Shown here piece by piece: positions 1 through 64,000 of a stretch of 64,000 nucleotides of DNA. The notes below the pieces were generated by a model. It did not search any database, was not told the DNA's origin, and saw only the letters and a list, made by a program, of their open reading frames with translations. How positions within the stretch are numbered: position 1 is the stretch's first letter; every line of letters starts with the position of its first letter. Location: the IMG/VR virus record IMGVR_UViG_3300010413_000011, positions 1 through 64,000 of that record. The stretch is one strand, 5' to 3'. The stretch is from a virus. The position numbers and the translations under genes were made by a program.

Positions 1-1
1 T

Positions 2-379
2 CATACAGCAAGACTATCGTTTTTAAATCAAATGGACAGTATTATCGAAGAGTATAATCGTTTTGATCCTATACTTTGTGGAATAGAGGCTAACGGTTTT
101 CAGTTTGTTATGTCTGATACTTTACGAACTCATAGTGATCTCCGAGTCACACCGATCACAACCTTAAAGGATAAAGAAAGTCGAGCATATAAATTTTCAG
201 CAGTAACCGAAGGTGGTCATTTATTTGTTAAAAGGAGTATGCATCGACTCGTTGCGGATTTAATTTCGTTTCCGAATAAAACAGATTTATTTGACGCCCT
301 CGATCTTGCTTATCAAACATCTAGAAAGAAGAGGCGTCGTAGGCTGCGAAGTCGCGAGGACGAACCCGGATTGATTTAA
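2..379 (+). CDS. terL: Terminase large subunit, C-terminal nuclease domain (5' partial)
   Basis: Frame is open from base 2. GIEANGFQ, KDKESRA and FPNKTDLFDALDLA match Terminase_6C-type motifs; lies directly upstream of the portal. Confidence 0.85.
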   Translation, partial: HTARLSFLNQMDSIIEEYNRFDPILCGIEANGFQFVMSDTLRTHSDLRVTPITTLKDKESRAYKFSAVTEGGHLFVKRSMHRLVADLISFPNKTDLFDALDLAYQTSRKKRRRRLRSREDEPGLI

Positions 380-394
380 GAAGGAGGCTATGTT

Positions 395-2170
395 ATGACA
401 AAACGTTTTGTTAAAAAGGATGAGGCAACGAATGTTTCAATAACGGGACAAGAAATGATTGTCCCGATTGAGGAACGACTCGATCGCAGAACTGTTCTCA
501 AGGCAATGGTGATCGGACCTGACGAAGGACTTCCCTATTCCAAAAATAGTCCGTGGGATAATGCCTCTTTTCCTTATATAGAGCCACCGTTTGATTTATT
601 TCAATTATCTTTATTGCCAGAAAATAACGCGGAGCTGTCAGGTTGTATTGATGCCATGAAAATTAATATTGATAGCTTCGGTCATCGTTTTGTTCCGCGG
701 CCTTGGGTTAAAGATTCAGAAGAAAGTGAGGTCCAGGCGGAGCAACTCGAGTTGATTAATTTTTTCGATAATTGTAATCCAATCAAAACTTTCACAACTC
801 TTCGAGAGGATCTTAGGTCCGATTTGGAGAAAACCGGAATCGGTTTTTTGGAAGTTATTCCAAATTTGAAGGACGCTAGTAAAATTGAGGCCTTCGAACA
901 TTTGGAATCTTATACAATGCGACTAACTGGACTTGACAAAAAACCGATTCGGGTCACTTTCCAAAAATTAATTCTTACCAAAGATGGTCCTGAAATCAAA
1001 ACGGTTCCTACGTTAAGAAAATTTAGGAGATTCGTTCAATACAAAAACGGTAATTATGTATGGTTCAAGGAATGGGGCGACCCTCGGCAAATATCGATCG
1101 AGGATGGAACAGTTTCGGCAACCAAACTTCCTTACTCGAAGCAGGCCAACCCAGTTATATATTTCAAGATATACTCTCCTCGTTCACCGTATGGTTTGCC
1201 TCGTTTTATGGGATCACTCTTGACGATGTACGGGATGCGATCAGCGGAAAATATTAACTACGCAACACTTCATAACAATAATATTCCTAGCGTACTGATG
1301 TTAGTAGCTGGCGGCGCCTTAACTCCAGGTTCTGTCGATCGAATAAAAGAATTCGTTAACGCTAGTCGTACTGGAATGAATTTTAGTCGATTTTTAATCA
1401 TAGAAGCTGAACCCCTAGAAGAAGGATACGAAGCTTCTTCGTCTACTAAGGTTCAATTAAAGGCACAACCAATGGCAAACCAACAGAAAACCGACGCAAT
1501 GTTTGTCCAATATGACGACAAAGGCGCAGCGAAAATCAGGACGACCTTTAGAATACCAGGTATTGTCCTAGGAAAAGGAGAGAACTATGGAAGAGCAACG
1601 GCACTAGCTGGACTTCGCCAAGCGGATGAGCAGATATTTGGACCCGAAAGAGGAAAATTTGATGCCATCGTCGATAAGAGAGTACTGCTAACTCAAGGAT
1701 GGAAATACCATATGTATCGATCTAACGGACCAAGTACTACAGATAACACCGAACTCGCGGCCATATTGACTCGGGCTGAAAGAACTGGCGGTATGAATCC
1801 GAGAATTGCTAGGAAGATTATGAACCAAATTTTCGGTGAAGACCTCGGGAAGGTAACCAAAATAGATCCCGACATTCCGTTCACCTTACAATTGGCTGAA
1901 GCAGCTAAAAAATTGGCACCAGTAAACCAAGGTACGGTTGCAGGTATTACGGCACCCGGAGAACGGGCAGCTCAAGGAGTTGAAAGAGGAGTCGAAAAAA
2001 GAAAGCACGTGACGATAATAGTCGAGGAACTAAAACGACTTCGAAAAATGTTATCGGATGAAACCCAACCGGTTCTGGATGCGATCACCAATAAACTTTT
2101 AGAAGAGCAAGTTTCATTCGAGGAGGATTTCGATAACCTAGACGATCTTATGGAAGACTCAAATGTTTAA
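395..2170 (+). CDS. Phage portal protein (PBSX-like)
   Basis: DLEKTGIGFLEV, YSPRSPYGLPRF and NNNIPS motifs; AGGAGG RBS; position after terminase. Confidence 0.9.
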   Translation: MTKRFVKKDEATNVSITGQEMIVPIEERLDRRTVLKAMVIGPDEGLPYSKNSPWDNASFPYIEPPFDLFQLSLLPENNAELSGCIDAMKINIDSFGHRFVPRPWVKDSEESEVQAEQLELINFFDNCNPIKTFTTLREDLRSDLEKTGIGFLEVIPNLKDASKIEAFEHLESYTMRLTGLDKKPIRVTFQKLILTKDGPEIKTVPTLRKFRRFVQYKNGNYVWFKEWGDPRQISIEDGTVSATKLPYSKQANPVIYFKIYSPRSPYGLPRFMGSLLTMYGMRSAENINYATLHNNNIPSVLMLVAGGALTPGSVDRIKEFVNASRTGMNFSRFLIIEAEPLEEGYEASSSTKVQLKAQPMANQQKTDAMFVQYDDKGAAKIRTTFRIPGIVLGKGENYGRATALAGLRQADEQIFGPERGKFDAIVDKRVLLTQGWKYHMYRSNGPSTTDNTELAAILTRAERTGGMNPRIARKIMNQIFGEDLGKVTKIDPDIPFTLQLAEAAKKLAPVNQGTVAGITAPGERAAQGVERGVEKRKHVTIIVEELKRLRKMLSDETQPVLDAITNKLLEEQVSFEEDFDNLDDLMEDSNV

Positions 2171-3224
2171 TATTGAGAAATTTGTAAAGCGACTCGACGA
2201 ATTGTCCGATCATCTAGGACTAGCTTGGTTTATGTCCGAAAGTGAAGAGTTTCTAGCCGAGTTTGGAAAAGTTGAGGAGGTTCCATTTCTTTCGAAACAG
2301 GCGACTACCAAAACGGCTGATGCGATACAAAAATCTTTAACTCCTGCTTTAAGTGGTCAATATAATCAAAACTACTCAATAGTGATCGATGATGCCTTAA
2401 ATGCCTTGGAAAAGAGACGACCTAGCGGAGTTTGGAGAAAATCGGATATCGACTTTGTAACCAATCGAGTTTCTAAAGGTCTTTCGAAATCTTTAATTCT
2501 CGATCCTAAATTAATCGATCCAGCTGCTTCCTCTCTGTATGAATTAGAGCGAATCGCTATGGCCACAGAATTAAAAACACCATTGAAGTTGAGTGGAGTG
2601 GATAGACAGCTTCAAAAATTTTTACAAGACAACTCTAAGTATTGGGCTTCGAAGCTATCAGACGGAATAGATCCTCGAGTCACCGATATCATTTCCAATA
2701 CTCTGGGTGATACGGAATTAACTAGAAAGAATTCGTTAACCAAATTAAGGAAAGATTTATTGTCAGACACAGGAGTGCGTGGTCGAAAGGTTATCCGACC
2801 ACCAGGTACCGTAATACCTCCTGGTTGGAAAGGTAGTTTAAAGGATTATTACACCGGAATGACCCAAAATTTAAGAACACAAGCACAAAGTCTTGCGAGA
2901 ATTACTACCTTCGAATTAGCAGGCGTTGAATCTTTTAGAGTTACCGCGATACTCGATAACCGAACCTCTGACGTTTGTCAATTAATGGACGGAACTGTTT
3001 TTAGTGTAGCAGACGGAATTAGACTTCGCGATAAAATTTTGGCTATGAACAGTCCCGCCGACTTAAAAGAGGTAGCCGGATGGCGGTCAGTTAATGAAAT
3101 TAAGAGTATAAGTAAGGCACGGGGCGGGAGGATTAGTGGGCCTGGGGCGTCCCGACTAGCAAAGGCTGGTGTTGCGTTGCCACCTTATCATTTCAGATGT
3201 CGAACTGAAATTGTACCTATATAA
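2163..3224 (+). CDS. MuF/SPP1 gp7-like minor head protein
   Basis: AILDNRTSDVCQLMDG and PPYHFRCRT motifs; follows the portal. Confidence 0.88.
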   Translation: MFNIEKFVKRLDELSDHLGLAWFMSESEEFLAEFGKVEEVPFLSKQATTKTADAIQKSLTPALSGQYNQNYSIVIDDALNALEKRRPSGVWRKSDIDFVTNRVSKGLSKSLILDPKLIDPAASSLYELERIAMATELKTPLKLSGVDRQLQKFLQDNSKYWASKLSDGIDPRVTDIISNTLGDTELTRKNSLTKLRKDLLSDTGVRGRKVIRPPGTVIPPGWKGSLKDYYTGMTQNLRTQAQSLARITTFELAGVESFRVTAILDNRTSDVCQLMDGTVFSVADGIRLRDKILAMNSPADLKEVAGWRSVNEIKSISKARGGRISGPGASRLAKAGVALPPYHFRCRTEIVPI

Positions 3225-3330
3225 TACTTTTCCGAAAAATTTGCTGCACACTATACAATTTTATTTGATACCAACTTCTTCGTATGGGATCCTATCTCCT
3301 GTAAACGTATAAGTTCGACTGGAGTTTCGA

Positions 3331-4644
3331 ATGTCTAATGGGGATAACGAAAAAGTTGTGTCAATCTCTTCTGTAGAGAAGAGAGAAGTATCGAATTCTA
3401 TTAATTCGGTACTCGATCGGCTCGACGAACACGGCGAGGTACTTTTAGTTCCCGACTTCGTTTGTGCGGTCGGATCTTCTGTTACTAAAAATTCAACTGA
3501 ACCTTCCGATTCCGATCTAGACATTTTGTTTCGGCAAACCGATATCGACGAAAGTTTAATTTTAGCTTTCCATAAGGCTATAGGACGCGATTTAGAATTC
3601 CATGCCATTTTCAATCCTCGAGGACCGCACTCTGACTATATTGGTCTATTCGATCTCGTTTTAAAGAAAAAATCGGAATTCGTATATAAAATTCTCAAAC
3701 AAAAGGAACTCCAAGAAGAACCTGGACGAAAACCTACCGATCCTACTTCTGGTTTGACTATCAAAGAAGGCATGACAGGTCAATTTGTTATGCAAACTCA
3801 CAAACGGGGACAATCCGAACATACCGATCTACGACTTCATCCAACCTCGCCTAAAAAATACGAACATTTGGAAGGCGTAACTCTCAACACTCCAGGCTCT
3901 ATCGGAGAAAGGAATAAAGCACTCAATCCAGAGGGTAACGAAAAAATTCTTGTCGAGTTTAAAAAACCACAACCACTAGCATGGTTAAGGTTTGAAGGTG
4001 AAACGAAACCGGGAGAAGTCGGAGCCACAACCAATTATCCAGGTGTTTTTAAAATCGTCGACAAAGGATCTTGGAGAGCTGGAGTTCAAGAACCTCATTT
4101 CAAAGAATTTGAATTCGAAGGCAATCGATTTAAAGGGCGATGGATTTTAACATTCGCTCCGTTGCCTCGAGGCGGTGAACAAGTCCGGGTGTGGTTATTG
4201 TCGAAGCCTGAAGATCAGGTCTTAAACGCAGATAAAGAGAAGGAGGAAACCATAGAGAAACAAAAGGGCGAAGTCTCGATTGTAAAGATCGACGAATATC
4301 GCAGATTGGTAACCGGTGAAGTATTAGTACCTGATGAGTACGACAGTCAAGGCGACATCTATGATGAGAGAACAATAGAAGATGCGGCGCATGAGTTTTT
4401 GGCGAAATATCGCCAGGGAAGTGCCACCCTCGGATTCATGCATCAGCAACTCGACGTTCCTATAGAGTTGGTTGAGTCCTTCATCGCTCCAATTGCGTTT
4501 AATATAGAGGAAAAGAAGATAAAGAAAGGAACTTGGTTGATTACTGTCAAGATTTTGAACGATGCAATTTGGAATCACATCCTTGATGGTAACTTGACTT
4601 CGTTTTCAGTCGCCGGAAAGGCTCTTGCTAGGCCGGTTATATAA
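3331..4644 (+). CDS. Multidomain head protein: Pol-beta-type nucleotidyltransferase-like + LigD 3'-phosphoesterase-like + XkdF-like prohead protease
   Basis: N-terminus VGSS..DSDLDIL; middle FVMQTH..HTDLRL..FEG..DKGSW..GRWIL; C-terminus LVTGEVLVPD..DSQGD..AAHEF..GFMH..VESFIAP..GTW..SFSVAG. Confidence 0.75.
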   Translation: MSNGDNEKVVSISSVEKREVSNSINSVLDRLDEHGEVLLVPDFVCAVGSSVTKNSTEPSDSDLDILFRQTDIDESLILAFHKAIGRDLEFHAIFNPRGPHSDYIGLFDLVLKKKSEFVYKILKQKELQEEPGRKPTDPTSGLTIKEGMTGQFVMQTHKRGQSEHTDLRLHPTSPKKYEHLEGVTLNTPGSIGERNKALNPEGNEKILVEFKKPQPLAWLRFEGETKPGEVGATTNYPGVFKIVDKGSWRAGVQEPHFKEFEFEGNRFKGRWILTFAPLPRGGEQVRVWLLSKPEDQVLNADKEKEETIEKQKGEVSIVKIDEYRRLVTGEVLVPDEYDSQGDIYDERTIEDAAHEFLAKYRQGSATLGFMHQQLDVPIELVESFIAPIAFNIEEKKIKKGTWLITVKILNDAIWNHILDGNLTSFSVAGKALARPVI

Positions 4645-4675
4645 CGACTGGAACCTTTCGAATGGGAGGTAAACA

Positions 4676-5437
4676 ATGACAACTGAATGCGAAGAACCAA
4701 AAGCCCGAAGGCGTAGGCTTCTGAAGATCGACGTCGATGAAATTTCGGTCGTCGACCAAGGGGCCAACAAACGGGAATATTTGGTCGTAAAAAACAGCGA
4801 AGGAGGTAACAAAGAAATGTCGGAAGAAGAGATCAAAAAGGATCAGACTGATGATAATTCTCCTCCGAACGACGATGACGGCAATATCGGAAAGAAAACC
4901 GATGTGAAAAAGGTGGATACCGAAGCCCAGGCCAGTTCGTCGAAGGATGAGAACGCGTCACAGACCGATCAGTCGGAAGCCGGCTCCGATGAGTCCGGAT
5001 CGTCCAATGACTCTTCCACCGAAAAAGTCGACGTCGAGAAACAGGAAGCTGCTCTTCGGAAAGTGATGGGCGAGGCCATCAAAATGATGGAACAGTTCAC
5101 CAAAAAGATGAAGGGTGCCCTCGACAAATCTTACGGAACGCCCGTGAAAAAGGAGGAAGTCAAGAAAGGCGCCTCCGAAGACGACGATCCGTTGGTAAGT
5201 CTTTCCGTTACCGTCCAGGAACTGGCGAAGAGATTCGATGAGCAGTTCCCACCCAAGAAGGCGGACAAGAAAGGCGACGACTCGGTGGAACAGGCGATCG
5301 AAAAAGCGATCAAACCTTTCAAGGACCGTATTAAGGAACTCGAGGAGTCCGTGGGAATCTCCAAGGGAGAGGAAACGGACGAGACCGACGCCCCGATTTC
5401 GAAAAAAGAGGGCGAAGGTTGGAACGGGATCCTTTAA
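4676..5437 (+). CDS. Capsid scaffolding protein with N-terminal protease-like strand; probable internal in-frame start at 4817
   Basis: LLKIDVDEISVVDQGAN at the N-terminus, then an acidic and coiled-coil body; second AGGAGG at 4801 before the in-frame ATG at 4817; upstream of the capsid gene. Confidence 0.75.
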   Translation: MTTECEEPKARRRRLLKIDVDEISVVDQGANKREYLVVKNSEGGNKEMSEEEIKKDQTDDNSPPNDDDGNIGKKTDVKKVDTEAQASSSKDENASQTDQSEAGSDESGSSNDSSTEKVDVEKQEAALRKVMGEAIKMMEQFTKKMKGALDKSYGTPVKKEEVKKGASEDDDPLVSLSVTVQELAKRFDEQFPPKKADKKGDDSVEQAIEKAIKPFKDRIKELEESVGISKGEETDETDAPISKKEGEGWNGIL

Positions 5438-5474
5438 TCGATCCTTGATCAAATTTTAAAAGGAGGAATAGAAC

Positions 5475-5783
5475 ATGTCAAGTACTGTTCTGGCAACCCG
5501 GCAGAGCGCCTTTCTCGGCGCTGGTGCTGCGGTCGAGATCGAGGAAACCGGTGTCGACTGGAAGGCCTTCGCTCTCCTCAACGTAACGGATCTGATCCTT
5601 TACGTAAAGACGAGGATGGACAAGGGAGAGGCGTGCACGGTTCTTCAGAACCATGACACGACTCAGATTTCCAGGGTCGCCGAGGATGGAAACGGAATCG
5701 TCCTCGACGGCGACAAAGTAACCATCAACGCGGCTGTGGCTGTGGCTGACAAAGAATTCATCTACCTCGGCTTTATCGTATAA
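5475..5783 (+). CDS. Probable head decoration/cement protein
   Basis: Strong RBS, C/G-ending codons like the capsid gene, located between scaffold and capsid. Confidence 0.5.
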   Translation: MSSTVLATRQSAFLGAGAAVEIEETGVDWKAFALLNVTDLILYVKTRMDKGEACTVLQNHDTTQISRVAEDGNGIVLDGDKVTINAAVAVADKEFIYLGFIV

Positions 5784-5831
5784 AGCCTGTGGGTGGACGG
5801 ATCGAAAAATTAAATAAGGAGGAATTATAAC

Positions 5832-7025
5832 ATGCCTACGAACGAAGAACTTATTCAAAAGGGAACGATCGTAGCAGAAGACCTGGCCGCGGCGGGAAAG
5901 CTCAATCCCTGGCAGTCAAACAAGTTTCTAGACTATGTGTTCGACGAAACCTGGCTCCGGAAGATTGCGCGGACCGTCAAATTCAAACCCGAGAGCGCCA
6001 AGATCGACAAAATCGGTGTTGGACGCAGGGTGGCGATGGCGAAGAAGTCTGCTACCGATCCTGGCAAACGGCGGAAGATCAGTACCTCTGCGATTGAACT
6101 GACGCCCCGGGAGATCATCGTCCCATTCGAGATCGAAGACGCCTTCAAAGAGATCAACATCGAAGGTGACAATGTCGAAGATCATATCATCAAAATGATG
6201 GCGACTCAGGCCGGCAACGACGTTGAGGAATTGTCGATTCGCGGAGATATACTCGGAGAGGCGGCGCTGGAAGGCGACCTGTTCGACGGAGGCTCCACGA
6301 CTCGGTATATCAAAGACGAATTCCTGGCCTTGGTCAACGGCTGGTTACGGCTCGCCGACAGCGGACACCAGGTGGACGCAGGGGGAACGGCAATCGAGTC
6401 TTCGATCTTTGGCGACTTGATCAAGGCCCTCCCTCACAAATTTTCCCGCGACAGATCCAAGCTGAAATTCTTCTGCTCTCCGACTCTGGAGCAGGAGTAC
6501 AGAGAAAAAGTGTCCACCCGTTTGACGGCAACCGGCGACGCGGCTTTGATGTCGAAGCTGAACCTCACTCCGTATGGGATCGAGTTGGTCCCTGTTCCGC
6601 TGTGGCCCGACAATCCGGTTGTGGTCGAGAACATCACAATGACTGGCACCGGCGCCCACAACTTGAGGTTCAACCATCTTCCGACGGCCGGGTCTTTCGT
6701 AGTAACCACCAGTACTCTCGCGGAAATCCCTGAGAATGCATATGCGGAAACGACCGACTACACAATCGACCGGACAGCCGGTACCATCACCAGAGTTGGC
6801 GGCGGATCGATCACCGATGGGCAGGTTGTCAAGGTCACCTACGAAACCGGACCGGTGGTCATCTTGACTCACATACAGAATTTCATCGTGGCCATTTCTC
6901 GGGACGTCAGGATCGAGAAGGACCGGAACATCTTCAGGACTGTCAACGAGTACGCGATCACCTTAAAAACCGATGTCCAGATTGAGGAAGTCGACGCGCT
7001 GGCCAAAGCTTCTAACATCGGCTAA
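5832..7025 (+). CDS. Major capsid protein (HK97 fold, XkdG-like) with an inserted beta-rich domain
   Basis: GKLNPWQSNKFLD, INIEG..EDHI, GNDVEEL..GD and IEKDRNI motifs; 397 aa; strong RBS. Confidence 0.9.
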   Translation: MPTNEELIQKGTIVAEDLAAAGKLNPWQSNKFLDYVFDETWLRKIARTVKFKPESAKIDKIGVGRRVAMAKKSATDPGKRRKISTSAIELTPREIIVPFEIEDAFKEINIEGDNVEDHIIKMMATQAGNDVEELSIRGDILGEAALEGDLFDGGSTTRYIKDEFLALVNGWLRLADSGHQVDAGGTAIESSIFGDLIKALPHKFSRDRSKLKFFCSPTLEQEYREKVSTRLTATGDAALMSKLNLTPYGIELVPVPLWPDNPVVVENITMTGTGAHNLRFNHLPTAGSFVVTTSTLAEIPENAYAETTDYTIDRTAGTITRVGGGSITDGQVVKVTYETGPVVILTHIQNFIVAISRDVRIEKDRNIFRTVNEYAITLKTDVQIEEVDALAKASNIG

Positions 7026-7056
7026 ACGGCATCGCTAAACGTCTAGGAGGCGGATT

Positions 7057-7311
7057 ATGAAAGCGAAAATAACATTGTTACAAGGTCTTTCAAAGTCCTG
7101 CAGGTCTCCGAAGGTTCTGATCAGGAAAAACAAACCTTTGGTGACCGAGGATCCGAAAGTAATTGCGTACTTCAAAAGAGAATCTGGAGTCCAAGTTGAG
7201 ATTCTTCCTGAGAAGGGAAGGCCGCCGAAGGAAGTTGCGGAAGCTGATGCGGCTGCCAACGGACAGCAGGTTAAGAAGAAACGCAAGAAACTGGTAAAGA
7301 AGGACGACTAA
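7057..7311 (+). CDS. Small basic hypothetical protein
   Basis: AGGAGG RBS; follows the capsid gene and precedes a terminator. Confidence 0.6.
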   Translation: MKAKITLLQGLSKSCRSPKVLIRKNKPLVTEDPKVIAYFKRESGVQVEILPEKGRPPKEVAEADAAANGQQVKKKRKKLVKKDD

Positions 7312-7318
7312 CTAAATA

Positions 7319-7350
7319 AGGGCCGGGTCGAAAGGCCCGGCCCTACTTTT
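7319..7350 (+). terminator. Intrinsic terminator after the capsid operon
   Basis: AGGGCCGGGTC-GAAA-GGCCCGGCCCT hairpin followed by ACTTTT. Confidence 0.85.
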
Positions 7351-7363
7351 AAGGAGTGCTATC

Positions 7364-7648
7364 ATGCCAACACAAAGTTGCAAAGATATGTTTTATGCAG
7401 AAGAGTCAGTAGGAGATTCCTATTCGAGTACTCCCTACGAATTTGATTTCGACAGTGTCGGGATGACCTTAATTAACGACTCGGCTCAAGATCTTTTCTT
7501 CTCTGTGGACGGTCAAAGCGACTATGGAAGAATAACACCATCGGACCGGACAATTTCTTTCGACAATTTTTCTATCAGAAAGGTGTGGGTCCGAGCAACG
7601 GCCGGTCAGACCGTAGATTTTCGCCTTTGGAGTTGGCCTGAAACGTAA
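7364..7648 (+). CDS. Hypothetical beta-rich virion protein
   Basis: AAGGAG RBS; 94 aa beta-strand-like ORF in the structural region. Confidence 0.55.
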   Translation: MPTQSCKDMFYAEESVGDSYSSTPYEFDFDSVGMTLINDSAQDLFFSVDGQSDYGRITPSDRTISFDNFSIRKVWVRATAGQTVDFRLWSWPET

Positions 7649-7715
7649 TATCTTCATAATAAATTGATTGGAGAAACGTCGATCACTATACTATGGAGAT
7701 ATTAGGAGGGTTACT

Positions 7716-10160
7716 ATGAGTGGAGTCGGATCCGCTGTCAGTGTTACATATGTTAGGGAAACAGTAGACGCAGTTCAACCCGAGGCGTTAGTACAAGTTT
7801 CTCCCGATTTTACCAATGATGACCAATTTAATACGTATAATACCATTCAGGCGGCATTGACTCGAGCCGACGCACTTTTAATTGGTGGTGCTGATCGAGT
7901 AGAAATATATTGCCACGCCGGAGAGTATGAGGAAGATAACTTAGTAATCAAATCGAAAATAATTCTTTCTGGATCAGCAGCTGCAGTTTTACTAGGTGTT
8001 CCTTCCCCGACCGTTACTAATCCGATATTAAGACTTCAGGGGACTGCGATAGTTAGAAATATTACGATCTCTACTCAGGCAGCAAGGAATAATCAAATTT
8101 ATTTAGACCCTCTTGCACAGGCAACAATGGAAGGGGTCTTTATCGATTGTCAACCAGGCGGAATTTTTGTTCAAAATCATATTTTCTTAGAAGAGGATCC
8201 TTTACAAGCGGCTGGTCCGAATAATACTCATTTATATTTTATTTTTAGTACTGCTACCATTGCTAAAAATGGCAGTTCTGGCGCATTAGTAGCTATTCGA
8301 ACTGAAGGTCGTGCAAGAATTTCTCTATATACTTCAAATGTCCTAATTGCAGGAGGAACAGCAGGAATCTATTTAGAGAATACGACCCAGCCTTTCGGAT
8401 CTCTTCAACTCGAGGCTTGGAATTCTACCGTCGTAAATATTTTCGGCGATTCAATAGTAGGCGAAGCAAACTGTAAATGCGATCTGCTCGGTACATCAAC
8501 TAAGATCGAAGATATAACAATGGCAGACGGAAAGGACGCGATCGCCAGGTGGCCTTTCGGAGCTAAAGATATAAGTCAAACAACGTATCCAGAAGCTCCT
8601 TCGGCAACCGTCGGATCGGTTCATTATGCTTTAGAAACAATAAAAGGGAAGCTGATAGTCGACCGGTCTGATATCGAAAGAAATCTAAGTAACATCGCTC
8701 TCCATGCTGCTGAAGCTGCTCGCGATGCTCAGATTGTAGCAGGTGATTACGAAGCTTTACTTGTGGAGGGTTACGAAAACGATTCTGACATCGATTTAGC
8801 GAATAGTCAACTCTACGAAATTGAGAACGGATTAGTCGAATTTGTTAAATCGATCGATATCGACGATTTCGAAAGTTATGCTAACACGACTGCTTTACGC
8901 GCCGTTTGGGTTCCTGACGGATCAACTACCTTTACTTGTAATCTTCTTCTGACTGGAGGTTATTTAGGTGGCAAATTTATGGAACTTCCTTTCTCACTTT
9001 TAACAACAAACGGTTACGTACAAAAAACTTACGTTACACCCCAGGATTGGACTTTTATAAATCAATTTTGTTTCTATGTCCGAGGTACAGGAGACTCCGA
9101 GTTAATCGATTTAATTATTAAAATCGAAGACAATAACGGAAGTGTTGCAACTTTAGAGACTCTCAAAGTTGTAGCTGGAGTACCTTGGATACATTTACCT
9201 TGCGACGATTCTGTCTACACGGCACCTTCAAATTTTAGATGGTGGGCCATAAAAAAAATACGATTCGTTTGTGGAACAGTAGCCGGCGGACAGACTGGAA
9301 CCTGGCAAATAGACGTAATCGATGCGCATTTATCCGACGGTTTTGTACAATCGTCTTTAATCGACGCAATGGATTCGGTTGGATCTCCTCCTACAAATGG
9401 ATGGACGATCGACGTAGGTTCGATAAATGTCGTTACATCGTCGGCTGCTCGTCAAGGTACTGGCTATTTCGAAGTCGACTCAGTCTCTTGGACTTTGACG
9501 AGGCAATGGCCAGGGTCGGGATCATATGCAGCCAATATGTCGGGAGATACGCTAGTACGCTTATGGGCGAAAGTAGGAACCGTGACCGTCGGCGGATCGA
9601 TAAACAGTTTCATACTCAAATTAACAGACGAAAGTGGAAACAAAGTCCAAAATGTAGGACTGATAACCTATTTATCTTCGTCTGAATCGGCTTGGCGACC
9701 AATCAGTTGGTTCCTTTCTGACATGACGTTGGTTACGGGAACGAGTTTCGATTTTACTAAAATAGTAAAAATAGAAATAGCAGTGAACGGAGTGACCGGA
9801 ACATGGAAAGTTCATTTAGATCTATTCGAAGTCGGAGACGGAACAGTCGTTCAAGAAATTCAACAAACGAAGAATTCTTTTAATCAAATTAAAGCGTTTG
9901 TTCCTTTCGGGGGCACGGACCATTTCAGGTTAGACGTATCGGGAAATTCGGCGGCAGGTTTCGATTTGAATAATATGTTCCAGAGTGGTTCGAATTTTGG
10001 TATACGATACGGAGGTACTGGATCGAAAGCAATGGGATCCTGGGTAAGTTTAGTAAATGTTTCGAGTAAAATCCAATTTCGTCTCGTAGGAATCGGCTAT
10101 CCAGGTAGTGAGCGTACAGTTGTTTCCGGTGTTTCAATATTGTGGAGGACAAGTTCATGA
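7716..10160 (+). CDS. Large virion protein with pectin-lyase-like N-terminus and two carbohydrate-binding-like domains
   Basis: YNTIQAAL..HAGEYEE beta-helix cap; IDDFESY..W and IDAMDS..GW repeats resemble galactose-binding/CBM domains. ATG at 7716 after AGGAGG is preferred to the track start at 7668. Confidence 0.6.
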   Translation: MSGVGSAVSVTYVRETVDAVQPEALVQVSPDFTNDDQFNTYNTIQAALTRADALLIGGADRVEIYCHAGEYEEDNLVIKSKIILSGSAAAVLLGVPSPTVTNPILRLQGTAIVRNITISTQAARNNQIYLDPLAQATMEGVFIDCQPGGIFVQNHIFLEEDPLQAAGPNNTHLYFIFSTATIAKNGSSGALVAIRTEGRARISLYTSNVLIAGGTAGIYLENTTQPFGSLQLEAWNSTVVNIFGDSIVGEANCKCDLLGTSTKIEDITMADGKDAIARWPFGAKDISQTTYPEAPSATVGSVHYALETIKGKLIVDRSDIERNLSNIALHAAEAARDAQIVAGDYEALLVEGYENDSDIDLANSQLYEIENGLVEFVKSIDIDDFESYANTTALRAVWVPDGSTTFTCNLLLTGGYLGGKFMELPFSLLTTNGYVQKTYVTPQDWTFINQFCFYVRGTGDSELIDLIIKIEDNNGSVATLETLKVVAGVPWIHLPCDDSVYTAPSNFRWWAIKKIRFVCGTVAGGQTGTWQIDVIDAHLSDGFVQSSLIDAMDSVGSPPTNGWTIDVGSINVVTSSAARQGTGYFEVDSVSWTLTRQWPGSGSYAANMSGDTLVRLWAKVGTVTVGGSINSFILKLTDESGNKVQNVGLITYLSSSESAWRPISWFLSDMTLVTGTSFDFTKIVKIEIAVNGVTGTWKVHLDLFEVGDGTVVQEIQQTKNSFNQIKAFVPFGGTDHFRLDVSGNSAAGFDLNNMFQSGSNFGIRYGGTGSKAMGSWVSLVNVSSKIQFRLVGIGYPGSERTVVSGVSILWRTSS

Positions 10161-10813
10161 GCGTAAAGTTTAAATCAGTCGACCGATTAAAGAGTTCGCC
10201 CTTTATAATATTAGAAGAATCTGGACTTACGATCAAGATTCTCGGAGGGCTTGCCAATTTCAAAAACGACACACTGGTTATTCCTCCAGTTACGATCCAA
10301 CTTGTTGCAAATTCCACCAATTATATCTATATTAATTGGAGTACTGGGTCAATCGAGTCAAACGAATCTGGATTTATACAAGATGGAATCGATTTATGGT
10401 CAATATCCACTGATACTACCAAAGTTGTAGCAATAAATGATTACAGATCTGTTCTTCGAGTTACAGTTCATACAGACCATATCACGATGCAGACTGAAAA
10501 TAAAAATCATAATGCCAATAATTGGCTGTCAATTGGAAGAGCAATGGTGGATTTCTCGAGGTATCGACCGAATACCAAAGTCCATTTATTGTGTATGGCG
10601 AAAAAGGAAGGAGGAGGAACAGGTGTAATCCGAGTTTATGATTATCTCGGATCTCAAGAACTGATTTCGTTAAATATATCTGAATCCGGTTGGACGGTCA
10701 AAAAAATTGAGTTATCTATCGTCCCTTCGTCGGAGGCGGCTCTCGATCTTCAAATCAAAACAGACGGAGTTGGTGTTATTTATTGCGGAGGGGCAGCAGT
10801 CGAAGTTTTGTAA
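10157..10813 (+). CDS. Hypothetical virion structural protein
   Basis: ATGA overlap with the upstream stop; beta-rich (STNYIYIN). Confidence 0.55.
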   Translation: MSVKFKSVDRLKSSPFIILEESGLTIKILGGLANFKNDTLVIPPVTIQLVANSTNYIYINWSTGSIESNESGFIQDGIDLWSISTDTTKVVAINDYRSVLRVTVHTDHITMQTENKNHNANNWLSIGRAMVDFSRYRPNTKVHLLCMAKKEGGGTGVIRVYDYLGSQELISLNISESGWTVKKIELSIVPSSEAALDLQIKTDGVGVIYCGGAAVEVL

Positions 10814-10856
10814 AAATGAAAGATTGTCAGAAATTTTCAGAAAGGGGTTTTAAGTT

Positions 10857-11234
10857 TTGAAAAAATTGATTATAGTTTTAATACTCTTTTTGTCGGCATT
10901 CCTTTCCGATTGTTCGGGATCCGAAATTAATAATCCGATCTGGATGAATCTAAAGATTATTTTTGAATACGGAGGACTGCCGGCAGTTATTTTATTGTTC
11001 GGTCTTCTCTATCTGAGAAGTGTTAATAAACAATGGGGAGATTTGGTTAGTCAAAATCAAAGTCGATTCGAACAGCAACAATTAATACTGATCCAGGCTC
11101 TCCAGAATAATACGGCGGCTCTGTCTGTTTTAACAACGAAATTTGGAATGGGCTGTAGTCTTTTCCGAGATACTTCGAAAGTTTCGGAACAAGGGGAGAT
11201 AGATGTTTCGAAAGAAAAAAATAGAACCGAATGA
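10857..11234 (+). CDS. Membrane protein, BhlA/UviB-like holin candidate
   Basis: Hydrophobic N-terminus, second TM segment (YGGLPAVILLFGLLYL), then a coiled coil. Confidence 0.45.
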   Translation: MKKLIIVLILFLSAFLSDCSGSEINNPIWMNLKIIFEYGGLPAVILLFGLLYLRSVNKQWGDLVSQNQSRFEQQQLILIQALQNNTAALSVLTTKFGMGCSLFRDTSKVSEQGEIDVSKEKNRTE

Positions 11235-11466
11235 CGATAAAAATCATCATTTAACGGAAGCTCTGGAAGCTCAAAGTTCAGTCGTGGATGACTTACTTGA
11301 GTTAGCTGGTTTAACTAGAGATGAAGTATTCGATGAAGATGTGACTTCTCTTAAACTAGATTTATCGGAAAGTGAGTCATTGAACCGGATAAAAAAAGAG
11401 GAAACAGGAAACGGAAAAGGAGTCTTCGATTCGATTTGGGATTGGACTTTTAACAAAGGAAAGTAA
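11203..11466 (+). CDS. Hypothetical protein
   Basis: GGGGAG RBS; fills the gap before the neck gene. Confidence 0.5.
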   Translation: MFRKKKIEPNDDKNHHLTEALEAQSSVVDDLLELAGLTRDEVFDEDVTSLKLDLSESESLNRIKKEETGNGKGVFDSIWDWTFNKGK

Positions 11467-11468
11467 TA

Positions 11469-12188
11469 ATGTATTTAACAGTCGAAGAAATTCGGGATCA
11501 GGACCCAACCGGTCAGGGATATTCTGACTGGACCGATAACGAAATTGAGGATTTGATTCTTAAGTGGCAAGGTATCGTTGAGTCGGAACTCCAACAATGG
11601 TTCGAAAGTCGGGATAAAACAATTGAAATAAAAGGATCTGGTACGCGTATTCTTCATCTCTTTATTCCGATTATCAGTATCACTGAATTGTATTTGAATG
11701 AGGATACCGTCGCACTGGACCCGACTTTTTATCGTGCGTACAAAACCGTTGACTACCCAGACGATCGACCGAACCCGAAGATTGAGCTGATCAGTGACAG
11801 TGGGTCCATCTACACAAGCATCAGCGGAATTTTCGAAACCAATAAAATTCAAAAATTGGTTGGTCAGTTTGGTTATGTAGATAGTGCTGGAAATACTCCA
11901 GAGGCTGTTAAACACGCACTCATTTTAGTCGTAACGGATAAAATGGGAAGTAAATATATAACCGATCCTGTATTTAAAAGGATGGCAACCGCATCGAAAG
12001 TTACCGAAGAAAAACTCGATAAATATTCTTATAAATTAAGCGATGCGGCTAGCTCTGGCAGAGGCCTCGAGGCTAGGCTCTACAGCGTCCTGGGTAACCG
12101 AGAGGCGGCAATTCTTCTGAGCAAGTTCTTCAGACCTATAATTGTATCGTCGACCGGCGACCCCGATGTGCCGTATGGGGATTCTTAA
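11469..12188 (+). CDS. Head-tail connector/adaptor protein
   Basis: MYLTVEEIR start, GYV..TPEAVKHA and EEKLDKYSY are typical of gp6/gp15-like connectors. Confidence 0.75.
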   Translation: MYLTVEEIRDQDPTGQGYSDWTDNEIEDLILKWQGIVESELQQWFESRDKTIEIKGSGTRILHLFIPIISITELYLNEDTVALDPTFYRAYKTVDYPDDRPNPKIELISDSGSIYTSISGIFETNKIQKLVGQFGYVDSAGNTPEAVKHALILVVTDKMGSKYITDPVFKRMATASKVTEEKLDKYSYKLSDAASSGRGLEARLYSVLGNREAAILLSKFFRPIIVSSTGDPDVPYGDS

Positions 12189-12216
12189 TAGATCGTCATA
12201 GTAATTGAGAATAACA

Positions 12217-12810
12217 ATGACAATTTTATTTAAAGACGACGTTATTGTATTGAGAAAAAGTGATGTCCTTTTCGAAGGTAACATTAAGAATGCAGATCCG
12301 ATTCCTGTCATCGGAATCAGCGGAAAAAATTATAAATTATTCATTAGAGTTACTAATCCTGCAGCTTACCCAATAACAGTAGAGATAATTTTTTCAGTCG
12401 GCAATTATATCTTTACTGTTTCAGACTCTAATAATCTAAATCAAATATCTGATGACATTTTCACCGATCCCGCAACTGAAGTAGTAGGTGGTGGCAATTT
12501 TCCTTTCGATGTCGAACTAAGTCACCGAACACCAAGTAACGAGCCGATAAAACAATATGGTAATTTAGGCACGGTCCGAGGTTCCCTCCAAAGACAAACC
12601 GGACGACTAGTTATGACTACTCCTGGTGAAGACTCTCACCAGGTTAAATGGATTCATGTAGAGGATACAATTGAAATTAAATTAAAAGATTTACTACAAG
12701 TTGGAGGACAAAACTATGAAGTAATCGAAGTAAGTCATGTGGAATCAGCATTAACCAATATTATATCTTTTTACGAATGTAAGGTTGAATTGAGGGAAGG
12801 CCGATGGTAA
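12217..12810 (+). CDS. Head closure (stopper) protein candidate
   Basis: C-terminal IKLKDLLQVGGQNYEVIEV; position in the neck cluster. Confidence 0.55.
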   Translation: MTILFKDDVIVLRKSDVLFEGNIKNADPIPVIGISGKNYKLFIRVTNPAAYPITVEIIFSVGNYIFTVSDSNNLNQISDDIFTDPATEVVGGGNFPFDVELSHRTPSNEPIKQYGNLGTVRGSLQRQTGRLVMTTPGEDSHQVKWIHVEDTIEIKLKDLLQVGGQNYEVIEVSHVESALTNIISFYECKVELREGRW

Positions 12811-15185
12811 ACATATTAATAGTTATACCGACATACAATAATATAGGCCACTTATCGAAATGTCTCAATTCGATAAACAAGTGCTCGCGTTACGAACCCG
12901 GGTTCTCTTTGGTCGTTGTTGTTGCAACCAACGGATGTGACGATGGAACTTCGGAACTACTCGAGCATTGGTCTAACAAATTGTCGAACAACCTAGACAA
13001 GAACCGACTTCAAATATTTGAGTTGTCTCTGGATCGCAATATGGGTTTCGCTATGGCAATCAATGCTGTCCTCGAAGGTCGTTCGCTCACCTGTTACGAA
13101 TTTGTTGTTCTATTGAACGACGACGTCGTAGTTACTCCGAGATGGCTAACTGGGATGGTTCAAGGTTTTCCTTGTTTCCCAGCGGTTGGAATGGTCGGAC
13201 CTGTCTCGAATGAGGCAATCGAGGCTCAGAAGGTCGACGATATTCCTCCAACTTTGATAGTAGCATCGGATGAAAATCTTTACAAGTACGCTCAAGATTT
13301 CAAAGCACTAAATACCGATATAAAACCATTTGTAACTGGTTTTATATCTGGTTTTTGTATGATGATTTCTCGAGAAGTTCTCCAACAAACTGGGTTTCTG
13401 GATGAGCGTTTCGGTCTCGGTGGGTTCGAAGATAATGATCTATGTCTTCGTGCTCTGGATCTGGGTTATATTTCGGTCGTCGTACCCAACGTCTTCGTGT
13501 GGCACTCTGGTCATATAACGATTAATCGTTTTCCTGAGATGAGACACGGGTTAGCTAATCGTCATCTCTTCTATAAGAAGTGGCATAATCCTGAAGTCCG
13601 AAAAAAGTTGTGTGTCCTCTACCGAGTTAGAGACGACGCCTACAATTTTAGCTGTAGTCTAAGACGAACCCTCGAGTTTACCGACTTCGTCGCCGTTCTC
13701 GACGACGGTTCGGAAATACTTCCTAACTCGAAAAAGTCAGCAATCCAAATCACCTGCGAAGATCTCGATCAAGGAACAAATCAAATTGTTTATTATCGCC
13801 AAGAGAAAGATTCCTCGAATGAAAGAGATGATCGGAACCGACTCATCCAAATGGGAAAAGAAACTGGTGCAGATTGGGGCCTTTTTCTAGACTCCGATGA
13901 AATAATCGAGAACTCTTTTACCCAGGAATACGTTCAGAGAATAATGAACAGCCCCGATCCTGGGGCTCGGGCGTTCGGATTTAATTGGTATACTTTTTGG
14001 GACGATAATAACTGGCGAGCAGATGGTATTTTCGGCAATATGTTCGGATTCAGAATGTTTAAATTGTCTGAAGGTCAATCGATAATAAGAGGAACCGAGC
14101 AAGGACTTCATTGCGGGAACCTCCCAGAGTTAGGTCCTAACACGAAAAAGATGACCAGTATTCGTATTAAACATCTTGGTTATGATACCGATGAAATCCG
14201 ACAAAGAAAATTCGAATGGTATGAAAATTTCGATCAAGACAGAACTCCAGAATTGGTTGGAGGAGAAAGTTATCGACATTTAATCGATAAACGAGGGGTC
14301 GAATTGAAACCTTGGATAGAGGAAAATGATATCGGTCTGTTTATGATTGTTCGCAACGAGGAGGATCAATTACACGAGGCTCTATCCGAGGTACATCAAT
14401 TCTTTACTCAATTAGTAATTGTCGATACCGGCAGTACCGACGCAACGAAAGAAATAGCATCGATGTATACCGACGAAGTTTATGAATTTGAGAAATTCGA
14501 TCCTGAGCTTCCCGATTTCAGTGCGGTTCGAAATTTTGCTCTATCGAAAATGACAACTCGGTGGGTGATGTTTCTAGATGCCGACGAAAGAATAACGGGA
14601 TCTCTGTTAGTTTCACTAAGAAGGTCACTCTCCGAGAGTCTCTATGATGCATTTGGTTTTCAAATCTATAATAGATTTAAAAATATGGACGTTCCTATCG
14701 TTACAGAGGCAGTTAGATTATTCTATAATCGGGAAGGTCTTGAGTTTAAAAATAAAGTCCATGAAACGATTACTGAAAGTATACAACAAATTCCAGACTT
14801 TCGAATCGGAACAGCTCCAATCCCAATTTATCATTTAGGTTATCTACGGAATCCGGAAAGGATTAAGGCTAAACATAAGGCATACGAAAAGGTATTACGC
14901 CAAGAGGATTCGGCTCTAGCGGACTTTTCGCTTGCTATGTCTAAACTCGAAGACAGTAATTTCGACGCCAAGGAAATTGAAGCGTTATTGGAAAAGGCTA
15001 TCCAAAAAGAACCAAATTTTTATCAAGCGAAAAGAGAATTAGCCTATATGTATCTCCGACTCTCGGCAGCCAACTTTCTGATGATTAGTCAAAAACTAAA
15101 ACCTGAACATCCGTTTGTAGTGGTGGCCAAAAAATACTTAAACACCCTTTCGAAAATGATTCCTCCGATACCGAGGTCAATATAA
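12804..15185 (+). CDS. Triple-domain GT2 (GT-A fold) glycosyltransferase with C-terminal TPR-like helices
   Basis: Three GT-A units: VIPTYN..LLNDD..GGFEDNDLC; VLDDGS..FLDSDE..KHLGY; MIVRNEE..VDTGSTD..FLDADE..VHE..HLGY. Confidence 0.88.
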   Translation: MVNILIVIPTYNNIGHLSKCLNSINKCSRYEPGFSLVVVVATNGCDDGTSELLEHWSNKLSNNLDKNRLQIFELSLDRNMGFAMAINAVLEGRSLTCYEFVVLLNDDVVVTPRWLTGMVQGFPCFPAVGMVGPVSNEAIEAQKVDDIPPTLIVASDENLYKYAQDFKALNTDIKPFVTGFISGFCMMISREVLQQTGFLDERFGLGGFEDNDLCLRALDLGYISVVVPNVFVWHSGHITINRFPEMRHGLANRHLFYKKWHNPEVRKKLCVLYRVRDDAYNFSCSLRRTLEFTDFVAVLDDGSEILPNSKKSAIQITCEDLDQGTNQIVYYRQEKDSSNERDDRNRLIQMGKETGADWGLFLDSDEIIENSFTQEYVQRIMNSPDPGARAFGFNWYTFWDDNNWRADGIFGNMFGFRMFKLSEGQSIIRGTEQGLHCGNLPELGPNTKKMTSIRIKHLGYDTDEIRQRKFEWYENFDQDRTPELVGGESYRHLIDKRGVELKPWIEENDIGLFMIVRNEEDQLHEALSEVHQFFTQLVIVDTGSTDATKEIASMYTDEVYEFEKFDPELPDFSAVRNFALSKMTTRWVMFLDADERITGSLLVSLRRSLSESLYDAFGFQIYNRFKNMDVPIVTEAVRLFYNREGLEFKNKVHETITESIQQIPDFRIGTAPIPIYHLGYLRNPERIKAKHKAYEKVLRQEDSALADFSLAMSKLEDSNFDAKEIEALLEKAIQKEPNFYQAKRELAYMYLRLSAANFLMISQKLKPEHPFVVVAKKYLNTLSKMIPPIPRSI

Positions 15186-15664
15186 TGTTTGAAATTGTGG
15201 GCACACAAAAAGTAGTCGATAATCTTCGCGGTGCCGGTCTTATCATCGGAGATGCGGGCCATGGAACGATTATTCTTGCTTCTGATATAATGAAAAAGAA
15301 GTTGGTAGAGAATGTCTCTTTACTCGATCATAGTTTGGAAGACTTAAGAAAACTTGGTCATCCATATGCCAAAAGGTCTCGAAGTAGGCGGGTACATTCT
15401 CCGTTTTGGCTTATTCATCGACAAACGATCGGTCTCGGGAGAGCCGTTAGGAAAAAAACTTTTAAAAGAAAAGATGGAAGTTTTAGTGAGGTTTTTATCG
15501 ACCCTGGGATAGCACCAGAGGCTAGCTACGTTATCAACGGAACTTCTAAAATGATTGCACGACCTGTAGTCTGGAAAACTTTGGAATCAGTCCGAGGTGA
15601 AATTCATCAAGCGATTTATTATGGAATTTCTCAAGGATTAAAATCTCAATGGAAAGTTCGATGA
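15185..15664 (+). CDS. HK97 gp10-like neck/tail-completion protein
   Basis: SYVINGTSKMIARP motif; position. Confidence 0.7.
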   Translation: MFEIVGTQKVVDNLRGAGLIIGDAGHGTIILASDIMKKKLVENVSLLDHSLEDLRKLGHPYAKRSRSRRVHSPFWLIHRQTIGLGRAVRKKTFKRKDGSFSEVFIDPGIAPEASYVINGTSKMIARPVVWKTLESVRGEIHQAIYYGISQGLKSQWKVR

Positions 15665-16074
15665 CTGACTTTGTTAAAATAGCAAAAGAAGACGTTATTC
15701 AAGGAATCGTGAATATTGGTTCTTTGAATGAAAAACTAGGTGGGAGAATATATCCTTCAGAGTTAGCTCTAGTTCGAGAACCAGAATTTCCTTGTGTTAA
15801 TATTGATATAACAGACGATCTTTCTCCTGTTAAAATGTTGTCTGATAAAATTCGGTTCGCGACACTTCGGATTTGGGCTTGGTCACAGGAGTCACATTAT
15901 GAGACTAGGAAAATTTATGAACCGATTAAAGAATTATTTAACAACAAAAGGAGGACGAAAAATGAAACATCGATAGTTTACAGTGAGATAAGTGGCCCGA
16001 CTGAAGTGGCCGATAAGGAAACCAACGTATACGGAGTGATGACACTCTGGGAAGTAAAAATAATCGGAGGATAA
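15661..16074 (+). CDS. Tail terminator/completion protein
   Basis: LGGRIYP..FPCVNI motif; position before the tail tube gene. Confidence 0.7.
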   Translation: MTDFVKIAKEDVIQGIVNIGSLNEKLGGRIYPSELALVREPEFPCVNIDITDDLSPVKMLSDKIRFATLRIWAWSQESHYETRKIYEPIKELFNNKRRTKNETSIVYSEISGPTEVADKETNVYGVMTLWEVKIIGG

Positions 16075-16076
16075 CC

Positions 16077-16406
16077 ATGGCACTTCCAGGTCTAAGTTTA
16101 AAAGGCATGCCGAGGCCTCACGGAGATGGACCGGATCAGGAATGGAGATGTCACTCCTGTAAGGCTTTACTTGGCAAGGTAGGGGCGAATCCTGAGTTAC
16201 CCACGTATGGGTTTCTCAGAATTAAATATAAAGAACTATATGTCCAAACTCGAGGCGGTTATGTAAAAATAACCTGCTATCGATGTGGCGCTGAGAATGA
16301 GACCGTGGACGAGGACTATTTAGAAGTCATCAACAGAGAAAAAGAGGACGGCAATTCTCAGCAAAAAGAGGGTGGCACCAAACAAGACCTAATCGTAACG
16401 AAATAG
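16077..16406 (+). CDS. Mu Com-like zinc-ribbon protein
   Basis: EWRCHSCKALLG...ITCYRCGAEN. Confidence 0.6.
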   Translation: MALPGLSLKGMPRPHGDGPDQEWRCHSCKALLGKVGANPELPTYGFLRIKYKELYVQTRGGYVKITCYRCGAENETVDEDYLEVINREKEDGNSQQKEGGTKQDLIVTK

Positions 16407-16422
16407 GAAAGGAGGTTAACGA

Positions 16423-16980
16423 ATGCCGGGTTACAATCTACCATCCTACGATGTAAAAAATCTCAGTTTCGGCCCTGGTATTGCTTACCTCGGTGCGGCA
16501 GGAACAACTCCGACAACCGATGTCGGAGCCGTCGACCCGGGGATGACTCTTTCAGTCGCCCGAACGATTTTGGACGTACTCCAAGGAGTACCCAAGCGTT
16601 TGATTGAAAGATTCGCAACGCAAGAAATGGTTGATTTTGAGTTCGCTGGGATGGAATGGAATCTGGATCGTCTCCAGAAGGCTCTCGGTGCTGGGAATTA
16701 TTCCGTGGCCGGCGACACCCAGACTTTAAAGTTCGGAGGTTCTTTGACCTTTGAGGATCTGGCGGTCCGGTTTATTCACCAGACTGCGAAAGGTGGAACG
16801 GTCGATCTGAAAATTTGGAAATGTAAGCCTTCGGGCGAAGTTTCCATTGAGTTCGGTGATGACCTTCACAAAATTCCTTTCAAAGCGACGGCTATCGCCG
16901 CTAACGAGAACTGGGGAGGCGAAGCACTTGGCGATGAGGAAATGTACTACGAAATCGTGTACATGGTTCCTCCCGCTTAA
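16423..16980 (+). CDS. Major tail tube protein
   Basis: NLSFGPGIAY N-terminus, 185 aa, strong RBS, precedes chaperone and tape measure genes. Confidence 0.8.
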   Translation: MPGYNLPSYDVKNLSFGPGIAYLGAAGTTPTTDVGAVDPGMTLSVARTILDVLQGVPKRLIERFATQEMVDFEFAGMEWNLDRLQKALGAGNYSVAGDTQTLKFGGSLTFEDLAVRFIHQTAKGGTVDLKIWKCKPSGEVSIEFGDDLHKIPFKATAIAANENWGGEALGDEEMYYEIVYMVPPA

Positions 16981-17073
16981 CCGTTTGTCTTAATTGAGAC
17001 AAACCTAATTCAATCCTCGGAGGCCGGGATTGATCATTGAAGATTATAAGGCACAATAAGGAGGATTTTTATT

Positions 17074-17535
17074 ATGAGTAACGAAGAAGAAAAGAAAATG
17101 GAAGAAGAGAAGAAATCGTTGGTGGATAGTTCGGTAGACGACGTTCTTATTCCTCCAACTTTGGAGATGAACCTTGGTGGCGAAAAAATTAAAGTACCCA
17201 CGAAGGTCCCTCTCGAAAAACAAATCCCAATCGCTCGAGCACTGAAAACGGTACTTCAAAGAGTGCCCAAGTTATTCGAAATGGATTGGGAAAAAATAAC
17301 AGTCGATCAAATACTCAATGTTTTATTCGAGGCTCTTGACGTTGTTATCTCCGAGGAGTTGGCTGACATCGTTGCTGTACTTTTGGATAAGGATAAAGAA
17401 TGGGTATTGAAACATGTCGACCTAGCTGATGCGGTGGAGATGCTTATCCCTTTTTTCGTCCGTACGGGGAAGCAGATCGCGGAACAAGTTCAAAGGGCGA
17501 TCTCTCTGGACAAGATTACTCTGACCAAAGTTTAG
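17074..17535 (+). CDS. Tail assembly chaperone (gpG analogue)
   Basis: Between tail tube and tape measure; carries a slippery site near its 3' end. Confidence 0.8.
   Translation: MSNEEEKKMEEEKKSLVDSSVDDVLIPPTLEMNLGGEKIKVPTKVPLEKQIPIARALKTVLQRVPKLFEMDWEKITVDQILNVLFEALDVVISEELADIVAVLLDKDKEWVLKHVDLADAVEMLIPFFVRTGKQIAEQVQRAISLDKITLTKV
17448..17457 (+). other. Programmed -1 ribosomal frameshift site (C CCT TTT TTC)
   Basis: X XXY YYZ heptamer in the chaperone reading frame; the -1 frame stays open to TAG at 17820-17822. Confidence 0.85.
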
Positions 17536-17822
17536 ACTCCGCGTTAAGGAAAATTCTAGGCGCACTGTTTCATAGAGGTTACAAAATATCGGACATCTTA
17601 GCACTTACTTTCGAACAGGTTTTATTTATAGCAGAATGTGAGGCGGCTTATAATGAATCACTTAAAGAAGTTCTCGACGCAAAACAAGAGGAGACTGGGG
17701 CACCAGTTCGGACTTCGACTCCTTCTGCTCAAACAGCTCCAGGCCATTTTAAATTTGCGGATTCGAATATCGGGGAATTACAATCGGCAGGTTTTAATAT
17801 TAAAGTAAGAAAAGGAAAGTAG
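17448..17822 (+). CDS. Frameshift extension of the tail chaperone (gpGT analogue; absent from the ORF track)
   Basis: -1 frame reads RPYGEADRG..RGYKISDILALTFEQVLF..KVRKGK*, contains no ATG, and ends immediately before the tape measure ATG. Confidence 0.8.
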   Translation, partial: PFFRPYGEADRGTSSKGDLSGQDYSDQSLDSALRKILGALFHRGYKISDILALTFEQVLFIAECEAAYNESLKEVLDAKQEETGAPVRTSTPSAQTAPGHFKFADSNIGELQSAGFNIKVRKGK

Positions 17823-20800
17823 ATGGGTGCTGGAACATTATCTCTGGGACAACTTCTTGTTAAGATAGGGACGAGTACTGCCGATCTTAATAAGGGGCTC
17901 CAACAATCCACAAAACAAATTCAAGATTGGAGCAAAACAAACCTGGGTACCGCACAACGAGCCGCCGATGGTTGGCTCAGTTTTATGAAAAAAGCAGCGC
18001 TGGGATTGGCAGTAGTAGGTACTGCTGTAGCCGTTCTGGGTGCCCAATTCGAACAATCAGTTCGAACCACCGCTACCATTGCCGGGGGAGGTTTTGCTGA
18101 AATAGAAAAGGCTGCCCGGGAGGTCGGCAGGACTACTGCCTATACAGCGTCTCAGGCAGCCAATGCCATGTATAATCTCGCTTCGGCAGGTCTCTCTGTT
18201 CAACAAGTTACTACTGCTGTTCGACCTGCCGTGTTGTTTGCCGGTGCGGCTGCTGCGACTTTAGAACAGGCAACTCATATCGCAGCTTCCACAATGAAAC
18301 AGTTCGGTCTCGAGGCCGAAGAGGCAGGACGGATCGCGGATGTCTTTTCCCAGGCAATAACAAGTTCTCAATTAAATATCGAACGATTAACCGAAGGTAT
18401 GAAGTTCGCTGGTACTACCGGTGCTGGATTAAGTTGGAGTCTAGAAGAAACCACCGCGGCTTTGGCAGCCTTTGTAGACCTTGGTCTAGAAGGTTCGATG
18501 GCCGGCACCAATCTACGCGGCACAATGAATCAGTTATTGAAACCTACCGATGATGCCAAAAATTCTTTAAAAGGATTAGGTCTTACAATCAAGGATATTA
18601 GTCCAACTACTCATACTTTTGGAGAAATTTTAGAAACTTTAGCTGGAACTTCTTTCGATGCGCAGGACGCGATAGCTTTATTCGGAAAAAGATTCGGATT
18701 AAATATTTTGGCTCTGGTAGACCGAACGAGGCAGGGTACCGTAGATGTAAACGAGTTCACGAAGATGCTACAGAACTCGGCTGGCAGAGCTGAAGCGATG
18801 TACACTGAGATGATGGATACCGTAATGGGATCCTCCAAGATTATGGTCTCGGCTCTCCAGGATTTGGGAATTACTTTATTCAATATGATAAAAGGTCCTT
18901 TAAAGGCTGGACTCGATACCTTTAAAGAATGGGTTGATTCGGTTAATACTTTCATACAGACCAATCCGGCTTTAATCAAAACCCTCGTGGCAGCTACAGC
19001 AGCGACTTTAACGTTCGCTACCACGATAGCTCTTGTGGTGAAATACGGTCCGCTTGTCGTTTCTGCAATTAAGGGAATAGGTATCGCCTTAATGTGGTTG
19101 GCGGCAAATCCGGTCGGGGCTGTAATAGTAGCTGTTGGCCTTTTGATAGCGGCTGCTGTTGCTCTTTATACTGCTTGGAAAACTAATCTAGGTGGTATTC
19201 AGGATAAGTGGGCCACCTTTGTTCAGTGGATCAAAGACCATTCGAAATTAGTAATGGTTGCTCTCCATCTAATCAACATGCCAATCGCTTTACTCATCGA
19301 CGCGATTCTTTTGTTAAAGAGAGCTTGGGAAGAAAATTTCTTAGGAATTCAAGATTCGGTTACGCAGTTTAAGGATTTTCTTGTCGGAGTAGTTTTCCTA
19401 CTTATGATGTGGGCGGATCAAATCGAAGCCAAAATTGGCGAGGTCGTTAATCAACTTGGTTTTTATGCTGACGCGGCTGAAATAATTTTGGACGAAGTAG
19501 TTTCGGCAGCGGTCGACATTTTTAATATACTCAAAGACGGACTAAGCGATTTAATTGGAGCTGTAGGAAATTTCGTTTCAGTTCTGGTTGAGACGGTCGG
19601 AAAAGCATGGGACGCGATCAAATCGGCACTTCGTCTCGACGAAATGAGTACAGCTTTCCAAGTTCTGTTCGAATCTTTAGTAACTATTGTAACGAGTAGT
19701 TTCAATTCAGTTGTTAATAAAGTACGCGAATTCGTTGGTAAAGTTCAAGGTTTGATACAAGGCTGGGTTGACGAGTCGAAAAAATCCGTCGAAGGTATGT
19801 GGGACGGAATGATTTCGGCAGCACGAGCAGCTGGCGAAGCCTTAACTACTGTACTTAGTAATTGGGGTCGTTCAATTTGGGACTTCGTTAATAATGTTTG
19901 GAATGTAGCGGTTGGAGGCATGAAGGCCGTTGTTGGTCGAGTCTTCAATGCTATTAATAGTACTTTCGGAAAATGGATAAATGGAATCATTACGACTGCT
20001 AAAAGATTGTTTAATGCTCTCTTAAATATGTTGAGCGAGTTTCTGAGACCGATCACTTCTGCCTTTGGGGGAATCAGTGATATTATTGGAGATACTTTTA
20101 GTAGTGTCGTTGCTCGAGTTTCGGCAGGAGTTGAGGCTGCTAAGGCCCGGATTGCTGATTTAGGAGTTGCAGTTACTACGAGTGAATCTGATACGACAGC
20201 TTCTGTTGCTCAAGGAGAAAAAGATAAAACAGATATAACTAAAAAGAATATAAAGGATCGAAGTGATGCGAAAGATAAGGGTGGCGAAGATGATGCTGCC
20301 AAAGAGGAAGAACAGAGACAGAAATTATTTGAGCAGAGACGAACAGCTAATTTAGATGAATTGGCTAAACTCGAAGAACAAAAGGCTAAAGAGCTTGCGA
20401 TGTTCGAAGAGTCAGATGCGAGACGACTTGAAATTTTGAGATATTGGGATGAACAAATTGCTGCATATAAAGAAGAAAAGGCAGCTAAGGAGGATGAGGA
20501 AAGACAAACTGCTTACGAAAAAGCAGAGAACGATTTGTTGACCGATCTTGAAAGGGCTCAACGGCAAAAGGAAGCTGAGTTGGGAATCTTCAACGACGGT
20601 GATGCCCGCATCGCTACTGTGTCAGCCTATTGGGAAAAAACAATATCTGATATTAAATATAAGAATGCAATGCAGAGACTCGCAACAGCGAAATCTATAG
20701 CAGGAAGTCTTGGTAAGTTGTTTGGTCTAGGGGTCCAGGATCAAGCGAAGGTAATGATACCGTTTGAGATTGCTGAAGCGACAAAAGAATTCGCTCGGTT

Positions 20801-21164
20801 TTTAGGAACTCGAGATCCCGCAGCACTCGCGTCGTCTTTGAAGCATGCTCTGGCTGCTAAGCAATATGGCGAGGCTGCCTCGAGTGCTGGTAAATCGACT
20901 GGCGCTGGAGGTATTGGGGCGATCGCTGCGCCGCCGGCAGCCGCCGCCGCGCCGGCCGGTCCCCCTGCCGCCGCTCTCCCGCCGGCTGCGCCCATCCCTG
21001 GTGCGGCGCCTGAGACGGAGGCAGAAAAAGGAAAAACATTTATAACGGTTAATGTTGCTCCGGGAGTCGAATTGGATCGATATGCGTTCGCAAGGGATCT
21101 GGTTGGCGTCATCAATGAAAATACGGCAGACGACGTTGTTTTAGATGTAGTACCTGTGAGTTAA
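17823..21164 (+). CDS. Tape measure protein (TP901-type)
   Basis: YTASQAANAMYNLASAG and GSMAGTNLR core, W/F-periodic amphipathic repeats, 1113 aa. Confidence 0.93.
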   Translation: MGAGTLSLGQLLVKIGTSTADLNKGLQQSTKQIQDWSKTNLGTAQRAADGWLSFMKKAALGLAVVGTAVAVLGAQFEQSVRTTATIAGGGFAEIEKAAREVGRTTAYTASQAANAMYNLASAGLSVQQVTTAVRPAVLFAGAAAATLEQATHIAASTMKQFGLEAEEAGRIADVFSQAITSSQLNIERLTEGMKFAGTTGAGLSWSLEETTAALAAFVDLGLEGSMAGTNLRGTMNQLLKPTDDAKNSLKGLGLTIKDISPTTHTFGEILETLAGTSFDAQDAIALFGKRFGLNILALVDRTRQGTVDVNEFTKMLQNSAGRAEAMYTEMMDTVMGSSKIMVSALQDLGITLFNMIKGPLKAGLDTFKEWVDSVNTFIQTNPALIKTLVAATAATLTFATTIALVVKYGPLVVSAIKGIGIALMWLAANPVGAVIVAVGLLIAAAVALYTAWKTNLGGIQDKWATFVQWIKDHSKLVMVALHLINMPIALLIDAILLLKRAWEENFLGIQDSVTQFKDFLVGVVFLLMMWADQIEAKIGEVVNQLGFYADAAEIILDEVVSAAVDIFNILKDGLSDLIGAVGNFVSVLVETVGKAWDAIKSALRLDEMSTAFQVLFESLVTIVTSSFNSVVNKVREFVGKVQGLIQGWVDESKKSVEGMWDGMISAARAAGEALTTVLSNWGRSIWDFVNNVWNVAVGGMKAVVGRVFNAINSTFGKWINGIITTAKRLFNALLNMLSEFLRPITSAFGGISDIIGDTFSSVVARVSAGVEAAKARIADLGVAVTTSESDTTASVAQGEKDKTDITKKNIKDRSDAKDKGGEDDAAKEEEQRQKLFEQRRTANLDELAKLEEQKAKELAMFEESDARRLEILRYWDEQIAAYKEEKAAKEDEERQTAYEKAENDLLTDLERAQRQKEAELGIFNDGDARIATVSAYWEKTISDIKYKNAMQRLATAKSIAGSLGKLFGLGVQDQAKVMIPFEIAEATKEFARFLGTRDPAALASSLKHALAAKQYGEAASSAGKSTGAGGIGAIAAPPAAAAAPAGPPAAALPPAAPIPGAAPETEAEKGKTFITVNVAPGVELDRYAFARDLVGVINENTADDVVLDVVPVS

Positions 21165-21182
21165 AAAGTGGGAGAGGAATGA

Positions 21183-21968
21183 TTGGCTCAAGATTATCCC
21201 ATAATTGCTCCGGCCTTAAATCTTCTAGTCCATGAGGACGTCACCGTCACTCATTCAGTAGACGATTCTTCTTTTCCTTTTTCGAACTTATTAGATCCCC
21301 GAGCACCACTTCAATGGAAAAGTTCTGCGGCTGGTGATCTTTTTATTAAATTTGATCTCACTGGATATCCAGGTGGCGACGAAACTGTCACGGTATGGGG
21401 AATTGTTCGCCATGATCTGTACACTCAGGGTGCGACTATTAAACTTCAATATTCGACTGACGATATTTCGTACTTCGATATCGATTCAGTTACTCCTATT
21501 TCGAATCGTCTTTTTCTCAGAAAAGTCGATAGCGGAGGGGATAAGGCTTATTATAAGATATTAATACCATCCGGTTACACCAGTCAACCGAAAATTGGTC
21601 ATCTTGTGGTCGGCCAGTTTTTACTCATACCTAGGTTTCCCGAAGACGGATTCGATCCGTATAAAAGAGTCGAAGTAGATCGATACTTTTCTCCCAAATC
21701 GGGAGAGATTACGAGGCGAAGTGTTGTTTATCGAGATTTGAAATTAACACCAGTTTTTCCTTTTCTTCAAGAAGCGTTTATCAATTCATGGAAAAACTGG
21801 TTCGATGAATGGGGACTCAAACCTTTTTGGTTTTTATGGGACCCTGGTGACCACCCAAATGATGCGGTTTATGTCGAATTAGATTCATCTTGGAACGATA
21901 AACAGCCTCTTGGAAGTGGTGCCGATTTACGAACCTTAACGTTGAATATGAATGGTAAATACGAATGA
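21183..21968 (+). CDS. Distal tail/baseplate protein with discoidin-like domain (paralogue 1)
   Basis: Follows the tape measure; LQYSTD..YYKI; shares PED.FDP and PF.FLWDP.DHP with the next gene. Confidence 0.6.
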   Translation: MAQDYPIIAPALNLLVHEDVTVTHSVDDSSFPFSNLLDPRAPLQWKSSAAGDLFIKFDLTGYPGGDETVTVWGIVRHDLYTQGATIKLQYSTDDISYFDIDSVTPISNRLFLRKVDSGGDKAYYKILIPSGYTSQPKIGHLVVGQFLLIPRFPEDGFDPYKRVEVDRYFSPKSGEITRRSVVYRDLKLTPVFPFLQEAFINSWKNWFDEWGLKPFWFLWDPGDHPNDAVYVELDSSWNDKQPLGSGADLRTLTLNMNGKYE

Positions 21969-22741
21969 GAACTCAACCATTTATAACTGTCTTCAATGCG
22001 TTCTGGGACACTACGAATTTCGATACCGATAGTTCCACAGACGGAGCAGTGGGATATCCTATCGAAAATTCGCGGGATCCTAGGCGATACACTATTTGGA
22101 AAAACGGATTATTCCCAAGCGGAGGGGCGGAATTAATCGTCGAATATACCGGCGGTAGTTCAGTTGATCCTCCTTTTACTGCTTGGGGATTAGCCCAACA
22201 TAATTGTTCCGGAGAGTTAGTTCGGTTGTATGGAAGCACTAACGGTACAGTTTGGAACTTATTAGACAGTTACACTCCTCCTAATGGAGATGCTTTTTTA
22301 AGAATTTTGACAGCTAGTTCTTCCTACAAATATCATTCGATTAAATTTCCGGACGCCTTTGAGGCAAAGATAGGAATTCCTTTTGTTGGTCGACATTTGA
22401 AGATGGAAAGATATCCCGAAGACGATTTTGATCCTAAAGGAAGAAAATTGGAAATTAAAAGTTCGAGAAGTAGAACTGGTGAATTATTAGGAAAAGTTTT
22501 GATTCATAAACAAAATCAAATGACTTTGACTTTCAACTATTTAGGTGAAACTTTTATGGAATCGGTAGGAGTTGATTGGTGGGACGAATATGGTTTCTTT
22601 CCTTTCTTTTTTCTGTGGGATCCAACTGACCACCCTCTAGAAGTGTTATATGCGGCGTTAGATCCAGAGAAGGGACTCGAGGCACCAATCGGTCCAGCCG
22701 CACTAAGGGTAATAACTTTTGACATAAGAGGTCGAGTTTAA
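21965..22741 (+). CDS. Distal tail/baseplate protein with discoidin-like domain (paralogue 2)
   Basis: LYGSTNGTVW..YKYHSI; RYPEDDFDP; PFFFLWDPTDHP. Confidence 0.6.
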   Translation: MRTQPFITVFNAFWDTTNFDTDSSTDGAVGYPIENSRDPRRYTIWKNGLFPSGGAELIVEYTGGSSVDPPFTAWGLAQHNCSGELVRLYGSTNGTVWNLLDSYTPPNGDAFLRILTASSSYKYHSIKFPDAFEAKIGIPFVGRHLKMERYPEDDFDPKGRKLEIKSSRSRTGELLGKVLIHKQNQMTLTFNYLGETFMESVGVDWWDEYGFFPFFFLWDPTDHPLEVLYAALDPEKGLEAPIGPAALRVITFDIRGRV

Positions 22742-22744
22742 ATA

Positions 22745-25729
22745 ATGTCTTATGATTCAGAAATAAAAAGTTTTGATAGAGAAGTTCAATATGCAATTAA
22801 CGTTTGTTTGGACCATTGTGCCAACTATTATGGCGTTTCTCCTTGTACTGCCTCCGGTTCTCCTTATTGCTACTACACTAGATATACTTGCCAAGATCCT
22901 GCTAACTTCATTAAAACGGATAAGGTTTTCAGATTCTGTTTAAATGAAGGAACTCCCATTGAAGATCATTTTCCACTTGTCGAAACGATAACAGACGTAC
23001 CTTCTGAAATTGATGAAAAGAATTTTGTTACTCGTCGTGCTCGAGTAACAATTCAAATGATAGACGATTTTCCTTTACCTTTGGCAAATGCTGATAAAAT
23101 TTTACCAATAATTAATCAACCTTCGTTTGGAAATAAAACTCTGGTATACTCAAACTCACCTAGTTTAGTGGATCGACCGGCTTTGTTACAACTAACAAAC
23201 GGCGATATACTTTGTTTTTTCGACGAAAGTGCCAATGTATATTGTGTTAAATCCATAGATGGGGGTGTTTCGTGGGGAAGTAGAGTAACGGTATATGCTG
23301 GGGCGAGTTTTGATATAACCGTTTCCGTAATTCAATTAAATAATGGTGACATACTTTGTGCTTTTGCTACTGACGAAGACGATTCGATTTTTAAATATGA
23401 TATTAAAACAGTAAAATCAACAGACGGAGGTTCCTCATGGGGAAGTAAAACCATCGTTTATGCTGCTGCTGGTAAAATTAATATTTGGCCTTCAATAATT
23501 AAGACTAGTGATGGAGATTTGCTTTGCGCATTCTCGACAGACGAAGACGGTTCGGTTACTAATATAAAAATGGTCAGGTCTCTAGACGGAGGTTCGTCGT
23601 GGAGCAATAAGGTGACCATATATCCCGGCACGGCTTCTTTCGCAGCGAACACACCTTATTTATTCGAACTACCAAGTAAGAAAATACTTTGCGCCTTCTC
23701 TACATCGGAAGATACTTATCCCTATTATGCAATTAAACAAGTCGAATCTTCGGATCACGGATGGACTTGGTCAAATACAATCGTCTTGTTAACATCGCCT
23801 TCAGCATCTTATCAAAGACCGATCATTACTTATAATCATCAATTATCTAGTCTACTTTGTTTTTTCGGAACTAGTGAGGCTGGGAATTTTGATATAAAAG
23901 TTATTGAGTCCAGCGATTTCGGTAGTTCTTGGGGTTCAACTAAAACAATTGTGTATGCTTCTGCCACGACCGACACTAACCCAGGTGCTATTCTGAAAAC
24001 TGATGATAAAATTCTTTGTGCGTTTGCTACTGTTGAAGACACTTATTGGGCTATTAAAACCGTCGAGCGAGACTCATTCACAATAACCGGTTACACTAAT
24101 TACAGTAATACAGAAACCGACGGAACTTTCTTTAGAAATCTAATCGCAAGATTTCCATATTTTAAAGGCAGACTTGTCGAAATAAAACAAGGCTTCGAAG
24201 GATTAGATTTATCTGAATTCCGAACTATATTTTATGGAATAATCGATAATATTGAAATAGATAAAAATGGTAAGGTTAAAATAGTAGCCAAGGACCAATT
24301 TTCAGCTTTACAACAAAAAGTGCCTAATATTTCCTCTACCGACAATAAATTAACCCAAACTTATAACGGCGGAACCAATATGTATGTAACGAACGCCGAC
24401 AAATTTCAGGACCCTTCTGATTATCCAGATGGATTAGCAGTAGTTCAAATCGAACAAGAATTAATAACTTATACTGGTAAGGATTTGGCAGGGAATAGAT
24501 TGACCGGTTGTATCGGAGGTCAATATGGTACGTCGTCTGTTTCGCATAATATTGGGGAAACTATTAAACAAGCAGTTTCGTTTACTACTTTAGCGGCCGG
24601 CGACAATATAGTGCCTACCATCATTTACATGGATTTACTTTGTTGGTGGGGACAAATAGATCCAACCCTTTTATATTATCCGGATATCAGCACTACTTTA
24701 ACTAGTTTGATCTCAGATTCTGCTACGACGATTCCTGTTTCCTCTGTGGCTTATTTATCAGACTCAGGGGGTATCGTTAAAATAGAAGGCGCTGGAGCAA
24801 ACGAAGATGAACTAATCGAATACGGAGGTCTTTCGGGTAGTAGTTTAATAAATTGTAAGAGAGGAAGATATGGAACGACTCCTGCTTATCATGAAACTGG
24901 GGCTGGAGTCAGACCTCCTTCGATAGGTTTGGAATTAGACCGGTGGATGACAGGAACTGCTTATGCTAGAACCTTAACGTCTCCACAGACGGTAAGTCAA
25001 TTGTTAAATGAGTTTAGAGGACAGACTTTAGTTTCACTTTGGCACGGAGAGGATTCCTTAATTCGAGGAAAAGTCATGGCTCCTCCTTGGTTCGAAAATC
25101 CTCCGTACGAGTTAGACGACGAAAGTGGACTTATCGACGATTCGGTTGATATCGATTATAACGAAGAAAGTAGAATTTCTCGAGTCTTTGTTCATTTCAA
25201 ACCTAATTCAGACAATCCCGGAAAGGATCCTGATAAATTCGATGATCTCTATGTAGCTGTTGACAACGAAACTGAGGACAAAAATTTCTACGGCGAAGTT
25301 GTCCCTAGAACTATCTTTGCAACTTTTATTAATAGAGAAATTGAAGCACGAGTATTAGGTGCTCGGTTATTGGCCAGATTCAGATTGGGAACGAAAAAAG
25401 TTAAAGGTAGCGTCGAACTTAAAGATTACGAATTAACAACTGGAGACTTTATTTACATCACAACTCGAGATATTTTAAATGTGAATGGGACTCCGAAGAA
25501 AGTTTTGTATGAAATTTTGAAGAAAGGTTACAAAAAGAAAAACGAATATGAACTTCTGTTTCTGGACACATCAATCGTCAGACGATATCCAGTTATTTCC
25601 CCTACTACGATAACCTACGATTACGATAGTGCCTCTGAGAATGAGCAATCTAGATATGGATGGGTTGGCGACTCTGACAATCTAGTCGGAACGGCACCAA
25701 ATAAAGTGGATGGATATTATATAATTTAA
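22745..25729 (+). CDS. Tail tip/hub protein with an inserted BNR (Asp-box) beta-propeller
   Basis: Cys-rich N-terminus and GTFFRNLIARFPY motif; five SxDxGxxW Asp boxes. Confidence 0.78.
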   Translation: MSYDSEIKSFDREVQYAINVCLDHCANYYGVSPCTASGSPYCYYTRYTCQDPANFIKTDKVFRFCLNEGTPIEDHFPLVETITDVPSEIDEKNFVTRRARVTIQMIDDFPLPLANADKILPIINQPSFGNKTLVYSNSPSLVDRPALLQLTNGDILCFFDESANVYCVKSIDGGVSWGSRVTVYAGASFDITVSVIQLNNGDILCAFATDEDDSIFKYDIKTVKSTDGGSSWGSKTIVYAAAGKINIWPSIIKTSDGDLLCAFSTDEDGSVTNIKMVRSLDGGSSWSNKVTIYPGTASFAANTPYLFELPSKKILCAFSTSEDTYPYYAIKQVESSDHGWTWSNTIVLLTSPSASYQRPIITYNHQLSSLLCFFGTSEAGNFDIKVIESSDFGSSWGSTKTIVYASATTDTNPGAILKTDDKILCAFATVEDTYWAIKTVERDSFTITGYTNYSNTETDGTFFRNLIARFPYFKGRLVEIKQGFEGLDLSEFRTIFYGIIDNIEIDKNGKVKIVAKDQFSALQQKVPNISSTDNKLTQTYNGGTNMYVTNADKFQDPSDYPDGLAVVQIEQELITYTGKDLAGNRLTGCIGGQYGTSSVSHNIGETIKQAVSFTTLAAGDNIVPTIIYMDLLCWWGQIDPTLLYYPDISTTLTSLISDSATTIPVSSVAYLSDSGGIVKIEGAGANEDELIEYGGLSGSSLINCKRGRYGTTPAYHETGAGVRPPSIGLELDRWMTGTAYARTLTSPQTVSQLLNEFRGQTLVSLWHGEDSLIRGKVMAPPWFENPPYELDDESGLIDDSVDIDYNEESRISRVFVHFKPNSDNPGKDPDKFDDLYVAVDNETEDKNFYGEVVPRTIFATFINREIEARVLGARLLARFRLGTKKVKGSVELKDYELTTGDFIYITTRDILNVNGTPKKVLYEILKKGYKKKNEYELLFLDTSIVRRYPVISPTTITYDYDSASENEQSRYGWVGDSDNLVGTAPNKVDGYYII

Positions 25730-25741
25730 GGAGGGATAAAT

Positions 25742-26614
25742 ATGGCTTTTGTTCAAATATTACCAGGTGAAACTGATGCTAATAGTCCTTTAAATCAAAC
25801 TTTATTCGATAAATTAAGAGGTAACCAAGATTATTTTTACTATGATCGGTTAGGAGCATCAGGTCATAATCACAATGGAACACTGCCTAACGGGCCTCAA
25901 TTAACATCAGCAGCCTATGGCGCGGGATCGGTCGACCAGCCTGCGATCGGTGCGTCCGCGGTTGGTCTTGGACAAATGAAAGTCACATTTGGAGATATGA
26001 CATTAACTACCGCCGGTGGTGCGCCCGTTAATCAACAGTTCCGATTTGGTTATAATTTTTTACCTTTTTGGCCCGGCAATTTCATTCAAAATGTTGCGAC
26101 CGCGTCCGCCCATTACGTTCGAGTTATGGAAAACAATCCCGCTGACCCCACCGGTAGTACGCCACCGGGCGTGTTTAGCAGTATTTATAACTTCGTTTGG
26201 ATGCAATTCACATCCTCTGGCGGGAATGCTTTTACTTCAAGATTTTATTACATTCAGGCCACCCGAAACGATCCTACGGTTTTTCTGCTTTATGAGAAAG
26301 CTACTAATAGGATCGTGGCTGCAATGTTCATGGCAGAGGTCAAGACTAAAGATGATCTTCACCCGTTTCCATATCACTGGAACGATCCCACCCACGAATG
26401 TGTCGCACTCGAACTGAACCGGAGTGACGCTTTGAGGACTCATTTATTTTTCGACAATTTAAGGGAAAAACCAGTCACGGTTTCAATTATCGATCTTATA
26501 AAGGAAGGGAAGATAGTGCTTAAAAATGAAGCCGAACCAATTGTACCTGCAGAATTCGGTATTCCTTTACACGGTCCGAACCTTAAAAATTTGAATTTCG
26601 ATTATCTTTCGTAA
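25742..26614 (+). CDS. Tail fibre/receptor-binding-associated protein
   Basis: ETDANSPLNQTLFDKLRGN N-terminus and GHNHNG; last gene of the tail block. Confidence 0.55.
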   Translation: MAFVQILPGETDANSPLNQTLFDKLRGNQDYFYYDRLGASGHNHNGTLPNGPQLTSAAYGAGSVDQPAIGASAVGLGQMKVTFGDMTLTTAGGAPVNQQFRFGYNFLPFWPGNFIQNVATASAHYVRVMENNPADPTGSTPPGVFSSIYNFVWMQFTSSGGNAFTSRFYYIQATRNDPTVFLLYEKATNRIVAAMFMAEVKTKDDLHPFPYHWNDPTHECVALELNRSDALRTHLFFDNLREKPVTVSIIDLIKEGKIVLKNEAEPIVPAEFGIPLHGPNLKNLNFDYLS

Positions 26615-26673
26615 AGAATAATTTCGATTATAGAGAAAATTTAAAAGAAAGATTTCGTTTAAAGGAGGTTAAA

Positions 26674-27675
26674 ATGAATCCGACAATTATTTGCGGAGAA
26701 AAGCTATCAGATCCCACTCTCCTTTCAGTTGTGAGAGAAATCCAAGAGAAACTCTGGGACGTGGGAAGTGTTGGTCCGGATAATCCTTTTTGGACATCCA
26801 AAGTCGCACTTCGCGCAGGGATAACAAATCCCGAAGATCCGAGAGCAAAAGAATTTTGGGTCGACGGTGACCCGGGCGCCTGGACAAAAGAAGCAGTGAT
26901 CCATTTCCAACTTCGTCATATTGGTCCGAATAAAATTCCTCTCGATGAAACCGAAAAATTGGGAACCGTGGGAGAAGAAACCTGGTGGGCTCTGGAGCAT
27001 TGTGAAGGAGATTCACAACATCAATGGATCCCTGCGGTGGGTTTAGTGTCTAAAGGCTTGGGTCAAGCGATCGTCGAAGTTTGGGAACATTATATTAATA
27101 AAGGTCTCATCGAAATTCCTTTGGGATCCAATCGAGGACCAGTTATTGAAGGACTCGATCCCAAAAACGAAGGTGGTATCGATGTTTGGACTGGGTACAA
27201 AGGCAAGGCAAGTTCAATCAAGGGGCCTGCCTGGTGCTGTTGGTCTCGAACTGGTATTGAAAGGGAAACGGCATTGATCGTTCTCGGAAAAGATTTGTAT
27301 TTCCAGGGTCACACAGGTCTTTGTTATGCCAATTATCAATGGGGAAAGAAAAAAGGATACTTTGCGACTAAGGACGATGTCATAACTGGTCGAGCCAAAC
27401 TTCCTGTTGGTGCCGCGATGATAATGAATTACGGGGGAACTCGAGGCCATACAGGAACGGTGGCCGGTATCAAATATCAGGGAGACTTACCCGTTCAAAT
27501 CGAAACTCGAGAAGGGAACATCTCCGATCGAGGCGGTCGCCGAATCAGAAGTCTAAAGGCAGACTCAATCAAATGGTTCATCATTTCACCCGAGATAACC
27601 AGCAACAATCCCGACTACATAGGAACCTTTAACACCGGAAGAAAAGTTTCGAGCGAAACCGAAAAAACTAGCTAG
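26674..27675 (+). CDS. Endolysin: peptidoglycan-binding domain + CHAP domain
   Basis: VDGDPGAWTKEAVIHFQ..GTVGEETW (PG-binding); PAWCC..GHTG..ETREGN (CHAP). Confidence 0.8.
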   Translation: MNPTIICGEKLSDPTLLSVVREIQEKLWDVGSVGPDNPFWTSKVALRAGITNPEDPRAKEFWVDGDPGAWTKEAVIHFQLRHIGPNKIPLDETEKLGTVGEETWWALEHCEGDSQHQWIPAVGLVSKGLGQAIVEVWEHYINKGLIEIPLGSNRGPVIEGLDPKNEGGIDVWTGYKGKASSIKGPAWCCWSRTGIERETALIVLGKDLYFQGHTGLCYANYQWGKKKGYFATKDDVITGRAKLPVGAAMIMNYGGTRGHTGTVAGIKYQGDLPVQIETREGNISDRGGRRIRSLKADSIKWFIISPEITSNNPDYIGTFNTGRKVSSETEKTS

Positions 27676-27683
27676 GAGGAAAA

Positions 27684-27935
27684 ATGAAAATCCCAAAATT
27701 TCTTCGAAATGGAAAATTCTCCAATACGACTTTGATGTTTTGGATCGTATTGCTGAATACAGTCGTTCTCACAAATGCCACGTGGTGGTTCGCCGTAATT
27801 CGAGGAAGTGAGATGGTGATGGGGGGACTCACAGCCTTGGTTACTCTGATTGGAGTTCCTTTAGCGGCAGTTGGAACTTTTTATCAAGTGTCGAAGTATC
27901 AAGACAACAAACAGACAAATGGTGATGAATCATGA
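27684..27935 (+). CDS. Holin (2 TM)
   Basis: Two hydrophobic segments, charged C-terminus, directly after the endolysin. Confidence 0.7.
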   Translation: MKIPKFLRNGKFSNTTLMFWIVLLNTVVLTNATWWFAVIRGSEMVMGGLTALVTLIGVPLAAVGTFYQVSKYQDNKQTNGDES

Positions 27936-28693
27936 CCAAAAAAGAAAAAGTTCTTCTAGTAGTGCTCGCAATTTCTTGGCTAATCATCGGAGGTTATTAT
28001 TATACTGTTAAAGGAGATTGGAACGCAGCTAAAGCCGAAAATAAAGAGTTGCGAGAAAACCTGAAAGACCTTGAGAAGAAAAAAGTTTTGTTGGACGAAC
28101 AAGTTGAGACTCTTCGCCATAACAAGAACATTCTTCTCGAGGAAAAGAAAAAAGCTGACGAAATAATTGTTGACCTCCGAAAGAGAAAAAAACCAATCAA
28201 AATTACAAGAGATATGTCCGATCCTTGTAAAGAATGTGCGCGCAACAACGAAATTTCTGTTACGGTTGAAGACAATCAACATCTTGTTCGAATGAAAGTC
28301 CGCGATGTTTTCCAACCCGAGGAAGGAGGCGAACTCGAATTTTTACCAGAGTTCGACCGACAAATTCTTCAGCCATACGAACAAGCACTCGATAAATGTT
28401 CGGGAGATCTTGGCGAATGTCTAGCCAATTTAGATAGATCCACCAGCGGAACCGTGGGATCAGAACCTGAAAAACCTATTTCCTTTATCAAACAAACTAG
28501 TGTCGCGGTCGGCGCTGGACTAATACCTACCGGCGCTCTAGGTTATACGGGTCGGTTTTCATACCGAGCGATCCGACTAGGTCATTCCAAAAATTTCAAT
28601 GTCACAGCAGGTCCTGATATTTCCGGCAATGCTCAGTTCGATGGATCCAATTTAACGGGCTCCGCTACCCTGGTGGTCGAGGCGACCTGGTAA
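27932..28693 (+). CDS. Spanin-like protein (N-terminal TM, coiled coil, C-terminal beta strands)
   Basis: Single N-terminal anchor, long coiled coil, ends LVVEATW; third gene of the lysis cassette. Confidence 0.55.
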   Translation: MTKKEKVLLVVLAISWLIIGGYYYTVKGDWNAAKAENKELRENLKDLEKKKVLLDEQVETLRHNKNILLEEKKKADEIIVDLRKRKKPIKITRDMSDPCKECARNNEISVTVEDNQHLVRMKVRDVFQPEEGGELEFLPEFDRQILQPYEQALDKCSGDLGECLANLDRSTSGTVGSEPEKPISFIKQTSVAVGAGLIPTGALGYTGRFSYRAIRLGHSKNFNVTAGPDISGNAQFDGSNLTGSATLVVEATW

Positions 28694-28731
28694 CCAATCT
28701 CATTCTACCTTCTTAGTACTAAAGAAAAGGC

Positions 28732-28760
28732 TTGATCTTTTTTATAAAGAGATATATAAT
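28732..28760 (+). promoter_or_regulatory. Sigma70-type early promoter, probably leaderless transcript
   Basis: TTGATC-17 nt-TATAAT; the ATG at 28767 begins 7 nt after the -10 element, with no Shine-Dalgarno. Confidence 0.75.
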
Positions 28761-28766
28761 ATCCTT

Positions 28767-29213
28767 ATGTCAAAATTTGTTAAAAAAGAGAAACGCTTTT
28801 TCGTTAAGTCGTTCGATCGGTGTTTGAAGGACTACCATGGATACATTGCAAATGAAATAAAAATACTTCGCGATCGGCTACCTTCATACACCATTTTAGA
28901 TAACAATGACCTATGGCAAGAGGCCCGCCTTATTTTATTTAAGGTCTGGATGAAATTCGATCCCTCTAGGAACGTCCAATTCCAAACTCTATTAGTTCGA
29001 TACCTCAAAAGATATTTCACAAACATACTCGCCTCCCATTTTAGATCTTGTAGAACTCCCGGTGTTCAAATTGTTGAGTTTGATTGGGAAAATTTAGTTG
29101 ATGAGAATGCCACTCAAATCATTTTCGATGAGGATCTAAGACGACTCCAACTCAGGTATAACAAGAAAAGAAGGAAGTTTGTCAAGGTATCAGATCGGAA
29201 ATGGGCCGCGTAA
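28767..29213 (+). CDS. Sigma-70 region 2-only factor
   Basis: DLWQEARLILFKVWMKFDPSRNVQFQTLLVRYLK; 148 aa with no region 4 HTH evident. Confidence 0.75.
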   Translation: MSKFVKKEKRFFVKSFDRCLKDYHGYIANEIKILRDRLPSYTILDNNDLWQEARLILFKVWMKFDPSRNVQFQTLLVRYLKRYFTNILASHFRSCRTPGVQIVEFDWENLVDENATQIIFDEDLRRLQLRYNKKRRKFVKVSDRKWAA

Positions 29214-30616
29214 AAGCAAAACTAACTATCCGAAACAATTGGACCACACTTGAGACGAATAGTAGTTCGTTTCGAAAGGCGGTCGACACCCATCTAAAAG
29301 TTAAGGACCGGAACGCGTATTACTCTTGGAATCGAATCGGACCTTTGGATCCTTATAAACATTTCCTAACAGATGCCGACAGGTTCATGACCGGCTTGCT
29401 TCCCTCGGTCCTCGAGTTATGCGCAGAGGAGAGTGTCGAGGTCGTCTACAAAGACCAGCGACGGTCTCCGCCGCAAGTCCTGCCCAAAATCCCCAAACTC
29501 AAAGACCTGCGCGACTACCAAAAAAGAGGTATCGAATTATCGTGTTCATCTGCTCGAGGTATTGTGGATGCCGCAACAAATGCGGGAAAGACCAATATCA
29601 TAATTGGAATAGTTCGGCGAGTCCGTTGTCCCTCTTTAATATTGGTTCGAAATGCCGATCCAGTTAAACAACTCCATTCAAATTTTTTGAATCATTTTGA
29701 TCGTTCTTTGATGGGTCAAATACGAGGAGGAGTTTTTGAACCAAATGTGATAACGATTGCTACTGTTCAATCTGTTTATAAATTAAATAACAAATTCTTC
29801 GAACCATTTGAGTGTCTGTTGTTTGATGAATGCGATGAGGCAACTTCCAGAACTAGCAAACTGACGATTCGGAAAATGACTCGAGCATATTATCGAATCG
29901 GTCTATCTGCCACGGCTCTCAAAAAGGATCCAATTCGAAATATGACTTTGACTGGACTGTTCGGACCTCGGTTGTTAGAGGTCTCCCAAAAAGAGTTAGT
30001 ACAGCGAGGAATATCTTGTCAGGCTCGGATTGAATTTTATAGAGTCGAACAACCGGGCTTGAAAAATGCCAATTATGATGATGCCCAGTGGTCAGGCATA
30101 GTTGGAAGCGAGATTAGAAATCGATCCGTCGTCGGAGTGACCCAGGATTATGTCAGAGAAGGTCGGGCTGTTTTTGTTGTGGTTGACAAAAGAGACCACG
30201 GTGAATTATTAGTCCGAGAGTTGGAGGACCTAGGGATCTCTGCTGTTTATGTCCACGGCGGAATTAAAAGTCAAAAGAGATGGTCATATTATGAGAGATT
30301 AGGTAGAGGGATCGATGTTATTGTCGGAACAAAGGTCTTGAACCGCGCACTAAATCTGCCATTGATCTCTGGTATAGTAAATGCAGCAGGTGGATATGCT
30401 GATACCAATACCCTTCAAAGGCTGGGTCGAGGACTTCGACAAAAAGAGGACCCGATGAATCCGCCTCTCCGAGTTGCAGATTTTATGGATGGTCCAAACA
30501 AGTATCTAAGACTGCATTCTAAGCGTAGAAAAAAGACCTATAAAAAAGAGGAGATTTTCGATGTGGTGGAACTCGAATATAAATATAGGCGCCGTTACTT
30601 TACGAAGGCAGAATAA
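29201..30616 (+). CDS. SF2 DNA helicase (UvsW/ResIII-like)
   Basis: LRDYQ, ATNAGKT, DECD, GLSAT and QRLGRGLR motifs. Confidence 0.9.
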   Translation: MGRVKAKLTIRNNWTTLETNSSSFRKAVDTHLKVKDRNAYYSWNRIGPLDPYKHFLTDADRFMTGLLPSVLELCAEESVEVVYKDQRRSPPQVLPKIPKLKDLRDYQKRGIELSCSSARGIVDAATNAGKTNIIIGIVRRVRCPSLILVRNADPVKQLHSNFLNHFDRSLMGQIRGGVFEPNVITIATVQSVYKLNNKFFEPFECLLFDECDEATSRTSKLTIRKMTRAYYRIGLSATALKKDPIRNMTLTGLFGPRLLEVSQKELVQRGISCQARIEFYRVEQPGLKNANYDDAQWSGIVGSEIRNRSVVGVTQDYVREGRAVFVVVDKRDHGELLVRELEDLGISAVYVHGGIKSQKRWSYYERLGRGIDVIVGTKVLNRALNLPLISGIVNAAGGYADTNTLQRLGRGLRQKEDPMNPPLRVADFMDGPNKYLRLHSKRRKKTYKKEEIFDVVELEYKYRRRYFTKAE

Positions 30617-30709
30617 GGGCTGTATTTTTCCGAAGAAATCTGATGATGAAATTCCTGCAAGTAACTGATTTTACGAACAAAAACAATTCCACCGGAATCC
30701 ACTTTTCGC

Positions 30710-30738
30710 TTGTCTTTTGGAATGTAATGTGGTACGAT
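30710..30738 (+). promoter_or_regulatory. Sigma70-type promoter with extended -10
   Basis: TTGTCT-17 nt-TACGAT with TG at -15/-14; ATGs at 30743 and 30746 follow closely. Confidence 0.55.
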
Positions 30739-30742
30739 CCCT

Positions 30743-31159
30743 ATGATGACTGAAATAGCCAAAATAGATCTGAACTGGGCTCGCAACGTTTGGTGTATTG
30801 CAGGAGGAGGCCACCGGGTGATTTTACTGGATGACGCCTCTATTAAGTTGTTGTTGGACCCTGGCGGAGATATGACTCTCACAGTCCCGGTGGATTGGCT
30901 ATTGAAAGTCAACGATCAAGGATTAACGATGGTGGTTATTTCTGTAGCACTGTGGGAGCACGTTAGTTGGAAAACGGCGGCTCTCCGGGTGGCTAAAGGG
31001 GACAGCGGGAAAGGTTGTCTATACTACAAAAGGTCTGCTCTTAAATTATGGCGGATGCTTATCGAGGAGGTTTACGGGAGGAGGTCAGGGAATGGCACAA
31101 GAAGGTTCGCGCCGGTTTGCGAAAAAAGAGAAACCGGCAAGTGGCAAAAAGTTCGTTAA
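30743..31159 (+). CDS. Hypothetical protein
   Basis: 138 aa ORF just downstream of the promoter; no RBS. Confidence 0.45.
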   Translation: MMTEIAKIDLNWARNVWCIAGGGHRVILLDDASIKLLLDPGGDMTLTVPVDWLLKVNDQGLTMVVISVALWEHVSWKTAALRVAKGDSGKGCLYYKRSALKLWRMLIEEVYGRRSGNGTRRFAPVCEKRETGKWQKVR

Positions 31160-32684
31160 ACAAGGCAAGGTTAAAACCAAGGATGGTTGGCCAGTCAAGA
31201 GTGCTTGGCCAACAGAGAGAGGACGAGAATTAGGCACATGGCCTACGGCGGGAAGGTTCGAGTCTCTACCAGGAGATTACAGTACTGAGTACAGCGATCG
31301 AGAGTTAGTAGATCTCAAGGTACAATCTATGAAGAGAGCATTCGGATTAGTGGCACCAGAGGTTTGTGACGACAAAGAACTGCTTTCAGTACTTGCGAGA
31401 CTCGGGCCTAAGACCTTAGTCAAACTGACCGAGATCATCAGAGATCTCGTGCTGTTTTTAGCATATAGGTCGGACGCGCCAAAGACGGCTTTGGGCTTTT
31501 GGCTAAAAGGCGATGGAACCGTAAAGGTTAACAGGCCAGTTCATGCTGGCGGAAACAAAGGGCCTAAACGAAGGCTCGTAAAAAAACAAAGGAGGTTTAC
31601 GATGGCAAAGGGAAAGAAAAAAGAGTCCAAGAAAAAGGACGGCAAGAAAAAAGGGTCGAAGAAGGATGCGCTCAAGGGCTACACCAGAGACGACCTGAAG
31701 AAAATCGCGAAGGAAGTTGGCGTAAAGGTCAAAAAGTCGATGTCCGATGAGGAACTCGTCGAGGCTTTGGAAGCGGCTATTGGGTCCGTAGACCCGGACG
31801 AGTGCTCGTCCAAGGTTACCAAGTTCTACGGCGCTCTCGGCTATGTCATCAAGGACGATGACGACGAAGACGACTCCAAGAAAAAGAAGGGGAAGAAGAG
31901 CAAGAAAAAGTCCGAACCGGAACCCGAGGACGATGAGGACGAAGACGAGGACGAAGACGAAGACGAGGACGAAGACGAAGACGAAGACGAAGATGAAGAC
32001 GAGGACGAAGACGACTCCAAGAAAAAGAAGGGGAAGAAGAGCAAGAAAAAGTCCGAACCGGACGAAGACGAAGACGAAGACGAAGACGAAGACGAAGACG
32101 AAGACGAAGACGAGGACGACGAAGTCGACTCCGACGACGAAGAGGACGAAAGCGAAGCGACCGAGTTCGAAAAAGGCGACCGGGTCGTGGCAGAGATCGA
32201 GGGTGAGGACTACGCCGGCGAGATCATCAAACTGGTCGGCGAGGATGAGGCCAAGATCAAGTTCGATGACGGGGACAAGATGACCTTGGCTCTGTCGGAA
32301 CTCCGGGCCGAAGACGATGACGAGGAAGGCGACGAAGACGAAGACGAAGACGAAGACGAGAAACCCAAGAAGAAGTCCAAGAAAGGCAAGGACCGCAAGG
32401 CAGCGGCCGCCGAAAAGAAAAAGGCCAAAGAGGAGCGCCGGACCAAGATCGAAAAGGGAATCCCGTACTCTGACAAGGCTCTGAACAAAATGATCAGGCG
32501 GGAACTCCTGGTCCTGGCCAGCATACTCGGCGTCAACACCTGGGAACTGAAGGACACTGACAAAATCAGGGAAGCCTGCAAAAAGGCGCAGAAGAAAGGC
32601 AAGGGCGGCTCCGAGAAGTCCGAAAACAAGAAGGAAAAGAAATCGAAGGACAAAAAGTCCAAGAAGAAAAAGAGCAAGAAATAA
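31092..32684 (+). CDS. Lys/Asp-Glu block polyampholyte with HeH/Rho-N-like motifs and a Tudor/SH3-like domain; second strong start at 31602
   Basis: GYTRDDLKKIAKEVGV; LNKMIRRELLVLASILGV; FEKGDRVVAEIEGEDYAGEI..IKFDDGD; (DE)n tracts; RBS before both in-frame ATGs. Confidence 0.75.
   Translation: MAQEGSRRFAKKEKPASGKKFVKQGKVKTKDGWPVKSAWPTERGRELGTWPTAGRFESLPGDYSTEYSDRELVDLKVQSMKRAFGLVAPEVCDDKELLSVLARLGPKTLVKLTEIIRDLVLFLAYRSDAPKTALGFWLKGDGTVKVNRPVHAGGNKGPKRRLVKKQRRFTMAKGKKKESKKKDGKKKGSKKDALKGYTRDDLKKIAKEVGVKVKKSMSDEELVEALEAAIGSVDPDECSSKVTKFYGALGYVIKDDDDEDDSKKKKGKKSKKKSEPEPEDDEDEDEDEDEDEDEDEDEDEDEDEDEDDSKKKKGKKSKKKSEPDEDEDEDEDEDEDEDEDEDDEVDSDDEEDESEATEFEKGDRVVAEIEGEDYAGEIIKLVGEDEAKIKFDDGDKMTLALSELRAEDDDEEGDEDEDEDEDEKPKKKSKKGKDRKAAAAEKKKAKEERRTKIEKGIPYSDKALNKMIRRELLVLASILGVNTWELKDTDKIREACKKAQKKGKGGSEKSENKKEKKSKDKKSKKKKSKK
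31863..32062 (+). repeat. 59-bp direct repeat (31863-31921 and 32004-32062) flanking GACGAA/GACGAG tandem arrays
   Basis: Identical copies encoding DEDDSKKKKGKKSKKKSEP; (GACGAA)n continues to about 32111. Confidence 0.85.
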
Positions 32685-32714
32685 ATAGTCCTGGGCGTCG
32701 CTCCCCGATTCAAG

Positions 32715-32748
32715 ATGGGGCCGGCCGTAATGGTCGGCCCCATTTTTA
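32715..32748. terminator. Intrinsic terminator between convergent genes
   Basis: ATGGGGCCGGCCG-TAA-TGGTCGGCCCCAT followed by TTTT. Confidence 0.8.
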
Positions 32749-34443
32749 TCGTTTGAATTTTTTGGGTGAGGTTATCAGAGATTTGGCCCCGTCAAAGTCC
32801 AACCACGTATCCCCTCCCTCGGAGTACCGAGAGCGGTCTATTCTGACCAGGAGACGCCTGGAGAGCACTTTTCTCCTGGCCGCGCTGCCGTCGGTGGTCT
32901 CCTCTCTGTGAAGCACCACAATGGCATCGGCATCCGCCTGAATTAGACCGCTGTCTCGCAGATTTTCAGAGGACATAACCTTGCCATGGAGTTTGGTTGG
33001 TTGAGCGACCAAAATAATTGGAACCTCCAACTCCTCTGCCAATAACTTGAACGAGTTGCTCAAGACACCAATTTCAGCCGTCATATTTTTAACATCGCGG
33101 CAAAGGAAGTTGAGGTTGTCAAAGCAGACTATTTTGATTCCATGGCGTCTCACTGACGCCTTTATCCGGTCGAAAACTTGGTTGGCGGAGTTCCGTCTGT
33201 AGTCCTTGACAAAATAAAGTGGTAAGTTTTTCAGCTCCGCAGCGCTTGCCAGAACCCCGACATCCTCGACCTCCGCCCGTCTCCGGTACAATGAAACCAA
33301 TTTTTTAGCAAGTCTGACGTCCCGCATCTCTAAACAATAGAGCATTGCCGGAGTCTGGCCTCGAGCAAGATGATATAAGACGTTGAGAGCGAAAGTCGTC
33401 TTCCCTACTTTGGGTCGGCCCGAGAGAACTATCAAATCTCCGGGTGCCATTTGGACCATCGTATTAACCTTTTCCCATGGTGTCTTGAGAGTTGAGAGCG
33501 CATCACCATCCATCATTATATTTTCCGCCAGCTCCCAGATCGACTCGGCGGCAGAGACTACAAATGGGATTTTGTACGGTTTAGATTTGTCTAATATTTT
33601 TTGGAATCGTTTTTTGGTCCCACCGAGTTGGAAAAATTCGATGGTATCTTTTCCTTTTGGTAGTTGAACATCATAACATTTGTCGTATCCTACTCTGGCT
33701 GCGAGTTCACCGGCCCCTCTGCGTCCTTTGACATCGTAGTCCAGACTCATATAAACTCGTTCCTTTTGAGATAAGAGATCAATCCATTCGGTAGGGAATC
33801 CCATTGCTCCCGCTGTTATGCCGACCACATTTTTGAATCCCTTCTGCCAAAGGATCATCGCGTCCAATTCACCTTCGGTTATGATAATGACATCATATTT
33901 GTCGATGGCATCTTGGTTAAACAACATGGTCGGACAACCATATACGCGTTTGAACTCTTTTTCGTCTGGAGGGATTGATCGGAATTTCATATTCCAAACT
34001 TTATCCTCGACGGTATGAGGAATGGCCAACCATTTTCGTCCACCTTGTTTCCGGATCCCCAATCGAAAATGTTTGATTGTCTTCAAAGTGAGGCCTCGAC
34101 CACTTAGATATTTAAGAACAGAAAGGTCCTCGAGGAGATTTTCATGGTACTGGTCAACTCGGTTTAGAATTTTTTGAGACTTCTTCGGTATTTTTTTCTT
34201 TTTTCTTTTGTCTCGAAGTCTGGAGGCAGGATCACTCGCATCGCCTACGAGTCGTTTCAATTGTTTCAACGTACCTCTTTCATTACATTTGAAACAATTG
34301 AACTGACCGGTTTCTTTGTTAAGAGAAAAGTGCTCGCCACTATCGCTACAGAAAGGACAAGTTGTAATAACTAATTGTTCGCCCCTTTGTCGATAGTTCC
34401 AACCTCTACTCTTTACAAAATCTTCTACTCTTTTTCTTGCCAT
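32746..34443 (-). CDS. Primase-helicase (T7 gp4/Twinkle-like)
   Basis: CPFC..CFKC zinc finger, TEGELDA/DYD TOPRIM, GRPKVGKT, FDNL, LRDSG.IQADAD. Confidence 0.92.
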   Translation of the reverse strand: MARKRVEDFVKSRGWNYRQRGEQLVITTCPFCSDSGEHFSLNKETGQFNCFKCNERGTLKQLKRLVGDASDPASRLRDKRKKKKIPKKSQKILNRVDQYHENLLEDLSVLKYLSGRGLTLKTIKHFRLGIRKQGGRKWLAIPHTVEDKVWNMKFRSIPPDEKEFKRVYGCPTMLFNQDAIDKYDVIIITEGELDAMILWQKGFKNVVGITAGAMGFPTEWIDLLSQKERVYMSLDYDVKGRRGAGELAARVGYDKCYDVQLPKGKDTIEFFQLGGTKKRFQKILDKSKPYKIPFVVSAAESIWELAENIMMDGDALSTLKTPWEKVNTMVQMAPGDLIVLSGRPKVGKTTFALNVLYHLARGQTPAMLYCLEMRDVRLAKKLVSLYRRRAEVEDVGVLASAAELKNLPLYFVKDYRRNSANQVFDRIKASVRRHGIKIVCFDNLNFLCRDVKNMTAEIGVLSNSFKLLAEELEVPIILVAQPTKLHGKVMSSENLRDSGLIQADADAIVVLHREETTDGSAARRKVLSRRLLVRIDRSRYSEGGDTWLDFDGAKSLITSPKKFKR

Positions 34444-35185
34444 TGATTAACCTTTGTGTTCTCGCGTCGAGTTCACCTAAATGTAGTCGCTGTTTGAAAA
34501 TGATATAATCGATTTGTCCAGGACTCGCTGTCCCGTCCTCGAGACAATCCAGAGCCTCAAGGTATTTTCCGTCATCACCTAACTCGAGATCGACAGACTC
34601 GCCGTATTTCAATTTTCGAATTTCATTTTCGATTTTGTCGATCGAAATTAATTGGTTTGGTAAAGGAAATCTACCAAAACTTTTGAATCGTTTGATGTGT
34701 AATCTGATGTAGTCAGCATAAGAAATCCCATGCTCGTCTGCGATCGCTGCCGCCTTGACTAAAAAGTGATATACTTTTGAGGAAGGAGTTATAGGTCTTA
34801 AATGTTTGTTACCCAGGTGTTGAGATCTGAGCAGAGTATAAATTCGATTAAAGTGGTCAACCTTAGATTCTTGACTAACCACCGGCTTCGATGTCACTTC
34901 GAATCTTGCCAAATTGTTTAAGCGGATGGCGACAATGGAGCCATCTCTTCTAATGAGACCAGACTTCCTCAAGGTCTTCATACACCGTTTGGCATCTCTT
35001 AGTTCAATATCTAAAGTACTCGCCCATTCGCTCGCCTTCATTGGGATTTTCGATACGAATCGATATCTCATATACATCGAAACATAGAAAAATCTTGCCT
35101 CCAAAGGTAGGTCAAGTGTGTTTAAAGAGACGACAACTCGTCGAGTTTCAGCTAATACTTTTTCAGATTTCATTGAGATCCTCAT
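34406..35185 (-). CDS. Winged-HTH protein, possible replication initiator or helicase loader
   Basis: ASEWASTLDI..AKRCMKTLRKSGLI wHTH-like segment; upstream of the primase-helicase. Confidence 0.45.
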   Translation of the reverse strand: MRISMKSEKVLAETRRVVVSLNTLDLPLEARFFYVSMYMRYRFVSKIPMKASEWASTLDIELRDAKRCMKTLRKSGLIRRDGSIVAIRLNNLARFEVTSKPVVSQESKVDHFNRIYTLLRSQHLGNKHLRPITPSSKVYHFLVKAAAIADEHGISYADYIRLHIKRFKSFGRFPLPNQLISIDKIENEIRKLKYGESVDLELGDDGKYLEALDCLEDGTASPGQIDYIIFKQRLHLGELDARTQRLINGKKKSRRFCKE

Positions 35186-35645
35186 ACGGAAAGACTACCT
35201 TGCCATCATTAGGACCTATTCGTTGGGAAAAATAAATGGGTCGATATAACGTCTGCCCTAGATCTCGGTAAAATATAAACGCGCCTAGAGATTTTACCGA
35301 CATGCCGCTAAAACAAGCACCCTGAAAAGTCAAACCAGTATCTAAAATATCGTCGACAAAAATACAGCGGCCAACCGGTCTATCTAATCTTATGTCGAGT
35401 TTAAGGAAGTGAGATAACATTACGGCGGGTATGAGACCGCCCCGGGGCTCGCCCCATAATTTCCAAAGATGGTTCGGAGACCAAACAGTTTCCTCGGGAA
35501 TAATTAGATGACCTTGAAGTTCTTTTTGTAGTCGTTCAAGTTGTCTAATATTTGTAGTAGCCAAAATTTTTTTAATATCGATTGCCATCAACTCGATGTA
35601 ATCTATATAATCCTTCCATTCAACTTTAATCGGATTCGAAGACAT
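35163..35645 (-). CDS. Type I phosphoribosyltransferase
   Basis: GEPRGGLIPAVMLSH, IFVDDILDTGLT PRPP-binding loop, VVFPYE. Confidence 0.85.
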   Translation of the reverse strand: MSSNPIKVEWKDYIDYIELMAIDIKKILATTNIRQLERLQKELQGHLIIPEETVWSPNHLWKLWGEPRGGLIPAVMLSHFLKLDIRLDRPVGRCIFVDDILDTGLTFQGACFSGMSVKSLGAFIFYRDLGQTLYRPIYFSQRIGPNDGKVVFPYEDLNEI

Positions 35646-35794
35646 ATTCCACTCCTTTTTAAAACTTTTGTGACCGAAGGACTCAGTATTAGTTTTACCT
35701 TTGGTATAACTTTAATGACCTAATATTTCAAAACTTTTTTGTTTCCCACGGAACTCTAACGGCTATATAGAATATAGGGAGGATGACTTGAAAA

Positions 35795-36403
35795 ATGAAA
35801 TTCTTAATCGCAGTTTTAGGTACTCATGGCTCTGGCAAAACTGAAATCTGCCAAAAAGTCTCAAGTCTTATACGTCACGCATTCTCAGACCTATCTGTTT
35901 CCTCAGTAGATAAAAAAGATAGTGTACCGAGATCTTTGGCAGAGGCAACGCAGTTATATAAAAATATCGACCATCGAACCCAGGTAGAAATTTGTTTTAA
36001 GGTTTTAACAAATGCGATGGCCGGTCTTGTCTATTATGACGTCGTTTTTGTCGATCGACTATTGGTCGATTCTATTGCTTATATTCGAACGGCAGAAAAA
36101 GTCGATCGCGGTATTATTGCCTCTCTAGATTCAGCAATTCGTTTTTTGTTTTTCGAGAGTCCTCATATCCATACCATAGTAGCTGTTCCGGCACCGAGTT
36201 TTCCCCTACCTAAAGATAATTTCAGATTCGAAGACGAAGAGTATCGCCAATATATTTCAAGATTGATTACGCGAGAACTAATTCGAATGGCTATACCGTA
36301 TTATTTTCTTGATCAAAAATCTTTAGATGAACGAATAAGTTATCTGACGAGTTACGTCAGTTCAGCAATATCATTATCGAAATTGAAAGGAGAAAAACAT
36401 TGA
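35795..36403 (+). CDS. P-loop nucleotide kinase (AAA_28/dNMP kinase-like)
   Basis: GTHGSGKT, VDRLLVDSIAY, DNFR motifs. Confidence 0.75.
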   Translation: MKFLIAVLGTHGSGKTEICQKVSSLIRHAFSDLSVSSVDKKDSVPRSLAEATQLYKNIDHRTQVEICFKVLTNAMAGLVYYDVVFVDRLLVDSIAYIRTAEKVDRGIIASLDSAIRFLFFESPHIHTIVAVPAPSFPLPKDNFRFEDEEYRQYISRLITRELIRMAIPYYFLDQKSLDERISYLTSYVSSAISLSKLKGEKH

Positions 36404-37215
36404 AAGTAGCTCACATAGTCGGTATTAACCATTTGAATTTGGTCAGGGATAAAAATTTCCATTTAGTTCTTGCTCATCTTCTCGACGAAAGTGCCACCTA
36501 CAGAAATTTCTATAAGGAAGTAGGTAACGAAGGTGCCTTTTTAATCTTGGACAACTCTGCGTTTGAGTTAGGCGAACCTTATCCGCCAGAGGAAATGATA
36601 AAACTAGGTAACGAAATCAACGCGTCGGAAATTATGGCGCCCGAGATTTACCAAGATGGCAGAGGAACGATCGAAGTAGTCGAGGAGTTTGCCGCAAAGG
36701 TTAAAGAATTAACTAATAAGAAATGGAATATCATAGCAACCATCCATGGTAAAACCTTCGACGATTGGATGAATTGTTTCAAAGCTATTATCTCGATCAA
36801 CAACATAACCACGATTGGTTTATCTTGTAGAGCGGCAGAGTATTTCACTGACCTACGGTCGAGTTCAGTCACCACCCAAAGAACTTTTAATCGGATTGGT
36901 CTTACTCATATCCTCAATAAAACCTGCGTCGGCAAGTTTACTCCTTTGAGACAGTACCATCTATTAGGTTCCACCGATCCTGTCCTCGAGTTAACTGTTC
37001 AAACGAAATACGATTGGATAAGAAGTATTGATACGAGTTCCGCTTTTGCTCATGGTTGTCAAGGTATAAACTTTGGTACCCGGGCTCTGGCAACCGAGAG
37101 GATAGGGGATATCGATTTCAATACGCCCCACGATCCTCATAAGATAAAAACCATTGTTCACAATATGAGAATACTTGACGAATTGGCAGGAGAAGAAAAT
37201 GATTTTACCAGGTAA
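36400..37215 (+). CDS. TGT-fold (transglycosylase-like) TIM barrel protein
   Basis: LILDNSAFE, TIHG, IGLS, HLLG and RSIDTSS follow the TGT/DpdA motif order. Confidence 0.6.
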   Translation: MKVAHIVGINHLNLVRDKNFHLVLAHLLDESATYRNFYKEVGNEGAFLILDNSAFELGEPYPPEEMIKLGNEINASEIMAPEIYQDGRGTIEVVEEFAAKVKELTNKKWNIIATIHGKTFDDWMNCFKAIISINNITTIGLSCRAAEYFTDLRSSSVTTQRTFNRIGLTHILNKTCVGKFTPLRQYHLLGSTDPVLELTVQTKYDWIRSIDTSSAFAHGCQGINFGTRALATERIGDIDFNTPHDPHKIKTIVHNMRILDELAGEENDFTR

Positions 37216-37729
37216 CAAAGTAATAGACTTTATAGAAACTGATTTACCAAGGACCTACTATCCCGAAGGTGGGGTCTCTCCTGAACAATTACAACCGAAC
37301 GGAGTCGACTGTCGTTTATTTTTTGTAAGGAGAGTCGACCCGGATCGTATTATGATATTTCGTAAAAATGAGAAGGATGTACCAGAGCTGGAGATGGTCG
37401 AACCTATAATCCATAGGTCCTTTCATGAGCGCGACAAACAACACGCCTTTTTCAATTTGGAACCTGGGGCCTATAATTTTGAAATGGCCGAACGAATAAA
37501 AGTTCCTCAAGGTATTGCGGCAATGTTCTTTGGTCGGAGTACCCTTAACCGAAACGGAATACTCCTTTTGTCGTCGGTCTATGATACGGGTTATGACGGT
37601 AGAATAGGAGGGACGGCGTATGTCTGGCGGCGGATACAAATAGAAATGTTTGTTCGAGTCGGACAAATTGTTTGTTGGGAAGCTCACGAAACGAAGGAGT
37701 ATGACGGTCAATATGGCGACGGAAAGTAA
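37199..37729 (+). CDS. dut: Trimeric dUTPase (dCTP deaminase-like fold)
   Basis: QLQPNGVD, GRSTLNRNG and YDTGYDG; the deaminase catalytic Glu is not evident; RBS before ATG 37199. Confidence 0.8.
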   Translation: MILPGNKVIDFIETDLPRTYYPEGGVSPEQLQPNGVDCRLFFVRRVDPDRIMIFRKNEKDVPELEMVEPIIHRSFHERDKQHAFFNLEPGAYNFEMAERIKVPQGIAAMFFGRSTLNRNGILLLSSVYDTGYDGRIGGTAYVWRRIQIEMFVRVGQIVCWEAHETKEYDGQYGDGK

Positions 37730-40313
37730 ATGGCATAAGACTTCAATCGATCTTACTAGAAGTAAGCAGGGTCGTAAGACCTGTTTGAAGTGTCCTTGGT
37801 TTAAAAAGTTCGAGCAGGGAAAAACCGATTCGATCAACTTTTGTGTTGGCGGATACGGTTTAGTACCTGCCGATGTAATGATTGTTGGTGAGGCCCCGGG
37901 TTGGCCCGAGGCTAATGCGCGACCTCATCAACTTCATCCTTTCATGGGAGAGGATTCCTATATATTAGATTTCCTATTAAAAAAAGCAGGACTATCTCGT
38001 CGACAATTCTATATAACTAACGCTATCAAATGCAAACCTCTTCAATATGGCAAAGTCCCGATCGATATTGTTAACCGTTGTGCCTCACATCTTTGGTACG
38101 AAATAGAAATGGTTCAACCTAAATTAATAATTGCTCTAGGTGCTGACGCTCTCAAAGCCTTGACAGGTAGACCATTTTCGATAACACAGGAAAGAGGATT
38201 CAGGCGAACGTTTAGTGACTTCGTCAATTTAGAGAGAATAGGACTAGCTGAATCTAATTGGTCGGATCTCGAGGACGATTTCGGAGACATTTGGGTTTAT
38301 CCGATGAGACATCCTCATTTACTTTATAAAGATCCTAGATGGTTATCTACTTTTAAGTTCGACTTTAAAGAAATAAAACGGTTGATGAGAAAAGGATTTC
38401 CCGACCATAACGAACCACCTAAGATTAAAGTTACCGATACTCTAGAACGTTTCGAAGAATTCTATAAGGCGATTCAGAAGGCACCGGCTTACTCGGTCGA
38501 TACTGAAACGACCTCCACTAGTATGATTGATGCCAAAGCTCTCTGTATCTCCTTTTCATGGGGTAGAAAAAATACCTGGGTCGTACCACTGAGGGGCCAA
38601 GGAGGAAAAAGATTTTGGCAATCTGGTGCCGATGAAATTATTCGGAAGGACCTAAAACAAATTTTTAAGGAGAAAAATATTTATCGTATTGCTCAAAATT
38701 TTAAATTTGATTATAACGTTCTCCGGAAGGAAGGATTCGGTGAGGTTTATTTTGAGTTCGACACAATGACTGCTCATCACGTTATCGACGAGACCGGTCC
38801 TTACGATTTAGAAAATATTGCCAACTTTTACGGACTCGACCTTGGTTATTGGCCAGATTCGATTTGGAAATATACTCCTCGGAATAAAAAAGCTCAGTTT
38901 GCTGACATTCCAAATAAGATTCTCTGGCAATATACCGGAGTTGACGCGTGGACTACTTGGGAACTAGGTAAGCCGAACGGTGGTAGAGTTAGGACTGAAT
39001 TAGAGAAGAACCCTAATTTAGTTCGACTGGTTAAAGAAGTTACCTTCCCACTTTCTTATCCGTTAGCAGATATGGAATACTATGGAGTCAAGTTAAACCT
39101 AGATCGAATTGGGAAATTGGAAAAATTATATCAGAAAAAATTGGATATGATAACTGGTAGACTCCGCGTACTAGCGAATAAAGAAGATTTCAATCCCTTT
39201 TCTCCCGATCAAGTTATAGAATTACTATTCAATAAGTTGAAGATGACTACTAGAGGACTAACACCTGGTCGCAAACCAAAGACCGATGCCGATGTACTAG
39301 AGATAATGTTAAGAGAGGAACGGTCGCCCAAAAAGAGAACGATCCTTCGTCTCATAATTTTAGCTCGAAGTTACAGAGCAACAATTTCTAGAGAATTACA
39401 AGGGCTCCGAAAATTGGCTCCAGACGGAAATATAAGAACGACCTATTTGATTCCAGGAACCAGAACTGGTCGTCTCTCTTCAATAGGTCCCGACTTACAA
39501 AATGTCAAACGCGGTCCTGAAATCAGAAATTGTTTTACAGTAGAAGAGGACTCATTATTTGGAGGCGGTGACTACAAGGCGATAGAACTTCGACAAGCAG
39601 CGTTGTTAAGTGGTGACCCGGAGATGTTAGATATCTTTGAGAAGGGTATAGATTTTCATACAGTCACGACAGCTCGAGTTCGTAAAATACCAGAGGAGGA
39701 AGTTACCAAAGAACAGAGAGCACGAGGAAAAGCGGTTGTGTTCGGTGGAATAATGTATGGTAGATCGATTCAAACAATGGCCGACGAATATGATTTACCA
39801 TACGAAGAAGTAGAAGATATGATGGATGGAATAGCCGAGTTGTACCATGTATTCATGAAATGGCGTGAAAGCAATGTACGAGAGGCGAAAGAAAAGTTTT
39901 ATTTGGAAACGGCTTTTTGGAAACGGACTAGACATTTCCCTGCTTTCGAGATGATCGCGGATAGTAGATTGGCTAAGGTTCAGAGATTAAGGAATCAGTT
40001 AGGTCGCGAATTCAAACAGACGGTAGAGAAAACTGTTCGAGAATGTTACAATTATAGGATTTCCTCGCCGGCTGCCGATTGGGTTAATAAAGGAATTATT
40101 AGGCTTCATACTCGACTTCGCGAAGAGAATATGAAAACCTATTGTTTAATGCAAGTTCATGACGCGCTGTATTTGAGAGTATTTAAAAAAGAAGTTTTAT
40201 TCGTTAAACAGTTGATTAAAGAGGAAATGGAAACCACCTTGAGGTATAAAGGCAATAGACTTAAATTAGAATTTGATACTGAAATGGGAAGGTGTTGGGA
40301 TGAAAAAGAGTGA
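37701..40313 (+). CDS. polA: Family A DNA polymerase with N-terminal family-4 UDG-like domain (SPO1-like)
   Basis: VGEAPG..TNAIKC; Exo motifs DTET, NFKFD, YTGVD; TGRLSS, DYKAIELR, R...K...F..YG, QVHD. Start uncertain (37701 or 37713). Confidence 0.93.
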   Translation: MTVNMATESKWHKTSIDLTRSKQGRKTCLKCPWFKKFEQGKTDSINFCVGGYGLVPADVMIVGEAPGWPEANARPHQLHPFMGEDSYILDFLLKKAGLSRRQFYITNAIKCKPLQYGKVPIDIVNRCASHLWYEIEMVQPKLIIALGADALKALTGRPFSITQERGFRRTFSDFVNLERIGLAESNWSDLEDDFGDIWVYPMRHPHLLYKDPRWLSTFKFDFKEIKRLMRKGFPDHNEPPKIKVTDTLERFEEFYKAIQKAPAYSVDTETTSTSMIDAKALCISFSWGRKNTWVVPLRGQGGKRFWQSGADEIIRKDLKQIFKEKNIYRIAQNFKFDYNVLRKEGFGEVYFEFDTMTAHHVIDETGPYDLENIANFYGLDLGYWPDSIWKYTPRNKKAQFADIPNKILWQYTGVDAWTTWELGKPNGGRVRTELEKNPNLVRLVKEVTFPLSYPLADMEYYGVKLNLDRIGKLEKLYQKKLDMITGRLRVLANKEDFNPFSPDQVIELLFNKLKMTTRGLTPGRKPKTDADVLEIMLREERSPKKRTILRLIILARSYRATISRELQGLRKLAPDGNIRTTYLIPGTRTGRLSSIGPDLQNVKRGPEIRNCFTVEEDSLFGGGDYKAIELRQAALLSGDPEMLDIFEKGIDFHTVTTARVRKIPEEEVTKEQRARGKAVVFGGIMYGRSIQTMADEYDLPYEEVEDMMDGIAELYHVFMKWRESNVREAKEKFYLETAFWKRTRHFPAFEMIADSRLAKVQRLRNQLGREFKQTVEKTVRECYNYRISSPAADWVNKGIIRLHTRLREENMKTYCLMQVHDALYLRVFKKEVLFVKQLIKEEMETTLRYKGNRLKLEFDTEMGRCWDEKE

Positions 40314-40734
40314 TATACGAAAAGATTTAGATATAGATGTGTCGAACATCAATAGGGAGATGATCGAACATCCTTTATCTCTCCAACGGTGGGGAGTTAA
40401 GTTGGCCAGAGCAAAACGAGTAGCAGCGAAGGCGAAGGCCCGATTACAATTTCGTGAAGCCAAATTGGATGAGGTTTACAGAATAAAGAACGAAAAATAT
40501 ACGGAACAACAAATTAAAATGAAAATAAGGAAGTCCACTTCGTATCGGGAGGTTCAGAAGGAGTTGATCGAGGCGGAATTCATAGTCGATACTTTAGACA
40601 TGGCGGTCAAGGCTTTGATGGCTCGGACCGGAATGTTGTTATCTCTCGGAGCTGTAGATCGTAAAATTTCCGATGGTGATGATTTACATATAATGAAAGA
40701 TAAAGTCAAACGTAAACTGGTTAAAAGGAGGTAA
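40300..40734 (+). CDS. UvsY-like recombination mediator
   Basis: DLDID..NINREMIEHP, coiled coil, YTEQQIK; adjacent to the SSB gene. Confidence 0.65.
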   Translation: MKKSDIRKDLDIDVSNINREMIEHPLSLQRWGVKLARAKRVAAKAKARLQFREAKLDEVYRIKNEKYTEQQIKMKIRKSTSYREVQKELIEAEFIVDTLDMAVKALMARTGMLLSLGAVDRKISDGDDLHIMKDKVKRKLVKRR

Positions 40735-40737
40735 CCA

Positions 40738-41640
40738 ATGCCAAAGAAAAAGGAAAAAAAGAAGGGCGGTAAAAAGAGTCTTATTGAAGAGGTTCAAAAG
40801 ACTCTGAAGGAACAAAATCGCAAGAGTGCCGGAGCGATGTTCGGCGACACTTCCATTTGGACTCCGGGTAAAGGGACCAATAAAATTCGGATACTACCGA
40901 GTTGGAACCCAGACGAAACTCCGGTCTTCTACAAAGAAGTTGCCTACCATTACTCGGTAGGACCTGATGAGTCGATTGTCATGTGTCCTCAAAGGATGGC
41001 CGGTAAACGGTGCTTCATCTGTGAGCAGGTCAAGGAGCTAAAAAAGGCAAAAGGCAAAGGAGCGAAGAAGGCAAAGGCTATCATCGAGAAGGTGAGAGCA
41101 AAGGGAAGAATTCTCTACAACATCGTGGACCTCAACGACAAAAAGGCTGGGATTCAGGTCTTTATCTCTGGACCAAAGATTTTCAAGGAATTGTTATCGA
41201 TGGTCATTGATGAGGATATCGGAGACATCTCCGACCCGAAAGAGGGATTCGATATCAAAATCATCCGCGAAGGTGAAGGTCTCGACACCGAGTACAGGGT
41301 CCGGGCCGCTGCGAAGGCAACAGCAATCAAGAAAAAGGCTTGGCTAAAAGGCCTGAACGATCTCGACGCTCTGGCTGGTGATCTCCCGAGTTATGAGGAT
41401 ACCAAGGCGGCTTGGGAAGGCGAAGACGAAACGGACGACGAAGAGGATGACGACGACGAGGAAGCAGACGACGAAGAGGATGACGACGAAGACGAAGAGG
41501 ATGACGACGAAGACGAAGAGGACGAGGATGACGAAGACGAAGAGGACGAGGACGACGATGAAGAAGATGACGATGACGAGGAAGAAGAGGAGCGTCCGAA
41601 GAAAAGTAAAAAGAAAAAGAAGGGAAAGAAAAAGAAGTAA
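40738..41640 (+). CDS. gp32-like ssDNA-binding protein with long acidic tract and Lys-rich ends
   Basis: KIRILP, HY..CP..CFICE, DISDPKEGFDIKI.REG.GLDTEY. Confidence 0.85.
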   Translation: MPKKKEKKKGGKKSLIEEVQKTLKEQNRKSAGAMFGDTSIWTPGKGTNKIRILPSWNPDETPVFYKEVAYHYSVGPDESIVMCPQRMAGKRCFICEQVKELKKAKGKGAKKAKAIIEKVRAKGRILYNIVDLNDKKAGIQVFISGPKIFKELLSMVIDEDIGDISDPKEGFDIKIIREGEGLDTEYRVRAAAKATAIKKKAWLKGLNDLDALAGDLPSYEDTKAAWEGEDETDDEEDDDDEEADDEEDDDEDEEDDDEDEEDEDDEDEEDEDDDEEDDDDEEEEERPKKSKKKKKGKKKK

Positions 41641-41652
41641 CTGGTACTTGCC

Positions 41653-42570
41653 ATGATCTTAATTATCGACGGTAACAATGCGGCCTTCAGGGCTAATTCG
41701 GTTCTTACCATGAGTTGGAAGACCAAAAGGACAAGTGCCATTTTCGGAACTTTATCGATAGTTCGGTCAGTCATGAACAGAGTGGATCCTAGTAAAGTTA
41801 TCGTCGTATGGGACATCGGCGGTTCAAAATACCGAAAAAGATTGTTTCCTGAGTATAAAAAGAAACGAATCGAAAAAAGAGATGACGATGATTTCCAAAC
41901 TTTCATCGACCAAGTTCAAATACTCAGAGATCGAATCTTTCCAGTTCTAGGGATTACTCAAGCGGTAAAGTCTGGAGTCGAAGCGGATGATGTTATATAT
42001 CGTCTCGCAAAATACTACTCGGTTAAAAAGGAAAAAGTGATTATACTTTCGGGAGATACCGACTTGTATCAATTGGTGAGCAAACGAGTTTCAATAATCT
42101 CACCTAGTCGGAAACGAAACGATTTTATAACCAATAAAAACTTTACCCGGATTACTAAAGGATTGGATCAAGATCAATTTGTGTCATACAAAATGTTAGT
42201 CGGAGATCCTTCCGATGGTATCCCGGGCGTACCAGGTTTCGGTGACAAAACTTCTCGTGTGGCCTTGGGACACTATAAGTCGGCAGAGGAGGCGGTCGAG
42301 CATTATGACGAACTGGTTAAACTGATGCCTCGGATTGCCAGATATGTAACCAGTAAGAAGGCAGAGAGTATCGTTGACCGAAACCGAAAATTAATCGATT
42401 TAAGTATCTACAATCGACCGAAACGGGTAAAGGCTTCAACGAAATTATTAATTGAGTCTGAACTAAATGAACAGGAATTTCGAAAAATTTGTAAAGAGTT
42501 CGGGTTCGTTTATATACTATCTAATTTTATGGATTGGATTGAACCATTCAAAGAGTTGGACAGGGGGTGA
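41653..42570 (+). CDS. 5'-3' exonuclease/flap endonuclease (T4 RNase H-like)
   Basis: IIDGNN, YK..R, EADDVI, SGDTD, GDPSDGIPGVPGFGDKT. Confidence 0.92.
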   Translation: MILIIDGNNAAFRANSVLTMSWKTKRTSAIFGTLSIVRSVMNRVDPSKVIVVWDIGGSKYRKRLFPEYKKKRIEKRDDDDFQTFIDQVQILRDRIFPVLGITQAVKSGVEADDVIYRLAKYYSVKKEKVIILSGDTDLYQLVSKRVSIISPSRKRNDFITNKNFTRITKGLDQDQFVSYKMLVGDPSDGIPGVPGFGDKTSRVALGHYKSAEEAVEHYDELVKLMPRIARYVTSKKAESIVDRNRKLIDLSIYNRPKRVKASTKLLIESELNEQEFRKICKEFGFVYILSNFMDWIEPFKELDRG

Positions 42571-43550
42571 CCATGTATGGTTATCAAATTTATCTGACCC
42601 ACGGCTGTAATCTGCGGTGTCGGCAATGTGGTGTCTGGAGGGCCAAATCGATCGGTCGGGAAAAACAATGGACCGAATGGGCAGCTATCCTACCGACCAT
42701 GGTCCAGGTTTTCGAGAAAACATTTCATCGGAAACCAGCGTTCAAATTGATGGGAGGCGAACCAACAATTTATCCGGGTTTCGAAGAAGTTTGTAGAGCA
42801 ATTAAAACACTCGGTTGTAATATTTCTGTTCTGTCGAATGTTAGTAAAACCTGGCAGTGGGAAATGTTGACTCGAGTTTTGGGAAAAGGGGATTCAATTT
42901 TCGTTTCAATGGATTTCTTTCCGAATAGAAGGAAACAATATGAGATGAGATCCGATCCGGCAGAAGAGAAGGCTTTTGCTGCCCTCCATTTCATCGAGAC
43001 CTTTCCCGACAACCAAACCGATTTCGAGGTCGGCGTAAATATTACGGTATCTTCGGATACCTTGCCTAGATTATCTGGCCTTATTGATTGTTTGGTTCAG
43101 TTGAACGCTAAGATGAATATTTGTCTTCGGCAAGGCAGCGAACCGAATGAGGACGAACTCTACCACGTTCTTAGGGCACCGAATCGAACTGGCAATTTAA
43201 ACCAGGAGGAGGTCGACCAGTTAGTCAAAATTATGCTATCCGACTTATTGCCAGTTCCAGATCTTTTTCTCGGATCAAAGGAATACATTAGGATAATTCA
43301 GGTTCACGGAGCGAATAACGATTGGCATTGTAGAGATCAACTCCACCTTCCGTATATTTATTTGGATTGCGATGGTTCGGTAATGGCGTGTCCAGACGTC
43401 GCCTTACCAGATCCTCAGGTTTTACCTTTAGCGAGTCCGACTCCTTTTGTTTGGACCGAGAGGATGTTGAAGACCTATCGTGCCAAATGTTGTGGCTGTA
43501 CTATTTCGTCAGCGATGACCGATGTTGTCGCAGCACTCTGGGAGAAATAA
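42567..43550 (+). CDS. Radical SAM enzyme with SPASM/Twitch-like C-terminus
   Basis: LTHGCNLRCRQC, GGEP, C-terminal HC..LDCDGSVMAC..CCGC. Confidence 0.85.
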   Translation: MTMYGYQIYLTHGCNLRCRQCGVWRAKSIGREKQWTEWAAILPTMVQVFEKTFHRKPAFKLMGGEPTIYPGFEEVCRAIKTLGCNISVLSNVSKTWQWEMLTRVLGKGDSIFVSMDFFPNRRKQYEMRSDPAEEKAFAALHFIETFPDNQTDFEVGVNITVSSDTLPRLSGLIDCLVQLNAKMNICLRQGSEPNEDELYHVLRAPNRTGNLNQEEVDQLVKIMLSDLLPVPDLFLGSKEYIRIIQVHGANNDWHCRDQLHLPYIYLDCDGSVMACPDVALPDPQVLPLASPTPFVWTERMLKTYRAKCCGCTISSAMTDVVAALWEK

Positions 43551-43551
43551 A

Positions 43552-45462
43552 ATGATACTTTCTGCTCCTAAAATTGCCCATATTGGCTTGGACAATCGAG
43601 TTTACCAAACTCATTGCCTTCATCCGAAAAATTTTTTACAATTTTTGGGAGGGCGAGGATTGAACAGTCATCTGACTTTTCAAAACCGCTCTATTAATTT
43701 CCCGATGGTTTTTATTACTCCAGGGTTGTTGACTGGAACTCTGTGTCCATCGTCGTCTCGCTGTACTATTGGTACTAATATATCACCCTCTTTAGGAAGA
43801 TGGGCTGATGGGAATCTCGGAGGATTTTTTGGAGCTGAACTAAGAAGAGCAGGTTGGAATCAAATTTGGTTAGAAGGTATTTCCGAAAAACCTATTTTAA
43901 TATATATTGAAAACCAAAAAATAAAAAGTGTTGACGCTGGTAATCTTTGGGGACTCGGAGTTCATGACACAACTGAGAGAATCCGAGAAGAGTTTGGGCC
44001 GGACGCTCAGTCTCTTGTAATCGGGCCGGCCGGAGAAACCCAGGTCGCGTACGCCTGCGTTATGTCGGGCGATAGAGCGGCAGGAGGAGGCGGTATTGGT
44101 GCCGTCCTCGGGAAAATGAAAGTCAAGGCGATCGTTGTTCGGGGAACTAGAGGTCTTGAACCTGCCCAACCCGAGGAGTTTATGGACGCTTGTCTGGCGG
44201 CTCATAAACAAGTTCGATCGAATCCTTTGTTCGGTGAGTTTTCACAATCTGGTACTTCAATTATTACATCCATTTATAAAGGAGTCAAAGCACTACCGGT
44301 TAATTATTGGGATAAAGGAGATTCGCCACACGCTTACAAATTCGAACCAGGAAATTTGAAGACGAAAGTTGTAAAAAGTCGAGCTTGCTATGGTTGTTCG
44401 ATTCATTGCTCTCATGAACTTACTTTCGGGTTCGAAGGGGTAGAGTACGAGGCGTTGAACGGGCTCGGTCTTAAAATTGGAATCACCGATCTAGACGAAT
44501 GCCTTCGTTTGATAAAATGGTTCAACAACCTGGGTCTCGATGTAGTCCAGACCTCTGGCGTTCTAGGTATGTTGATGAAAATGACCGAAGATGGCTTCGC
44601 GATGAATATGGATCGAATTAAATTTGGAGATGCTGAGGCTATTTGGACGCGAGTTGCTAGTTGGATGGATAGTAGAAGAAGAGATCTCAGTTTTTGGAAT
44701 GGTCTTGACGCCGGGTTCGAAAGATATTCTGAGATATTTCCTCCAGGTCCTGACGGAAATAAGGGCGATGTTCTTAAACGATTCCGTCGAAAGTATTCGG
44801 TCGATATTAAAAATTCAATGCCACCCAGCCTAGACTTCAGGGTTCCAGAAAACTTTGCGGCTACTATTGCTTGTATGACGGCTACTCGAGGCGCTGACCA
44901 TCTTAGAAGTTTGGCACCGATTGAGGCCTACGGTCAGTGGTACGGGAGAGAGGATCTCGAGGCGATGGCTATTCATTTTGGAATACCATCTGATATTATG
45001 AAAGAATGGTTGGACCTGGACGGGTTCGATCCTAAAATAAATTCGAAAAGTATAAGAGGAAAGGTTGCTATCATTTCTTACTTTCAAGATCAAAATGCTG
45101 TGACCGATGCCCTGGGTCTTTGTCGATTCGCCTCAAGTTGGAGAATGGGAGTCGGCCTCGAGTTGATGGCGGAGATGGTTTCGACTTTTCTTGGTATAGA
45201 TATGAACTGGTGTGGCCTGCGAGCAGTGGGCCAGAGGATAACCGTCTTAGAAAGATATCTGAACTCGAAAGTGTACGGCATGAATAAGTTCAGTGATTAT
45301 CCTCCCGAGAAATTTTTCGTAGAGCCTTTGAATGGGAGGAATCAACTCTCACATCATGACGTAAGATCAGCCCGCGATCAGTTCTATGAGTATAACGGAT
45401 ATGACGAGCAGGGATGTCCGACACCGGATACTTTTGAAAAATTAGGATTGGTTGTCAAATGA
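43552..45462 (+). CDS. aor: Aldehyde:ferredoxin oxidoreductase family (W/Mo-pterin) large subunit
   Basis: GGRG, SSR..SP, IGPAGE, GAVLG..KAIVVRG, CYGCSIHC, EYE, GLD, RGADH, DALGLCRF, GYDEQGCPT. Confidence 0.9.
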   Translation: MILSAPKIAHIGLDNRVYQTHCLHPKNFLQFLGGRGLNSHLTFQNRSINFPMVFITPGLLTGTLCPSSSRCTIGTNISPSLGRWADGNLGGFFGAELRRAGWNQIWLEGISEKPILIYIENQKIKSVDAGNLWGLGVHDTTERIREEFGPDAQSLVIGPAGETQVAYACVMSGDRAAGGGGIGAVLGKMKVKAIVVRGTRGLEPAQPEEFMDACLAAHKQVRSNPLFGEFSQSGTSIITSIYKGVKALPVNYWDKGDSPHAYKFEPGNLKTKVVKSRACYGCSIHCSHELTFGFEGVEYEALNGLGLKIGITDLDECLRLIKWFNNLGLDVVQTSGVLGMLMKMTEDGFAMNMDRIKFGDAEAIWTRVASWMDSRRRDLSFWNGLDAGFERYSEIFPPGPDGNKGDVLKRFRRKYSVDIKNSMPPSLDFRVPENFAATIACMTATRGADHLRSLAPIEAYGQWYGREDLEAMAIHFGIPSDIMKEWLDLDGFDPKINSKSIRGKVAIISYFQDQNAVTDALGLCRFASSWRMGVGLELMAEMVSTFLGIDMNWCGLRAVGQRITVLERYLNSKVYGMNKFSDYPPEKFFVEPLNGRNQLSHHDVRSARDQFYEYNGYDEQGCPTPDTFEKLGLVVK

Positions 45463-46079
45463 GAAAAGAACGAATTAAAAGTCTATGGAGTCATCTTACA
45501 TCGACACCGGTCGAAATCGTTCGAGGTTTTTCTCGTGCCGTTGTTTTGGTGACAAGGCAGTTAATCCTTTTAGAGAATCCTGTAGAAAGGATCTTACCGA
45601 AGTCAGCGCTCCTCTGTTCTTTTCAGCCTAAAAAACTTTCATACGAAAAGGCTGACTCATACCTGGGTTTCCTCCTAACCAAAAGGATTAGAGTCGATTA
45701 TACTAAATGTACGGGCTGTAAGGCATGCGAGTTGGCGTGCTCTTTAAACCATTACGGACGCTGCGAACCCGAGGAATCGAGAATCAGAATTGACCGACAA
45801 TGTAAAAAGTCGGCAGAGTTCTTTCCTTTCGTTTGTCAACACTGTACGATGCCCGAATGCGTTGTGGTCTGCCCGTCTGGAGCTTGTACGAGAACAAAAG
45901 AAGGTCTCGTAGTCGTAGACCCGGAACTTTGTATTGGTTGTAAACTTTGTATAATCGTTTGTCCGCTGAGTTCAGCGGCATGGAATTGGAGATTAGGTCA
46001 ATCGATGAGATGCGATCTTTGCGAAGGTGAACCGGTCTGTGTCAAGGTTTGCTCGACTAAGGCCATCGATTTTCATTGA
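45459..46079 (+). CDS. 4Fe-4S multicluster electron-transfer subunit (AOR partner)
   Basis: CTGCKACELAC, CQHC..PECVVVCP, CIGCKLCIIVCP, CDLC..PVCVKVC; ATGA overlap with the AOR stop. Confidence 0.9.
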   Translation: MRKERIKSLWSHLTSTPVEIVRGFSRAVVLVTRQLILLENPVERILPKSALLCSFQPKKLSYEKADSYLGFLLTKRIRVDYTKCTGCKACELACSLNHYGRCEPEESRIRIDRQCKKSAEFFPFVCQHCTMPECVVVCPSGACTRTKEGLVVVDPELCIGCKLCIIVCPLSSAAWNWRLGQSMRCDLCEGEPVCVKVCSTKAIDFH

Positions 46080-46090
46080 GGAGATAGATC

Positions 46091-46351
46091 ATGGTAGAAA
46101 CAGAGCAACAAAAAGTCTATGAGGCTCTAGTTGGTTTAGGATATATTTACGGAGTGAATTGCGCACTAGAGCATATAGGCATTGACCATCGAATAATGCC
46201 AGAACAGGATGACGAGAAAGAAGGAATACTCTATCCTTGGTACGATAAAGGACCATCGGGACAAATGGAAAAGAAATTAAAACAATTGGCAAGTAATTTG
46301 GTTCAAGATGGAATTTCAGTAGCTGACGTGGAACAATGGGGTTCGTTTTGA
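46091..46351 (+). CDS. Hypothetical protein
   Basis: GAGGAG RBS; in the operon. Confidence 0.6.
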   Translation: MVETEQQKVYEALVGLGYIYGVNCALEHIGIDHRIMPEQDDEKEGILYPWYDKGPSGQMEKKLKQLASNLVQDGISVADVEQWGSF

Positions 46352-46379
46352 TCCCTAAAGGTCAAAGAAGGAGAAGATT

Positions 46380-47957
46380 ATGAAATGGAATGAAGGAATC
46401 TTTAAGGCAAGAGAATTTCCAGACGAGCCGTTGAGTATGTTTTCTTGCCTAGCGGAATTGTGTAATTCGCAACCATCGGTCCCCTGGAATTATGCTGGTC
46501 GAATGATTCGAGTAACCGAAAAAGTTTCGATCGACTACGAGATAATGAAATTCGTTCGCGCTTCGGCTGACGATCCCTCTGGATTTAGCCCCGGGTTCAT
46601 ATTCGAGAATGTTTCGAGTGAGATGGCACCAGATCCGAAAACGACTCGATATCCAATCTCTGTTGTCGCTGGAATGTATGGAACCGAGGCACGAGTAAGT
46701 CGTATATTGGATTGGTGTTTAGGAACCAAAGAAAAATTCGACTTAAGTACTCCGGCCTGGCGAAAATATCAGCGAGCGTTGAACAGAACGTCACATGGCG
46801 TGGTTCGGATTTTTCCCGAAAGAGACGACTTAGGTCATGTATACGACATTCGATACGAACTCCAAGACCTTCCGATTTGTCTTCACAACGAAAGAGACGG
46901 AGGTCGATTCATCACCGGAGGTGTCCAGATCGTCTGGGATCCGGAATTCGAATGTTATGTCTCTGGTATTCACCGAATGAAGGTCATCGATAAAAATACT
47001 CTCGGGTGTTTGGCTACCGGCGAAAGAAGGATCGGTAGAGCGATAATGAAATGGCATGAACGAGGATTTAAGGCACCTGTTATTACATTAATAGGAGCCG
47101 CACCTTGCGACGTTTTCGCGTCTCAAGCCAAAGTACCTCATAACACGGATAAGTATGCTGTCGCAGATCGCTTCACACCCGGAAACGAGAAGAGAGATTT
47201 TTGTGGTTGGACTCCTTCCAAACATGCGAAATACGCTCCCGACCACTTACATATTATCCCTACAGATTCTGAAATTGTTATTTTGGGATTAGTTCCATTA
47301 GGCGAACCGAACAAACCAAACCTTATTAACGACAACCCGTTTGGGGAATTTCCTGGTACCTATTCCTTTTCGAATACTTCCGCGGCTTGGAGAGTAGAAG
47401 TAGAATATGTTATGACCAGATCCGACGCACCGATCTATCAAACCATGACCACCGGATTCCCTGTGCTCGAGGATCATATTCTTTGTGGCACGGCGAATGT
47501 TCCTTACCTCTTCGAAATTCTTCAAAGAGCCTGTTCAGAAGTGGTCGATATTAGCTTGGGAAAAGAAGGCAACTATGTTTTCGATGCTCACGTTTCCATT
47601 AAAAAGAGAATGTCTGGCGAAGCGCGCAATGTTATTTTAGCAGCGCTCTCGACCGTCACTATAAAAAGTGTTTGGATATACGACGACGACATCGACGTTC
47701 ATAATCCTCGTGACCGGCAGTTCGCATGGAACACGAGATACCAGCCTGCGACCGATACAATTATTATTGGCCATCCTTTGGTTGGTTCGAGTCTCGATCC
47801 ATCTTGTCCTGTCTTTCGGCACACGACTAAGGTAGGTTTTGACTGTACCAAACCTTTAGGTCAGGAGGATCGATACAAAAAGGCTTTGTGGCCAAAGGAT
47901 GAAATAGAAATCTATTCGAAAAAAGTACTCGATTTAATCGATAAGTGGGAGGACTAA
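46380..47957 (+). CDS. ubiD: UbiD-family (prFMN-dependent) reversible decarboxylase
   Basis: DLP..HNERDGGRFIT, GIHRM, PFGEFPGTY, DDDIDV..FAWNTR.QP..D, LDPS, KVGFDCTKP. Confidence 0.9.
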   Translation: MKWNEGIFKAREFPDEPLSMFSCLAELCNSQPSVPWNYAGRMIRVTEKVSIDYEIMKFVRASADDPSGFSPGFIFENVSSEMAPDPKTTRYPISVVAGMYGTEARVSRILDWCLGTKEKFDLSTPAWRKYQRALNRTSHGVVRIFPERDDLGHVYDIRYELQDLPICLHNERDGGRFITGGVQIVWDPEFECYVSGIHRMKVIDKNTLGCLATGERRIGRAIMKWHERGFKAPVITLIGAAPCDVFASQAKVPHNTDKYAVADRFTPGNEKRDFCGWTPSKHAKYAPDHLHIIPTDSEIVILGLVPLGEPNKPNLINDNPFGEFPGTYSFSNTSAAWRVEVEYVMTRSDAPIYQTMTTGFPVLEDHILCGTANVPYLFEILQRACSEVVDISLGKEGNYVFDAHVSIKKRMSGEARNVILAALSTVTIKSVWIYDDDIDVHNPRDRQFAWNTRYQPATDTIIIGHPLVGSSLDPSCPVFRHTTKVGFDCTKPLGQEDRYKKALWPKDEIEIYSKKVLDLIDKWED

Positions 47958-47958
47958 A

Positions 47959-48363
47959 ATGGCAAAGAAGAAAAGTTTAAACAATAGGGAAAGGGAAATC
48001 GGACGTAAGTTAGGAGTTACCCGGAGGGCTGAACACGACTATGCGACAGAGTTTGATCCTTTCGAACAAGGATACCGAGAGTCCATGGAACACGAGTCTG
48101 ACGAATTCAAATACGTTCTGCCCGGATGTTTCGGTAGGATGAATTTTTGGCCTCCTCGAGAAGAGTTGAAGGCCGTGTCTGGCATGGACGAAGGTTTCGT
48201 AATTCAAAAGGGAGTTGCTCAGTATTTGGAAGGTGAGAGACAAGCCGGGATTGTCAAAAAGTGTTTAGGTTGTTCTCAATACCAGCGATGTGCTTTGGCT
48301 ACCGTAGTTGGTAAAACTTCCTCAATCCGAGAGAAAACTAAACCTACTCCCGTAGACGAATAA
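47959..48363 (+). CDS. Hypothetical Cys-containing protein
   Basis: GGGAGG RBS; PGCFG...CLGC....C motif. Confidence 0.6.
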   Translation: MAKKKSLNNREREIGRKLGVTRRAEHDYATEFDPFEQGYRESMEHESDEFKYVLPGCFGRMNFWPPREELKAVSGMDEGFVIQKGVAQYLEGERQAGIVKKCLGCSQYQRCALATVVGKTSSIREKTKPTPVDE

Positions 48364-48383
48364 TTTTTGAGACAGGAGGAATT

Positions 48384-49349
48384 ATGAAAATCGAATTAAT
48401 GCGCCACACGGTTGAACCAGAAGAGCTGTTGGAAGAACTGGTAGAGCTTAGTTACCGGACGCAACACTTCCCGAAACACCCTGCTCTTGTCGAATTTAAG
48501 AGTGGTCGTCAAGTTCCTTTGACCCAATTGAAAAATCTTACCATGATTCCGAAACCCGGTACTGTGATCCCTGGGTTTGAAAAAGACGACGTAGAAGTTG
48601 TTAAGGTGATCCCCAGGACAGCAGAGAAGGCAGTCAGGTTCGCCATCGCCATCGGACATTTCGCTTTGTTCCGTCAGGTAACTGTAACCTGGAGAGTCGA
48701 ACTCAGCAGGAAATCTGTTCTTCATTATTTGAGATACCAACATACAGCAGAGAACATGGTGTCACAAAAATACCTCGACCAAGGTCAGTTCGAATTTATA
48801 ATGCCGACAACCCGAGATTATCCTCCCGAGGAACTCATGGTCTATAAAGAAGCAATGCAAACGATTCAGTCATATTATGAACGCCTTCGGAATTTCGGCT
48901 GGGACCCGGAGGATGCTCGACTGGTTTACCCGAACTCTGCTCTTCAAAAATTTATCTTCACCGCTAATATGGAAACCATGCGTCGGCTATTTGATATCCT
49001 ATGCGACGAGGACTACGTCGATGAGATGCATCGGTTCGGTTTGGCCATGTTGGCTACCATTAAAAAAGTTATGCCAGCGTTCGTATATGATTACAGATTC
49101 TATTCGAGGAATGACGACGGACATATTTATGCGAAGCGTCGGAGAAGAAAAGGTGGAGACAACGTTAAAGTGAATTGGACTGATCCGAATTGGATGGAGG
49201 AAGATGAGAAACGAGAAACCGACGAAGTTTGTCGACTCCAAGAAAAAATACCTAATGAGTTAATAAATTTTGCGAATGAAGGTCAACGATTCTTCACTGT
49301 AGTTCCTGAAAACGAAATTCCAGAACCGGAACATTGGGAAACAGAATGA
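48384..49349 (+). CDS. ThyX-fold flavoprotein with non-canonical active-site motifs
   Basis: GH......T, SR, RYQ-X7-SQKY (canonical RHR-X7-S.RY), EDARLVYPN, TAN. Confidence 0.75.
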   Translation: MKIELMRHTVEPEELLEELVELSYRTQHFPKHPALVEFKSGRQVPLTQLKNLTMIPKPGTVIPGFEKDDVEVVKVIPRTAEKAVRFAIAIGHFALFRQVTVTWRVELSRKSVLHYLRYQHTAENMVSQKYLDQGQFEFIMPTTRDYPPEELMVYKEAMQTIQSYYERLRNFGWDPEDARLVYPNSALQKFIFTANMETMRRLFDILCDEDYVDEMHRFGLAMLATIKKVMPAFVYDYRFYSRNDDGHIYAKRRRRKGGDNVKVNWTDPNWMEEDEKRETDEVCRLQEKIPNELINFANEGQRFFTVVPENEIPEPEHWETE

Positions 49350-49525
49350 AAGTAGTCGCAACACAACTAAAACTCGAGAACATAGAAATTCTCCACAATG
49401 CGAAGAAGGGAGATACGCTCTCCCTAAAAATAATTAATACGCAGGAAGTGCCACTTGATGAAGACGGACTCGACCCAGACAGCTGTCTCTTGGTTCTCTT
49501 CGGACGATTGGGAACCGGGAACTAA
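49346..49525 (+). CDS. Small hypothetical protein
   Basis: ATGA coupling to the ThyX-like stop; overlaps the start of the next gene. Confidence 0.4.
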   Translation: MKVVATQLKLENIEILHNAKKGDTLSLKIINTQEVPLDEDGLDPDSCLLVLFGRLGTGN

Positions 49526-50597
49526 CGATAGAATAGGTTTTGAAAAAGTTTGCAATAAAGGAGTGCGCCGAGACACTTACAACGGTTTATACTTTAAGGG
49601 TGGATCAGGCGCCTCTGAATTTTTCAAAACCGAGCCAGATCAAAAGCAGATCAAAATTCATCGAACCAAGATCTTCTTAACCACTACTCGAGCACAACAC
49701 ATGTGGGGCCTTCTCGACGCGAACTACCCTTACATTTTAATGTCGTTTTGGTACTACAAGACCGTGACAAATGTTTTCGGTTCCCTCCGGAATGCCTTTG
49801 CTGCTCGAGATAAAAACATCGACGATTTCGAAATTATGGTAGATAGCGGCTCGTACAGTGCTACGGTCAAAGGTACCTCGGTAGATCTGGATACTTATAT
49901 TGAATGGCTCTACCACGAAGAGGATAATGTCGATTGGTATGTTAACCTCGATACTCAGTTCAAACCAGAAGAGGGACTTCGAAACTGGGCGATCCTTTGT
50001 GCGAACGGATTACATGACGCCATTCATGTCCACCATAGACCAGAGCCTTGGAAGTACTGGGATATTATAGCAGATCATTGTGGAGAGTTTGGAGGTCTTA
50101 GTCCGATGCCTCGAGCAAAGAGAGGCGTTAAACTCGAGTACTTTACCAAAGCTCATTCAATGCACCCACAGAAGAAACTTCATTGGTTTGGCTCTGTCGA
50201 TAAAGAGTTGGCCAAAATGTTCGATGTATATTCTATGGACTGCTCGAGTGCTGACGCGGTCGCTTATCGCGGGATTGTTTGGACTCCTTGGGGAGCGGTT
50301 AACCTGGGTTTTAACCCGAACTACAGTAATCACATTGATCGCTTACCTCTTGACATCCGCTCTAAGGTCACCGAATGGTTTATGACACATGGTTTTGAGC
50401 TTCATGATTTAAGGCCCGGGAGACCCTATATGCCTTCGCATAGATTCAGAATTTATTTCAACGCACTGGGTTATCTCGCGTCCATGGTCGAGATTGAAAA
50501 AGAGAAAAGTTTAATTGAGTTACCAGATCCAGAATGGATTCGGTCTTCGGAAATTTATACTAATTATGAAAGTGAGTTACCAAAAGGATGGAAGTGA
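49458..50597 (+). CDS. dpdA: DpdA/TGT-like DNA base-exchange transglycosylase (paralogue 1)
   Basis: LMSFWY, IMVDSGSYS, YVNLD, HVHH, GLS, LHWFG, YSMDCSS. Confidence 0.75.
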   Translation: MKTDSTQTAVSWFSSDDWEPGTNDRIGFEKVCNKGVRRDTYNGLYFKGGSGASEFFKTEPDQKQIKIHRTKIFLTTTRAQHMWGLLDANYPYILMSFWYYKTVTNVFGSLRNAFAARDKNIDDFEIMVDSGSYSATVKGTSVDLDTYIEWLYHEEDNVDWYVNLDTQFKPEEGLRNWAILCANGLHDAIHVHHRPEPWKYWDIIADHCGEFGGLSPMPRAKRGVKLEYFTKAHSMHPQKKLHWFGSVDKELAKMFDVYSMDCSSADAVAYRGIVWTPWGAVNLGFNPNYSNHIDRLPLDIRSKVTEWFMTHGFELHDLRPGRPYMPSHRFRIYFNALGYLASMVEIEKEKSLIELPDPEWIRSSEIYTNYESELPKGWK

Positions 50598-50824
50598 TGG
50601 CAACCTCGTATTTTAGAGGTCACAAAGGTTGGTACGACAATATTGAAAAAGTATGGAAGTATTTCGATACCAATCTTCCTATCGATCCTCGTCGCCCTTG
50701 TGTCCGATGTGGTAAAGAACCCACTCCCGAAGGTCATGACGCGTGTTTGGGACGGCTAGACGGTGCGTGGTCAGCCTGTTGTGGTCATGGAGTAATAGAA
50801 CCATATTTAAAAATTACATTATGA
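50597..50824 (+). CDS. Small Cys/His-rich phage protein
   Basis: FRGH..RPCVRCG..GHDACLG..ACCGHG. Confidence 0.6.
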   Translation: MATSYFRGHKGWYDNIEKVWKYFDTNLPIDPRRPCVRCGKEPTPEGHDACLGRLDGAWSACCGHGVIEPYLKITL

Positions 50825-51843
50825 GAAACCCTACAACATTTAAAGTCGGAACCGGTCGAGTCATGGTCCCGCACGATCACAAAAAGACTCGACTTTTTCT
50901 TGCCGTTAGTAACATGACAAGTTTTAGACCGATCGTCCGCTATACCTATCCATATCTTTTGATGAGTTATGCCTTTCTGAGAAGGTGGTGTCGGAGTTGG
51001 CGCTGTAACTCGATGAAGGAACTCTTTGCTTTATATGGTGGTGACATTCGAGACTTCAAAATAATGATTGACAGCGGTTCCTATACAGTCACGACTAAAG
51101 GAATTAATATAACAATTGACGACTATATAGAATTCCTATATGAAGAATGGGGTTCCTATAATTGGTATGTCAATTTGGATCTCCAATTTAAACCCGAAGT
51201 TGGCCTCGAGAACTATTTAATAATGTGCGCCAACGGCCTTCACGACGCAATTCATGTTCATCACCGACCGGAACCCTGGAAGTATTGGGATATGATTTGT
51301 AACGATATGGGTCCGTATGCCGGGCTCAGTCCCATGCCCAGGGCTTCAATGACGATCAAGAGAGAATATTTTTTGAAGGCCCATTCAATGCATCCCGATG
51401 TAAAAGTTCATTGGTTTGGGTCTGGCGCAATAACATTAATCAAACAGTTCGGTCCTTACTCTGTAGATGTTTCCTCTTATACTCAGATGGCTGGAATGGG
51501 TCATTGCTATTTTCCTTTTGGTACTTTCTACTTTGGTAGAAATACTTCGATTAAAAATTATTATGGAAACCTCGATAGTTCAATTCGAAAACAAATAAGA
51601 AAGTATCTCAAAACCGTTCCCCATTTTGTCGAAGATCGATTTATTAAACCCGAAGATCTGTTGTCACCAGTTCAAGATGAAACGGAAGCTCGTACCGCAG
51701 TCAATGTATGGTACTTCATGACTCATCTTCAATCGGCAATAAACGAAGAAAGAAATCTTTTGTCTCTTGAGGATGGTGACTTAATTCGCTACTCACCGTG
51801 GTATCACGGATGGGAAGATAAACCAATAGAGAAATGGAGTTGA
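50821..51843 (+). CDS. dpdA: DpdA/TGT-like DNA base-exchange transglycosylase (paralogue 2)
   Basis: LMSYAF, IMIDSGSYT, YVNLD, HVHH, GLS, VHWFG, YSVDVSSY; long identical blocks shared with paralogue 1. Confidence 0.75.
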   Translation: MRNPTTFKVGTGRVMVPHDHKKTRLFLAVSNMTSFRPIVRYTYPYLLMSYAFLRRWCRSWRCNSMKELFALYGGDIRDFKIMIDSGSYTVTTKGINITIDDYIEFLYEEWGSYNWYVNLDLQFKPEVGLENYLIMCANGLHDAIHVHHRPEPWKYWDMICNDMGPYAGLSPMPRASMTIKREYFLKAHSMHPDVKVHWFGSGAITLIKQFGPYSVDVSSYTQMAGMGHCYFPFGTFYFGRNTSIKNYYGNLDSSIRKQIRKYLKTVPHFVEDRFIKPEDLLSPVQDETEARTAVNVWYFMTHLQSAINEERNLLSLEDGDLIRYSPWYHGWEDKPIEKWS

Positions 51844-51846
51844 AAA

Positions 51847-53961
51847 ATGACAGAATTGAATCCAAACGTTGTAACGTTATTGAAAAAAAGATACCTAAAA
51901 ATAAAAGAGGACGGATCACAAGAAACACCCGACGAGATGTTCGAGCGCGTTGCCAAACACGTCGGTGGCGCTGTATCCGTTGGAGCTTGGGAAGTGTTTA
52001 AATCAGTCCTCTGCGAATGGGATAGCGCCACAACTTATTTCGAAGAAGTAATAAAAAGTTTACATTTTATGCCTAGCACCCCTTGTTTGATGAATGCCGG
52101 TTCTCCAAACGGTCAACTATCTGCCTGTTTTGTTTTGCCGGTCAAGGACACCTTGTTAGGACCTGGGTCGATCATGGGAACTCTCCAAGATATGGTAGCC
52201 GTTCATCGATCTGGCGGAGGGACCGGATTCGATTTCTCTAACACAAGGCCGAAAGGAGCAACAGTTTGGTCGACCGGAGGGAAGACGGATGGACCTCTGG
52301 CATGGATTTCAATTTACGATGAGGCGTCTGAAGCTGTCAAACAAGGCGGTAAACGACATGGTGCGAATATGGGAATCCTAAGTATCCACCATCCCGACAT
52401 ACTCAGTTTTATAAAAGCTAAACAAGAAAGTGGCAAGTACGAAAATTTCAATTTTAGCGTTGCCGTTACAGACGAGTTTATGGACATGCTAAAAGAAAAT
52501 CCTGGTGAAAACTGGTCTGCGTTTTTCGATAACGGGGATGAATTGATTCGCGAGGAGTTCAATGTTGGTGAACTCTGGAATTCACTTTGTCAATCGGCGT
52601 GGGAGAGCGGTGAACCAGGAGTTTTCTTCATTGATGTCGTTAACGAATTTAATCCTTTTGAGGAAAAAATAACTTCGACCAATCCGTGTGGTGAACAACC
52701 TTTGTTACCGTATGAGTCTTGTAATTTAGGTCATATTAATTTGTCGAAGTTATATGATCCTAATGGCGAAGACTTTATTAATCATGAGTCATTCAGAAAA
52801 CTTTGTTGGTTGGCAGTTTTATTTCTTGACTCTTGTATTGACATCAATTGTTATCCAATAAAACAAATTGAGACCGCTACCTTCAACACAAGAAAAATAG
52901 GAGTTGGAGTTTTAGGCTTTGCCGATTTATTATTGAAGGCAGGAGTACCTTACTCTTCTGATCGAGCTGTCGAAATTGCAGATGTGATTGCTTCGTCTCT
53001 TACCAGATATACAGATCAAGCATCAACAGTTCTCGGTAAAGCTCTAGGTAACTACCCTGCCGTCGTTATGTGTAAAGATGTAAGTCGAAGAAAACACTTT
53101 CCGAAACGGCGAAACCTTACAACAACTACGATCGCTCCAACGGGCATTACTTCTTGGATATGTGGTGCTTCGTCAGCTATTGAACCGGTGTTCGCTTGGG
53201 AAACAGACAAATATGTTCTCGAGCAGACTATGAAAGAGGTTCATCCTATCTATAAAAAATGGCGTGAAGAGAATCCTCCTAATACAGTAAATTTACCAGA
53301 ATATTTTGAAGTCGCTCACGACATACCGGCCGAGCAACATGTTAAGGTCCAAGCGGCTTTTCAAAAACATATTCACTCGGGAGTATCGAAAACAATTAAT
53401 CTCCCCGAGTCGGCAACGCCCGAAGACATTTCAAACATTTATAAATTTGCTTGGGAATTAGGATGTAAGGGAGTTACGATCTACCGAGATATGAGCAGAG
53501 ACAATCAGGTACTTGCTAAAAAAGGTTCTCGGATTAAACAAGTCGACGTAGAACGACCGGATTCAATACCAGGAGAAATTCATAAAATTCAGGTAGACAT
53601 TGGTAAGGAGAAATTATCTAACGTTTATTGTGCGGTCGGTTTCAAAGAACAGGGTGTACCATTCGAGGTTTTCATAATTGCTCATCCAAAAGGAATGAAA
53701 GATGTTCAATTTATGGAAACTCTTACTCGATGCGTTTCTCTCTGCCTAAGATATAAAGTTCCCCTGCCCTCCCTTATTAAACAGTTGAAAAAAGTAGAGG
53801 GTACAGCCCTGGGTTCTCTACCGACTGAAATTGCTCGAGTCCTCGAGTTGTATACAGAGAACCCGACCTGGGTTTGTCCAGAATGTAATTGTCGACAACC
53901 GATCGAAGGAATCACTCGGTGTCGAACTTGTAGGAATTGTAATCACCAAGAGTGCGGATAA
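51847..53961 (+). CDS. nrdJ: Class II (B12-dependent) ribonucleotide reductase
   Basis: [57 protein letters not shown]; C-terminal extension with Zn ribbon; no small subunit gene nearby. Confidence 0.92.
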
Positions 53962-53971
53962 GGAGGAAACC

Positions 53972-54211
53972 ATGATTAACATTCAATGTGGTTGTTGCGA
54001 AAAAGTATTCAGACCAAGCCTCGAGGACCTTGACGTTTTTACAGGGCCTGACGGGTACCTTCACATTCGGTTCAGCTGTTCTAACTGTAACGAGTTGTCA
54101 ATTTGGAGGTCTGGGCAGAAGGGTCAGGTCGAGCAGGACAAGATAGCTGACCTAAGGAAAATGGAGGCACACGAAAAAACAAAGGCGAGGCAAGCCGGAA
54201 TAAAGGTTTAG
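53972..54211 (+). CDS. Small zinc-ribbon protein
   Basis: AGGAGG RBS; CGCC...CSNC. Confidence 0.6.
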   Translation: MINIQCGCCEKVFRPSLEDLDVFTGPDGYLHIRFSCSNCNELSIWRSGQKGQVEQDKIADLRKMEAHEKTKARQAGIKV

Positions 54212-54298
54212 TTATGGCTTGGACAAAAATAGAGGCGGCTGAAACAAATATTACTCATCATGGGACAGAGACATTATTCGACGACATAAGGAGTTATA

Positions 54299-55294
54299 AT
54301 GGCGAAAAAATTCAAAAAGAAAAAGAGCAGTCTGAAAAAGGATGCAGAGGCTATTGCCAAAGAATTTGGCGAGTCTGTATTAATTTTGGATCCCGATTCC
54401 GCAGACGACGTTCTCGTTAAAGGAGTACCGTCGTTCTCTACTGGATCGATGGCCCTAGACCTTTGTCTGGGTACCGGAGGAGTTCCGGTAGGTCGAATCG
54501 TAGAGGTCTTCGGTCCTGAGGCGGGAGGAAAAACAACTCTGGCGTTACATATTGTCGCCTCCTGTCAGAAGGAAGGCAACCTCGCGGCGTATATAGACGC
54601 CGAGCATGCTCTTGACCTTCGGTATGCCCAGAAGATTGGAGTCGATACTGCTGCCCTTCTTTTCTCTCAACCTGATAGTGGAGAGCAGGCTTTACAATTG
54701 GCTGACAAACTATGTTCCAAAAAGCAGATCAGCGTTATCGTTATCGACTCGGTTGCGGCCTTAATACCAAAGGCAGAGTTGGAAGGTGAAGTAGGCGAGT
54801 CTAAAGGCGGTATGGCTCTACACGCTCGATTAATGTCTCAGTCACTTCGCCGACTAAATCTGAAGGCTTCGAAAACCAAGACCCTCGTAATTTTTATCAA
54901 CCAAATAAGAGAGAAACCAGGCGTTATGTTTGGCAACCCGGAGACGACAACCGGTGGTAACGCTCTCAAGTTCTATGCTTCGGTGCGATTAAGGATCTCG
55001 AGATCGAAAAGTATGAAGCAGGGAAATAAGATAGTTGGCTTCAATACGAAGGTCCAGGTAGCCAAAAATAAATTGAGTGCTCCTTACAAAACCGCTAACC
55101 TTCAATTACTTTTCTCTCAAGGTTTCGATGAGACCTTTGGGATTGCTGATGCTCTGGTAACAATGAACCTTTGTAGAAAATCGAAACGCGGGCTCAAGAT
55201 TTTATTCGGAGACCAAAAAGGAGAGTTCCTCGAGGAGGACTCCGAAGAGTTGGTCGAGTTCGCAAAAGAGATTTTGGATGAGTTGAAGGAATAG
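54299..55294 (+). CDS. recA: RecA recombinase
   Basis: GRIVEVFGPEAGGKTT, IDAEHALD, DSVAAL, INQIREK.G, GGNALKFYASVR. Confidence 0.96.
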   Translation: MAKKFKKKKSSLKKDAEAIAKEFGESVLILDPDSADDVLVKGVPSFSTGSMALDLCLGTGGVPVGRIVEVFGPEAGGKTTLALHIVASCQKEGNLAAYIDAEHALDLRYAQKIGVDTAALLFSQPDSGEQALQLADKLCSKKQISVIVIDSVAALIPKAELEGEVGESKGGMALHARLMSQSLRRLNLKASKTKTLVIFINQIREKPGVMFGNPETTTGGNALKFYASVRLRISRSKSMKQGNKIVGFNTKVQVAKNKLSAPYKTANLQLLFSQGFDETFGIADALVTMNLCRKSKRGLKILFGDQKGEFLEEDSEELVEFAKEILDELKE

Positions 55295-55297
55295 AAA

Positions 55298-55837
55298 ATG
55301 CCAGGTCCTAAATTTCCAATATTAGTGGACGAGAACTATCGGAAGTGTCCAGAGTGCGGTTCAATTTTGGTCCGACTGTCAAAAGATCCGCCCGATTATT
55401 GTGACAACTGTGGATGGACTGAGAAGCAAGTCGGTGAATACCCAGGTTCGTTAAAAGCAGAAGCTATTGAAATTTTAGAAAATGGTCCTGAAGTTTCTGT
55501 CTATCTTTTTATTGATCAACTAGGAGGATTTCTTTGGCGAACACATCATGATGCTGCTCACGGGCGAATCAAAATAACTGAAAAATTACAAAAGGACATA
55601 ACTAATACTCAATATGCCGTAGAATATGCTGTATTGAAATCTAGAAGATTCGGAGTAGAAATCGAGACACCGGAAAAAGGGAAACATATAGTTCGTACAG
55701 AGTCATATAATAAATGGTTTAGATGGTGGGATGACTACGTTAGCGGGCTGTTAGAGGAACAGTTCCGAGACCTAGATCATCTACTGGCTACCAATCAAGA
55801 CGTCTCAATGTATCGACCGAAAGGCGATTGGAAATAA
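55298..55837 (+). CDS. Hypothetical protein with N-terminal zinc ribbon
   Basis: CPECG...CDNCG. Confidence 0.6.
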   Translation: MPGPKFPILVDENYRKCPECGSILVRLSKDPPDYCDNCGWTEKQVGEYPGSLKAEAIEILENGPEVSVYLFIDQLGGFLWRTHHDAAHGRIKITEKLQKDITNTQYAVEYAVLKSRRFGVEIETPEKGKHIVRTESYNKWFRWWDDYVSGLLEEQFRDLDHLLATNQDVSMYRPKGDWK

Positions 55838-55881
55838 AAACGGGTCAAGAAGAAATTCTGGATAAGTTGAAGGAGTAAAAA

Positions 55882-56814
55882 ATGGGAGGTATTTTCGATG
55901 GCAAGAAGCGATGGCATGTTCCAGATACGAAACCTAAGAATCTGAAAGAGTTATTACCGAGAACATCGATCAATAAAAAAATCGGTATATTAATTCAATA
56001 CCGGAACCGATGTCATTACGTTGAGATGTGTTTAACTCGCATCTTAGCGAACACTACTTATCCTTGGAGGAACATTAGTCTTGTGTTAGTCGACGACGAC
56101 TCTGACAATTGGGTTACGGAACGAATCGCAGCCCTTGTCGAACAACACCACGAAAAACGAATAAGACTAATTAAAAATAAAAAAAGACGAGGCACGACGC
56201 CTTCGTTTATCGATTTCCTAGAGGAGTATTCTGATCATGACTTTCTAGTCAAGTTAGACAGCGACCTTCTGGTTTGCCGAGGATGGTTATCGGCCGCGGT
56301 CGATTGGCTAAACAAACATCCTGACGTATCGCTCGCCAATTTTAGGCTGACTTACTTAGCAAGGGAACCAAAACCGGACGACCCATGGATTACATACCTT
56401 GACAATTTGAACGGTGCTCTTATTTTTCGGAACTCCTTAATTCCTTTAATCGATATGACCACCGATGGGAAATGGGAGTTCTGGACGGACGCCAATTGGC
56501 AAAGAAAATTGAGTAGCGAAAATCATTTGTTGGCGATCATGCCGATCGACGTCGAGCACATAGATGGTACTCCGGTATTCGGTGCCTTTGGTTCAGTTTG
56601 GGAGAAGGGTCCTCACCCGTTGTGGTTAGGCAACCGGCAAAATAAATTGGAGGGTACCGAGCAGATTGGACCAATTTTTACGAACCAACTCGAGTCCTAT
56701 GCGGACTTCAATCCAGAGGACGCCTGGCCTCGAGCACGAGAAATTCGGCATGGTAAGCGAATGGGCGAGTATCAACTAAAAGTTAAGGCACGAGAAGGAG
56801 AACTCATTAAATGA
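55882..56814 (+). CDS. GT2-family glycosyltransferase
   Basis: LVDDDSD, KLDSD (DxD) and D...H motifs. Confidence 0.8.
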   Translation: MGGIFDGKKRWHVPDTKPKNLKELLPRTSINKKIGILIQYRNRCHYVEMCLTRILANTTYPWRNISLVLVDDDSDNWVTERIAALVEQHHEKRIRLIKNKKRRGTTPSFIDFLEEYSDHDFLVKLDSDLLVCRGWLSAAVDWLNKHPDVSLANFRLTYLAREPKPDDPWITYLDNLNGALIFRNSLIPLIDMTTDGKWEFWTDANWQRKLSSENHLLAIMPIDVEHIDGTPVFGAFGSVWEKGPHPLWLGNRQNKLEGTEQIGPIFTNQLESYADFNPEDAWPRAREIRHGKRMGEYQLKVKAREGELIK

Positions 56815-57134
56815 AACAGATTAAAGAAGGTAAGGTAAAAAAAGGAGGAATCAACAATCCTCCGACAACACCTCGTCCTGCTCCGCCGAAAGGACGAGGG
56901 GGAAAGGAAAGAGGAAATGTTATGAAAACTGTTTTGGAATTGTTGATTGAGTTGTTACAAAGAATAAGTTCGGGAGAATTCAAAAACGTTCCGCGCCAAC
57001 TAAGTCAGGTTTTAGAAATCAAAAGCGGACAACCGGCCGATACAGGATGGCTTGTGGAAATAACAGACGAAGACAAGTATCGATTTGAGTATAGTAAAAT
57101 CGACGGTGAGTGGGATTGGAGACATATCAGATAA
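56811..57134 (+). CDS. Hypothetical protein
   Basis: ATGA coupling to the upstream gene; KKGGIN.PP..PRP motif. Confidence 0.5.
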   Translation: MKQIKEGKVKKGGINNPPTTPRPAPPKGRGGKERGNVMKTVLELLIELLQRISSGEFKNVPRQLSQVLEIKSGQPADTGWLVEITDEDKYRFEYSKIDGEWDWRHIR

Positions 57135-58183
57135 TGAAAATAGCAGTATTTACAGATCTCCACGCTCATAACTATCGGTACTTTTCAGAACCGACACACG
57201 ACGGGCTCAACTCTCGACTCCTCGAGGCGATGGAAGCCGTTCTCTATATTGCCGGCATCGCCCGAGAGGAGGGTTGTAAGTATTTGATCTTCGCCGGGGA
57301 CTGGTTCGAGGAAGGAAAGAAAGTCGACGCCGACATCCTTTGGTTTAGTAGTCGACTTTTAAAAGAGGTCTCCAAGTGGTTTAGCGAGGTCATATTAATA
57401 CCTGGCAACCATGACTTTTTCCAGTTTGTCCGGGGTCGAACTCTACTCGAGAATTTTCACTCTGGCAACATACGAGTAATATCGAAACCTACAACTCTAG
57501 TTTTCTCGAGTTGTTTTATTTATTTGTTTCCATTTTCTTTAACGTTCCAAGATGATCTCGAGGAGGCGATGAGAAAGGCACCCGGTAAGGATAGAGCATG
57601 GATATCGATTGCTCACGCCGGAACTGACAATGTCTCCTTTTATTGTCAAGGGGATACGGTATTGACTAATCCGGTCTCTCATAAACTTTTTGATCGGTTC
57701 GATTTAACCCTTCTGGGTCATTATCATATTCGACAAGCAATAACCAATAGGATAAAATATATTGGCGCTTGTCGTTGTCGAAACTTTAAAGATGAAGGAG
57801 TATCACCAGGTTTTGAAATTGTCAATGTTGGTCGTGACCATCTAATGACCCAGCCTTTTGATTTAGATATGTTGCCTACGTTCAAAACTGTTAATGTAGA
57901 TTCCGATGACGACCTCCCGATCATAACTCGACAAAAAGAGTTTGTCAGGATTAAGGCTGCTACTCCTCTTTTAGAAAGGCGAGCCCGAGAGCTTCACCCT
58001 AATATTCCTATCGTCTCTGGTAGAGCGATTGAGAAAAAAGAATCGCGACCCGTTGAACAATTTTTATCTCTATCAGACGCGATGGTCCAATTTATTGATA
58101 AGGCAAAAAAGGCTGGGGCCTGCGAAGACCTAAGTACTCGTCGATTAAAATTACTTGGTCAATATTGTTTAAATAGGATCTAA
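57134..58183 (+). CDS. sbcD: Mre11/SbcD-like metallophosphoesterase nuclease
   Basis: DLH, GD, GNHD, AH and GHYH motifs; upstream of a Rad50-like gene. Confidence 0.9.
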   Translation: MKIAVFTDLHAHNYRYFSEPTHDGLNSRLLEAMEAVLYIAGIAREEGCKYLIFAGDWFEEGKKVDADILWFSSRLLKEVSKWFSEVILIPGNHDFFQFVRGRTLLENFHSGNIRVISKPTTLVFSSCFIYLFPFSLTFQDDLEEAMRKAPGKDRAWISIAHAGTDNVSFYCQGDTVLTNPVSHKLFDRFDLTLLGHYHIRQAITNRIKYIGACRCRNFKDEGVSPGFEIVNVGRDHLMTQPFDLDMLPTFKTVNVDSDDDLPIITRQKEFVRIKAATPLLERRARELHPNIPIVSGRAIEKKESRPVEQFLSLSDAMVQFIDKAKKAGACEDLSTRRLKLLGQYCLNRI

Positions 58184-58184
58184 A

Positions 58185-59981
58185 ATGAAAATACTCTCGG
58201 TCCATATTAGGAATTTCCTTTCCTATAAAAAATCTGACTTGAGTTTAGATGGGCGAGGGCTCTGTGTTGTCTTGGGCGAGAAGGACACGGGAGGGTCCAA
58301 TGGAGCCGGCAAGTCAGCGCTATTTGAATCTATCTATTGGTGTCTGTTTGGTCGCACTATAAGAGACCTATCACCCGACGAAATTGTTAACAACAAAGTA
58401 AAAAAGAATTGTCGAGTCTCTGTTGTCTTGGAAACCGAGTCCGGCACGAAGGCTAAAATTACTCGTTATCGAGGACACTTCGAATATAAAAATTCAGTCT
58501 CAATTAAATACGACGACCATAAAAAAATTCGATACGGAACAACCGACGGCAACCGTGCCATCAATCTTCTTGTTGGCATGAGTCCCCAGACTTTTCTTCG
58601 GTCGGTCATGTTAGGTCAGGGAGGAATTTTTTCTAAACCTTTCGCAGAGTGTACGGACAAAGAGAGAAAAGATATTCTCGAGTACTTAGTACTAGACCCG
58701 GAGAAATTAAAAGAGCTGTCGCAGATTGCCAAACAAGAAAGAAACGATCGACAAAAGGAGATCGATAAAATACAAAATGATATTGAAGTCTGTGTGATGA
58801 TGAGTGCTCATCTATCGGAACAAATTACTGAACAGAAGGATAGAATAAAAGATTGGGAAGAGAAACAAAAGAAAAAAATAAAAGAACTACAAAAGAAAGT
58901 AGACGAATTTTCAGAGGTTCGAACAGTACCAGAGATTAAAAGGGAACTCGACCGCCTCGAGGCAGACATGAGTCATGCCGACAAACAGAACTCAAGAGGG
59001 TCGGTTATTCTAGATAAGCTGAATAAAAAATTGGCAAGAGAAGAGGCACGACTAACAGGTTGGAAAAGAATCCTAACAACTAAAAAGAAACTTATTGCAG
59101 ATAAAAACTGTCCGACCTGCGGTCAATCTACAAAGGCTCTAAAGAAATCATTCGATTTAAAAATTCTCCCTGCCTTAATTAGAGCTGCACAGGGAGATGT
59201 GGAGGATCTAGAATATTTGTTTGAATATGTTCGAACTCTTAAACATGAATTTCAATCAGAAGTAGAAAATTCTCGACCTATCCATATCGATCTCGAGGCA
59301 GAGAAGGAAGTCGCTATTGATGCGGCCTATCAGCGCAACGAACTCGAGGCGGCTATAAAGGAATTGAATCCGTATACCGATGCCACCGACTCGCTTCGTA
59401 AACAACTAAAAGAAAATCGAGTCAAGAAAAAAGAGTTAAAACGATCCAAAGAGAAAAAAGAAGTCGAGTTGAGGCATTGGGAATTTTGGGTTCAGGCGTG
59501 GAGTGACCGAGGTATCAAAGCCTTGATATTGGAGTCAGTGTTACCGTTGCTCGAGGAATATACTAACTATTACGTATCTCTTTTGGCAGACGATAAACTA
59601 ACCGTAACTTTTGATGTGGATGTAAAGGACGCGAAAGAGAAATTTGTGGTTAAGGCAAAAAATGAAGACGGTGCCGATGTCTACCGTGGTAACAGTGGAG
59701 GAGAAAAACAAAGAGTGGACCTAGCGATTTACTTTGCATTAGGTTCAATTTCGGCTCTTCAACAAAAGGAACCCATGCGAACAATGTTTATTGACTGCGG
59801 TCGTTTGGGCGAACTCGACGAAGAGGGACTCGAGGAGTTAGTCAGACTCCTTGAGACCGAGGTCTCGAAGAAGTACGACACGATACTAATTGTTTCACAT
59901 ATGAGAAGAGTCGAAGATTTAATCGAAGATCAAATAACGATAAGGAAAATTAAAGGAGTATCGGAGGTGTACAATGGCTGA
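58185..59981 (+). CDS. sbcC: Rad50/SbcC-like ATPase
   Basis: NFLSY, GSNGAGKS, coiled coil with CPTC zinc hook, SGGEKQR signature, VSH. Confidence 0.92.
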   Translation: MKILSVHIRNFLSYKKSDLSLDGRGLCVVLGEKDTGGSNGAGKSALFESIYWCLFGRTIRDLSPDEIVNNKVKKNCRVSVVLETESGTKAKITRYRGHFEYKNSVSIKYDDHKKIRYGTTDGNRAINLLVGMSPQTFLRSVMLGQGGIFSKPFAECTDKERKDILEYLVLDPEKLKELSQIAKQERNDRQKEIDKIQNDIEVCVMMSAHLSEQITEQKDRIKDWEEKQKKKIKELQKKVDEFSEVRTVPEIKRELDRLEADMSHADKQNSRGSVILDKLNKKLAREEARLTGWKRILTTKKKLIADKNCPTCGQSTKALKKSFDLKILPALIRAAQGDVEDLEYLFEYVRTLKHEFQSEVENSRPIHIDLEAEKEVAIDAAYQRNELEAAIKELNPYTDATDSLRKQLKENRVKKKELKRSKEKKEVELRHWEFWVQAWSDRGIKALILESVLPLLEEYTNYYVSLLADDKLTVTFDVDVKDAKEKFVVKAKNEDGADVYRGNSGGEKQRVDLAIYFALGSISALQQKEPMRTMFIDCGRLGELDEEGLEELVRLLETEVSKKYDTILIVSHMRRVEDLIEDQITIRKIKGVSEVYNG

Positions 59982-60882
59982 CGAAAAAATATATTTATAT
60001 ACTCATACCGACCTGGACGGCGCAGGTTGTGCCATTGTCGCACGAGCTGTGTTCGGAAACAGTATTCAAATTTTTTACTGCGACTACTCGACTTTCGACA
60101 AAAAAATAAAGTCCGATATCCGAGAAATGCCTCATGATTCATCGGTATATATGGCGGACATTTGTCCTAATGACGAGAAGACTCTTCGTATTATTCGAAA
60201 ATATATGAAGGCAAAGAATCTAAACGTCATTATCTACGACCATCATATTTCAAAAGAACCTTTGGCTAATAGATTTAAATTCCTCACTGTCGATACAAGT
60301 CACTGTGGAACGAAGTTGTTAGCAGATCATTTACTAGCCGGTCAACGTCTAAATCTAAATACTTTCGCTCAAATTATCGACGTTTATGACCGATGGCTTT
60401 TGAAGGATCCGTTACGACCTCACTCTGAAAAAATGAATCAACTATTCAATTTTATGGGTATGGACAGATTTGTTGAAAGAGGTCCTAGACCAGAATTAAC
60501 CGATGAAGAACAGGAGTTAGTCAAAACTCTTCAAGAGAGAAAAGATCGTTCAATCTATTTCGCGAAGAAGACCGCTGTATTACTCGAGGACTACAAGGGA
60601 AGACTTTTTATGTTTGTCCCTTCTTCTATCTACGCGGGCGATGTTGCGGACGCTTTGTTACCCAAAAAAGGAAAAACAAAGTACGCCATGTTCGTTGACT
60701 TTGGTAGATACGAAGTTAGTTTGAGATCTCGAGATCCCAATTTTGATGTCAGTAAGATCGCCGCTCGTAAAGGAGGAGGCGGACATCCAGGTGCGGCAGG
60801 GTTTCCGATAAAAGGAAACGAAAAGTTCGTTTGGAAATATTTCCGACTCTATATGGAATATCGAAGTGAGATGATGAAATGA
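59974..60882 (+). CDS. DHH/DHHA1 phosphoesterase
   Basis: HTDLDG, DHH, SLRS, GGGGHPGAAG. Confidence 0.9.
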   Translation: MADEKIYLYTHTDLDGAGCAIVARAVFGNSIQIFYCDYSTFDKKIKSDIREMPHDSSVYMADICPNDEKTLRIIRKYMKAKNLNVIIYDHHISKEPLANRFKFLTVDTSHCGTKLLADHLLAGQRLNLNTFAQIIDVYDRWLLKDPLRPHSEKMNQLFNFMGMDRFVERGPRPELTDEEQELVKTLQERKDRSIYFAKKTAVLLEDYKGRLFMFVPSSIYAGDVADALLPKKGKTKYAMFVDFGRYEVSLRSRDPNFDVSKIAARKGGGGHPGAAGFPIKGNEKFVWKYFRLYMEYRSEMMK

Positions 60883-61616
60883 AAAGATTAAAAGTCTTAG
60901 GTGTTGACCCATCACTTAACGGAACTGCCCTTGTAGTTCTGGCGGTGGGTCCTCATCCGAAAAATTATGAGATGGTCGACGCCATTGTTTTCAGCGATAA
61001 CAAGCAAGCTCAGAAGTTAAAGTATGTCAGACCTCTTGACATTTCGACTTATGACAGCGAACAGACTCAACTCGACCGAGCGCACTTAGTCGGTTGTGCC
61101 ATCTATGATCTTTGGAATAAACATGAAACCATAAGTCATTGTGGAATAGAAGGGTACGCGTACGGCATGCGCCAAAAGAGTCGAGCTGTTTATCAACTAG
61201 GAGAAGTGATTGGTCATATAAAAAGGACTGTATATGAAATAGGGTTTCCGTTTCAGGTCCTGCCGCCGACCAAGGTTAAACAATTCGTCACAGGGAACGC
61301 GCATGCTAACAAGGCTTCCATGATGGTAAGTGTCGCGAAACATTATGGAATGGATTTCGAACCATGGTTGATTAATACAACTGTTACTCCAGGTTTCGAT
61401 TTGGCTGATGCCTATTCGGTTGCTCGAGTTATTTCGACTAAAGTTTTAATACATCGAGGAGTCTTGAGTGTAAGAGATTCAATGGATGTCTCGGCTAATG
61501 AGAAGAAGGCTTTAATGACGGCGCCTAAAGGATCGTCGTCTATATTCGATACGCCCTTCACTAGACTATCGAGAAAAAGAATCTGGATTAAAGTAAAGGA
61601 GGAAAGTAATGGCTAA
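60879..61616 (+). CDS. RuvC-like Holliday junction resolvase
   Basis: GVDPSLNGT, IEGY, PTKVKQFVTG..ANK, DLADA. Confidence 0.85.
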   Translation: MKRLKVLGVDPSLNGTALVVLAVGPHPKNYEMVDAIVFSDNKQAQKLKYVRPLDISTYDSEQTQLDRAHLVGCAIYDLWNKHETISHCGIEGYAYGMRQKSRAVYQLGEVIGHIKRTVYEIGFPFQVLPPTKVKQFVTGNAHANKASMMVSVAKHYGMDFEPWLINTTVTPGFDLADAYSVARVISTKVLIHRGVLSVRDSMDVSANEKKALMTAPKGSSSIFDTPFTRLSRKRIWIKVKEESNG

Positions 61617-62679
61617 ACACCCTCACGTTATTGTTGTTTGCGTTGACGCGCTCCGGAAAGATCACATGCCGAAGATGCCGATTCTTCGAGGAATGGCGGC
61701 ACAAGGAATTTCTTTCGAACGGCATACGGCGACCAACGACTATACTCTGCCTGCGGTAGCTACTCTATTGACCGGGTTGTTGGCTTCCGATCACGGAGTA
61801 TATCGGTTCAGTTCCGAACTAGATGACAAAATACCAACACTGTCTCCTCTCGGTGTAACAACCTTCCCAGAAGTTTTTCAATCGGTGGGTTACAATACTG
61901 CCGCGGTCGTACCCGGCGGCTGGACGAGTGCTCAGTTTGGTTTTAATCGAGGATTCAAAGATTATCTCGAGTTACCAAACCGAGTTCGCCAAGAGTCGTT
62001 AAAACTCTTAAAGGATTTGTTAAAGTCTCAACATCCGATGTTACTCTACATTCATTTGTTAGAGGTTCATGACTGGTTCAAACATACCCAAATCACAATT
62101 CAAGAGTGGAAGAAAAAAGCCTTTGAGAGAACCTTAACTCGAGAAGATCAGATCGCTGCTATGTCGGCGTACGGATCGATGTGTTCTCTGGTAGACGATT
62201 TCTTACTCGAGTTGGTCGAGTTGTTACCAGAACACAAAGAAACCTTTGTGTTGGTAACCGCCGATCACGGCGAAGGTTTTGGAGAAGGACACCCGAGTCA
62301 TTTCCACCATGACGTTATTTGTCCGAGGACCAGGCAGTTAACCCATATTCCGTTCGTCATATATTCAACCAATCCAAAAACATTTCAAGCTGAAGGCGGG
62401 TTCAAAGTCTTCTCGAGGACCTGGGATTATGATTTCGCTCCCACAATCCTTCATCTTTTAACGATGGCTATACCGTTCAGGTCTGAAGGAGTAAATTTGT
62501 TCGCGAGTCTTTCGGCTGAACTCTTTCAAAGACAAAGTAACATCTATAAACACATTCCCAGACTGGGCTTGACCGAGGATCTTGGCGATGGTTATTCTTA
62601 TGAGGAGGTCGACGACAAAGGAGTCATCGAGAAACAACTACAAGGCCTTGGTTACATAGATGAAGACAAAGAACATTAA
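61609..62679 (+). CDS. Sulfatase-like (alkaline phosphatase superfamily) enzyme with Thr at the nucleophile position
   Basis: DALRKDH, YTLPAVATLLTG, RGF, H...VH, TADHGE, HIP, D.APT, C-terminal LQGLGY. Confidence 0.85.
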   Translation: MAKHPHVIVVCVDALRKDHMPKMPILRGMAAQGISFERHTATNDYTLPAVATLLTGLLASDHGVYRFSSELDDKIPTLSPLGVTTFPEVFQSVGYNTAAVVPGGWTSAQFGFNRGFKDYLELPNRVRQESLKLLKDLLKSQHPMLLYIHLLEVHDWFKHTQITIQEWKKKAFERTLTREDQIAAMSAYGSMCSLVDDFLLELVELLPEHKETFVLVTADHGEGFGEGHPSHFHHDVICPRTRQLTHIPFVIYSTNPKTFQAEGGFKVFSRTWDYDFAPTILHLLTMAIPFRSEGVNLFASLSAELFQRQSNIYKHIPRLGLTEDLGDGYSYEEVDDKGVIEKQLQGLGYIDEDKEH

Positions 62680-62689
62680 GGAGGAAACA

Positions 62690-62863
62690 ATGAAAAATTG
62701 GGTTTGTACCGTTATTGCTGCTATATTGCCTGAGCGAGTCGTTTATTTTGTGGCGATTCGGTTAGGCGCTTACGCTACAACAGGAAAATATTCGGATACG
62801 GTCGTTCCAGAGCTTCCCTTTATGGAAGCTATCAAACGATGGGAAAAAGACAAACTAAAATAA
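62690..62863 (+). CDS. Small hypothetical protein
   Basis: AGGAGG RBS before ATG 62690. Confidence 0.55.
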   Translation: MKNWVCTVIAAILPERVVYFVAIRLGAYATTGKYSDTVVPELPFMEAIKRWEKDKLK

Positions 62864-62881
62864 AAAAGGAGGAAAAAGGAA

Positions 62882-63199
62882 ATGGAAAACTCAAACACAT
62901 GGTTGGTGGTTGCTGTCGTTGTATTGGCGGTCTACTCGTTTCTATCTACAGCAATTCTGATGTTCACCATCGGAAAGTACAACAACATCAACAGTTGGGA
63001 AGACGCCAAGGATCTCTTTGAAAAGGAAAAGGATCGAATCCTCGAGGAGGCGGAGAAGAAGGGACGTGACAAAGTCATCACTCTTCTCCAAGAGGAGTTC
63101 AAACCTCTTGGAATAAAAATCGTCGATGGCGGAGGAGGAGAGAAACCAAAAGTGGTTCACGAACCAATAAAAGTTTCGGGAGATAAGGAAGCAACATAA
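62882..63199 (+). CDS. Single-TM membrane protein
   Basis: N-terminal hydrophobic helix; RBS. Confidence 0.6.
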   Translation: MENSNTWLVVAVVVLAVYSFLSTAILMFTIGKYNNINSWEDAKDLFEKEKDRILEEAEKKGRDKVITLLQEEFKPLGIKIVDGGGGEKPKVVHEPIKVSGDKEAT

Positions 63200-63240
63200 A
63201 AGGCTAATTGAGGCCTAAATAAAAAAGGAGGTAAAAGGAA

Positions 63241-63558
63241 ATGGCAAGTATAACAGATGTCGCTCGTGAGGCTGGCGTCAAAAGAGATGATGTAAAGAAA
63301 GTGATGAACGCTATCACCGGTATCGTTCGCAGGGGCGAACGGGTCACTTTCAAAGAGTTCGGCACCTTCTTTCCCAGGACCAGGAAGGCCAGGACTGCGC
63401 GGAACCCGAGGACGGGAGACTCCGTCAAGGTCCCGTCCAAAACCAAGATGGCATTCCGGACCAAGGTCGAGTTGAAAGACACGGCCAAGAAAAAGAAGGG
63501 AAAAAAGAAGCTCACCAAAGAGAAGGCCAAAAAGGCCGGCAAGAAAAAGAAGAAGTAA
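63241..63558 (+). CDS. hup: HU/IHF-family DNA-binding protein with Lys-rich tail
   Basis: GERVTFKEFGTF..RKARTARNPRTG..F motif. Confidence 0.92.
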   Translation: MASITDVAREAGVKRDDVKKVMNAITGIVRRGERVTFKEFGTFFPRTRKARTARNPRTGDSVKVPSKTKMAFRTKVELKDTAKKKKGKKKLTKEKAKKAGKKKKK

Positions 63559-63582
63559 TAATTTACCAGGTGGGCTTATCCT

Positions 63583-63622
63583 AAAAGTGGTCGGCCACCC
63601 AGGTGGTCGGCCACTCTTTTTT
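63583..63622 (+). terminator. Intrinsic terminator after HU
   Basis: AGTGGTCGGCCAC-CCAG-GTGGTCGGCCACT hairpin (with G-U pairs) followed by CTTTTTT. Confidence 0.8.
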
Positions 63623-63638
63623 AAGAGGAGAAATTGGA

Positions 63639-64000
63639 ATGAAGATCGATACAACAAAATTAATGAGATTGTGGTGCTCGAGTGTTGATGGCGAAATTTA
63701 TCCTCTGCCAGACGGACCGGTCACGGAAGCTGTTCCCGAAAAGTTCGAGTACTACCATAGTCGACTTCCGCTCCAAATTGAAGAGCACGTTCACCGAAGA
63801 GTTTTCCAAAAGGATGTCGACGGTTGCGACCACCCAGACGAACTCGTTCGACCGACCGACGGTTGGATTGAAGGCTGGGAAGGCAGACAGTGTATGAAGT
63901 GCTACGGTACCCAATCGAAAAAAGTCGAGGACGAATGGCCTGACTTCTGGGATGCGGACGAGATGATCAGGATCTTTGTTGGCATGGTCGGTGTCCATGA
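63639..64000 (+). CDS. Hypothetical protein (3' partial, absent from the ORF track)
   Basis: GAGGAG RBS, ATG 63639, open frame MKIDTTKLMRLWCSS... running off the window. Confidence 0.6.
   Translation, partial: MKIDTTKLMRLWCSSVDGEIYPLPDGPVTEAVPEKFEYYHSRLPLQIEEHVHRRVFQKDVDGCDHPDELVRPTDGWIEGWEGRQCMKCYGTQSKKVEDEWPDFWDADEMIRIFVGMVGVH

What the first reader, a model, noticed from the sequence alone, without database searches (positions are those of the whole stretch)
42567..51843. Candidate undescribed anaerobic DNA base-modification pathway: rSAM, AOR, 4Fe-4S, UbiD, ThyX-like and two DpdA-like genes
Seen: ten same-strand, overlapping or closely spaced genes between the phage 5'-3' exonuclease and the RNR. 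They show the same frequent TCGA as the rest of the phage, so they do not look like a recent host insert. Established: DpdA/TGT enzymes exchange bases in DNA; AORs interconvert R-CHO and R-COOH using ferredoxin; UbiD enzymes (de)carboxylate aromatic or heteroaromatic rings; BtrN/anSME-type radical SAMs oxidise alcohols to carbonyls without O2; ThyX adds one-carbon units to pyrimidine C5. I know of no described phage modification system using AOR or UbiD. Inference: the set forms an O2-independent one-carbon redox ladder on a nucleobase (CH2OH, CHO, COOH, H), and the gene order matches it. The substrate could be a 7-deazaguanine (CDG to the 7-formyl or decarboxylated base) or pyrimidine C5 (an anaerobic counterpart of TET/JBP chemistry), with the product inserted by the DpdA pair.
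Basis: partly seen in the sequence, partly recalled or inferred. Interest (0 to 1): 0.95.

Follow-up and report, generated by a model that had tools for sequence, protein, structure and literature searches.

The report
Phage deazaguanine cluster with AOR and UbiD
An uncultivated phage that carries enzymes for swapping guanine in DNA for a 7-deazaguanine lacks the usual genes for making that base and instead has an oxygen-sensitive aldehyde oxidoreductase, a UbiD decarboxylase, a radical SAM enzyme and an odd ThyX-like protein, which probably form a new way to supply or tailor the base.

Summary
Ten same-strand, mostly translationally coupled genes lie between the 5'-3' exonuclease and a class II RNR:
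- a SPASM/twitch radical SAM enzyme
- an AOR with its poly-ferredoxin
- orf86, a UbiD, and orf134
- a divergent ThyX-fold protein
- two DpdA-like paralogs flanking orf78

- A DpdA3-type DNA guanine transglycosylase sits 5 kb upstream (36400-37215), beside a PRTase homologous to one in a DpdA3 phage's deazaguanine cluster.
- UbiX is encoded elsewhere on the contig.
- Both DpdA-like paralogs keep every guanine-recognising and catalytic residue of DpdA/TGT.

So the substrate is far more likely a 7-deazaguanine than a pyrimidine.

Of 80 other DpdA3 viral loci, 73 carry canonical FolE/QueD/QueE/QueC/QueF/DpdN genes and none carries AOR or UbiD. This 92.7 kb contig (about 68% complete) has none of the canonical genes. 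TubF in tubercidin biosynthesis is a published precedent for a UbiD enzyme proposed to act on the 7-carboxy-7-deazaguanine skeleton.

My best reading (about 0.5): an O2-independent formyl, carboxy, H ladder at C7, with the product inserted by the DpdAs. The chemistry is inferred, not shown. Conserved linkage in other phages could not be shown here. An earlier, unverified note of this scan (e1-2927970) reports a similar AOR-UbiD-DpdA3 phage family on other DNA.

The parts
35163..35645 (-). Small phosphoribosyltransferase (160 aa) with a VDDILDTG PRPP motif. It is divergently transcribed from the operon start.
   Evidence: 36% identity, E 6e-12, to the PRTase of Flavobacterium phage immuto_2-6A. 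That PRTase lies between QueE and FolE in a DpdA3 phage. Weak phrog_8995 hit.
35795..36403 (+). P-loop dNMP/thymidylate-kinase-like protein. Its end overlaps the DpdA3 start.
   Evidence: AAA_28 4e-8; phrog_2107 'thymidylate kinase' 5e-11. A P-loop kinase or ATPase also sits next to DpdA3 in phiST, CP220 and immuto.
36400..37215 (+). DpdA3-subfamily DNA guanine transglycosylase (271 aa).
   Evidence: The tblastn hits are the DpdA3 phages of Cui et al. 2023. Pairwise E values are 2.5e-25 (immuto DpdA), 1.4e-22 (Youna2), 7e-17 (CP220) and 6e-16 (phiST gp042). The motifs LDN, H-L-L-G and S-x-D-T are invariant.
42567..43550 (+). Radical SAM enzyme with a C-terminal SPASM/twitch-like cysteine motif (327 aa).
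   Evidence: PF04055 4e-10. CX3CX2C near the N-terminus, and CX14GX4C plus CCGC near the C-terminus. Atlas neighbours are viral rSAM/SPASM clusters and an AslB-named cluster.
43552..45462 (+). Tungsten/molybdenum-pterin aldehyde:ferredoxin oxidoreductase family enzyme (636 aa).
   Evidence: AFOR_N and AFOR_C. Best PDB match is P. furiosus AOR 1aor, 2e-62, with the CxxCxxxC...C cluster ligands and the EYE glutamate aligned. It forms its own clade with P0002 on a long stem.
45459..46079 (+). Poly-[4Fe-4S] electron-transfer subunit (206 aa).
   Evidence: Fer4_11 3e-14; PadI/DmsB-like in NCBIfam. A homologous Fer4 gene gives tblastn matches (46 alignments, not counted per locus) among 80 cellular AOR loci.
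46091..46351 (+). orf86, unknown, directly upstream of UbiD. Possibly a UbiD accessory protein (inference).
   Evidence: No family hit. Small accessory proteins often accompany UbiD enzymes (PMC10865409).
46380..47957 (+). UbiD-family prFMN-dependent (de)carboxylase (525 aa).
   Evidence: UbiD_N, UbiD and UbiD_C domains. TIGR00148 scores 197 bits, below its 244.85 cut-off. Nearest solved relatives are HmfF 6h6v, indole-3-carboxylate decarboxylase AnInD 7p9q and a phenolic acid decarboxylase (PDB 7ae4). The IHR Arg and PFGE Glu are kept. UbiX is on the same contig at 89082-89699, outside the window.
47959..48363 (+). orf134, unknown, with four Cys. Its start lies 1 nt after the UbiD stop.
   Evidence: No family, Atlas or fold lead.
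48384..49349 (+). ThyX-fold protein of a rare subfamily with an altered signature (LRY...NMxSQKY instead of RHRx7S.RY).
   Evidence: Thy1 82.9 bits. The thyX equivalog scores 53, below its 87.9 cut-off. Alignment to ThyX structures. Only one other cluster was found in 5.8 billion proteins. The variant motifs are conserved at 40% identity.
49563..50597 (+). DpdA-like transglycosylase A (new tight subfamily).
   Evidence: phrog_887 1e-15. AlphaFold model pLDDT 84; Z about 20 to ArcTGT/TGT. Motifs DSGSY, NLD, HVHHRPE and S-x-D-x-SS.
50588..50824 (+). orf78, a small ORF overlapping the TGTa stop and the TGTb start.
   Evidence: Start/stop overlaps and an AAAAGG ribosome-binding-like site. No homologs found.
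50821..51843 (+). DpdA-like transglycosylase B, a paralog 41-42% identical to A.
   Evidence: phrog_887 6e-21. Best GenBank phage hits are Streptococcus MS1 DpdA (1e-13) and Cellulophaga phiSM (5e-8). Two subfamily members (P0123, P0124) have the same listed contig length, 16,499 bp, which suggests the pair recurs on one contig.

Best explanation
The block is the base-supply or base-tailoring half of a phage 7-deazaguanine DNA-modification system.

The phage has three DpdA-family base-exchange enzymes: DpdA3 and a pair from a new subfamily. On the 92.7 kb in hand it has none of the usual GTP-to-preQ0/preQ1 genes.

I propose that the enzymes act on a free 7-deazaguanine base, or its ribonucleotide made by the PRTase, taken from the host's queuosine pathway. 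The proposed steps are:
1. A C7 side chain is brought to the aldehyde. The SPASM/twitch radical SAM enzyme is the candidate, for example acting on the aminomethyl group of preQ1.
2. The W/Mo-pterin AOR oxidises the 7-formyl group to the 7-carboxy group (CDG) and passes electrons to its poly-ferredoxin subunit.
3. The prFMN enzyme UbiD, with cofactor from the phage's own UbiX, removes the carboxyl to give 7-deazaguanine.
4. The DpdA enzymes exchange genomic guanine for the product(s).

The ThyX-fold protein, which has lost the dUMP/FAD signature, may add a one-carbon unit to a base. Alternatively it may be a very divergent nucleotide enzyme.

Shown: the gene identities, the intact catalytic motifs, the operon context, the presence of DpdA3, PRTase and UbiX, and the absence of canonical genes.

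Inferred: the substrate, the direction of the reactions and their order.
For: 1. The phage is a DpdA phage.
- DpdA3 lies at 36400-37215.
- Two further paralogs have the TGT fold (Z about 20) and profile homology to DpdA 7UI4 (E 1e-6).
- They keep the equivalents of Asp95/Phe99, Asp130, His181 and Asp256. These residues bind guanine or 7-deazaguanine and catalyse the exchange (residue roles from PMC10164549).

2. Canonical genes are missing.
- No FolE, QueD, QueC or TGT Pfam match in the contig.
- No tblastn hit for 12 canonical phage proteins at E <= 0.01.
- By contrast, 73 of 80 other DpdA3 viral loci have at least one such gene within 10 kb.
- In relatives such as L188 that cassette sits beside the RNR in the replication module, as this block does.

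3. There is a chemical precedent. TubF, a UbiD-family enzyme, is proposed to decarboxylate the CDG ribonucleotide (PMC6112128). Among the nearest solved UbiDs are heteroaromatic acid decarboxylases (furan and indole-3-carboxylate), alongside a phenolic acid decarboxylase. dDG is a known DpdA3-phage base whose decarboxylase, DpdL, was not validated (PMC10516641).

4. UbiD and AOR look functional and phage-adapted.
- UbiX is encoded on the contig.
- Cluster and catalytic residues are kept.
- The AOR forms its own long-branch clade with an 80%-identical second contig.
- The composition signature is shared with the rest of the phage.

5. UbiD-AOR-Fer4(-UbiX) adjacency exists in cells for a neighbouring AOR clade, in Chloroflexota loci L084-L086. 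So the two enzymes can work as one module.

6. The genes are tightly coupled to replication genes.
Against: - No substrate evidence of any kind exists. The direction of the AOR and UbiD reactions is assumed from thermodynamics.
- The contig is linear and about 68% complete, so canonical genes may lie in the missing third.
- AOR and UbiD were found next to DpdA3 in 0 of 80 viral loci.
- No relatives of the AOR, the TGT pair or PolA are in IMG/VR. Recurrent linkage is therefore not shown here.
- The contigs that carry the other TGT-pair members (16.5 and 25 kb) do not appear among the listed close AOR homologs.
- The phage UbiD is no closer to the Chloroflexota UbiD than to other UbiDs.
- The rSAM has no informative relatives.
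- Why three DpdAs and a ThyX-like protein are needed is unexplained.
Confidence: 0.5

Rival explanations
1. Mixed block. The rSAM, AOR, Fer4 and UbiD genes are an auxiliary metabolic module taken from an anaerobic host. It would act on aromatic or heteroaromatic aldehydes and acids, for detoxification or for ferredoxin reduction during infection. Only the DpdA genes, and perhaps ThyX, would concern DNA.
For: - The nearest cellular AOR clade sits in a catabolic-looking cluster with a GntR regulator, UbiX, a PreA-like reductase, UbiD, an HdrD-like protein and an aminotransferase.
- AOR-Fer4 pairing is generic: Fer4 tblastn matches (46 alignments) occur among the 80 cellular AOR loci.
- The combination is absent from 80 DpdA3 loci, from GenBank phages and from IMG/VR, as expected for a rare accessory acquisition.
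Against: - The genes sit inside the replication operon and are translationally coupled to the exonuclease at one end. They continue into ThyX, the DpdAs and the RNR.
- Only 34-36% identity to any cellular AOR, and the phage AOR sits on its own long branch, so this is not a recent pick-up.
- The phage keeps UbiX 41 kb away.
- The phage lacks the usual base-synthesis genes, which leaves a gap that this module could fill.
Confidence: 0.22
2. Same enzymes run in the biosynthetic direction. UbiD would carboxylate a base. AOR, driven by reduced ferredoxin, would reduce the acid (for example CDG) to the 7-formyl base. That base would then be elaborated further, giving a new C7 derivative that the new DpdA pair inserts.
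For: - UbiD and AOR reactions are reversible in principle (established knowledge of both families).
- Two extra DpdA paralogs of a new subfamily could reflect a new base.
- The ThyX-like subfamily conserves its altered motifs, which suggests a new substrate.
Against: - Acid reduction by AOR is strongly uphill, and carboxylation by UbiD needs high CO2.
- No downstream reductase or aminotransferase is on the contig. No class-V aminotransferase was found.
- There is no data on the products.
Confidence: 0.12
3. Pyrimidine C5 ladder. ThyX-like makes a 5-hydroxymethyl pyrimidine. The rSAM, AOR and UbiD then take it through formyl and carboxy forms, as an anaerobic counterpart of TET/JBP chemistry.
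For: - A ThyX-fold gene lies in the block.
- The Chloroflexota UbiD-AOR cluster contains a dihydropyrimidine-dehydrogenase-like gene.
- The contig has no ThyA.
Against: - The sequence U, hmU, fU, caU, U is a futile cycle.
- The three base-exchange enzymes keep the guanine-recognising Asp/His set, and DpdA3 phages are known only for 7-deazaguanines.
- The AOR and UbiD active sites are buried and suit small molecules rather than DNA (established knowledge of both families).
Confidence: 0.06
4. The radical SAM gene is a maturase for the AOR cofactor (cmo/TIGR04317-like) rather than a pathway enzyme. The rest of the main explanation is unchanged.
For: - The rSAM gene lies directly upstream of the AOR with 1 nt between them.
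- TIGR04317, 'tungsten cofactor oxidoreductase radical SAM maturase', is among its NCBIfam hits (2.4e-8).
- It carries a SPASM-type C-terminus.
Against: - The score is 33.5 bits against a cut-off of 380, no better than the viperin or NrdG2 hits.
- No rSAM homolog was found beside 87 cellular AOR loci, apart from one match at E 0.007.
- The Atlas neighbours are mainly viral rSAM clusters.
Confidence: 0.25
5. Chimeric assembly that joins a bacterial fragment to a phage contig.
For: None was found. The test by read mapping could not be run.
Against: - GC content and the unusual TCGA/TCG/CGA signature are the same inside and outside the block.
- Genes overlap phage genes at both ends.
- An 80%-identical AOR exists on a second contig.
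- UbiX lies elsewhere on the same contig.
Confidence: 0.02

Closest known systems
Phage 7-deazaguanine DNA modification systems with DpdA3 (Cellulophaga phiST, dDG; Campylobacter CP220, dADG; Flavobacterium immuto_2-6A, fdPreQ1; Cui et al. 2023, PMC10516641)
   Same: - A DpdA3 homolog aligned end to end with theirs.
- A P-loop kinase-like neighbour.
- dUTPase and a polymerase close by.
- A PRTase homologous to that of immuto.
- Location in the replication module.
   Different: - No FolE, QueD, QueE, QueC, QueF, DpdL, DpdM or DpdN on 92.7 kb.
- Instead there are AOR, Fer4, UbiD/UbiX, a SPASM rSAM, a ThyX-like protein and two extra DpdA paralogs. None of these occurs in 80 DpdA3 viral loci.
Tubercidin biosynthesis TubE/TubF (Streptomyces; PMC6112128)
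   Same: A UbiD-family decarboxylase is proposed to remove the C7 carboxyl of a 7-carboxy-7-deazaguanine ribonucleotide made by a PRTase. This phage has both a UbiD and a small PRTase.
   Different: - That pathway is secondary metabolism in an aerobic actinomycete and includes the full CDG pathway.
- It has no AOR, rSAM or DpdA.
- Direct similarity between the phage UbiD and TubF could not be tested, because no TubF sequence was available in the tools.
Bacterial Dpd system DpdA (S. Montevideo, PDB 7UI4; PMC10164549) and tRNA-guanine transglycosylases
   Same: TIM-barrel TGT fold. The catalytic Asp pair and the Asp/His that read the Watson-Crick edge of guanine are conserved.
   Different: - Identity is about 11-16%.
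- No conserved Cys cluster corresponds to the TGT zinc site. An invariant HxHHRPE motif is present instead.
- No DpdB/DpdC partners.
- The genes occur as a conserved paralog pair.
AorABC-type and archaeal tungsten aldehyde oxidoreductases with poly-ferredoxin subunits (P. furiosus AOR 1aor; bacterial AOR 8c0z)
   Same: The same two-domain architecture, [4Fe-4S] ligands, the second pterin motif DxxGLC, and an adjacent Fer4_11 subunit.
   Different: - Encoded by a virus.
- The first pterin motif reads NNLGLD rather than DxxGLD.
- Only 28-36% identical to any cellular AOR.
- No FAD/NAD subunit.
- Embedded among DNA-metabolism genes.
Chloroflexota UbiX - PreA-like - UbiD - AOR clusters (loci L084-L086)
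   Same: UbiD lies directly beside an AOR from one of the closest cellular AOR groups to the phage enzyme (34-36% identity), together with Fer4 subunits and UbiX.
   Different: - It is a cellular cluster that looks catabolic and regulated, with extra AOR paralogs, HdrD-like and aminotransferase genes and no DpdA.
- The phage AOR is not inside this clade.
- The UbiDs are only 27% identical.

Membership tests
DpdA/TGT superfamily (paralogs A and B) | TGT-type TIM-barrel fold | tested here: met
   The AlphaFold model (pLDDT 84, residues 64-380) aligns to ArcTGT 1iq8 at Z 20.3 (rmsd 3.4 A, 269 aligned) and to Z. mobilis TGT at Z about 19.6.
DpdA/TGT superfamily (paralogs A and B) | Catalytic Asp general acid/base and Asp nucleophile (Asp95 and Asp256 of S. 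Montevideo DpdA) | tested here: met
   The DSGSY and S-x-D-x-SS aspartates are invariant in the subfamily and in 60 wider relatives. They align to DCGAF and SIDSTT of 7UI4.
DpdA/TGT superfamily (paralogs A and B) | Asp and His that bind the Watson-Crick edge of guanine/7-deazaguanine (Asp130, His181) | tested here: met
   The NLD Asp and the third His of HVHH align to SLD and VAH of 7UI4.
tRNA-guanine transglycosylase (Pfam TGT PF01702) | Match to the Pfam model and a Cys/His zinc site | tested here: not met
   No PF01702 match in the contig at E <= 1. Only 1 of 60 family members matches it. No invariant Cys in the subfamily alignment. The zinc-site positions are recalled from knowledge of Z. 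mobilis TGT.
DpdA/TGT superfamily | Guanine-for-deazaguanine exchange in DNA | not testable with these tools
   Needs an enzyme assay or nucleoside LC-MS.
DpdA3 subfamily (36400-37215) | Full-length homology to the founding members (phiST CGPG_00065, CP220, immuto DpdA) | tested here: met
   Pairwise E values from 6e-16 to 2.5e-25 over about 220-265 residues. The hit list consists mainly of the founding DpdA3 phages (Campylobacter, Cellulophaga, Flavobacterium), plus Bacillus, Vibrio, Weizmannia, Aeromonas and Rhizobium phages.
DpdA3 subfamily (36400-37215) | Co-location with 7-deazaguanine synthesis genes | tested here: not met
   None found on 92.7 kb, against 73 of 80 other DpdA3 loci. The contig is only about 68% complete.
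AOR family (W/Mo-pterin aldehyde:ferredoxin oxidoreductases) | AFOR_N and AFOR_C domains above the curated cut-offs | tested here: met
   169.7 and 221.3 bits, against cut-offs of 29.8 and 27.
AOR family | [4Fe-4S] ligands CxxCxxxC...C and the active-site Glu | tested here: met
   CYGCSIHC aligns to CYACPIGC, GLC aligns to the fourth Cys, and VEYEA aligns to PEYES of 1aor. These positions are invariant in 20 relatives.
AOR family | Two pterin-binding DxxGL(C/D) motifs | tested here: inconclusive
   The second motif is intact (DALGLC). The first reads NNLGLD, with Asn in place of Asp. The active-site His was not checked.
AOR family | Metal (W or Mo) and aldehyde substrate | not testable with these tools
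   Needs metal analysis and enzyme assays.
UbiD family (prFMN decarboxylases) | Three UbiD domains and the catalytic Arg and Glu | tested here: met
   PF20695, PF01977 and PF20696 are all above their cut-offs. IHR and PFGE align to HmfF. The first acidic residue is Asp (DNPFGE).
UbiD family | Score above the NCBIfam subfamily cut-off | tested here: not met
   TIGR00148 scores 197.4 bits against a cut-off of 244.85. This is a divergent member.
UbiD family | A UbiX flavin prenyltransferase available | tested here: met
   The contig encodes one at 89082-89699. TIGR00421 scores 136.2 bits against a cut-off of 108.9.
ThyX (flavin-dependent thymidylate synthase) | Thy1 fold/domain | tested here: met
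   PF02511 scores 82.9 bits against a cut-off of 24.8. The AlphaFold model was too poor to add anything (pLDDT 40).
ThyX (flavin-dependent thymidylate synthase) | ThyX signature RHRx7S.RY and the equivalog score | tested here: not met
   The signature reads LRYQ...SQKY. GHTALLEH reads GHFALFRQ. Two Arg of N.R....F...R are lost. TIGR02170 scores 53.1 against a cut-off of 87.9. The variant motifs are conserved in the only relatives.
Radical SAM / SPASM-twitch enzymes (anSME, BtrN and kin) | CX3CX2C cluster motif and a C-terminal CX9-15GX4C auxiliary-cluster motif | tested here: met
   CNLRCRQC near the N-terminus. C-x14-G-x4-C and CCGC near the C-terminus.
anSME / BtrN dehydrogenase subgroup | Specific family match | tested here: inconclusive
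   No anSME or BtrN model is among the 22 NCBIfam hits. An AslB-named Atlas cluster appears at rank 7. The phage sulfatase-like gene has Thr, not Cys or Ser, at the formylglycine position, so it needs no maturase.
TIGR04317 tungsten-cofactor oxidoreductase rSAM maturase | Equivalog score | tested here: not met
   33.5 bits against a cut-off of 380.

The most novel reading that the evidence does not exclude
A virus encodes a complete oxygen-independent route that converts a host queuosine precursor (preQ1 or 7-formyl-7-deazaguanine) into 7-deazaguanine, or into a not-yet-described C7 derivative. The steps would be radical SAM oxidation, oxidation by a tungsten/molybdenum AOR, and prFMN (UbiD/UbiX) decarboxylation. 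A ThyX-fold enzyme repurposed for a free base might add a one-carbon step. The product would be written into DNA by three DpdA enzymes, including a new, probably heterodimeric pair. This would be the first pterin-metalloenzyme and the first prFMN enzyme in nucleic-acid modification. It would also supply the missing decarboxylase logic for dDG.
Probability: 0.3. Interest if true: 0.9.

Novelty: new variant of a known kind. Interest (0 to 1): 0.78.

Why it matters
Phage 7-deazaguanine DNA is a known defence against restriction enzymes. Every described system builds the base with the GTP cyclohydrolase/QueD/QueE route and tailors it with QueC, QueF, DpdL, DpdM or DpdN.

If this block does what I propose, it would have four consequences:
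- It adds two cofactor classes (W/Mo-pterin and prenylated FMN) to nucleic-acid modification chemistry.
- It shows how anaerobe phages can parasitise host queuosine intermediates instead of carrying the pathway.
- It offers a testable candidate for CDG decarboxylation, the step leading to dDG that remains unvalidated in phiST.
- It defines a new DpdA subfamily that occurs as a pair.

Each enzyme can be tested directly with available substrates: CDG, preQ1 and 7-formyl-7-deazaguanine.

Tried and rejected
The contexts of P0002, P0123/P0124, P0125, P0282 and the sister AORs could therefore not be read.

Searches that found nothing:
- Relatives in IMG/VR of the AOR, searched as a single protein and as an alignment.
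- Relatives in IMG/VR of the TGT pair, PolA and UbiD (the search patterns were poor).
- A five-sequence DpdA3 alignment was too divergent to search with.
- The metagenome scan with the AOR alignment returned only generic AORs, because the patterns were too general. It carried no UbiD, TGT or ThyX neighbours.
- GenBank phages: no AOR, no rSAM relative. UbiD hits were bacterial contigs or UbiD-UbiX fragments only.
- The TGT-pair profile was not found in 401 Chloroflexota genomes.

Ideas rejected:
- The rSAM as anSME for the phage sulfatase-like gene. That protein has T-L-P-A-V at the formylglycine site.
- The weak DHO_dh Pfam hit on 36400-37215. The gene is DpdA3, not a dihydroorotate-dehydrogenase-like enzyme.
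- The phage kinase-like protein as a homolog of the phiST gp041 ATPase. This was not detectable.

Other negative or unusable results:
- The ThyX-like AlphaFold model is unusable (pLDDT 40).
- orf134 has no Atlas or family lead.
- Promoter and terminator scans did not exceed chance.
- Other UbiD paralogs of the Chloroflexota MAG are not next to AORs.

Full report
**What is there**

The window is the first 64 kb of a 92.7 kb linear IMG/VR viral contig, estimated about 68% complete.

Structural genes fill the first 28 kb. A long co-directional replication and nucleotide-metabolism block starts at about 35.8 kb. In order it contains:
- a P-loop kinase-like gene
- a 271-aa gene (36400-37215)
- dUTPase
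- PolA with an N-terminal UDG domain
- a gp32-like protein
- a 5'-3' exonuclease
- the ten flagged genes
- a class II (B12) RNR
- RecA, GT2, Mre11/Rad50, DHH, RuvC and a sulfatase-like protein

Their starts and stops overlap or lie 1-28 nt apart, except for one gap of 213 nt before the first DpdA-like gene.

GC content and an unusual excess of TCGA/TCG/CGA are the same inside and outside the block. TCGA is the most over-represented tetramer, with O/E 2.7. I see no sign of a recent insert or of a chimera. The read-level test could not be run.

**The two DpdA-like genes**

Pfam does not see them. The supporting evidence is:
- phrog_887 matches both.
- A profile of the family hits the solved bacterial DpdA (7UI4) at 1e-6.
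- A confident AlphaFold model aligns to archaeosine TGT and bacterial TGT at Z about 20.

The alignment to 7UI4 was read against the residue roles given by Gedara et al.. Both paralogs keep:
- the general acid and stacking aromatic (DSGSY)
- the Asp and His that read the Watson-Crick edge of guanine (NLD and the third His of HVHHRPE)
- the nucleophile (S-x-D-x-SS)

They belong to a very small subfamily, with nine proteins at E < 1e-30 among 1.8 billion representatives. It sits within a family of about 4,000 phage-type DpdA relatives. Two subfamily members (P0123, P0124) share a listed contig length of 16,499 bp, which suggests the pair recurs on a second contig.

- The 271-aa gene at 36400-37215 is a DpdA3. 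Its phage hits include the Cellulophaga (phiST), Campylobacter (CP220) and Flavobacterium (immuto) phages in which Cui et al. 2023 defined that subfamily.
- A 160-aa PRTase across the divergent promoter is homologous to the PRTase inside the immuto deazaguanine cluster.
- The contig also encodes a bona fide UbiX, as another note of the scan had suggested.

This phage therefore belongs with the 7-deazaguanine phages.

**What is missing**

No FolE, QueD or QueC Pfam match was found in the contig. Twelve canonical phage proteins (FolE, QueD, QueE, QueC, QueF, DpdN) give no tblastn hit at E <= 0.01.

I fetched 80 DpdA3-encoding viral loci from IMG/VR.
- 73 of them have at least one canonical gene within 10 kb.
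- None has AOR, UbiD, UbiX, a class-V aminotransferase, the TGT pair, the ThyX-like gene or the rSAM.
- In relatives such as L188 the canonical cassette sits beside the RNR in the same kind of replication module.

So this phage is an outlier. A redox/decarboxylase block occupies the place where its relatives keep base-synthesis genes. The caveat is that a third of the genome is unseen.

**The redox and decarboxylase genes**

AOR:
- It keeps its cluster ligands and active-site Glu. One pterin motif is altered.
- It is 80% identical to a protein on one other contig and at most 36% identical to anything else.
- In a tree, the two form their own clade on a long stem.
- Its Fer4 partner recurs near cellular AOR genes (46 tblastn alignments among 80 loci).

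UbiD:
- It is divergent, scoring below the NCBIfam cut-off, but keeps the catalytic Arg and Glu.
- Among solved structures it is closest to furan-dicarboxylate and indole-3-carboxylate decarboxylases.

In three Chloroflexota MAG loci that carry a neighbouring AOR clade, UbiD lies directly upstream of the AOR. UbiX, a PreA-like reductase, Fer4 proteins and an aminotransferase are nearby. So UbiD and AOR can operate as one module in cells.

The rSAM has a SPASM/twitch-type C-terminus. It has no informative relatives.

The ThyX-fold protein lacks the RHR...S.RY signature. It belongs to a two-cluster subfamily that conserves the altered motifs.

**Mechanism**

Free-base (or nucleotide) chemistry followed by base exchange is the logic of every DpdA system. 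Both the AOR and UbiD active sites suit small molecules.

CDG is a pyrrole-3-carboxylic acid fused to a pyrimidine. That makes it formally like indole-3-carboxylate. A UbiD-family enzyme, TubF, has already been proposed to decarboxylate its ribonucleotide in tubercidin biosynthesis.

dDG is a known DpdA3-phage base whose proposed decarboxylase, DpdL, could not be validated.

The most economical reading is a downhill sequence at C7, from aldehyde to acid to H. The AOR and UbiD would be the two central steps. The rSAM would be the candidate for making the aldehyde from a host intermediate such as preQ1. The DpdAs would be the writers. All of this is inference.

The reverse, biosynthetic direction is less likely. 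So is a pyrimidine ladder, or an unrelated auxiliary-metabolism role for the AOR-UbiD part. None of these is excluded.

**Novelty**

- Four literature searches found no paper that links AOR or UbiD to phage DNA modification.
- GenBank phages contain no AOR.
I could not reach those sequences, and I did not find such loci among the 80 I examined. If it is right, it would be independent recurrence.

**Verdict**

- This is a new variant of a known kind of system.
- Interest is high, but everything beyond gene identity awaits experiment.

Noticed in passing
whole contig; window 1-64000: TCGA is the most over-represented tetramer (940 observed against 346 expected from base composition). TTCG, CGAA, CTCG, CGAT and GTCG follow. 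The excess is explained by TCG and CGA trinucleotides (Markov-2 O/E 1.02). ACGT, TGCA, AGCT and CTAG are depleted. A link to the DNA modification or to a target motif is possible but untested.
   Followed up: partly
window 37650-40313, and contig 90309-90974 (L083:10309-10974): PolA carries an N-terminal UDG-superfamily domain. A separate family-4 UDG is also encoded (TIGR00758, 1.7e-32), along with a dUTPase at 37175-37729. Together these suggest strong exclusion of uracil.
   Followed up: no
window 61609-62679: A sulfatase/alkaline-phosphatase-superfamily protein has T-L-P-A-V where sulfatases have C/S-x-P-x-R. It is therefore probably a Thr-nucleophile phosphodiesterase or transferase rather than a sulfatase.
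   Followed up: partly
window 55882-56814: A GT2 glycosyltransferase lies between RecA and Mre11/Rad50. Another note suggests it decorates the modified base. This was not examined.
   Followed up: no
L085:5776-21829 (Chloroflexia MAG CAZQFV010000015.1): A cellular cluster with, in order: GntR, UbiX, a PreA-like gene (DHO_dh plus two 4Fe-4S), UbiD, AOR, an HdrD-like gene, an M29-like gene, Fer4, AOR, Fer4, a class-V aminotransferase, Fer4 and AOR. It looks like an undescribed anaerobic pathway for an aminomethyl-, formyl- or carboxy-substituted N-heterocycle.
   Followed up: partly
protein P0089: A Heimdallarchaeota MAG protein of 670 aa combines the AOR domains with an OMP-decarboxylase domain (PF00215). 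This is another hint of AOR links to heterocycle carboxylates.
   Followed up: no
loci L109-L188 (IMG/VR): Among 80 DpdA3 loci, 65 carry a DpdN-like formyltransferase, 57 carry QueF and 7 carry the small PRTase. A common order is RNR, QueD, DpdA3, DpdN, QueF, QueC, QueE. At least 547 DpdA3-encoding viral contigs exist, far more than the published set.
   Followed up: partly
window 28767-29213: A 148-aa protein has a weak sigma-70 region 2 match (2.6e-4). It may be a phage sigma factor.
   Followed up: no
protein P0274: The only relative of the ThyX-like protein that carries a source name comes from TARA station 39, mesopelagic, 0.1-0.22 um fraction. From my own knowledge this is an Arabian Sea oxygen-minimum site, which would fit an anaerobic host.
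   Followed up: no

What the first reader, a model, noticed from the sequence alone, without database searches (positions are those of the whole stretch)
46380..47957. UbiD decarboxylase in a phage DNA-metabolism operon, without UbiX
Seen: a full-length UbiD with the Arg of GIHRM and the PFGE Glu. The usual EGPFGE reads DNPFGE, and no ubiX is in the window. Established: UbiD needs prenylated FMN made by UbiX, and some members act on heteroaromatic acids. Inference: it may remove or add a carboxyl on a base such as 7-carboxy-7-deazaguanine or a 5-carboxypyrimidine, using host prFMN.
Basis: partly seen in the sequence, partly recalled or inferred. Interest (0 to 1): 0.72.

Follow-up and report, generated by a model that had tools for sequence, protein, structure and literature searches.

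The report
Phage UbiD-AOR nucleobase-tailoring cassette
A sediment phage carries an unusual UbiD decarboxylase, its own UbiX cofactor synthase, a tungsten-type aldehyde oxidoreductase and two DNA base-swapping enzymes, which together look like an undescribed route for making a modified DNA base.

Summary
The ORF at 46380-47957 is a real, full-length but divergent UbiD-family enzyme. The catalytic Arg (GIHRM) and Glu (PFGE) are invariant, and DNPFGE is as reported. "Without UbiX" holds only for the window: the same 92.7 kb phage genome encodes a bona fide UbiX 41 kb downstream, so host prFMN is not required. The gene is no stray. AFOR, UbiD and an atypical ThyX-like gene recur in the same order, inside the replication module, in at least six distantly related metagenomic phage loci. 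One locus has UbiX in the module, and five carry a true transaminase plus a SLOG protein. In this phage the cassette is joined to a polyferredoxin, a radical-SAM enzyme, two DpdA/TGT-fold transglycosylases and, 11 kb upstream, a purine phosphoribosyltransferase. All phage-context UbiDs form one clade inside a monophyletic subfamily in which Gly/Val, Arg and Lys replace the Asn/His/Glu Mn/K ligand triad. Best reading: a prFMN-dependent (de)carboxylase working in series with the AOR on a nucleobase acid, most likely 7-carboxy-7-deazaguanine to 7-deazaguanine. TubF and xanthine-8-carboxylate decarboxylase are precedents. The substrate and direction are inferred, not shown. The scan had already noted the sister cassette in another genome (e1-2927970).

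The parts
46380..47957 (+). UbiD-family (de)carboxylase, 525 aa, variant V194/R217/K258 cofactor-site triad
   Evidence: Pfam/NCBIfam; PDB; triad and catalytic residues; phage-context clade
43522..45462 (+). Aldehyde:ferredoxin oxidoreductase (tungsten/molybdo-pterin AOR family), 646 aa
   Evidence: AFOR_N 8e-50, AFOR_C 3e-65; best PDB match P. furiosus AOR 1aor at 2e-62; conserved upstream of UbiD in L004, L007, L008, L009
45459..46079 (+). Poly-[4Fe-4S] ferredoxin subunit (DmsB/PadI-like by NCBIfam), 206 aa; its start overlaps the AOR stop by 4 nt
   Evidence: Fer4_11 and related hits; NCBIfam PadI/DmsB-type hits
42567..43550 (+). Radical SAM enzyme, SPASM/twitch-like, 327 aa; overlaps the AOR start by 29 nt; role uncertain
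   Evidence: PF04055; only weak generic hits, including the W-cofactor oxidoreductase maturase TIGR04317 at 33 bits; atlas look-alikes are viral rSAM and AslB-like clusters
46091..46351 (+). 86-aa ORF of unknown function between ferredoxin and UbiD
   Evidence: No Pfam, NCBIfam or PHROG hit
47959..48363 (+). 134-aa orphan ORF starting two bases after the UbiD ORF end (one base between them); has a C-x2-C-x5-C motif
   Evidence: No family hit; only homologue is P0273 (79% identity) on the contig that holds the 78%-identical UbiD
48384..49349 (+). Atypical ThyX-like flavoenzyme, 321 aa; follows UbiD in all related phage loci
   Evidence: PF02511 3e-23 but TIGR02170 53 bits, below the 87.9 cut-off; RHR-x7-S-x-RY reads R-Y-x...S-Q-K-Y, invariant in 7 sequences, with a conserved ~75-aa N-terminal extension
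49455..50597 (+). DpdA/TGT-like transglycosylase, paralogue a
   Evidence: phrog_887 1.4e-15; 42% identical to paralogue b, E 1e-81
50743..51843 (+). DpdA/TGT-like transglycosylase, paralogue b
   Evidence: phrog_887 5.8e-21; AF2 model matches TGT/ArcTGT structures, prob 1.0; tblastn hits annotated phage DpdAs; invariant D110, D146, D242
35163..35645 (-). Purine (xanthine/guanine-type) phosphoribosyltransferase-like, 160 aa
   Evidence: PRPP loop CIFVDDILDTGLT and RGGLIPA; PDB 1vdm purine PRTase E 0.003; atlas PRTase clusters score 0.93, XGPRT structure TM 0.69/0.79

Best explanation
The gene encodes a working prFMN-dependent UbiD (de)carboxylase whose cofactor is made by the phage's own UbiX (genome 89082-89699). 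It is one step of a phage cassette conserved with a tungsten-type aldehyde:ferredoxin oxidoreductase. The two enzymes handle the same heteroaromatic carbon: R-CHO to R-COOH (AOR, electrons passed to the polyferredoxin), then R-COOH to R-H plus CO2 (UbiD). In related phages a transaminase extends the series to R-CH2NH2. R is most likely the 7-position of 7-deazaguanine, so the series would be preQ1, 7-formyl-7-deazaguanine, CDG and 7-deazaguanine. The product would then be placed in DNA by the two adjacent DpdA-like transglycosylases, or turned into a nucleotide by the PRTase. Shown: family, fold, catalytic residues, UbiX in the genome, cassette conservation, DpdA fold, PRTase motifs. Inferred: that the cassette is one pathway, the substrate, the direction, and that Arg217 and Lys258 replace the Mn/K bridge to the prFMN phosphate.
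For: UbiD identity and intact R-Xn-(E/D)-X4-E network: with motif function from PMC5818171. UbiX scores above its curated cut-off in the same genome, and a UbiX sits inside the module in L007. AFOR, UbiD and ThyX-like keep the same order within PolA-gp32...RNR-RecA in L004, L007, L008 and L009, and partly in L001, L005 and L006, at only about 29% PolA identity. In L004, L005, L007, L008 and L009 a true class-V transaminase (1iug 1e-29, AEP transaminase 1e-14, invariant PLP Lys) and a SLOG protein sit between AOR and UbiD. That gives three adjacent enzymes with chained chemistry. Two DpdA/TGT-fold genes follow the ThyX-like gene, and a purine PRTase lies 11 kb upstream. Precedents: TubF with the TubE PRTase on CDG, xanthine-8-carboxylate decarboxylase, and dDG in phage DNA with an unvalidated decarboxylase. 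The nearest solved relatives act on heteroaromatic or aromatic acids: HmfF, InD, VdcC. Tight gene spacing and overlaps, and junctions confirmed in other samples.
Against: No FolE, QueD, QueE or QueC is in the 92.7 kb held, so any 7-deazaguanine must come from the host or from the missing ~32% of the genome. The held parts of the relatives' contigs show no DpdA, so the cassette does not need an adjacent DpdA. This phage has no transaminase or SLOG gene, so the source of an aldehyde here is unexplained. Conserved gene order among related phages can reflect shared descent rather than shared function. The canonical Mn/K ligands are all substituted, and characterised UbiDs need those ions. The ThyX-like neighbour would fit a pyrimidine substrate as well. 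No biochemical or expression data exist.
Confidence: 0.4

Rival explanations
1. Same cassette, reverse direction: UbiD carboxylates a base C-H with CO2, the AOR reduces the acid to the aldehyde using low-potential ferredoxin, and in relatives the transaminase makes an aminomethyl base. This would be a natural counterpart of the engineered UbiD + carboxylic-acid-reductase cascade, yielding a formyl or aminomethyl base for DNA.
For: UbiD enzymes are reversible (PMC7976604). The AOR has its own polyferredoxin. The habitat is anoxic sediment. Cationic aminomethyl bases such as preQ1 are known phage DNA modifications. The starting R-H could be an abundant base or nucleotide, which removes the need for preQ0 genes.
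Against: From established thermodynamics, both carboxylation and acid reduction (about -580 mV) are uphill, and no ATP-coupled enzyme is seen in the cassette. With R = 7-deazaguanine there is no known source of the unsubstituted base.
Confidence: 0.2
2. The substrate is a pyrimidine C5 series (uracil or cytosine, 5-carboxy, 5-formyl, 5-aminomethyl) at base or dNMP level, coupled to the atypical ThyX-like enzyme. The DpdA genes would then be a separate system that uses host preQ0.
For: The ThyX-like gene follows UbiD in all seven related loci and is non-canonical. A dCTP-deaminase/dUTPase-like gene and RNR are in the module. The relatives' loci lack DpdA.
Against: No UbiD acting on a pyrimidine acid turned up in the papers read; the known nucleobase precedents are purine or deazapurine. 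The oxidative direction would only regenerate uracil. The PRTase looks purine-type. DpdA-family enzymes exchange guanine analogues.
Confidence: 0.15
3. UbiD and the AOR are auxiliary metabolic genes for host aromatic acid/aldehyde metabolism or for generating reduced ferredoxin (for RNR, ThyX or rSAM), and do not modify DNA bases.
For: In cells, UbiD-AOR adjacency occurs in a catabolic-type cluster (L086). The closest solved relatives act on furan, phenolic and indole acids.
Against: The cassette's position is embedded and conserved inside the replication/nucleotide module across divergent phages. It is linked to SLOG, DpdA and PRTase genes. The phage UbiDs form their own clade, distinct from the cellular ones.
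Confidence: 0.12
4. The protein no longer uses prFMN. Loss of the Asn/His/Glu ligands marks a UbiD-fold protein with another cofactor, or a non-catalytic role.
For: All three ligand positions are replaced. It scores below the TIGR00148 cut-off.
Against: The replacements are a strictly covarying Arg and Lys, conserved across a 72-member clade, which looks like selection for a charged phosphate-binding site. The catalytic Arg and Glu are invariant. UbiX is kept in this phage and within the module of L007.
Confidence: 0.08

Closest known systems
TubF, the UbiD-family decarboxylase of the tubercidin pathway (Streptomyces tubercidicus), with the TubE CDG-PRPP phosphoribosyltransferase (PMC6112128)
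   Same: A UbiD-family enzyme proposed to remove the 7-carboxyl from a 7-carboxy-7-deazaguanine scaffold, and it co-occurs with a small purine-type PRTase.
   Different: TubF is cellular, belongs to a secondary-metabolite cluster with FolE/QueD/QueE homologues and has no AOR. Its sequence could not be compared here. The phage lacks CDG synthesis genes and adds AOR, ferredoxin and DpdA.
Phage 7-deazaguanine DNA-modification systems (DpdA1-4 with FolE/QueD/QueE/QueC; dDG in Cellulophaga phage phiST with the proposed DpdL decarboxylase; PMC10516641)
   Same: Phage-encoded TGT-fold transglycosylases sit next to base-tailoring enzymes, and 7-deazaguanine needs a CDG decarboxylase that has not been validated.
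   Different: No preQ0/CDG genes are present. The candidate decarboxylase is a UbiD rather than the QueD-like DpdL. There are two DpdA paralogues. AOR, ferredoxin and UbiX have not been reported in such systems (literature searches).
HmfF (2,5-furandicarboxylate decarboxylase, PDB 6h6v) and InD (indole-3-carboxylate decarboxylase, 7p9q)
   Same: They are the best sequence and structure matches (phmmer E 5e-26 and 4e-25; Foldseek TM 0.64/0.75 for HmfF), and they are prFMN enzymes acting on heteroaromatic acids.
   Different: Identity is only about 21-24%. Both have the canonical Asn/His/Glu triad at the aligned positions, where the phage enzyme has Val/Arg/Lys.
Xanthine-8-carboxylate decarboxylase XCDC with its UbiX (Cupriavidus sp. 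LA-1, PMC12391406)
   Same: A prFMN-dependent UbiD that decarboxylates a purine carboxylate, showing that nucleobase acids are UbiD substrates.
   Different: XCDC is catabolic and cellular, and it needs K+ and Mn2+.
Cellular AOR complexes with a ferredoxin-type subunit (P. furiosus AOR 1aor; Aromatoleum AOR 8c0z)
   Same: The AOR catalytic subunit is encoded next to a poly-[4Fe-4S] subunit, and the enzyme interconverts acid and aldehyde.
   Different: Here it is phage-encoded and paired with UbiD and nucleotide-metabolism genes. No FAD subunit is present.

Membership tests
UbiD family (prFMN-dependent decarboxylases) | Three-domain architecture UbiD_N / UbiD Rift-related / UbiD_C and the UbiD fold | tested here: met
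   All three Pfam domains score above their cut-offs. Foldseek top hits are all UbiD enzymes with prob 1.0.
UbiD family (prFMN-dependent decarboxylases) | Catalytic R-Xn-E-X4-(E/D) network (AnFdc1 R173, E277, E282; PMC5818171) | tested here: met
   R199 and E323 are invariant in 120 of 120 homologues. D318 is in the majority state (D 93, E 27). Glu-to-Asp substitutions retain activity in Fdc1.
UbiD family (prFMN-dependent decarboxylases) | Mn2+/K+ bridge to the prFMN phosphate through conserved Asn, His and Glu | tested here: not met
   The positions aligned to Asn/His/Glu of HmfF and InD are V194, R217 and K258. They covary strictly across homologues. The ion requirement comes from PMC7976604 and PMC12391406; the AnFdc1 residue numbers N168/H191/E233 are from my memory.
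UbiD family (prFMN-dependent decarboxylases) | A UbiX flavin prenyltransferase partner is available | tested here: met
   UbiX at genome 89082-89699 scores 136.2 bits on TIGR00421 against a cut-off of 108.9. A UbiX lies within the module in L007.
UbiD family (prFMN-dependent decarboxylases) | Curated NCBIfam subfamily score (TIGR00148) | tested here: not met
   197.4 bits against a cut-off of 244.85.
   87 bits against 788, and 123 bits against 496. The tree places it in a phage-context clade.
TubF-like CDG(-nucleotide) decarboxylase | Sequence kinship with TubF, and activity on a 7-carboxy-7-deazaguanine scaffold | not testable with these tools
   No tool could fetch the TubF sequence (AVW83014), and activity needs an assay.
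TubF-like CDG(-nucleotide) decarboxylase | Co-occurrence with CDG synthesis genes (FolE, QueD, QueE) and a CDG PRTase | tested here: inconclusive
   A PRTase-like gene is present. FolE, QueD and QueE are absent from the 92.7 kb held, which is about 68% of the genome.
Phage 7-deazaguanine DNA-modification system | A DpdA (TGT-fold DNA transglycosylase) | tested here: met
   Two paralogues match phrog_887 at 1e-15 and 6e-21 and have the TGT fold with prob 1.0. They hit annotated phage DpdAs and keep conserved Asp residues. Pfam TGT itself finds nothing.
Phage 7-deazaguanine DNA-modification system | preQ0 pathway genes (FolE, QueD, QueE, QueC) in the phage | tested here: not met
   No match at E <= 1 in the held genome.

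The most novel reading that the evidence does not exclude
A lineage of sediment phages encodes a self-sufficient prFMN system (UbiX plus a UbiD subfamily that binds the cofactor through Arg/Lys instead of Mn2+/K+) coupled to a tungsten aldehyde oxidoreductase. This forms a previously unknown nucleobase-tailoring pathway. It would either trim host 7-deazaguanines (preQ1 to formyl to CDG to 7-deazaguanine), giving the missing route to dDG, or build formyl/aminomethyl bases from CO2. The product would be written into DNA by a DpdA pair.
Probability: 0.3. Interest if true: 0.9.

Novelty: new variant of a known kind. Interest (0 to 1): 0.8.

Why it matters
My literature searches found no report of UbiD/UbiX or tungsten-type AOR enzymes as phage genes or in DNA modification. 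If the cassette tailors a 7-deazaguanine, it offers a testable candidate for the unresolved CDG-to-7-deazaguanine step behind dDG genomes, where DpdL was not validated. It would also show phages borrowing anaerobic aromatic-acid chemistry to evade restriction. Separately, the Arg/Lys-for-Asn/His/Glu subfamily would be a UbiD variant that may bind prFMN without metal ions. That is of interest to people using UbiDs for decarboxylation and CO2 fixation.

Tried and rejected
- Four IMG/VR scans, with UbiD, the UbiD alignment, the ThyX-like alignment and the DpdA-like alignment, found no relatives.
- INPHARED has no genuine phage with a related UbiD; the hits are bacterial or contaminant records.
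- The records behind L004-L009 are not held, so they could not be searched for DpdA.
- Pfam TGT finds nothing in the genome, and phmmer of DpdA-a against PDB finds nothing.
- The idea that the relatives' Aminotran_5 protein is a cysteine desulfurase was rejected: its best PDB matches are transaminases.
- The rSAM as QueE was rejected as unsupported: only a generic rSAM-core match to a QueE-like PHROG (3.5e-6) and no TIGR03365 match.
- The SLOG protein and the DHO_dh-like ORF gave no informative PDB hits by sequence.
- L072 (Micromonosporaceae) was considered as a TubF proxy and rejected: distant branch, NSE triad.
- The Payne 2015 paper with the AnFdc1 metal ligands is not held.
- No RNA holder was listed for the cassette.
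- `complex prediction` was not used, because no binding claim is made.
Full report
**Observation.** The stretch 46380-47957 (+) is a single ORF of 525 aa, with an AAGGAG Shine-Dalgarno sequence 7 nt upstream. It matches all three UbiD Pfam domains (4e-28, 3e-21, 1e-5) and aligns end to end with TIGR00148. Its score there is 197 bits, below the 244.85 cut-off. It falls far below the equivalog cut-offs for UbiD proper, the MqnL-type menaquinone decarboxylase and VdcC. No PHROG matches it.

The best solved relatives by sequence are HmfF (6h6v, 5e-26), indole-3-carboxylate decarboxylase InD (7p9q, 4e-25), VdcC (7ae4) and E. coli UbiD. An AlphaFold model (pLDDT 62, pTM 0.71) matches HmfF best (Foldseek 1e-23, TM 0.64/0.75), followed by the other UbiD structures.

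**It is a phage.** The window is 1-64000 of a 92.7 kb IMG/VR virus record estimated at 68% complete. It has portal, MuF-like and XkdF-protease genes and a replication module. That module holds a primase-helicase, a UDG-PolA fusion, a gp32-like SSB, a 5'-3' exonuclease, RNR, RecA and Mre11/Rad50-like genes.

The cassette sequence recurs almost word for word in marine-sediment, estuary and mangrove metagenomes from five studies, though two of the samples may be the source. Contigs from four other samples bridge Fdx-u86-UbiD, UbiD-u134-ThyX-like, ThyX-like-DpdA-DpdA and DpdA-RNR at about 100% identity. The arrangement is therefore not an assembly artefact.

**UbiX.** The window has none, but a search of the whole record found a Flavoprotein-family ORF at 89082-89699 (+) (2e-37). 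It scores 136.2 bits on TIGR00421 (UbiX family flavin prenyltransferase, cut-off 108.9) and 152 bits on NF004685. The phage therefore encodes its own prFMN synthase 41 kb from UbiD. In the related locus L007, a UbiX homologue sits inside the module between PolA and gp32. The title's "without UbiX" and the inference "using host prFMN" do not hold.

**Neighbourhood.** The genes are on one strand, tightly spaced or overlapping:

| Coordinates | Gene | Evidence |
|---|---|---|
| 42567-43550 | SPASM/twitch-like radical SAM | |
| 43522-45462 | AOR-family aldehyde:ferredoxin oxidoreductase; best PDB match is the P. furiosus tungsten AOR, 2e-62 | |
| 45459-46079 | poly-[4Fe-4S] ferredoxin | |
| 46091-46351 | 86-aa ORF, unknown | |
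| 46380-47957 | UbiD | |
| 47959-48363 | 134-aa orphan; sole homologue lies beside the 78%-identical UbiD on another contig | |
| 48384-49349 | ThyX-like | |
| 49455-50597 and 50743-51843 | two paralogous ORFs, 42% identical, E 1e-81 | |
| 51847-53961 | RNR | |

Following an unchecked lead from earlier scan notes, I tested the paralogous pair:
- Both match phrog_887, "queuine tRNA-ribosyltransferase", at 1.4e-15 and 5.8e-21.
- A profile of the pair and three homologues reaches 1,523 representatives at E <= 1e-10.
- The AF2 model (pLDDT 72, pTM 0.75) hits only TGT and ArcTGT structures at probability 1.0.
- tblastn finds annotated phage DpdAs, such as Streptococcus virus MS1 (1e-13) and Cellulophaga phiSM (5e-8).
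- D110, D146 and D242 are invariant in the wider family.

They are divergent DpdA-like transglycosylases; Pfam TGT itself does not detect them.

Eleven kb upstream, a 160-aa ORF (35163-35645, minus strand) carries a textbook PRPP loop (CIFVDDILDTGLT) and an RGGLIPA motif. It matches the purine PRTase 1vdm (E 0.003). In the atlas its structure resembles xanthine-guanine PRTases at TM 0.69/0.79.

**Conservation.** The nearest UbiD homologue is 78% identical, and the next are 35-41%. Metagenome loci recovered with the clade alignment show the same order in several phage contigs whose PolA is only about 29% identical:
- L004: PolA, gp32, AOR, then an intervening stretch, UbiD, ThyX-like, RNR, RecA.
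- L007 and L008: PolA, (UbiX), gp32, AOR, intervening stretch, UbiD, ThyX-like, RNR.
- L009: AOR, intervening stretch, UbiD, ThyX-like.
- L001, L005 and L006: UbiD, ThyX-like.

In L004, L005, L007, L008 and L009 the space between AOR and UbiD holds two conserved genes. L006, which begins just upstream of its UbiD, shows only the SLOG gene.
- One is a class-V PLP enzyme. It is a genuine transaminase: 1iug 1.4e-29, AGT/serine-pyruvate aminotransferases about 1e-22, 2-aminoethylphosphonate:pyruvate transaminase 1e-14, with an invariant S-Q-K PLP lysine.
- The other is a SLOG/YpsA-like protein of about 180 aa, a fold associated with nucleotide binding.

This phage has neither gene anywhere in its 92.7 kb. 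It has the rSAM, the ferredoxin, u86, u134 and the DpdA pair instead.

No cellular genome holds a close relative. The best are 34% identical (Binatia, Caldarchaeum), then Thorarchaeota at about 29%. The only cellular locus with an AOR near a UbiD (L086) looks like an anaerobic aromatic-catabolism cluster and has canonical UbiDs.

**Active site.** The catalytic network defined in Fdc1 as R-Xn-E-X4-(E/D), in which Glu-to-Asp substitutions retain activity (PMC5818171), is intact. R199 and E323 are invariant in 120 homologues, and position 318 is Asp in 93 and Glu in 27.

The three positions that align with the Asn, His and Glu of HmfF and InD are V194, R217 and K258. I recall these as the Mn2+/K+ ligands N168, H191 and E233 of AnFdc1, and the spacing from the catalytic Arg fits. 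Across 120 homologues the three columns covary with no mixed cases: 56 are Asn/His/Glu and 64 are (Gly/Val/Gln/Leu)/Arg/Lys.

In a 209-sequence tree, the x/Arg/Lys sequences form one clade of 72 (support 99), sister to canonical enzymes. Within it, a 41-member clade (support 99) contains all eight UbiDs with known phage context. Two of its members are labelled as Planctomycetota MAG proteins on 89 kb and 111 kb contigs, which is phage-genome size.

Characterised UbiDs bind prFMN through a Mn2+/K+ network with the phosphate and need both ions (PMC7976604; PMC12391406). Strict replacement by two basic residues, together with retention of UbiX, suggests direct, metal-independent phosphate binding. 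That is an inference. I found no paper describing it.

**ThyX-like gene.** It scores 53 bits on the thyX equivalog, against a cut-off of 87.9. Its PDB matches are only 1e-8. The ThyX signature RHR-x7-S-x-RY reads R-Y-x...S-Q-K-Y, invariant in seven phage sequences. One Arg of the N-x-R motif is Glu in five of the seven. All share a conserved N-terminal extension of about 75 aa. It may still be a thymidylate synthase, but it is not a canonical one.

**Interpretation.**
- *One pathway.* In the relatives, three adjacent enzymes carry out chemically consecutive reactions on one carbon: R-H/R-COOH (UbiD), R-COOH/R-CHO (AOR) and R-CHO/R-CH2NH2 (transaminase). I take this as the strongest argument that UbiD and the AOR work in one pathway.
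- *Nucleobase substrate.* The conserved position in the nucleotide/replication module, the SLOG protein, and in this phage the DpdA pair and purine PRTase all point to a nucleobase.
- *7-deazaguanine series.* If R is the 7-position of 7-deazaguanine, the four compounds are 7-deazaguanine, CDG, 7-formyl-7-deazaguanine and preQ1. Three of these are already known in phage DNA (PMC10516641).
- *Precedents.* A UbiD-family enzyme, TubF, is proposed to decarboxylate a CDG nucleotide made by the PRTase TubE (PMC6112128). A UbiD also decarboxylates xanthine-8-carboxylate. The CDG decarboxylase proposed for dDG phages, DpdL, was not validated.
- *Direction.* From general thermodynamics, the amine to aldehyde to acid to C-H direction is downhill. 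The reverse needs very low potential and high CO2, and no ATP-coupling enzyme is present. I therefore favour decarboxylation.
- *Aldehyde source here.* In this phage the rSAM, whose look-alikes include AslB-type maturases and which overlaps the AOR start, could replace the transaminase as the aldehyde-forming step. That is speculation. It could equally mature the phage's sulfatase-family protein at 61609-62679.

**Weaknesses.** No FolE, QueD, QueE or QueC is in the held genome. The held parts of the relatives show no DpdA. Shared descent could explain the conserved gene order. The pyrimidine series and the CO2-fixing direction remain open. Nothing has been tested biochemically.

I put about 0.7 on [quoted passage not shown] and about 0.4 on the specific 7-deazaguanine/decarboxylation reading.

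**Prior notes.** Earlier scan notes on this genome (e1-5994320, -324, -323, -340, -321) gave the DpdA and ThyX leads, which I tested. I found the UbiX independently, before reading them. A follow-up on another genome (e1-2927970) describes the sister AOR-transaminase-SLOG-UbiD operon and links it to DpdA3 phages. It agrees with my reading, but it is not independent evidence, and I could not verify its DpdA3 claim.

Noticed in passing
window 46380-47957 and homologues P0001-P0120, L001-L097: Besides Asn/His/Glu and x/Arg/Lys, a third cofactor-site triad, Asn/Asp/Glu, occurs in 57 of 209 UbiD relatives. The genome-derived distant relatives are mainly from Thorarchaeota and Alphaproteobacteria.
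   Followed up: partly
window 48384-49349: The ThyX-like enzyme has substituted signature motifs (R-Y-x...S-Q-K-Y) and a conserved ~75-aa N-terminal extension, shared by seven phage loci. It may not be a standard thymidylate synthase.
   Followed up: partly
window 35163-35645 (-): A small purine PRTase-like gene. One structural look-alike cluster in the atlas is a viral GTP cyclohydrolase I-PRTase fusion, hinting at a link between this PRTase type and deazapurine pathways.
   Followed up: partly
window 42567-43550 and 61609-62679: A SPASM-type rSAM with AslB/anSME-like look-alikes, plus a sulfatase-family gene 18 kb away. This may be a maturase-substrate pair unrelated to UbiD.
   Followed up: no
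window 37650-40313 and genome 90309-90974: PolA carries an N-terminal UDG-superfamily domain. A second, stand-alone UDG-superfamily gene lies next to UbiX and resembles that N-terminal domain.
   Followed up: no
window 36400-37215: A 271-aa ORF with a weak DHO_dh-like (flavin TIM-barrel) hit is conserved upstream of PolA in L001 and L004. No PDB match by sequence.
   Followed up: partly
window 41401-41867: The acidic low-complexity tail of the gp32-like SSB attracts many unrelated metagenome contigs (depth spike, loose ends, small length variants).
   Followed up: no
window 12804-15185 and 55882-56814: Two family-2 glycosyltransferases, one a 793-aa double-domain protein among the structural genes. 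Possible further DNA or capsid glycosylation.
   Followed up: no
L086:1273-13551: A deltaproteobacterial MAG cluster with two canonical UbiDs, a 2-oxoacid:ferredoxin oxidoreductase, an AOR with an FAD subunit and a Mo-oxidoreductase. It is a cellular UbiD-AOR pairing, probably catabolic.
   Followed up: partly
window 47959-48363: The orphan 134-aa protein after UbiD has a C-x2-C-x5-C motif plus one earlier Cys, so it may bind a metal or an Fe-S cluster. Relatives carry an unrelated conserved 85-93-aa protein at the same position.
   Followed up: partly

What the first reader, a model, noticed from the sequence alone, without database searches (positions are those of the whole stretch)
48384..49349. 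ThyX-fold enzyme with substituted dUMP/FAD-binding motifs
Seen: the scaffold is ThyX-like, but RHR-X7-S.RY is RYQ-X7-SQKY, H.S..EH is HFALFRQ, and N.R....F...R is NMETMRRLFDIL, so both Arg residues are lost. The catalytic Ser and EDAR..P are kept. Established: these arginines bind dUMP and FAD in ThyX. Inference: probably not a normal thymidylate synthase. It may act on a different base or nucleotide, or stop at a hydroxymethyl product. It lies just upstream of the DpdA-like pair.
Basis: partly seen in the sequence, partly recalled or inferred. Interest (0 to 1): 0.75.

Follow-up and report, generated by a model that had tools for sequence, protein, structure and literature searches.

The report
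Phage ThyX with rebuilt base pocket
An uncultivated phage carries a flavin-type thymidylate-synthase relative that keeps its one-carbon-transfer core but has replaced the residues that grip and activate uracil, so it probably modifies a different nucleotide for the phage's unusual DNA.

Summary
ORF 48384-49349 (+, 321 aa, AGGAGG before the ATG) is a Thy1/ThyX-fold protein. It passes Pfam (82.9 bits) but scores 53.1 bits against the thyX equivalog cut-off of 87.9.

It is not a lone oddity. Thirteen members form a monophyletic clade on the longest internal branch of the ThyX tree, under strong purifying selection. All come from metagenomic phage contigs. None is in cultured phages, other IMG/VR contigs or GTDB genomes.

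The clade keeps the flavin, C1-transfer and phosphate-site residues (T. maritima H53, R78, S88, Y91, E144, R147 and the 'SR' Arg). It has lost the uracil-activating R174 (0/13 against 137/139 ordinary ThyX). R90 is always Lys. Most contacts to the ADP part of FAD are lost. New invariant residues appear (H114, D204, Y211, SGR, KDD).

My reading (0.5): a neofunctionalised C1 transferase acting on a nucleoside monophosphate other than canonically activated dUMP. The acceptor is unresolved. An ordinary but divergent dTMP synthase remains possible (0.3).

The DpdA-like pair downstream is not conserved in relatives. UbiD upstream and NrdJ downstream are. The phage also has a DpdA3 homologue.

The scan read this ThyX-like gene twice, in this genome only. 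It noted the related AOR-transaminase-SLOG-UbiD operon earlier on other DNA.

The parts
48384..49349 (+). ThyX-like ORF, 321 aa (P0001)
   Evidence: ORF. Pfam Thy1 82.9 bits. TIGR02170 53.1 bits, below the 87.9 cut-off. AF2 model pLDDT 84.5, pTM 0.80. Foldseek hits are all ThyX.
48374..48379 (+). Shine-Dalgarno AGGAGG, 4 nt before the ATG
   Evidence: Sequence read.
48468..48623 (+). N-terminal insert (about residues 29-80) with clade-invariant SGR (40-42) and KDD (67-69)
   Evidence: Absent from about 135 of 139 ordinary ThyX. The motifs are invariant in 13/13 clade members. Modelled with pLDDT above 90.
48657..48677 (+). H92-FALFRQ, in place of H.S..EH. H53 equivalent kept; E58 is Arg; H59 lost.
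48708..48773 (+). Remodelled ThyX motif, residues 109-130: SRK..LH.LRYQ.......SQKY. R109, R117, S127 and Y130 kept. H79 is Tyr, R80 is Gln, R90 is Lys, Q75 is His.
48909..48935 (+). E176-DAR179-LVYPN: E144 and R147 equivalents kept
48966..49025 (+). Residues 195-214, NMETMRRLFDILCDEDYVDE. R165 is Glu, R174 is Leu206, AQ is Y211-V212. New invariant D204.
49140..49346 (+). C-terminal extension (residues 253-321) beyond the ThyX domain. The first part carries a clade-conserved R...N..VNW motif. The acidic tail is low confidence.
46380..47957 (+). UbiD-family decarboxylase, the conserved upstream neighbour
   Evidence: Pfam and NCBIfam hits. Synteny in L003-L012. Nearest solved structures are HmfF and indole-3-carboxylate decarboxylase.
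47959..48363 (+). 134-aa Cys-rich ORF between UbiD and the ThyX-like gene. No family hit.
51847..53961 (+). Class II (B12) ribonucleotide reductase NrdJ, the conserved downstream neighbour in relatives
49455..51843 (+). Two DpdA-like (phrog_887) paralogues with a 78-aa Zn-ribbon ORF between them. An insertion not seen in relatives.

Best explanation
The gene encodes a neofunctionalised member of the ThyX (flavin-dependent thymidylate synthase) family. It most likely still forms the ThyX tetramer, holds a flavin, and passes a one-carbon (methylene) unit from the flavin N5 to a nucleophilic carbon of a nucleoside monophosphate. The pocket that recognises and activates uracil has been rebuilt, so the acceptor, or the way it is activated and what it becomes, is not that of an ordinary dUMP-to-dTMP synthase.

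Shown: the fold, the clade, the residue pattern, the purifying selection and the synteny.

Inferred: retained flavin and C1 chemistry, a nucleotide substrate, and a changed acceptor.

The acceptor is unresolved. The leading candidates are:
- a pyrimidine dNMP read through the new Asp204/His114 (dCMP-like, or dUMP taken to a non-thymine product);
- a 7-deazaguanine-type compound made by the adjacent UbiD decarboxylase, in a phage that also carries DpdA3.
For: (1) Fold and quaternary structure.
- Pfam Thy1 match, and every top Foldseek hit is ThyX.
- A four-copy model scores 0.73 against a best control of 0.01. The mark was reached by 20 of 30 solved pairs and 1 of 23 single chains. Runs agree in at least 79% of contacts, and partner pLDDT is at least 75. 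ThyX tetramers are solved, so this pass may come from memory.
- The predicted interfaces contain 108-118, 124-128, 176-186 and 211/213, which are the active-site segments.

(2) Core residues kept in 13/13 members: H53, R78, S88, Y91, E144, R147 and the 'SR' Arg.
- Papers assign R78 to flavin N1/C2=O, and H53 to stacking on flavin and folate (PMC11940539).
- S88 and Y91 handle the flavin carbinolamine (PMC8316439).
- S88, R90, R147 and the helix His/Arg bind the phosphate (PMC5003785, PMC6514825).

(3) Base contacts replaced.
- R174 is present in 0/13 clade members against 137/139 ordinary ThyX.
- The AQ pair is Y-V in 13/13, and the E86/Q column is Met or Phe.
- R90 is Lys in 13/13, against Arg in 139/139.
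- R174 is the residue that activates dUMP by N3 deprotonation (PMC8316439) and binds uracil O2/O4 (PMC5003785).

(4) Contacts to the FAD tail changed. H79 is Tyr in 12/13. R80 is kept in 1/13. The E58/R165 pair is charge-swapped to R/E in 10/13 with perfect covariation.

(5) It is a functional gene. dN/dS is about 0.08-0.12 where dS is measurable, and dS is saturated elsewhere.

(6) It is a distinct clade. Bit scores run 739/226/187/179/140 and then drop to 70. The clade is monophyletic with support 1.0, and its stem of 0.91 is the longest internal branch, against a median of 0.107.

(7) It scores below the thyX equivalog cut-off.
Against:
- It is the only thymidylate-synthase-like gene in the 92.7 kb held: no ThyA and no second Thy1.
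- It sits where phage thyX genes usually sit, next to the RNR. A dCTP-deaminase/dUTPase-like gene and a thymidylate-kinase-like gene lie upstream. All of this fits ordinary dTMP supply.
- The new invariant D204, K129 and insert R42 could compensate for R174 and R90.
- The synteny with UbiD comes from related, collinear phages, so it is weak evidence of functional coupling.
Confidence: 0.5

Rival explanations
1. It is a divergent but ordinary thymidylate synthase. It still converts dUMP to dTMP, with D204 (as a general base), K129 and residues of the insert replacing R174, R90 and R80.
For: It is the sole TS-like gene in the record. The conserved ThyX-NrdJ adjacency, the dCTP deaminase/dUTPase-like gene and the thymidylate-kinase-like gene upstream fit a dTMP supply line. 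The phosphate site and the flavin-side catalytic residues are intact.
Against: R174 and R90 are kept in 137/139 and 139/139 of the nearest ordinary ThyX but in 0/13 clade members. The R174 column is variable in the clade (L, M, F, G), so it is no longer constrained. The uracil contacts named in PolB and ThyX structures (R193, Q206, E94; PMC5003785) are all replaced by hydrophobic or aromatic residues. The protein falls below the equivalog cut-off and sits on the longest branch in the tree.
Confidence: 0.3
2. It is a catalytically inactive ThyX-fold protein. It would be kept as a nucleotide- or flavin-binding regulatory or scaffold subunit, for example for the neighbouring UbiD or RNR.
For: Many canonical FAD and dUMP contacts are lost. 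Purifying selection alone does not prove catalysis.
Against: The residues that act on the flavin N5 adduct (S88, Y91, H53, R78), E144/R147 and the phosphate site are invariant. A mere scaffold would not need them.
Confidence: 0.08
3. It works directly with the adjacent DpdA-like pair, making the base they insert.
For: The gene lies immediately upstream of the pair. The pair matches phrog_887, queuine tRNA-ribosyltransferase.
Against: None of the seven relatives whose downstream gene is visible has a DpdA-like gene there. NrdJ follows instead. The retained phosphate site argues for a nucleotide substrate rather than the free base that TGT-family enzymes use.
Confidence: 0.1

Closest known systems
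ThyX / flavin-dependent thymidylate synthase (Pfam PF02511; T. maritima TM0449, M. tuberculosis Rv2754c)
   Same: The fold and the predicted tetramer with active-site segments at the interfaces are the same. The H53, R78, S88, Y91, E144, R147 and 'SR' Arg equivalents are kept.
   Different: The RHR motif reads RY(x). SQRY reads SQKY. R174 is hydrophobic. R165/E58 are charge-swapped. H59 is lost. AQ reads YV. There are new invariant residues H114, D204 and Q188, a clade-specific SGR/KDD insert and a C-terminal extension. The score is below the TIGR02170 cut-off.
PolB, the ThyX-family UMP/dUMP C5-methylase of polyoxin biosynthesis (PDB 4p5a; PMC5003785)
   Same: PolB is the known precedent for a ThyX paralogue recruited to make a modified nucleotide. 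It has His at the helix position that is H114 here. The polyoxin pathway also runs through 5-methyl, 5-hydroxymethyl and 5-carboxy uracil nucleotides, which echoes the UbiD/AOR neighbours here.
   Different: PolB keeps R98, R193 and Q206 and still methylates uracil, and its specificity lies in two loops. The phage clade has lost those base contacts. The profile hit to 4p5a is weak (E 3.8e-7).
ThyA-fold dCMP and dUMP hydroxymethylases of phages (T4 gp42, SPO1 gp29). Taken from my own knowledge, not tested here.
   Same: A possible functional analogy: a thymidylate-synthase scaffold re-aimed at another base or product by changing the residue that reads the O4/N3 edge. In the ThyA family that change is Asn to Asp. 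Here it is Arg174 lost and Asp204 gained.
   Different: The fold and chemistry are unrelated (Cys Michael addition, no flavin). No ThyA domain is present in the record.

Membership tests
ThyX / FDTS (PF02511, TIGR02170) | Thy1 domain and fold | tested here: met
   Pfam 82.9 bits against a cut-off of 24.8. Foldseek top hits are all ThyX, TM by target about 0.75.
ThyX / FDTS (PF02511, TIGR02170) | ThyX signature RHR-x7-S-x-R-Y | tested here: not met
   It reads RYQ-x7-SQKY. In the clade H79 is kept in 1/13, R80 in 1/13 and R90 in 0/13.
ThyX / FDTS (PF02511, TIGR02170) | The Arg that activates dUMP (T. maritima R174, M. tuberculosis R199) | tested here: not met
   Leu206 here. Present in 0/13 of the clade against 137/139 ordinary ThyX. 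Role taken from PMC8316439 and PMC6514825.
ThyX / FDTS (PF02511, TIGR02170) | Equivalog-level HMM score | tested here: not met
   TIGR02170 scores 53.1 bits against a cut-off of 87.9.
ThyX / FDTS (PF02511, TIGR02170) | Flavin-side catalytic residues (H53, R78, S88, Y91) and E144/R147 | tested here: met
   Invariant in 13/13 clade members.
ThyX / FDTS (PF02511, TIGR02170) | Homotetramer with composite active sites | tested here: inconclusive
   The four-copy model scores 0.73 against a best control of 0.01. The mark was reached by 20/30 solved pairs and 1/23 single chains. At least 79% of contacts agree and pLDDT is at least 75. The pass may come from memory of solved ThyX tetramers.
ThyX / FDTS (PF02511, TIGR02170) | dUMP to dTMP activity, thyA complementation, bound FAD | not testable with these tools
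   This needs expression and an assay.
PolB-type UMP C5-methylase | Retained uracil contacts (R98, R193, Q206) plus PolB Loop 1 and Loop 2 tyrosines | tested here: not met
   The equivalent columns are K129, L206 and V212. The hit to 4p5a is weak. The PolB loops were not examined column by column.

The most novel reading that the evidence does not exclude
The clade is the first ThyX-fold enzyme whose acceptor is not uracil. On this reading it transfers a flavin-borne methylene to the electron-rich C7 of a 7-deazaguanine species, or to C8 of a guanine nucleotide. Such a carbon needs no activating arginine. The acceptor would be released by the neighbouring UbiD decarboxylase. Together with the AOR-family enzyme (plus a transaminase and a SLOG protein in relatives), it would form a QueC/QueF-independent route to the base that the phage's DpdA3 puts into DNA. 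A variant of this reading is that the AOR supplies the aldehyde or formaldehyde that loads the flavin.
Probability: 0.15. Interest if true: 0.85.

Novelty: new variant of a known kind. Interest (0 to 1): 0.6.

Why it matters
ThyX is known as a thymidylate synthase, with PolB as a near-identical uracil methylase. A conserved, selected clade that keeps the flavin C1-transfer core but discards the uracil-activating arginine would widen the chemistry of flavin-dependent methylene transfer to a new acceptor or product.

It would also add an enzyme to the set phages use to build non-canonical DNA. These phages carry a DpdA3 transglycosylase, but no FolE, QueD, QueE or QueC in the sequence held. They carry UbiD, UbiX and a tungsten-type oxidoreductase instead. 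The protein is small and soluble-looking, and the hypothesis can be tested directly with standard assays.

Tried and rejected
Contexts came from the search for related loci on metagenome contigs instead.
- Scans with the clade profile found no further member in IMG/VR viral contigs or GTDB genomes. tblastn found none in cultured phages.
- Scans for the UbiD in viral contigs also found nothing, with a single protein or with a profile.
- The small ORF between UbiD and the ThyX-like gene is conserved among relatives. It is not detectably related to the window's 134-aa ORF.
- DpdM, the known preQ1 methylase, was checked as a possible identity. It is DUF3109, not ThyX-fold.
- The Pfam DHO_dh hit of 36400-37215 (E 3e-4) was rejected in favour of DpdA3.
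- Promoter and terminator scans across 42-54.5 kb gave no more sites than shuffled sequence.
- Two papers on R174 kinetics (PMC4744818, PMC5939375) are not held.
I could not check whether R42, K67 or D204 reach the active site.
- The ESM Atlas gave only generic Thy1 clusters.

Full report
**What is there**

The window is the first 64 kb of a 92.7-kb IMG/VR virus record, with a CheckV completeness estimate of 68%. The ORF at 48384-49349 (+) encodes 321 aa. An AGGAGG sits 4 nt before its ATG.

It matches Pfam Thy1 over residues 5-232 (E 3.2e-23, 82.9 bits). It scores only 53.1 bits against NCBIfam's thyX equivalog, whose cut-off is 87.9. An AlphaFold2 model built on a 67-row alignment has mean pLDDT 84.5 and pTM 0.80. 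Every top Foldseek match in the PDB is a ThyX (M. tuberculosis 2af6, E 3e-13, TM by target 0.75).

HMMER alignments to M. tuberculosis, C. glutamicum and T. maritima ThyX place them on the canonical motifs. One refinement: the first His of H.S..EH (T. maritima H53) is retained.

**A clade, not a one-off**

An exhaustive HMMER search of 1.84 billion representatives found 755 ThyX relatives. Only four scored far above the rest: 226, 187, 179 and 140 bits, followed by a drop to 70. A scan of metagenome contigs added eleven loci with 38-46% identical proteins.

In a tree with 139 ordinary ThyX representatives, the 13 members long enough to include form one clade. Its support is 1.0, and its stem of 0.91 substitutions per site is the longest internal branch, against a median of 0.107.

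Synonymous sites between members are saturated while dN is 0.08-0.35. Where dS could be estimated, dN/dS is 0.08-0.12. The gene is therefore under strong purifying selection. No member was found in cultured phages, other IMG/VR contigs or GTDB genomes.

**What changed and what did not**

I mapped columns to T. maritima numbering through the HMMER alignment, then counted 13 clade members against the 139 nearest ordinary ThyX.

Kept in 13/13:
- H53, R78, S88, Y91, E144 and R147
- the Arg of the 'SR' motif (M. tuberculosis R87)

N163 is kept in 12/13.

| T. maritima position | Clade (13 members) | Ordinary ThyX (139) |
|---|---|---|
| R174 | 0/13 (L, M, F, G) | R in 137 |
| R90 | Lys in 13/13 | R in 139 |
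| R80 | kept in 1/13 | R in 133 |
| H79 | Tyr in 12/13 | H in 132 |
| H59 | 0/13 | H in 128 |
| Q75 | His in 13/13 | Q in 120, E in 18 |
| E86 column (Gln in most ThyX) | Met or Phe | Q in 113 |
| 'AQ' after R174 | Tyr-Val in 13/13 | A in 129, Q in 115 |

The E58/R165 pair is E/R in 125 of 139 ordinary ThyX. In the clade it is R/E in 10 of 13 and E/R in the other 3. This charge swap with perfect covariation implies a retained salt bridge.

Residues invariant in the clade and rare or absent elsewhere include SGR40-42 and KDD67-69, which lie in an N-terminal insert that most ThyX lack. Others are K110, L113, H114, N124, Q133, Q188, D204, Y211 and V212. A few ordinary ThyX with intact motifs carry an insert at the same place (P0007, P0010). 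The insert itself therefore predates the remodelling.

**Reading the pattern against published structures**

The kept residues have known roles:
- R78 faces flavin N1/C2=O. H53 stacks on the flavin or folate and is held by Y91 and N85 (PMC11940539).
- S88 and Y91 act on the flavin N5 carbinolamine, with R90 beside Y91 (PMC8316439).
- In PolB and ThyX complexes the nucleotide phosphate is bound by the helix Arg/His, S88, the next backbone residue, R90 and R147 (PMC5003785). M. tuberculosis R87 also contributes (PMC6514825).

These are retained or conservatively changed.

The lost residues also have known roles:
- R174 'activates dUMP by deprotonation of N3' (PMC8316439). Together with the AQ Gln it binds uracil O2/O4, and E86 binds the sugar O3' (PMC5003785). 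These are all replaced.
- The RHR His and Arg, M. tuberculosis S71 and R190 bind the FAD phosphates and ribityl (PMC6514825). These are mostly lost.

My inference is that the flavin ring site, the C1-transfer machinery and the phosphate site survive. The base pocket and the grip on the ADP part of FAD have been rebuilt.

A four-copy model supports a ThyX-like tetramer:
- The score is 0.73 against a best control of 0.01. The mark was reached by 20 of 30 solved pairs and 1 of 23 single chains.
- At least 79% of contacts agree between runs, and partner pLDDT is at least 75.
- The pass may be from memory, since ThyX tetramers are solved.
- The predicted interfaces hold segments 108-118, 124-128, 176-186 and 211/213.

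**Context**

Around the gene lie, in order:

| Coordinates | Gene |
|---|---|
| 42567-43550 | radical SAM protein |
| 43522-45462 | AOR-family oxidoreductase |
| 45459-46079 | 4Fe-4S protein |
| 46380-47957 | UbiD |
| 47959-48363 | 134-aa ORF |
| 48384-49349 | ThyX-like gene |
| 49455-51843 | two DpdA-like paralogues (phrog_887) |
| 51847-53961 | NrdJ |

The radical SAM protein is weakly like the tungsten-cofactor oxidoreductase maturase TIGR04317.

In the relatives the order is gp32, AOR, class-V aminotransferase, SLOG-like protein, UbiD, small ORF, ThyX-like gene and NrdJ. RecA follows later, and L012 also has PolA and UbiX upstream. The aminotransferase is nearest to aldehyde-type enzymes such as BhcA, PhnW and pyridoxamine-pyruvate transaminase.

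In the seven loci where the downstream gene is visible, NrdJ is the next recognised gene and no DpdA-like gene lies between. The DpdA-like pair is thus an insertion peculiar to this phage. The conserved neighbours are UbiD and NrdJ. These phages are collinear relatives, so the synteny is only weak evidence for functional coupling.

Other relevant genes in the record:
- UbiX lies at 89085-89567.
- The record holds no ThyA, second Thy1, QueC, QueD, FolE or QueE.
- Upstream of PolA lie a thymidylate-kinase-like gene (35795-36403) and a dCTP-deaminase/dUTPase-like gene (37175-37729).
- Between them lies a 271-aa protein (36400-37215) that is a DpdA3 homologue.

The DpdA3 assignment rests on tblastn. 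The 271-aa protein hits Cellulophaga phage phiST CGPG_00065, the Campylobacter CP220 group, and the 'DNA guanine transglycosylase' of the Flavobacterium immuto phages. These are exactly the proteins named DpdA3 in PMC10516641. L010, a relative, has the same gene next to its PolA.

**Interpretation**

The most likely reading (0.5) is a neofunctionalised flavin-dependent C1 transferase acting on a nucleoside monophosphate. Its base is not recognised or activated as uracil is in ThyX. I cannot name the acceptor. Two candidates stand out.

- **A pyrimidine dNMP.** The loss of the O4/N3-reading Arg and the gain of an invariant Asp recall the Asn-to-Asp switch that re-aims ThyA-fold enzymes to dCMP (my own knowledge, not tested here). 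The kinase, dCTP-deaminase-like and RNR genes fit synthesis of a modified base at the nucleotide level.
- **A 7-deazaguanine-type compound.** The carbon that a UbiD enzyme decarboxylates is by nature a nucleophilic carbon. It would attack a flavin-borne methylene without needing an activating arginine. The UbiD here is nearest to heteroaromatic acid decarboxylases (HmfF, indole-3-carboxylate decarboxylase). The phage also has DpdA3.

The main rival (0.3) is that this is still the phage's dTMP synthase, with D204 acting as a base on N3 and K129 and insert residues compensating. Its position, and its being the only TS-like gene held, favour this rival. The near-universal retention of R174 and R90 elsewhere, the unconstrained R174 column in the clade, and the wholesale change of the uracil contacts count against it.

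An inactive scaffold (0.08) is unlikely, given the invariant catalytic-side residues.

**Comparison and novelty**

The protein belongs to the Thy1 superfamily but fails the family's signature motif, the activating Arg and the equivalog score. I therefore do not file it as a thymidylate synthase.

The closest functional precedent is PolB, a ThyX paralogue that methylates UMP for polyoxin biosynthesis. PolB keeps all the uracil contacts (PMC5003785). DpdM, the known preQ1 methylase, has an unrelated fold. I found no paper describing a ThyX clade of this kind or linking ThyX with UbiD or AOR in phages.

I rate it a new variant of a known kind. It is interesting to enzymologists and to those who study phage DNA modification, but its function is still undemonstrated.

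**Earlier scan notes**

This same stretch was read twice in this genome. A related AOR-transaminase-SLOG-UbiD operon was noted earlier on another genome and tied there to DpdA3. I recovered that operon independently in L003-L012 and verified a DpdA3 homologue here and in L010.

Noticed in passing
window 36400-37215 (+); L010 2980-3798: A 271-aa protein that Pfam only weakly calls DHO_dh is a DpdA3-family DNA transglycosylase homologue. tblastn hits Cellulophaga phiST CGPG_00065, the Campylobacter CP220 group, and the Flavobacterium immuto phages' 'DNA guanine transglycosylase' (E down to 5e-16). It lies just before the dCTP-deaminase-like gene and PolA, and it is present in a relative too.
   Followed up: yes
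L003, L005, L007, L012 (e.g. L003 961-6569): Relatives carry AOR, a class-V aminotransferase (aldehyde-type: nearest to BhcA, PhnW and pyridoxamine-pyruvate transaminase), a SLOG/YpsA-like protein and UbiD. This window instead has AOR, a 4Fe-4S protein, an 86-aa ORF and UbiD. The relatives' set suggests a carboxylate/aldehyde/aminomethyl series on one substrate.
   Followed up: partly
window 42567-43550 (+): The radical SAM protein overlapping the AOR start gives weak hits to the tungsten-cofactor oxidoreductase rSAM maturase (TIGR04317), viperin-like and NrdG families. It may mature the AOR rather than act on a nucleobase.
   Followed up: partly
window 37650-40313 (+): The family A DNA polymerase carries an N-terminal UDG-superfamily domain (PF03167, E 4e-19) ahead of its 3'-5' exonuclease and polymerase domains.
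   Followed up: no
G000 89085-89567 (beyond the window); L012 2459-3046: A UbiX flavin prenyltransferase is encoded by the phage, far from UbiD. In relative L012 it sits between PolA and gp32.
   Followed up: partly
window 35795-36403 and 37175-37729 (+): A thymidylate-kinase-like gene (phrog_2107) and a dCTP deaminase/dUTPase-like gene flank the DpdA3 homologue. A weak phosphoribosyltransferase-like hit lies at 35163-35645 (-).
   Followed up: partly
window 55882-56814 (+): A GT2 glycosyltransferase lies between RecA and a calcineurin-like phosphoesterase (Mre11-like). It could decorate a hydroxymethylated base if one is made.
   Followed up: no
window 47959-48363 (+): A 134-aa Cys-containing ORF between UbiD and the ThyX-like gene has no family hit. 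Relatives have an unrelated but mutually conserved 80-108-aa ORF (YR..KYYAEK...ERYKNRVRVVDC) at the same place.
   Followed up: partly
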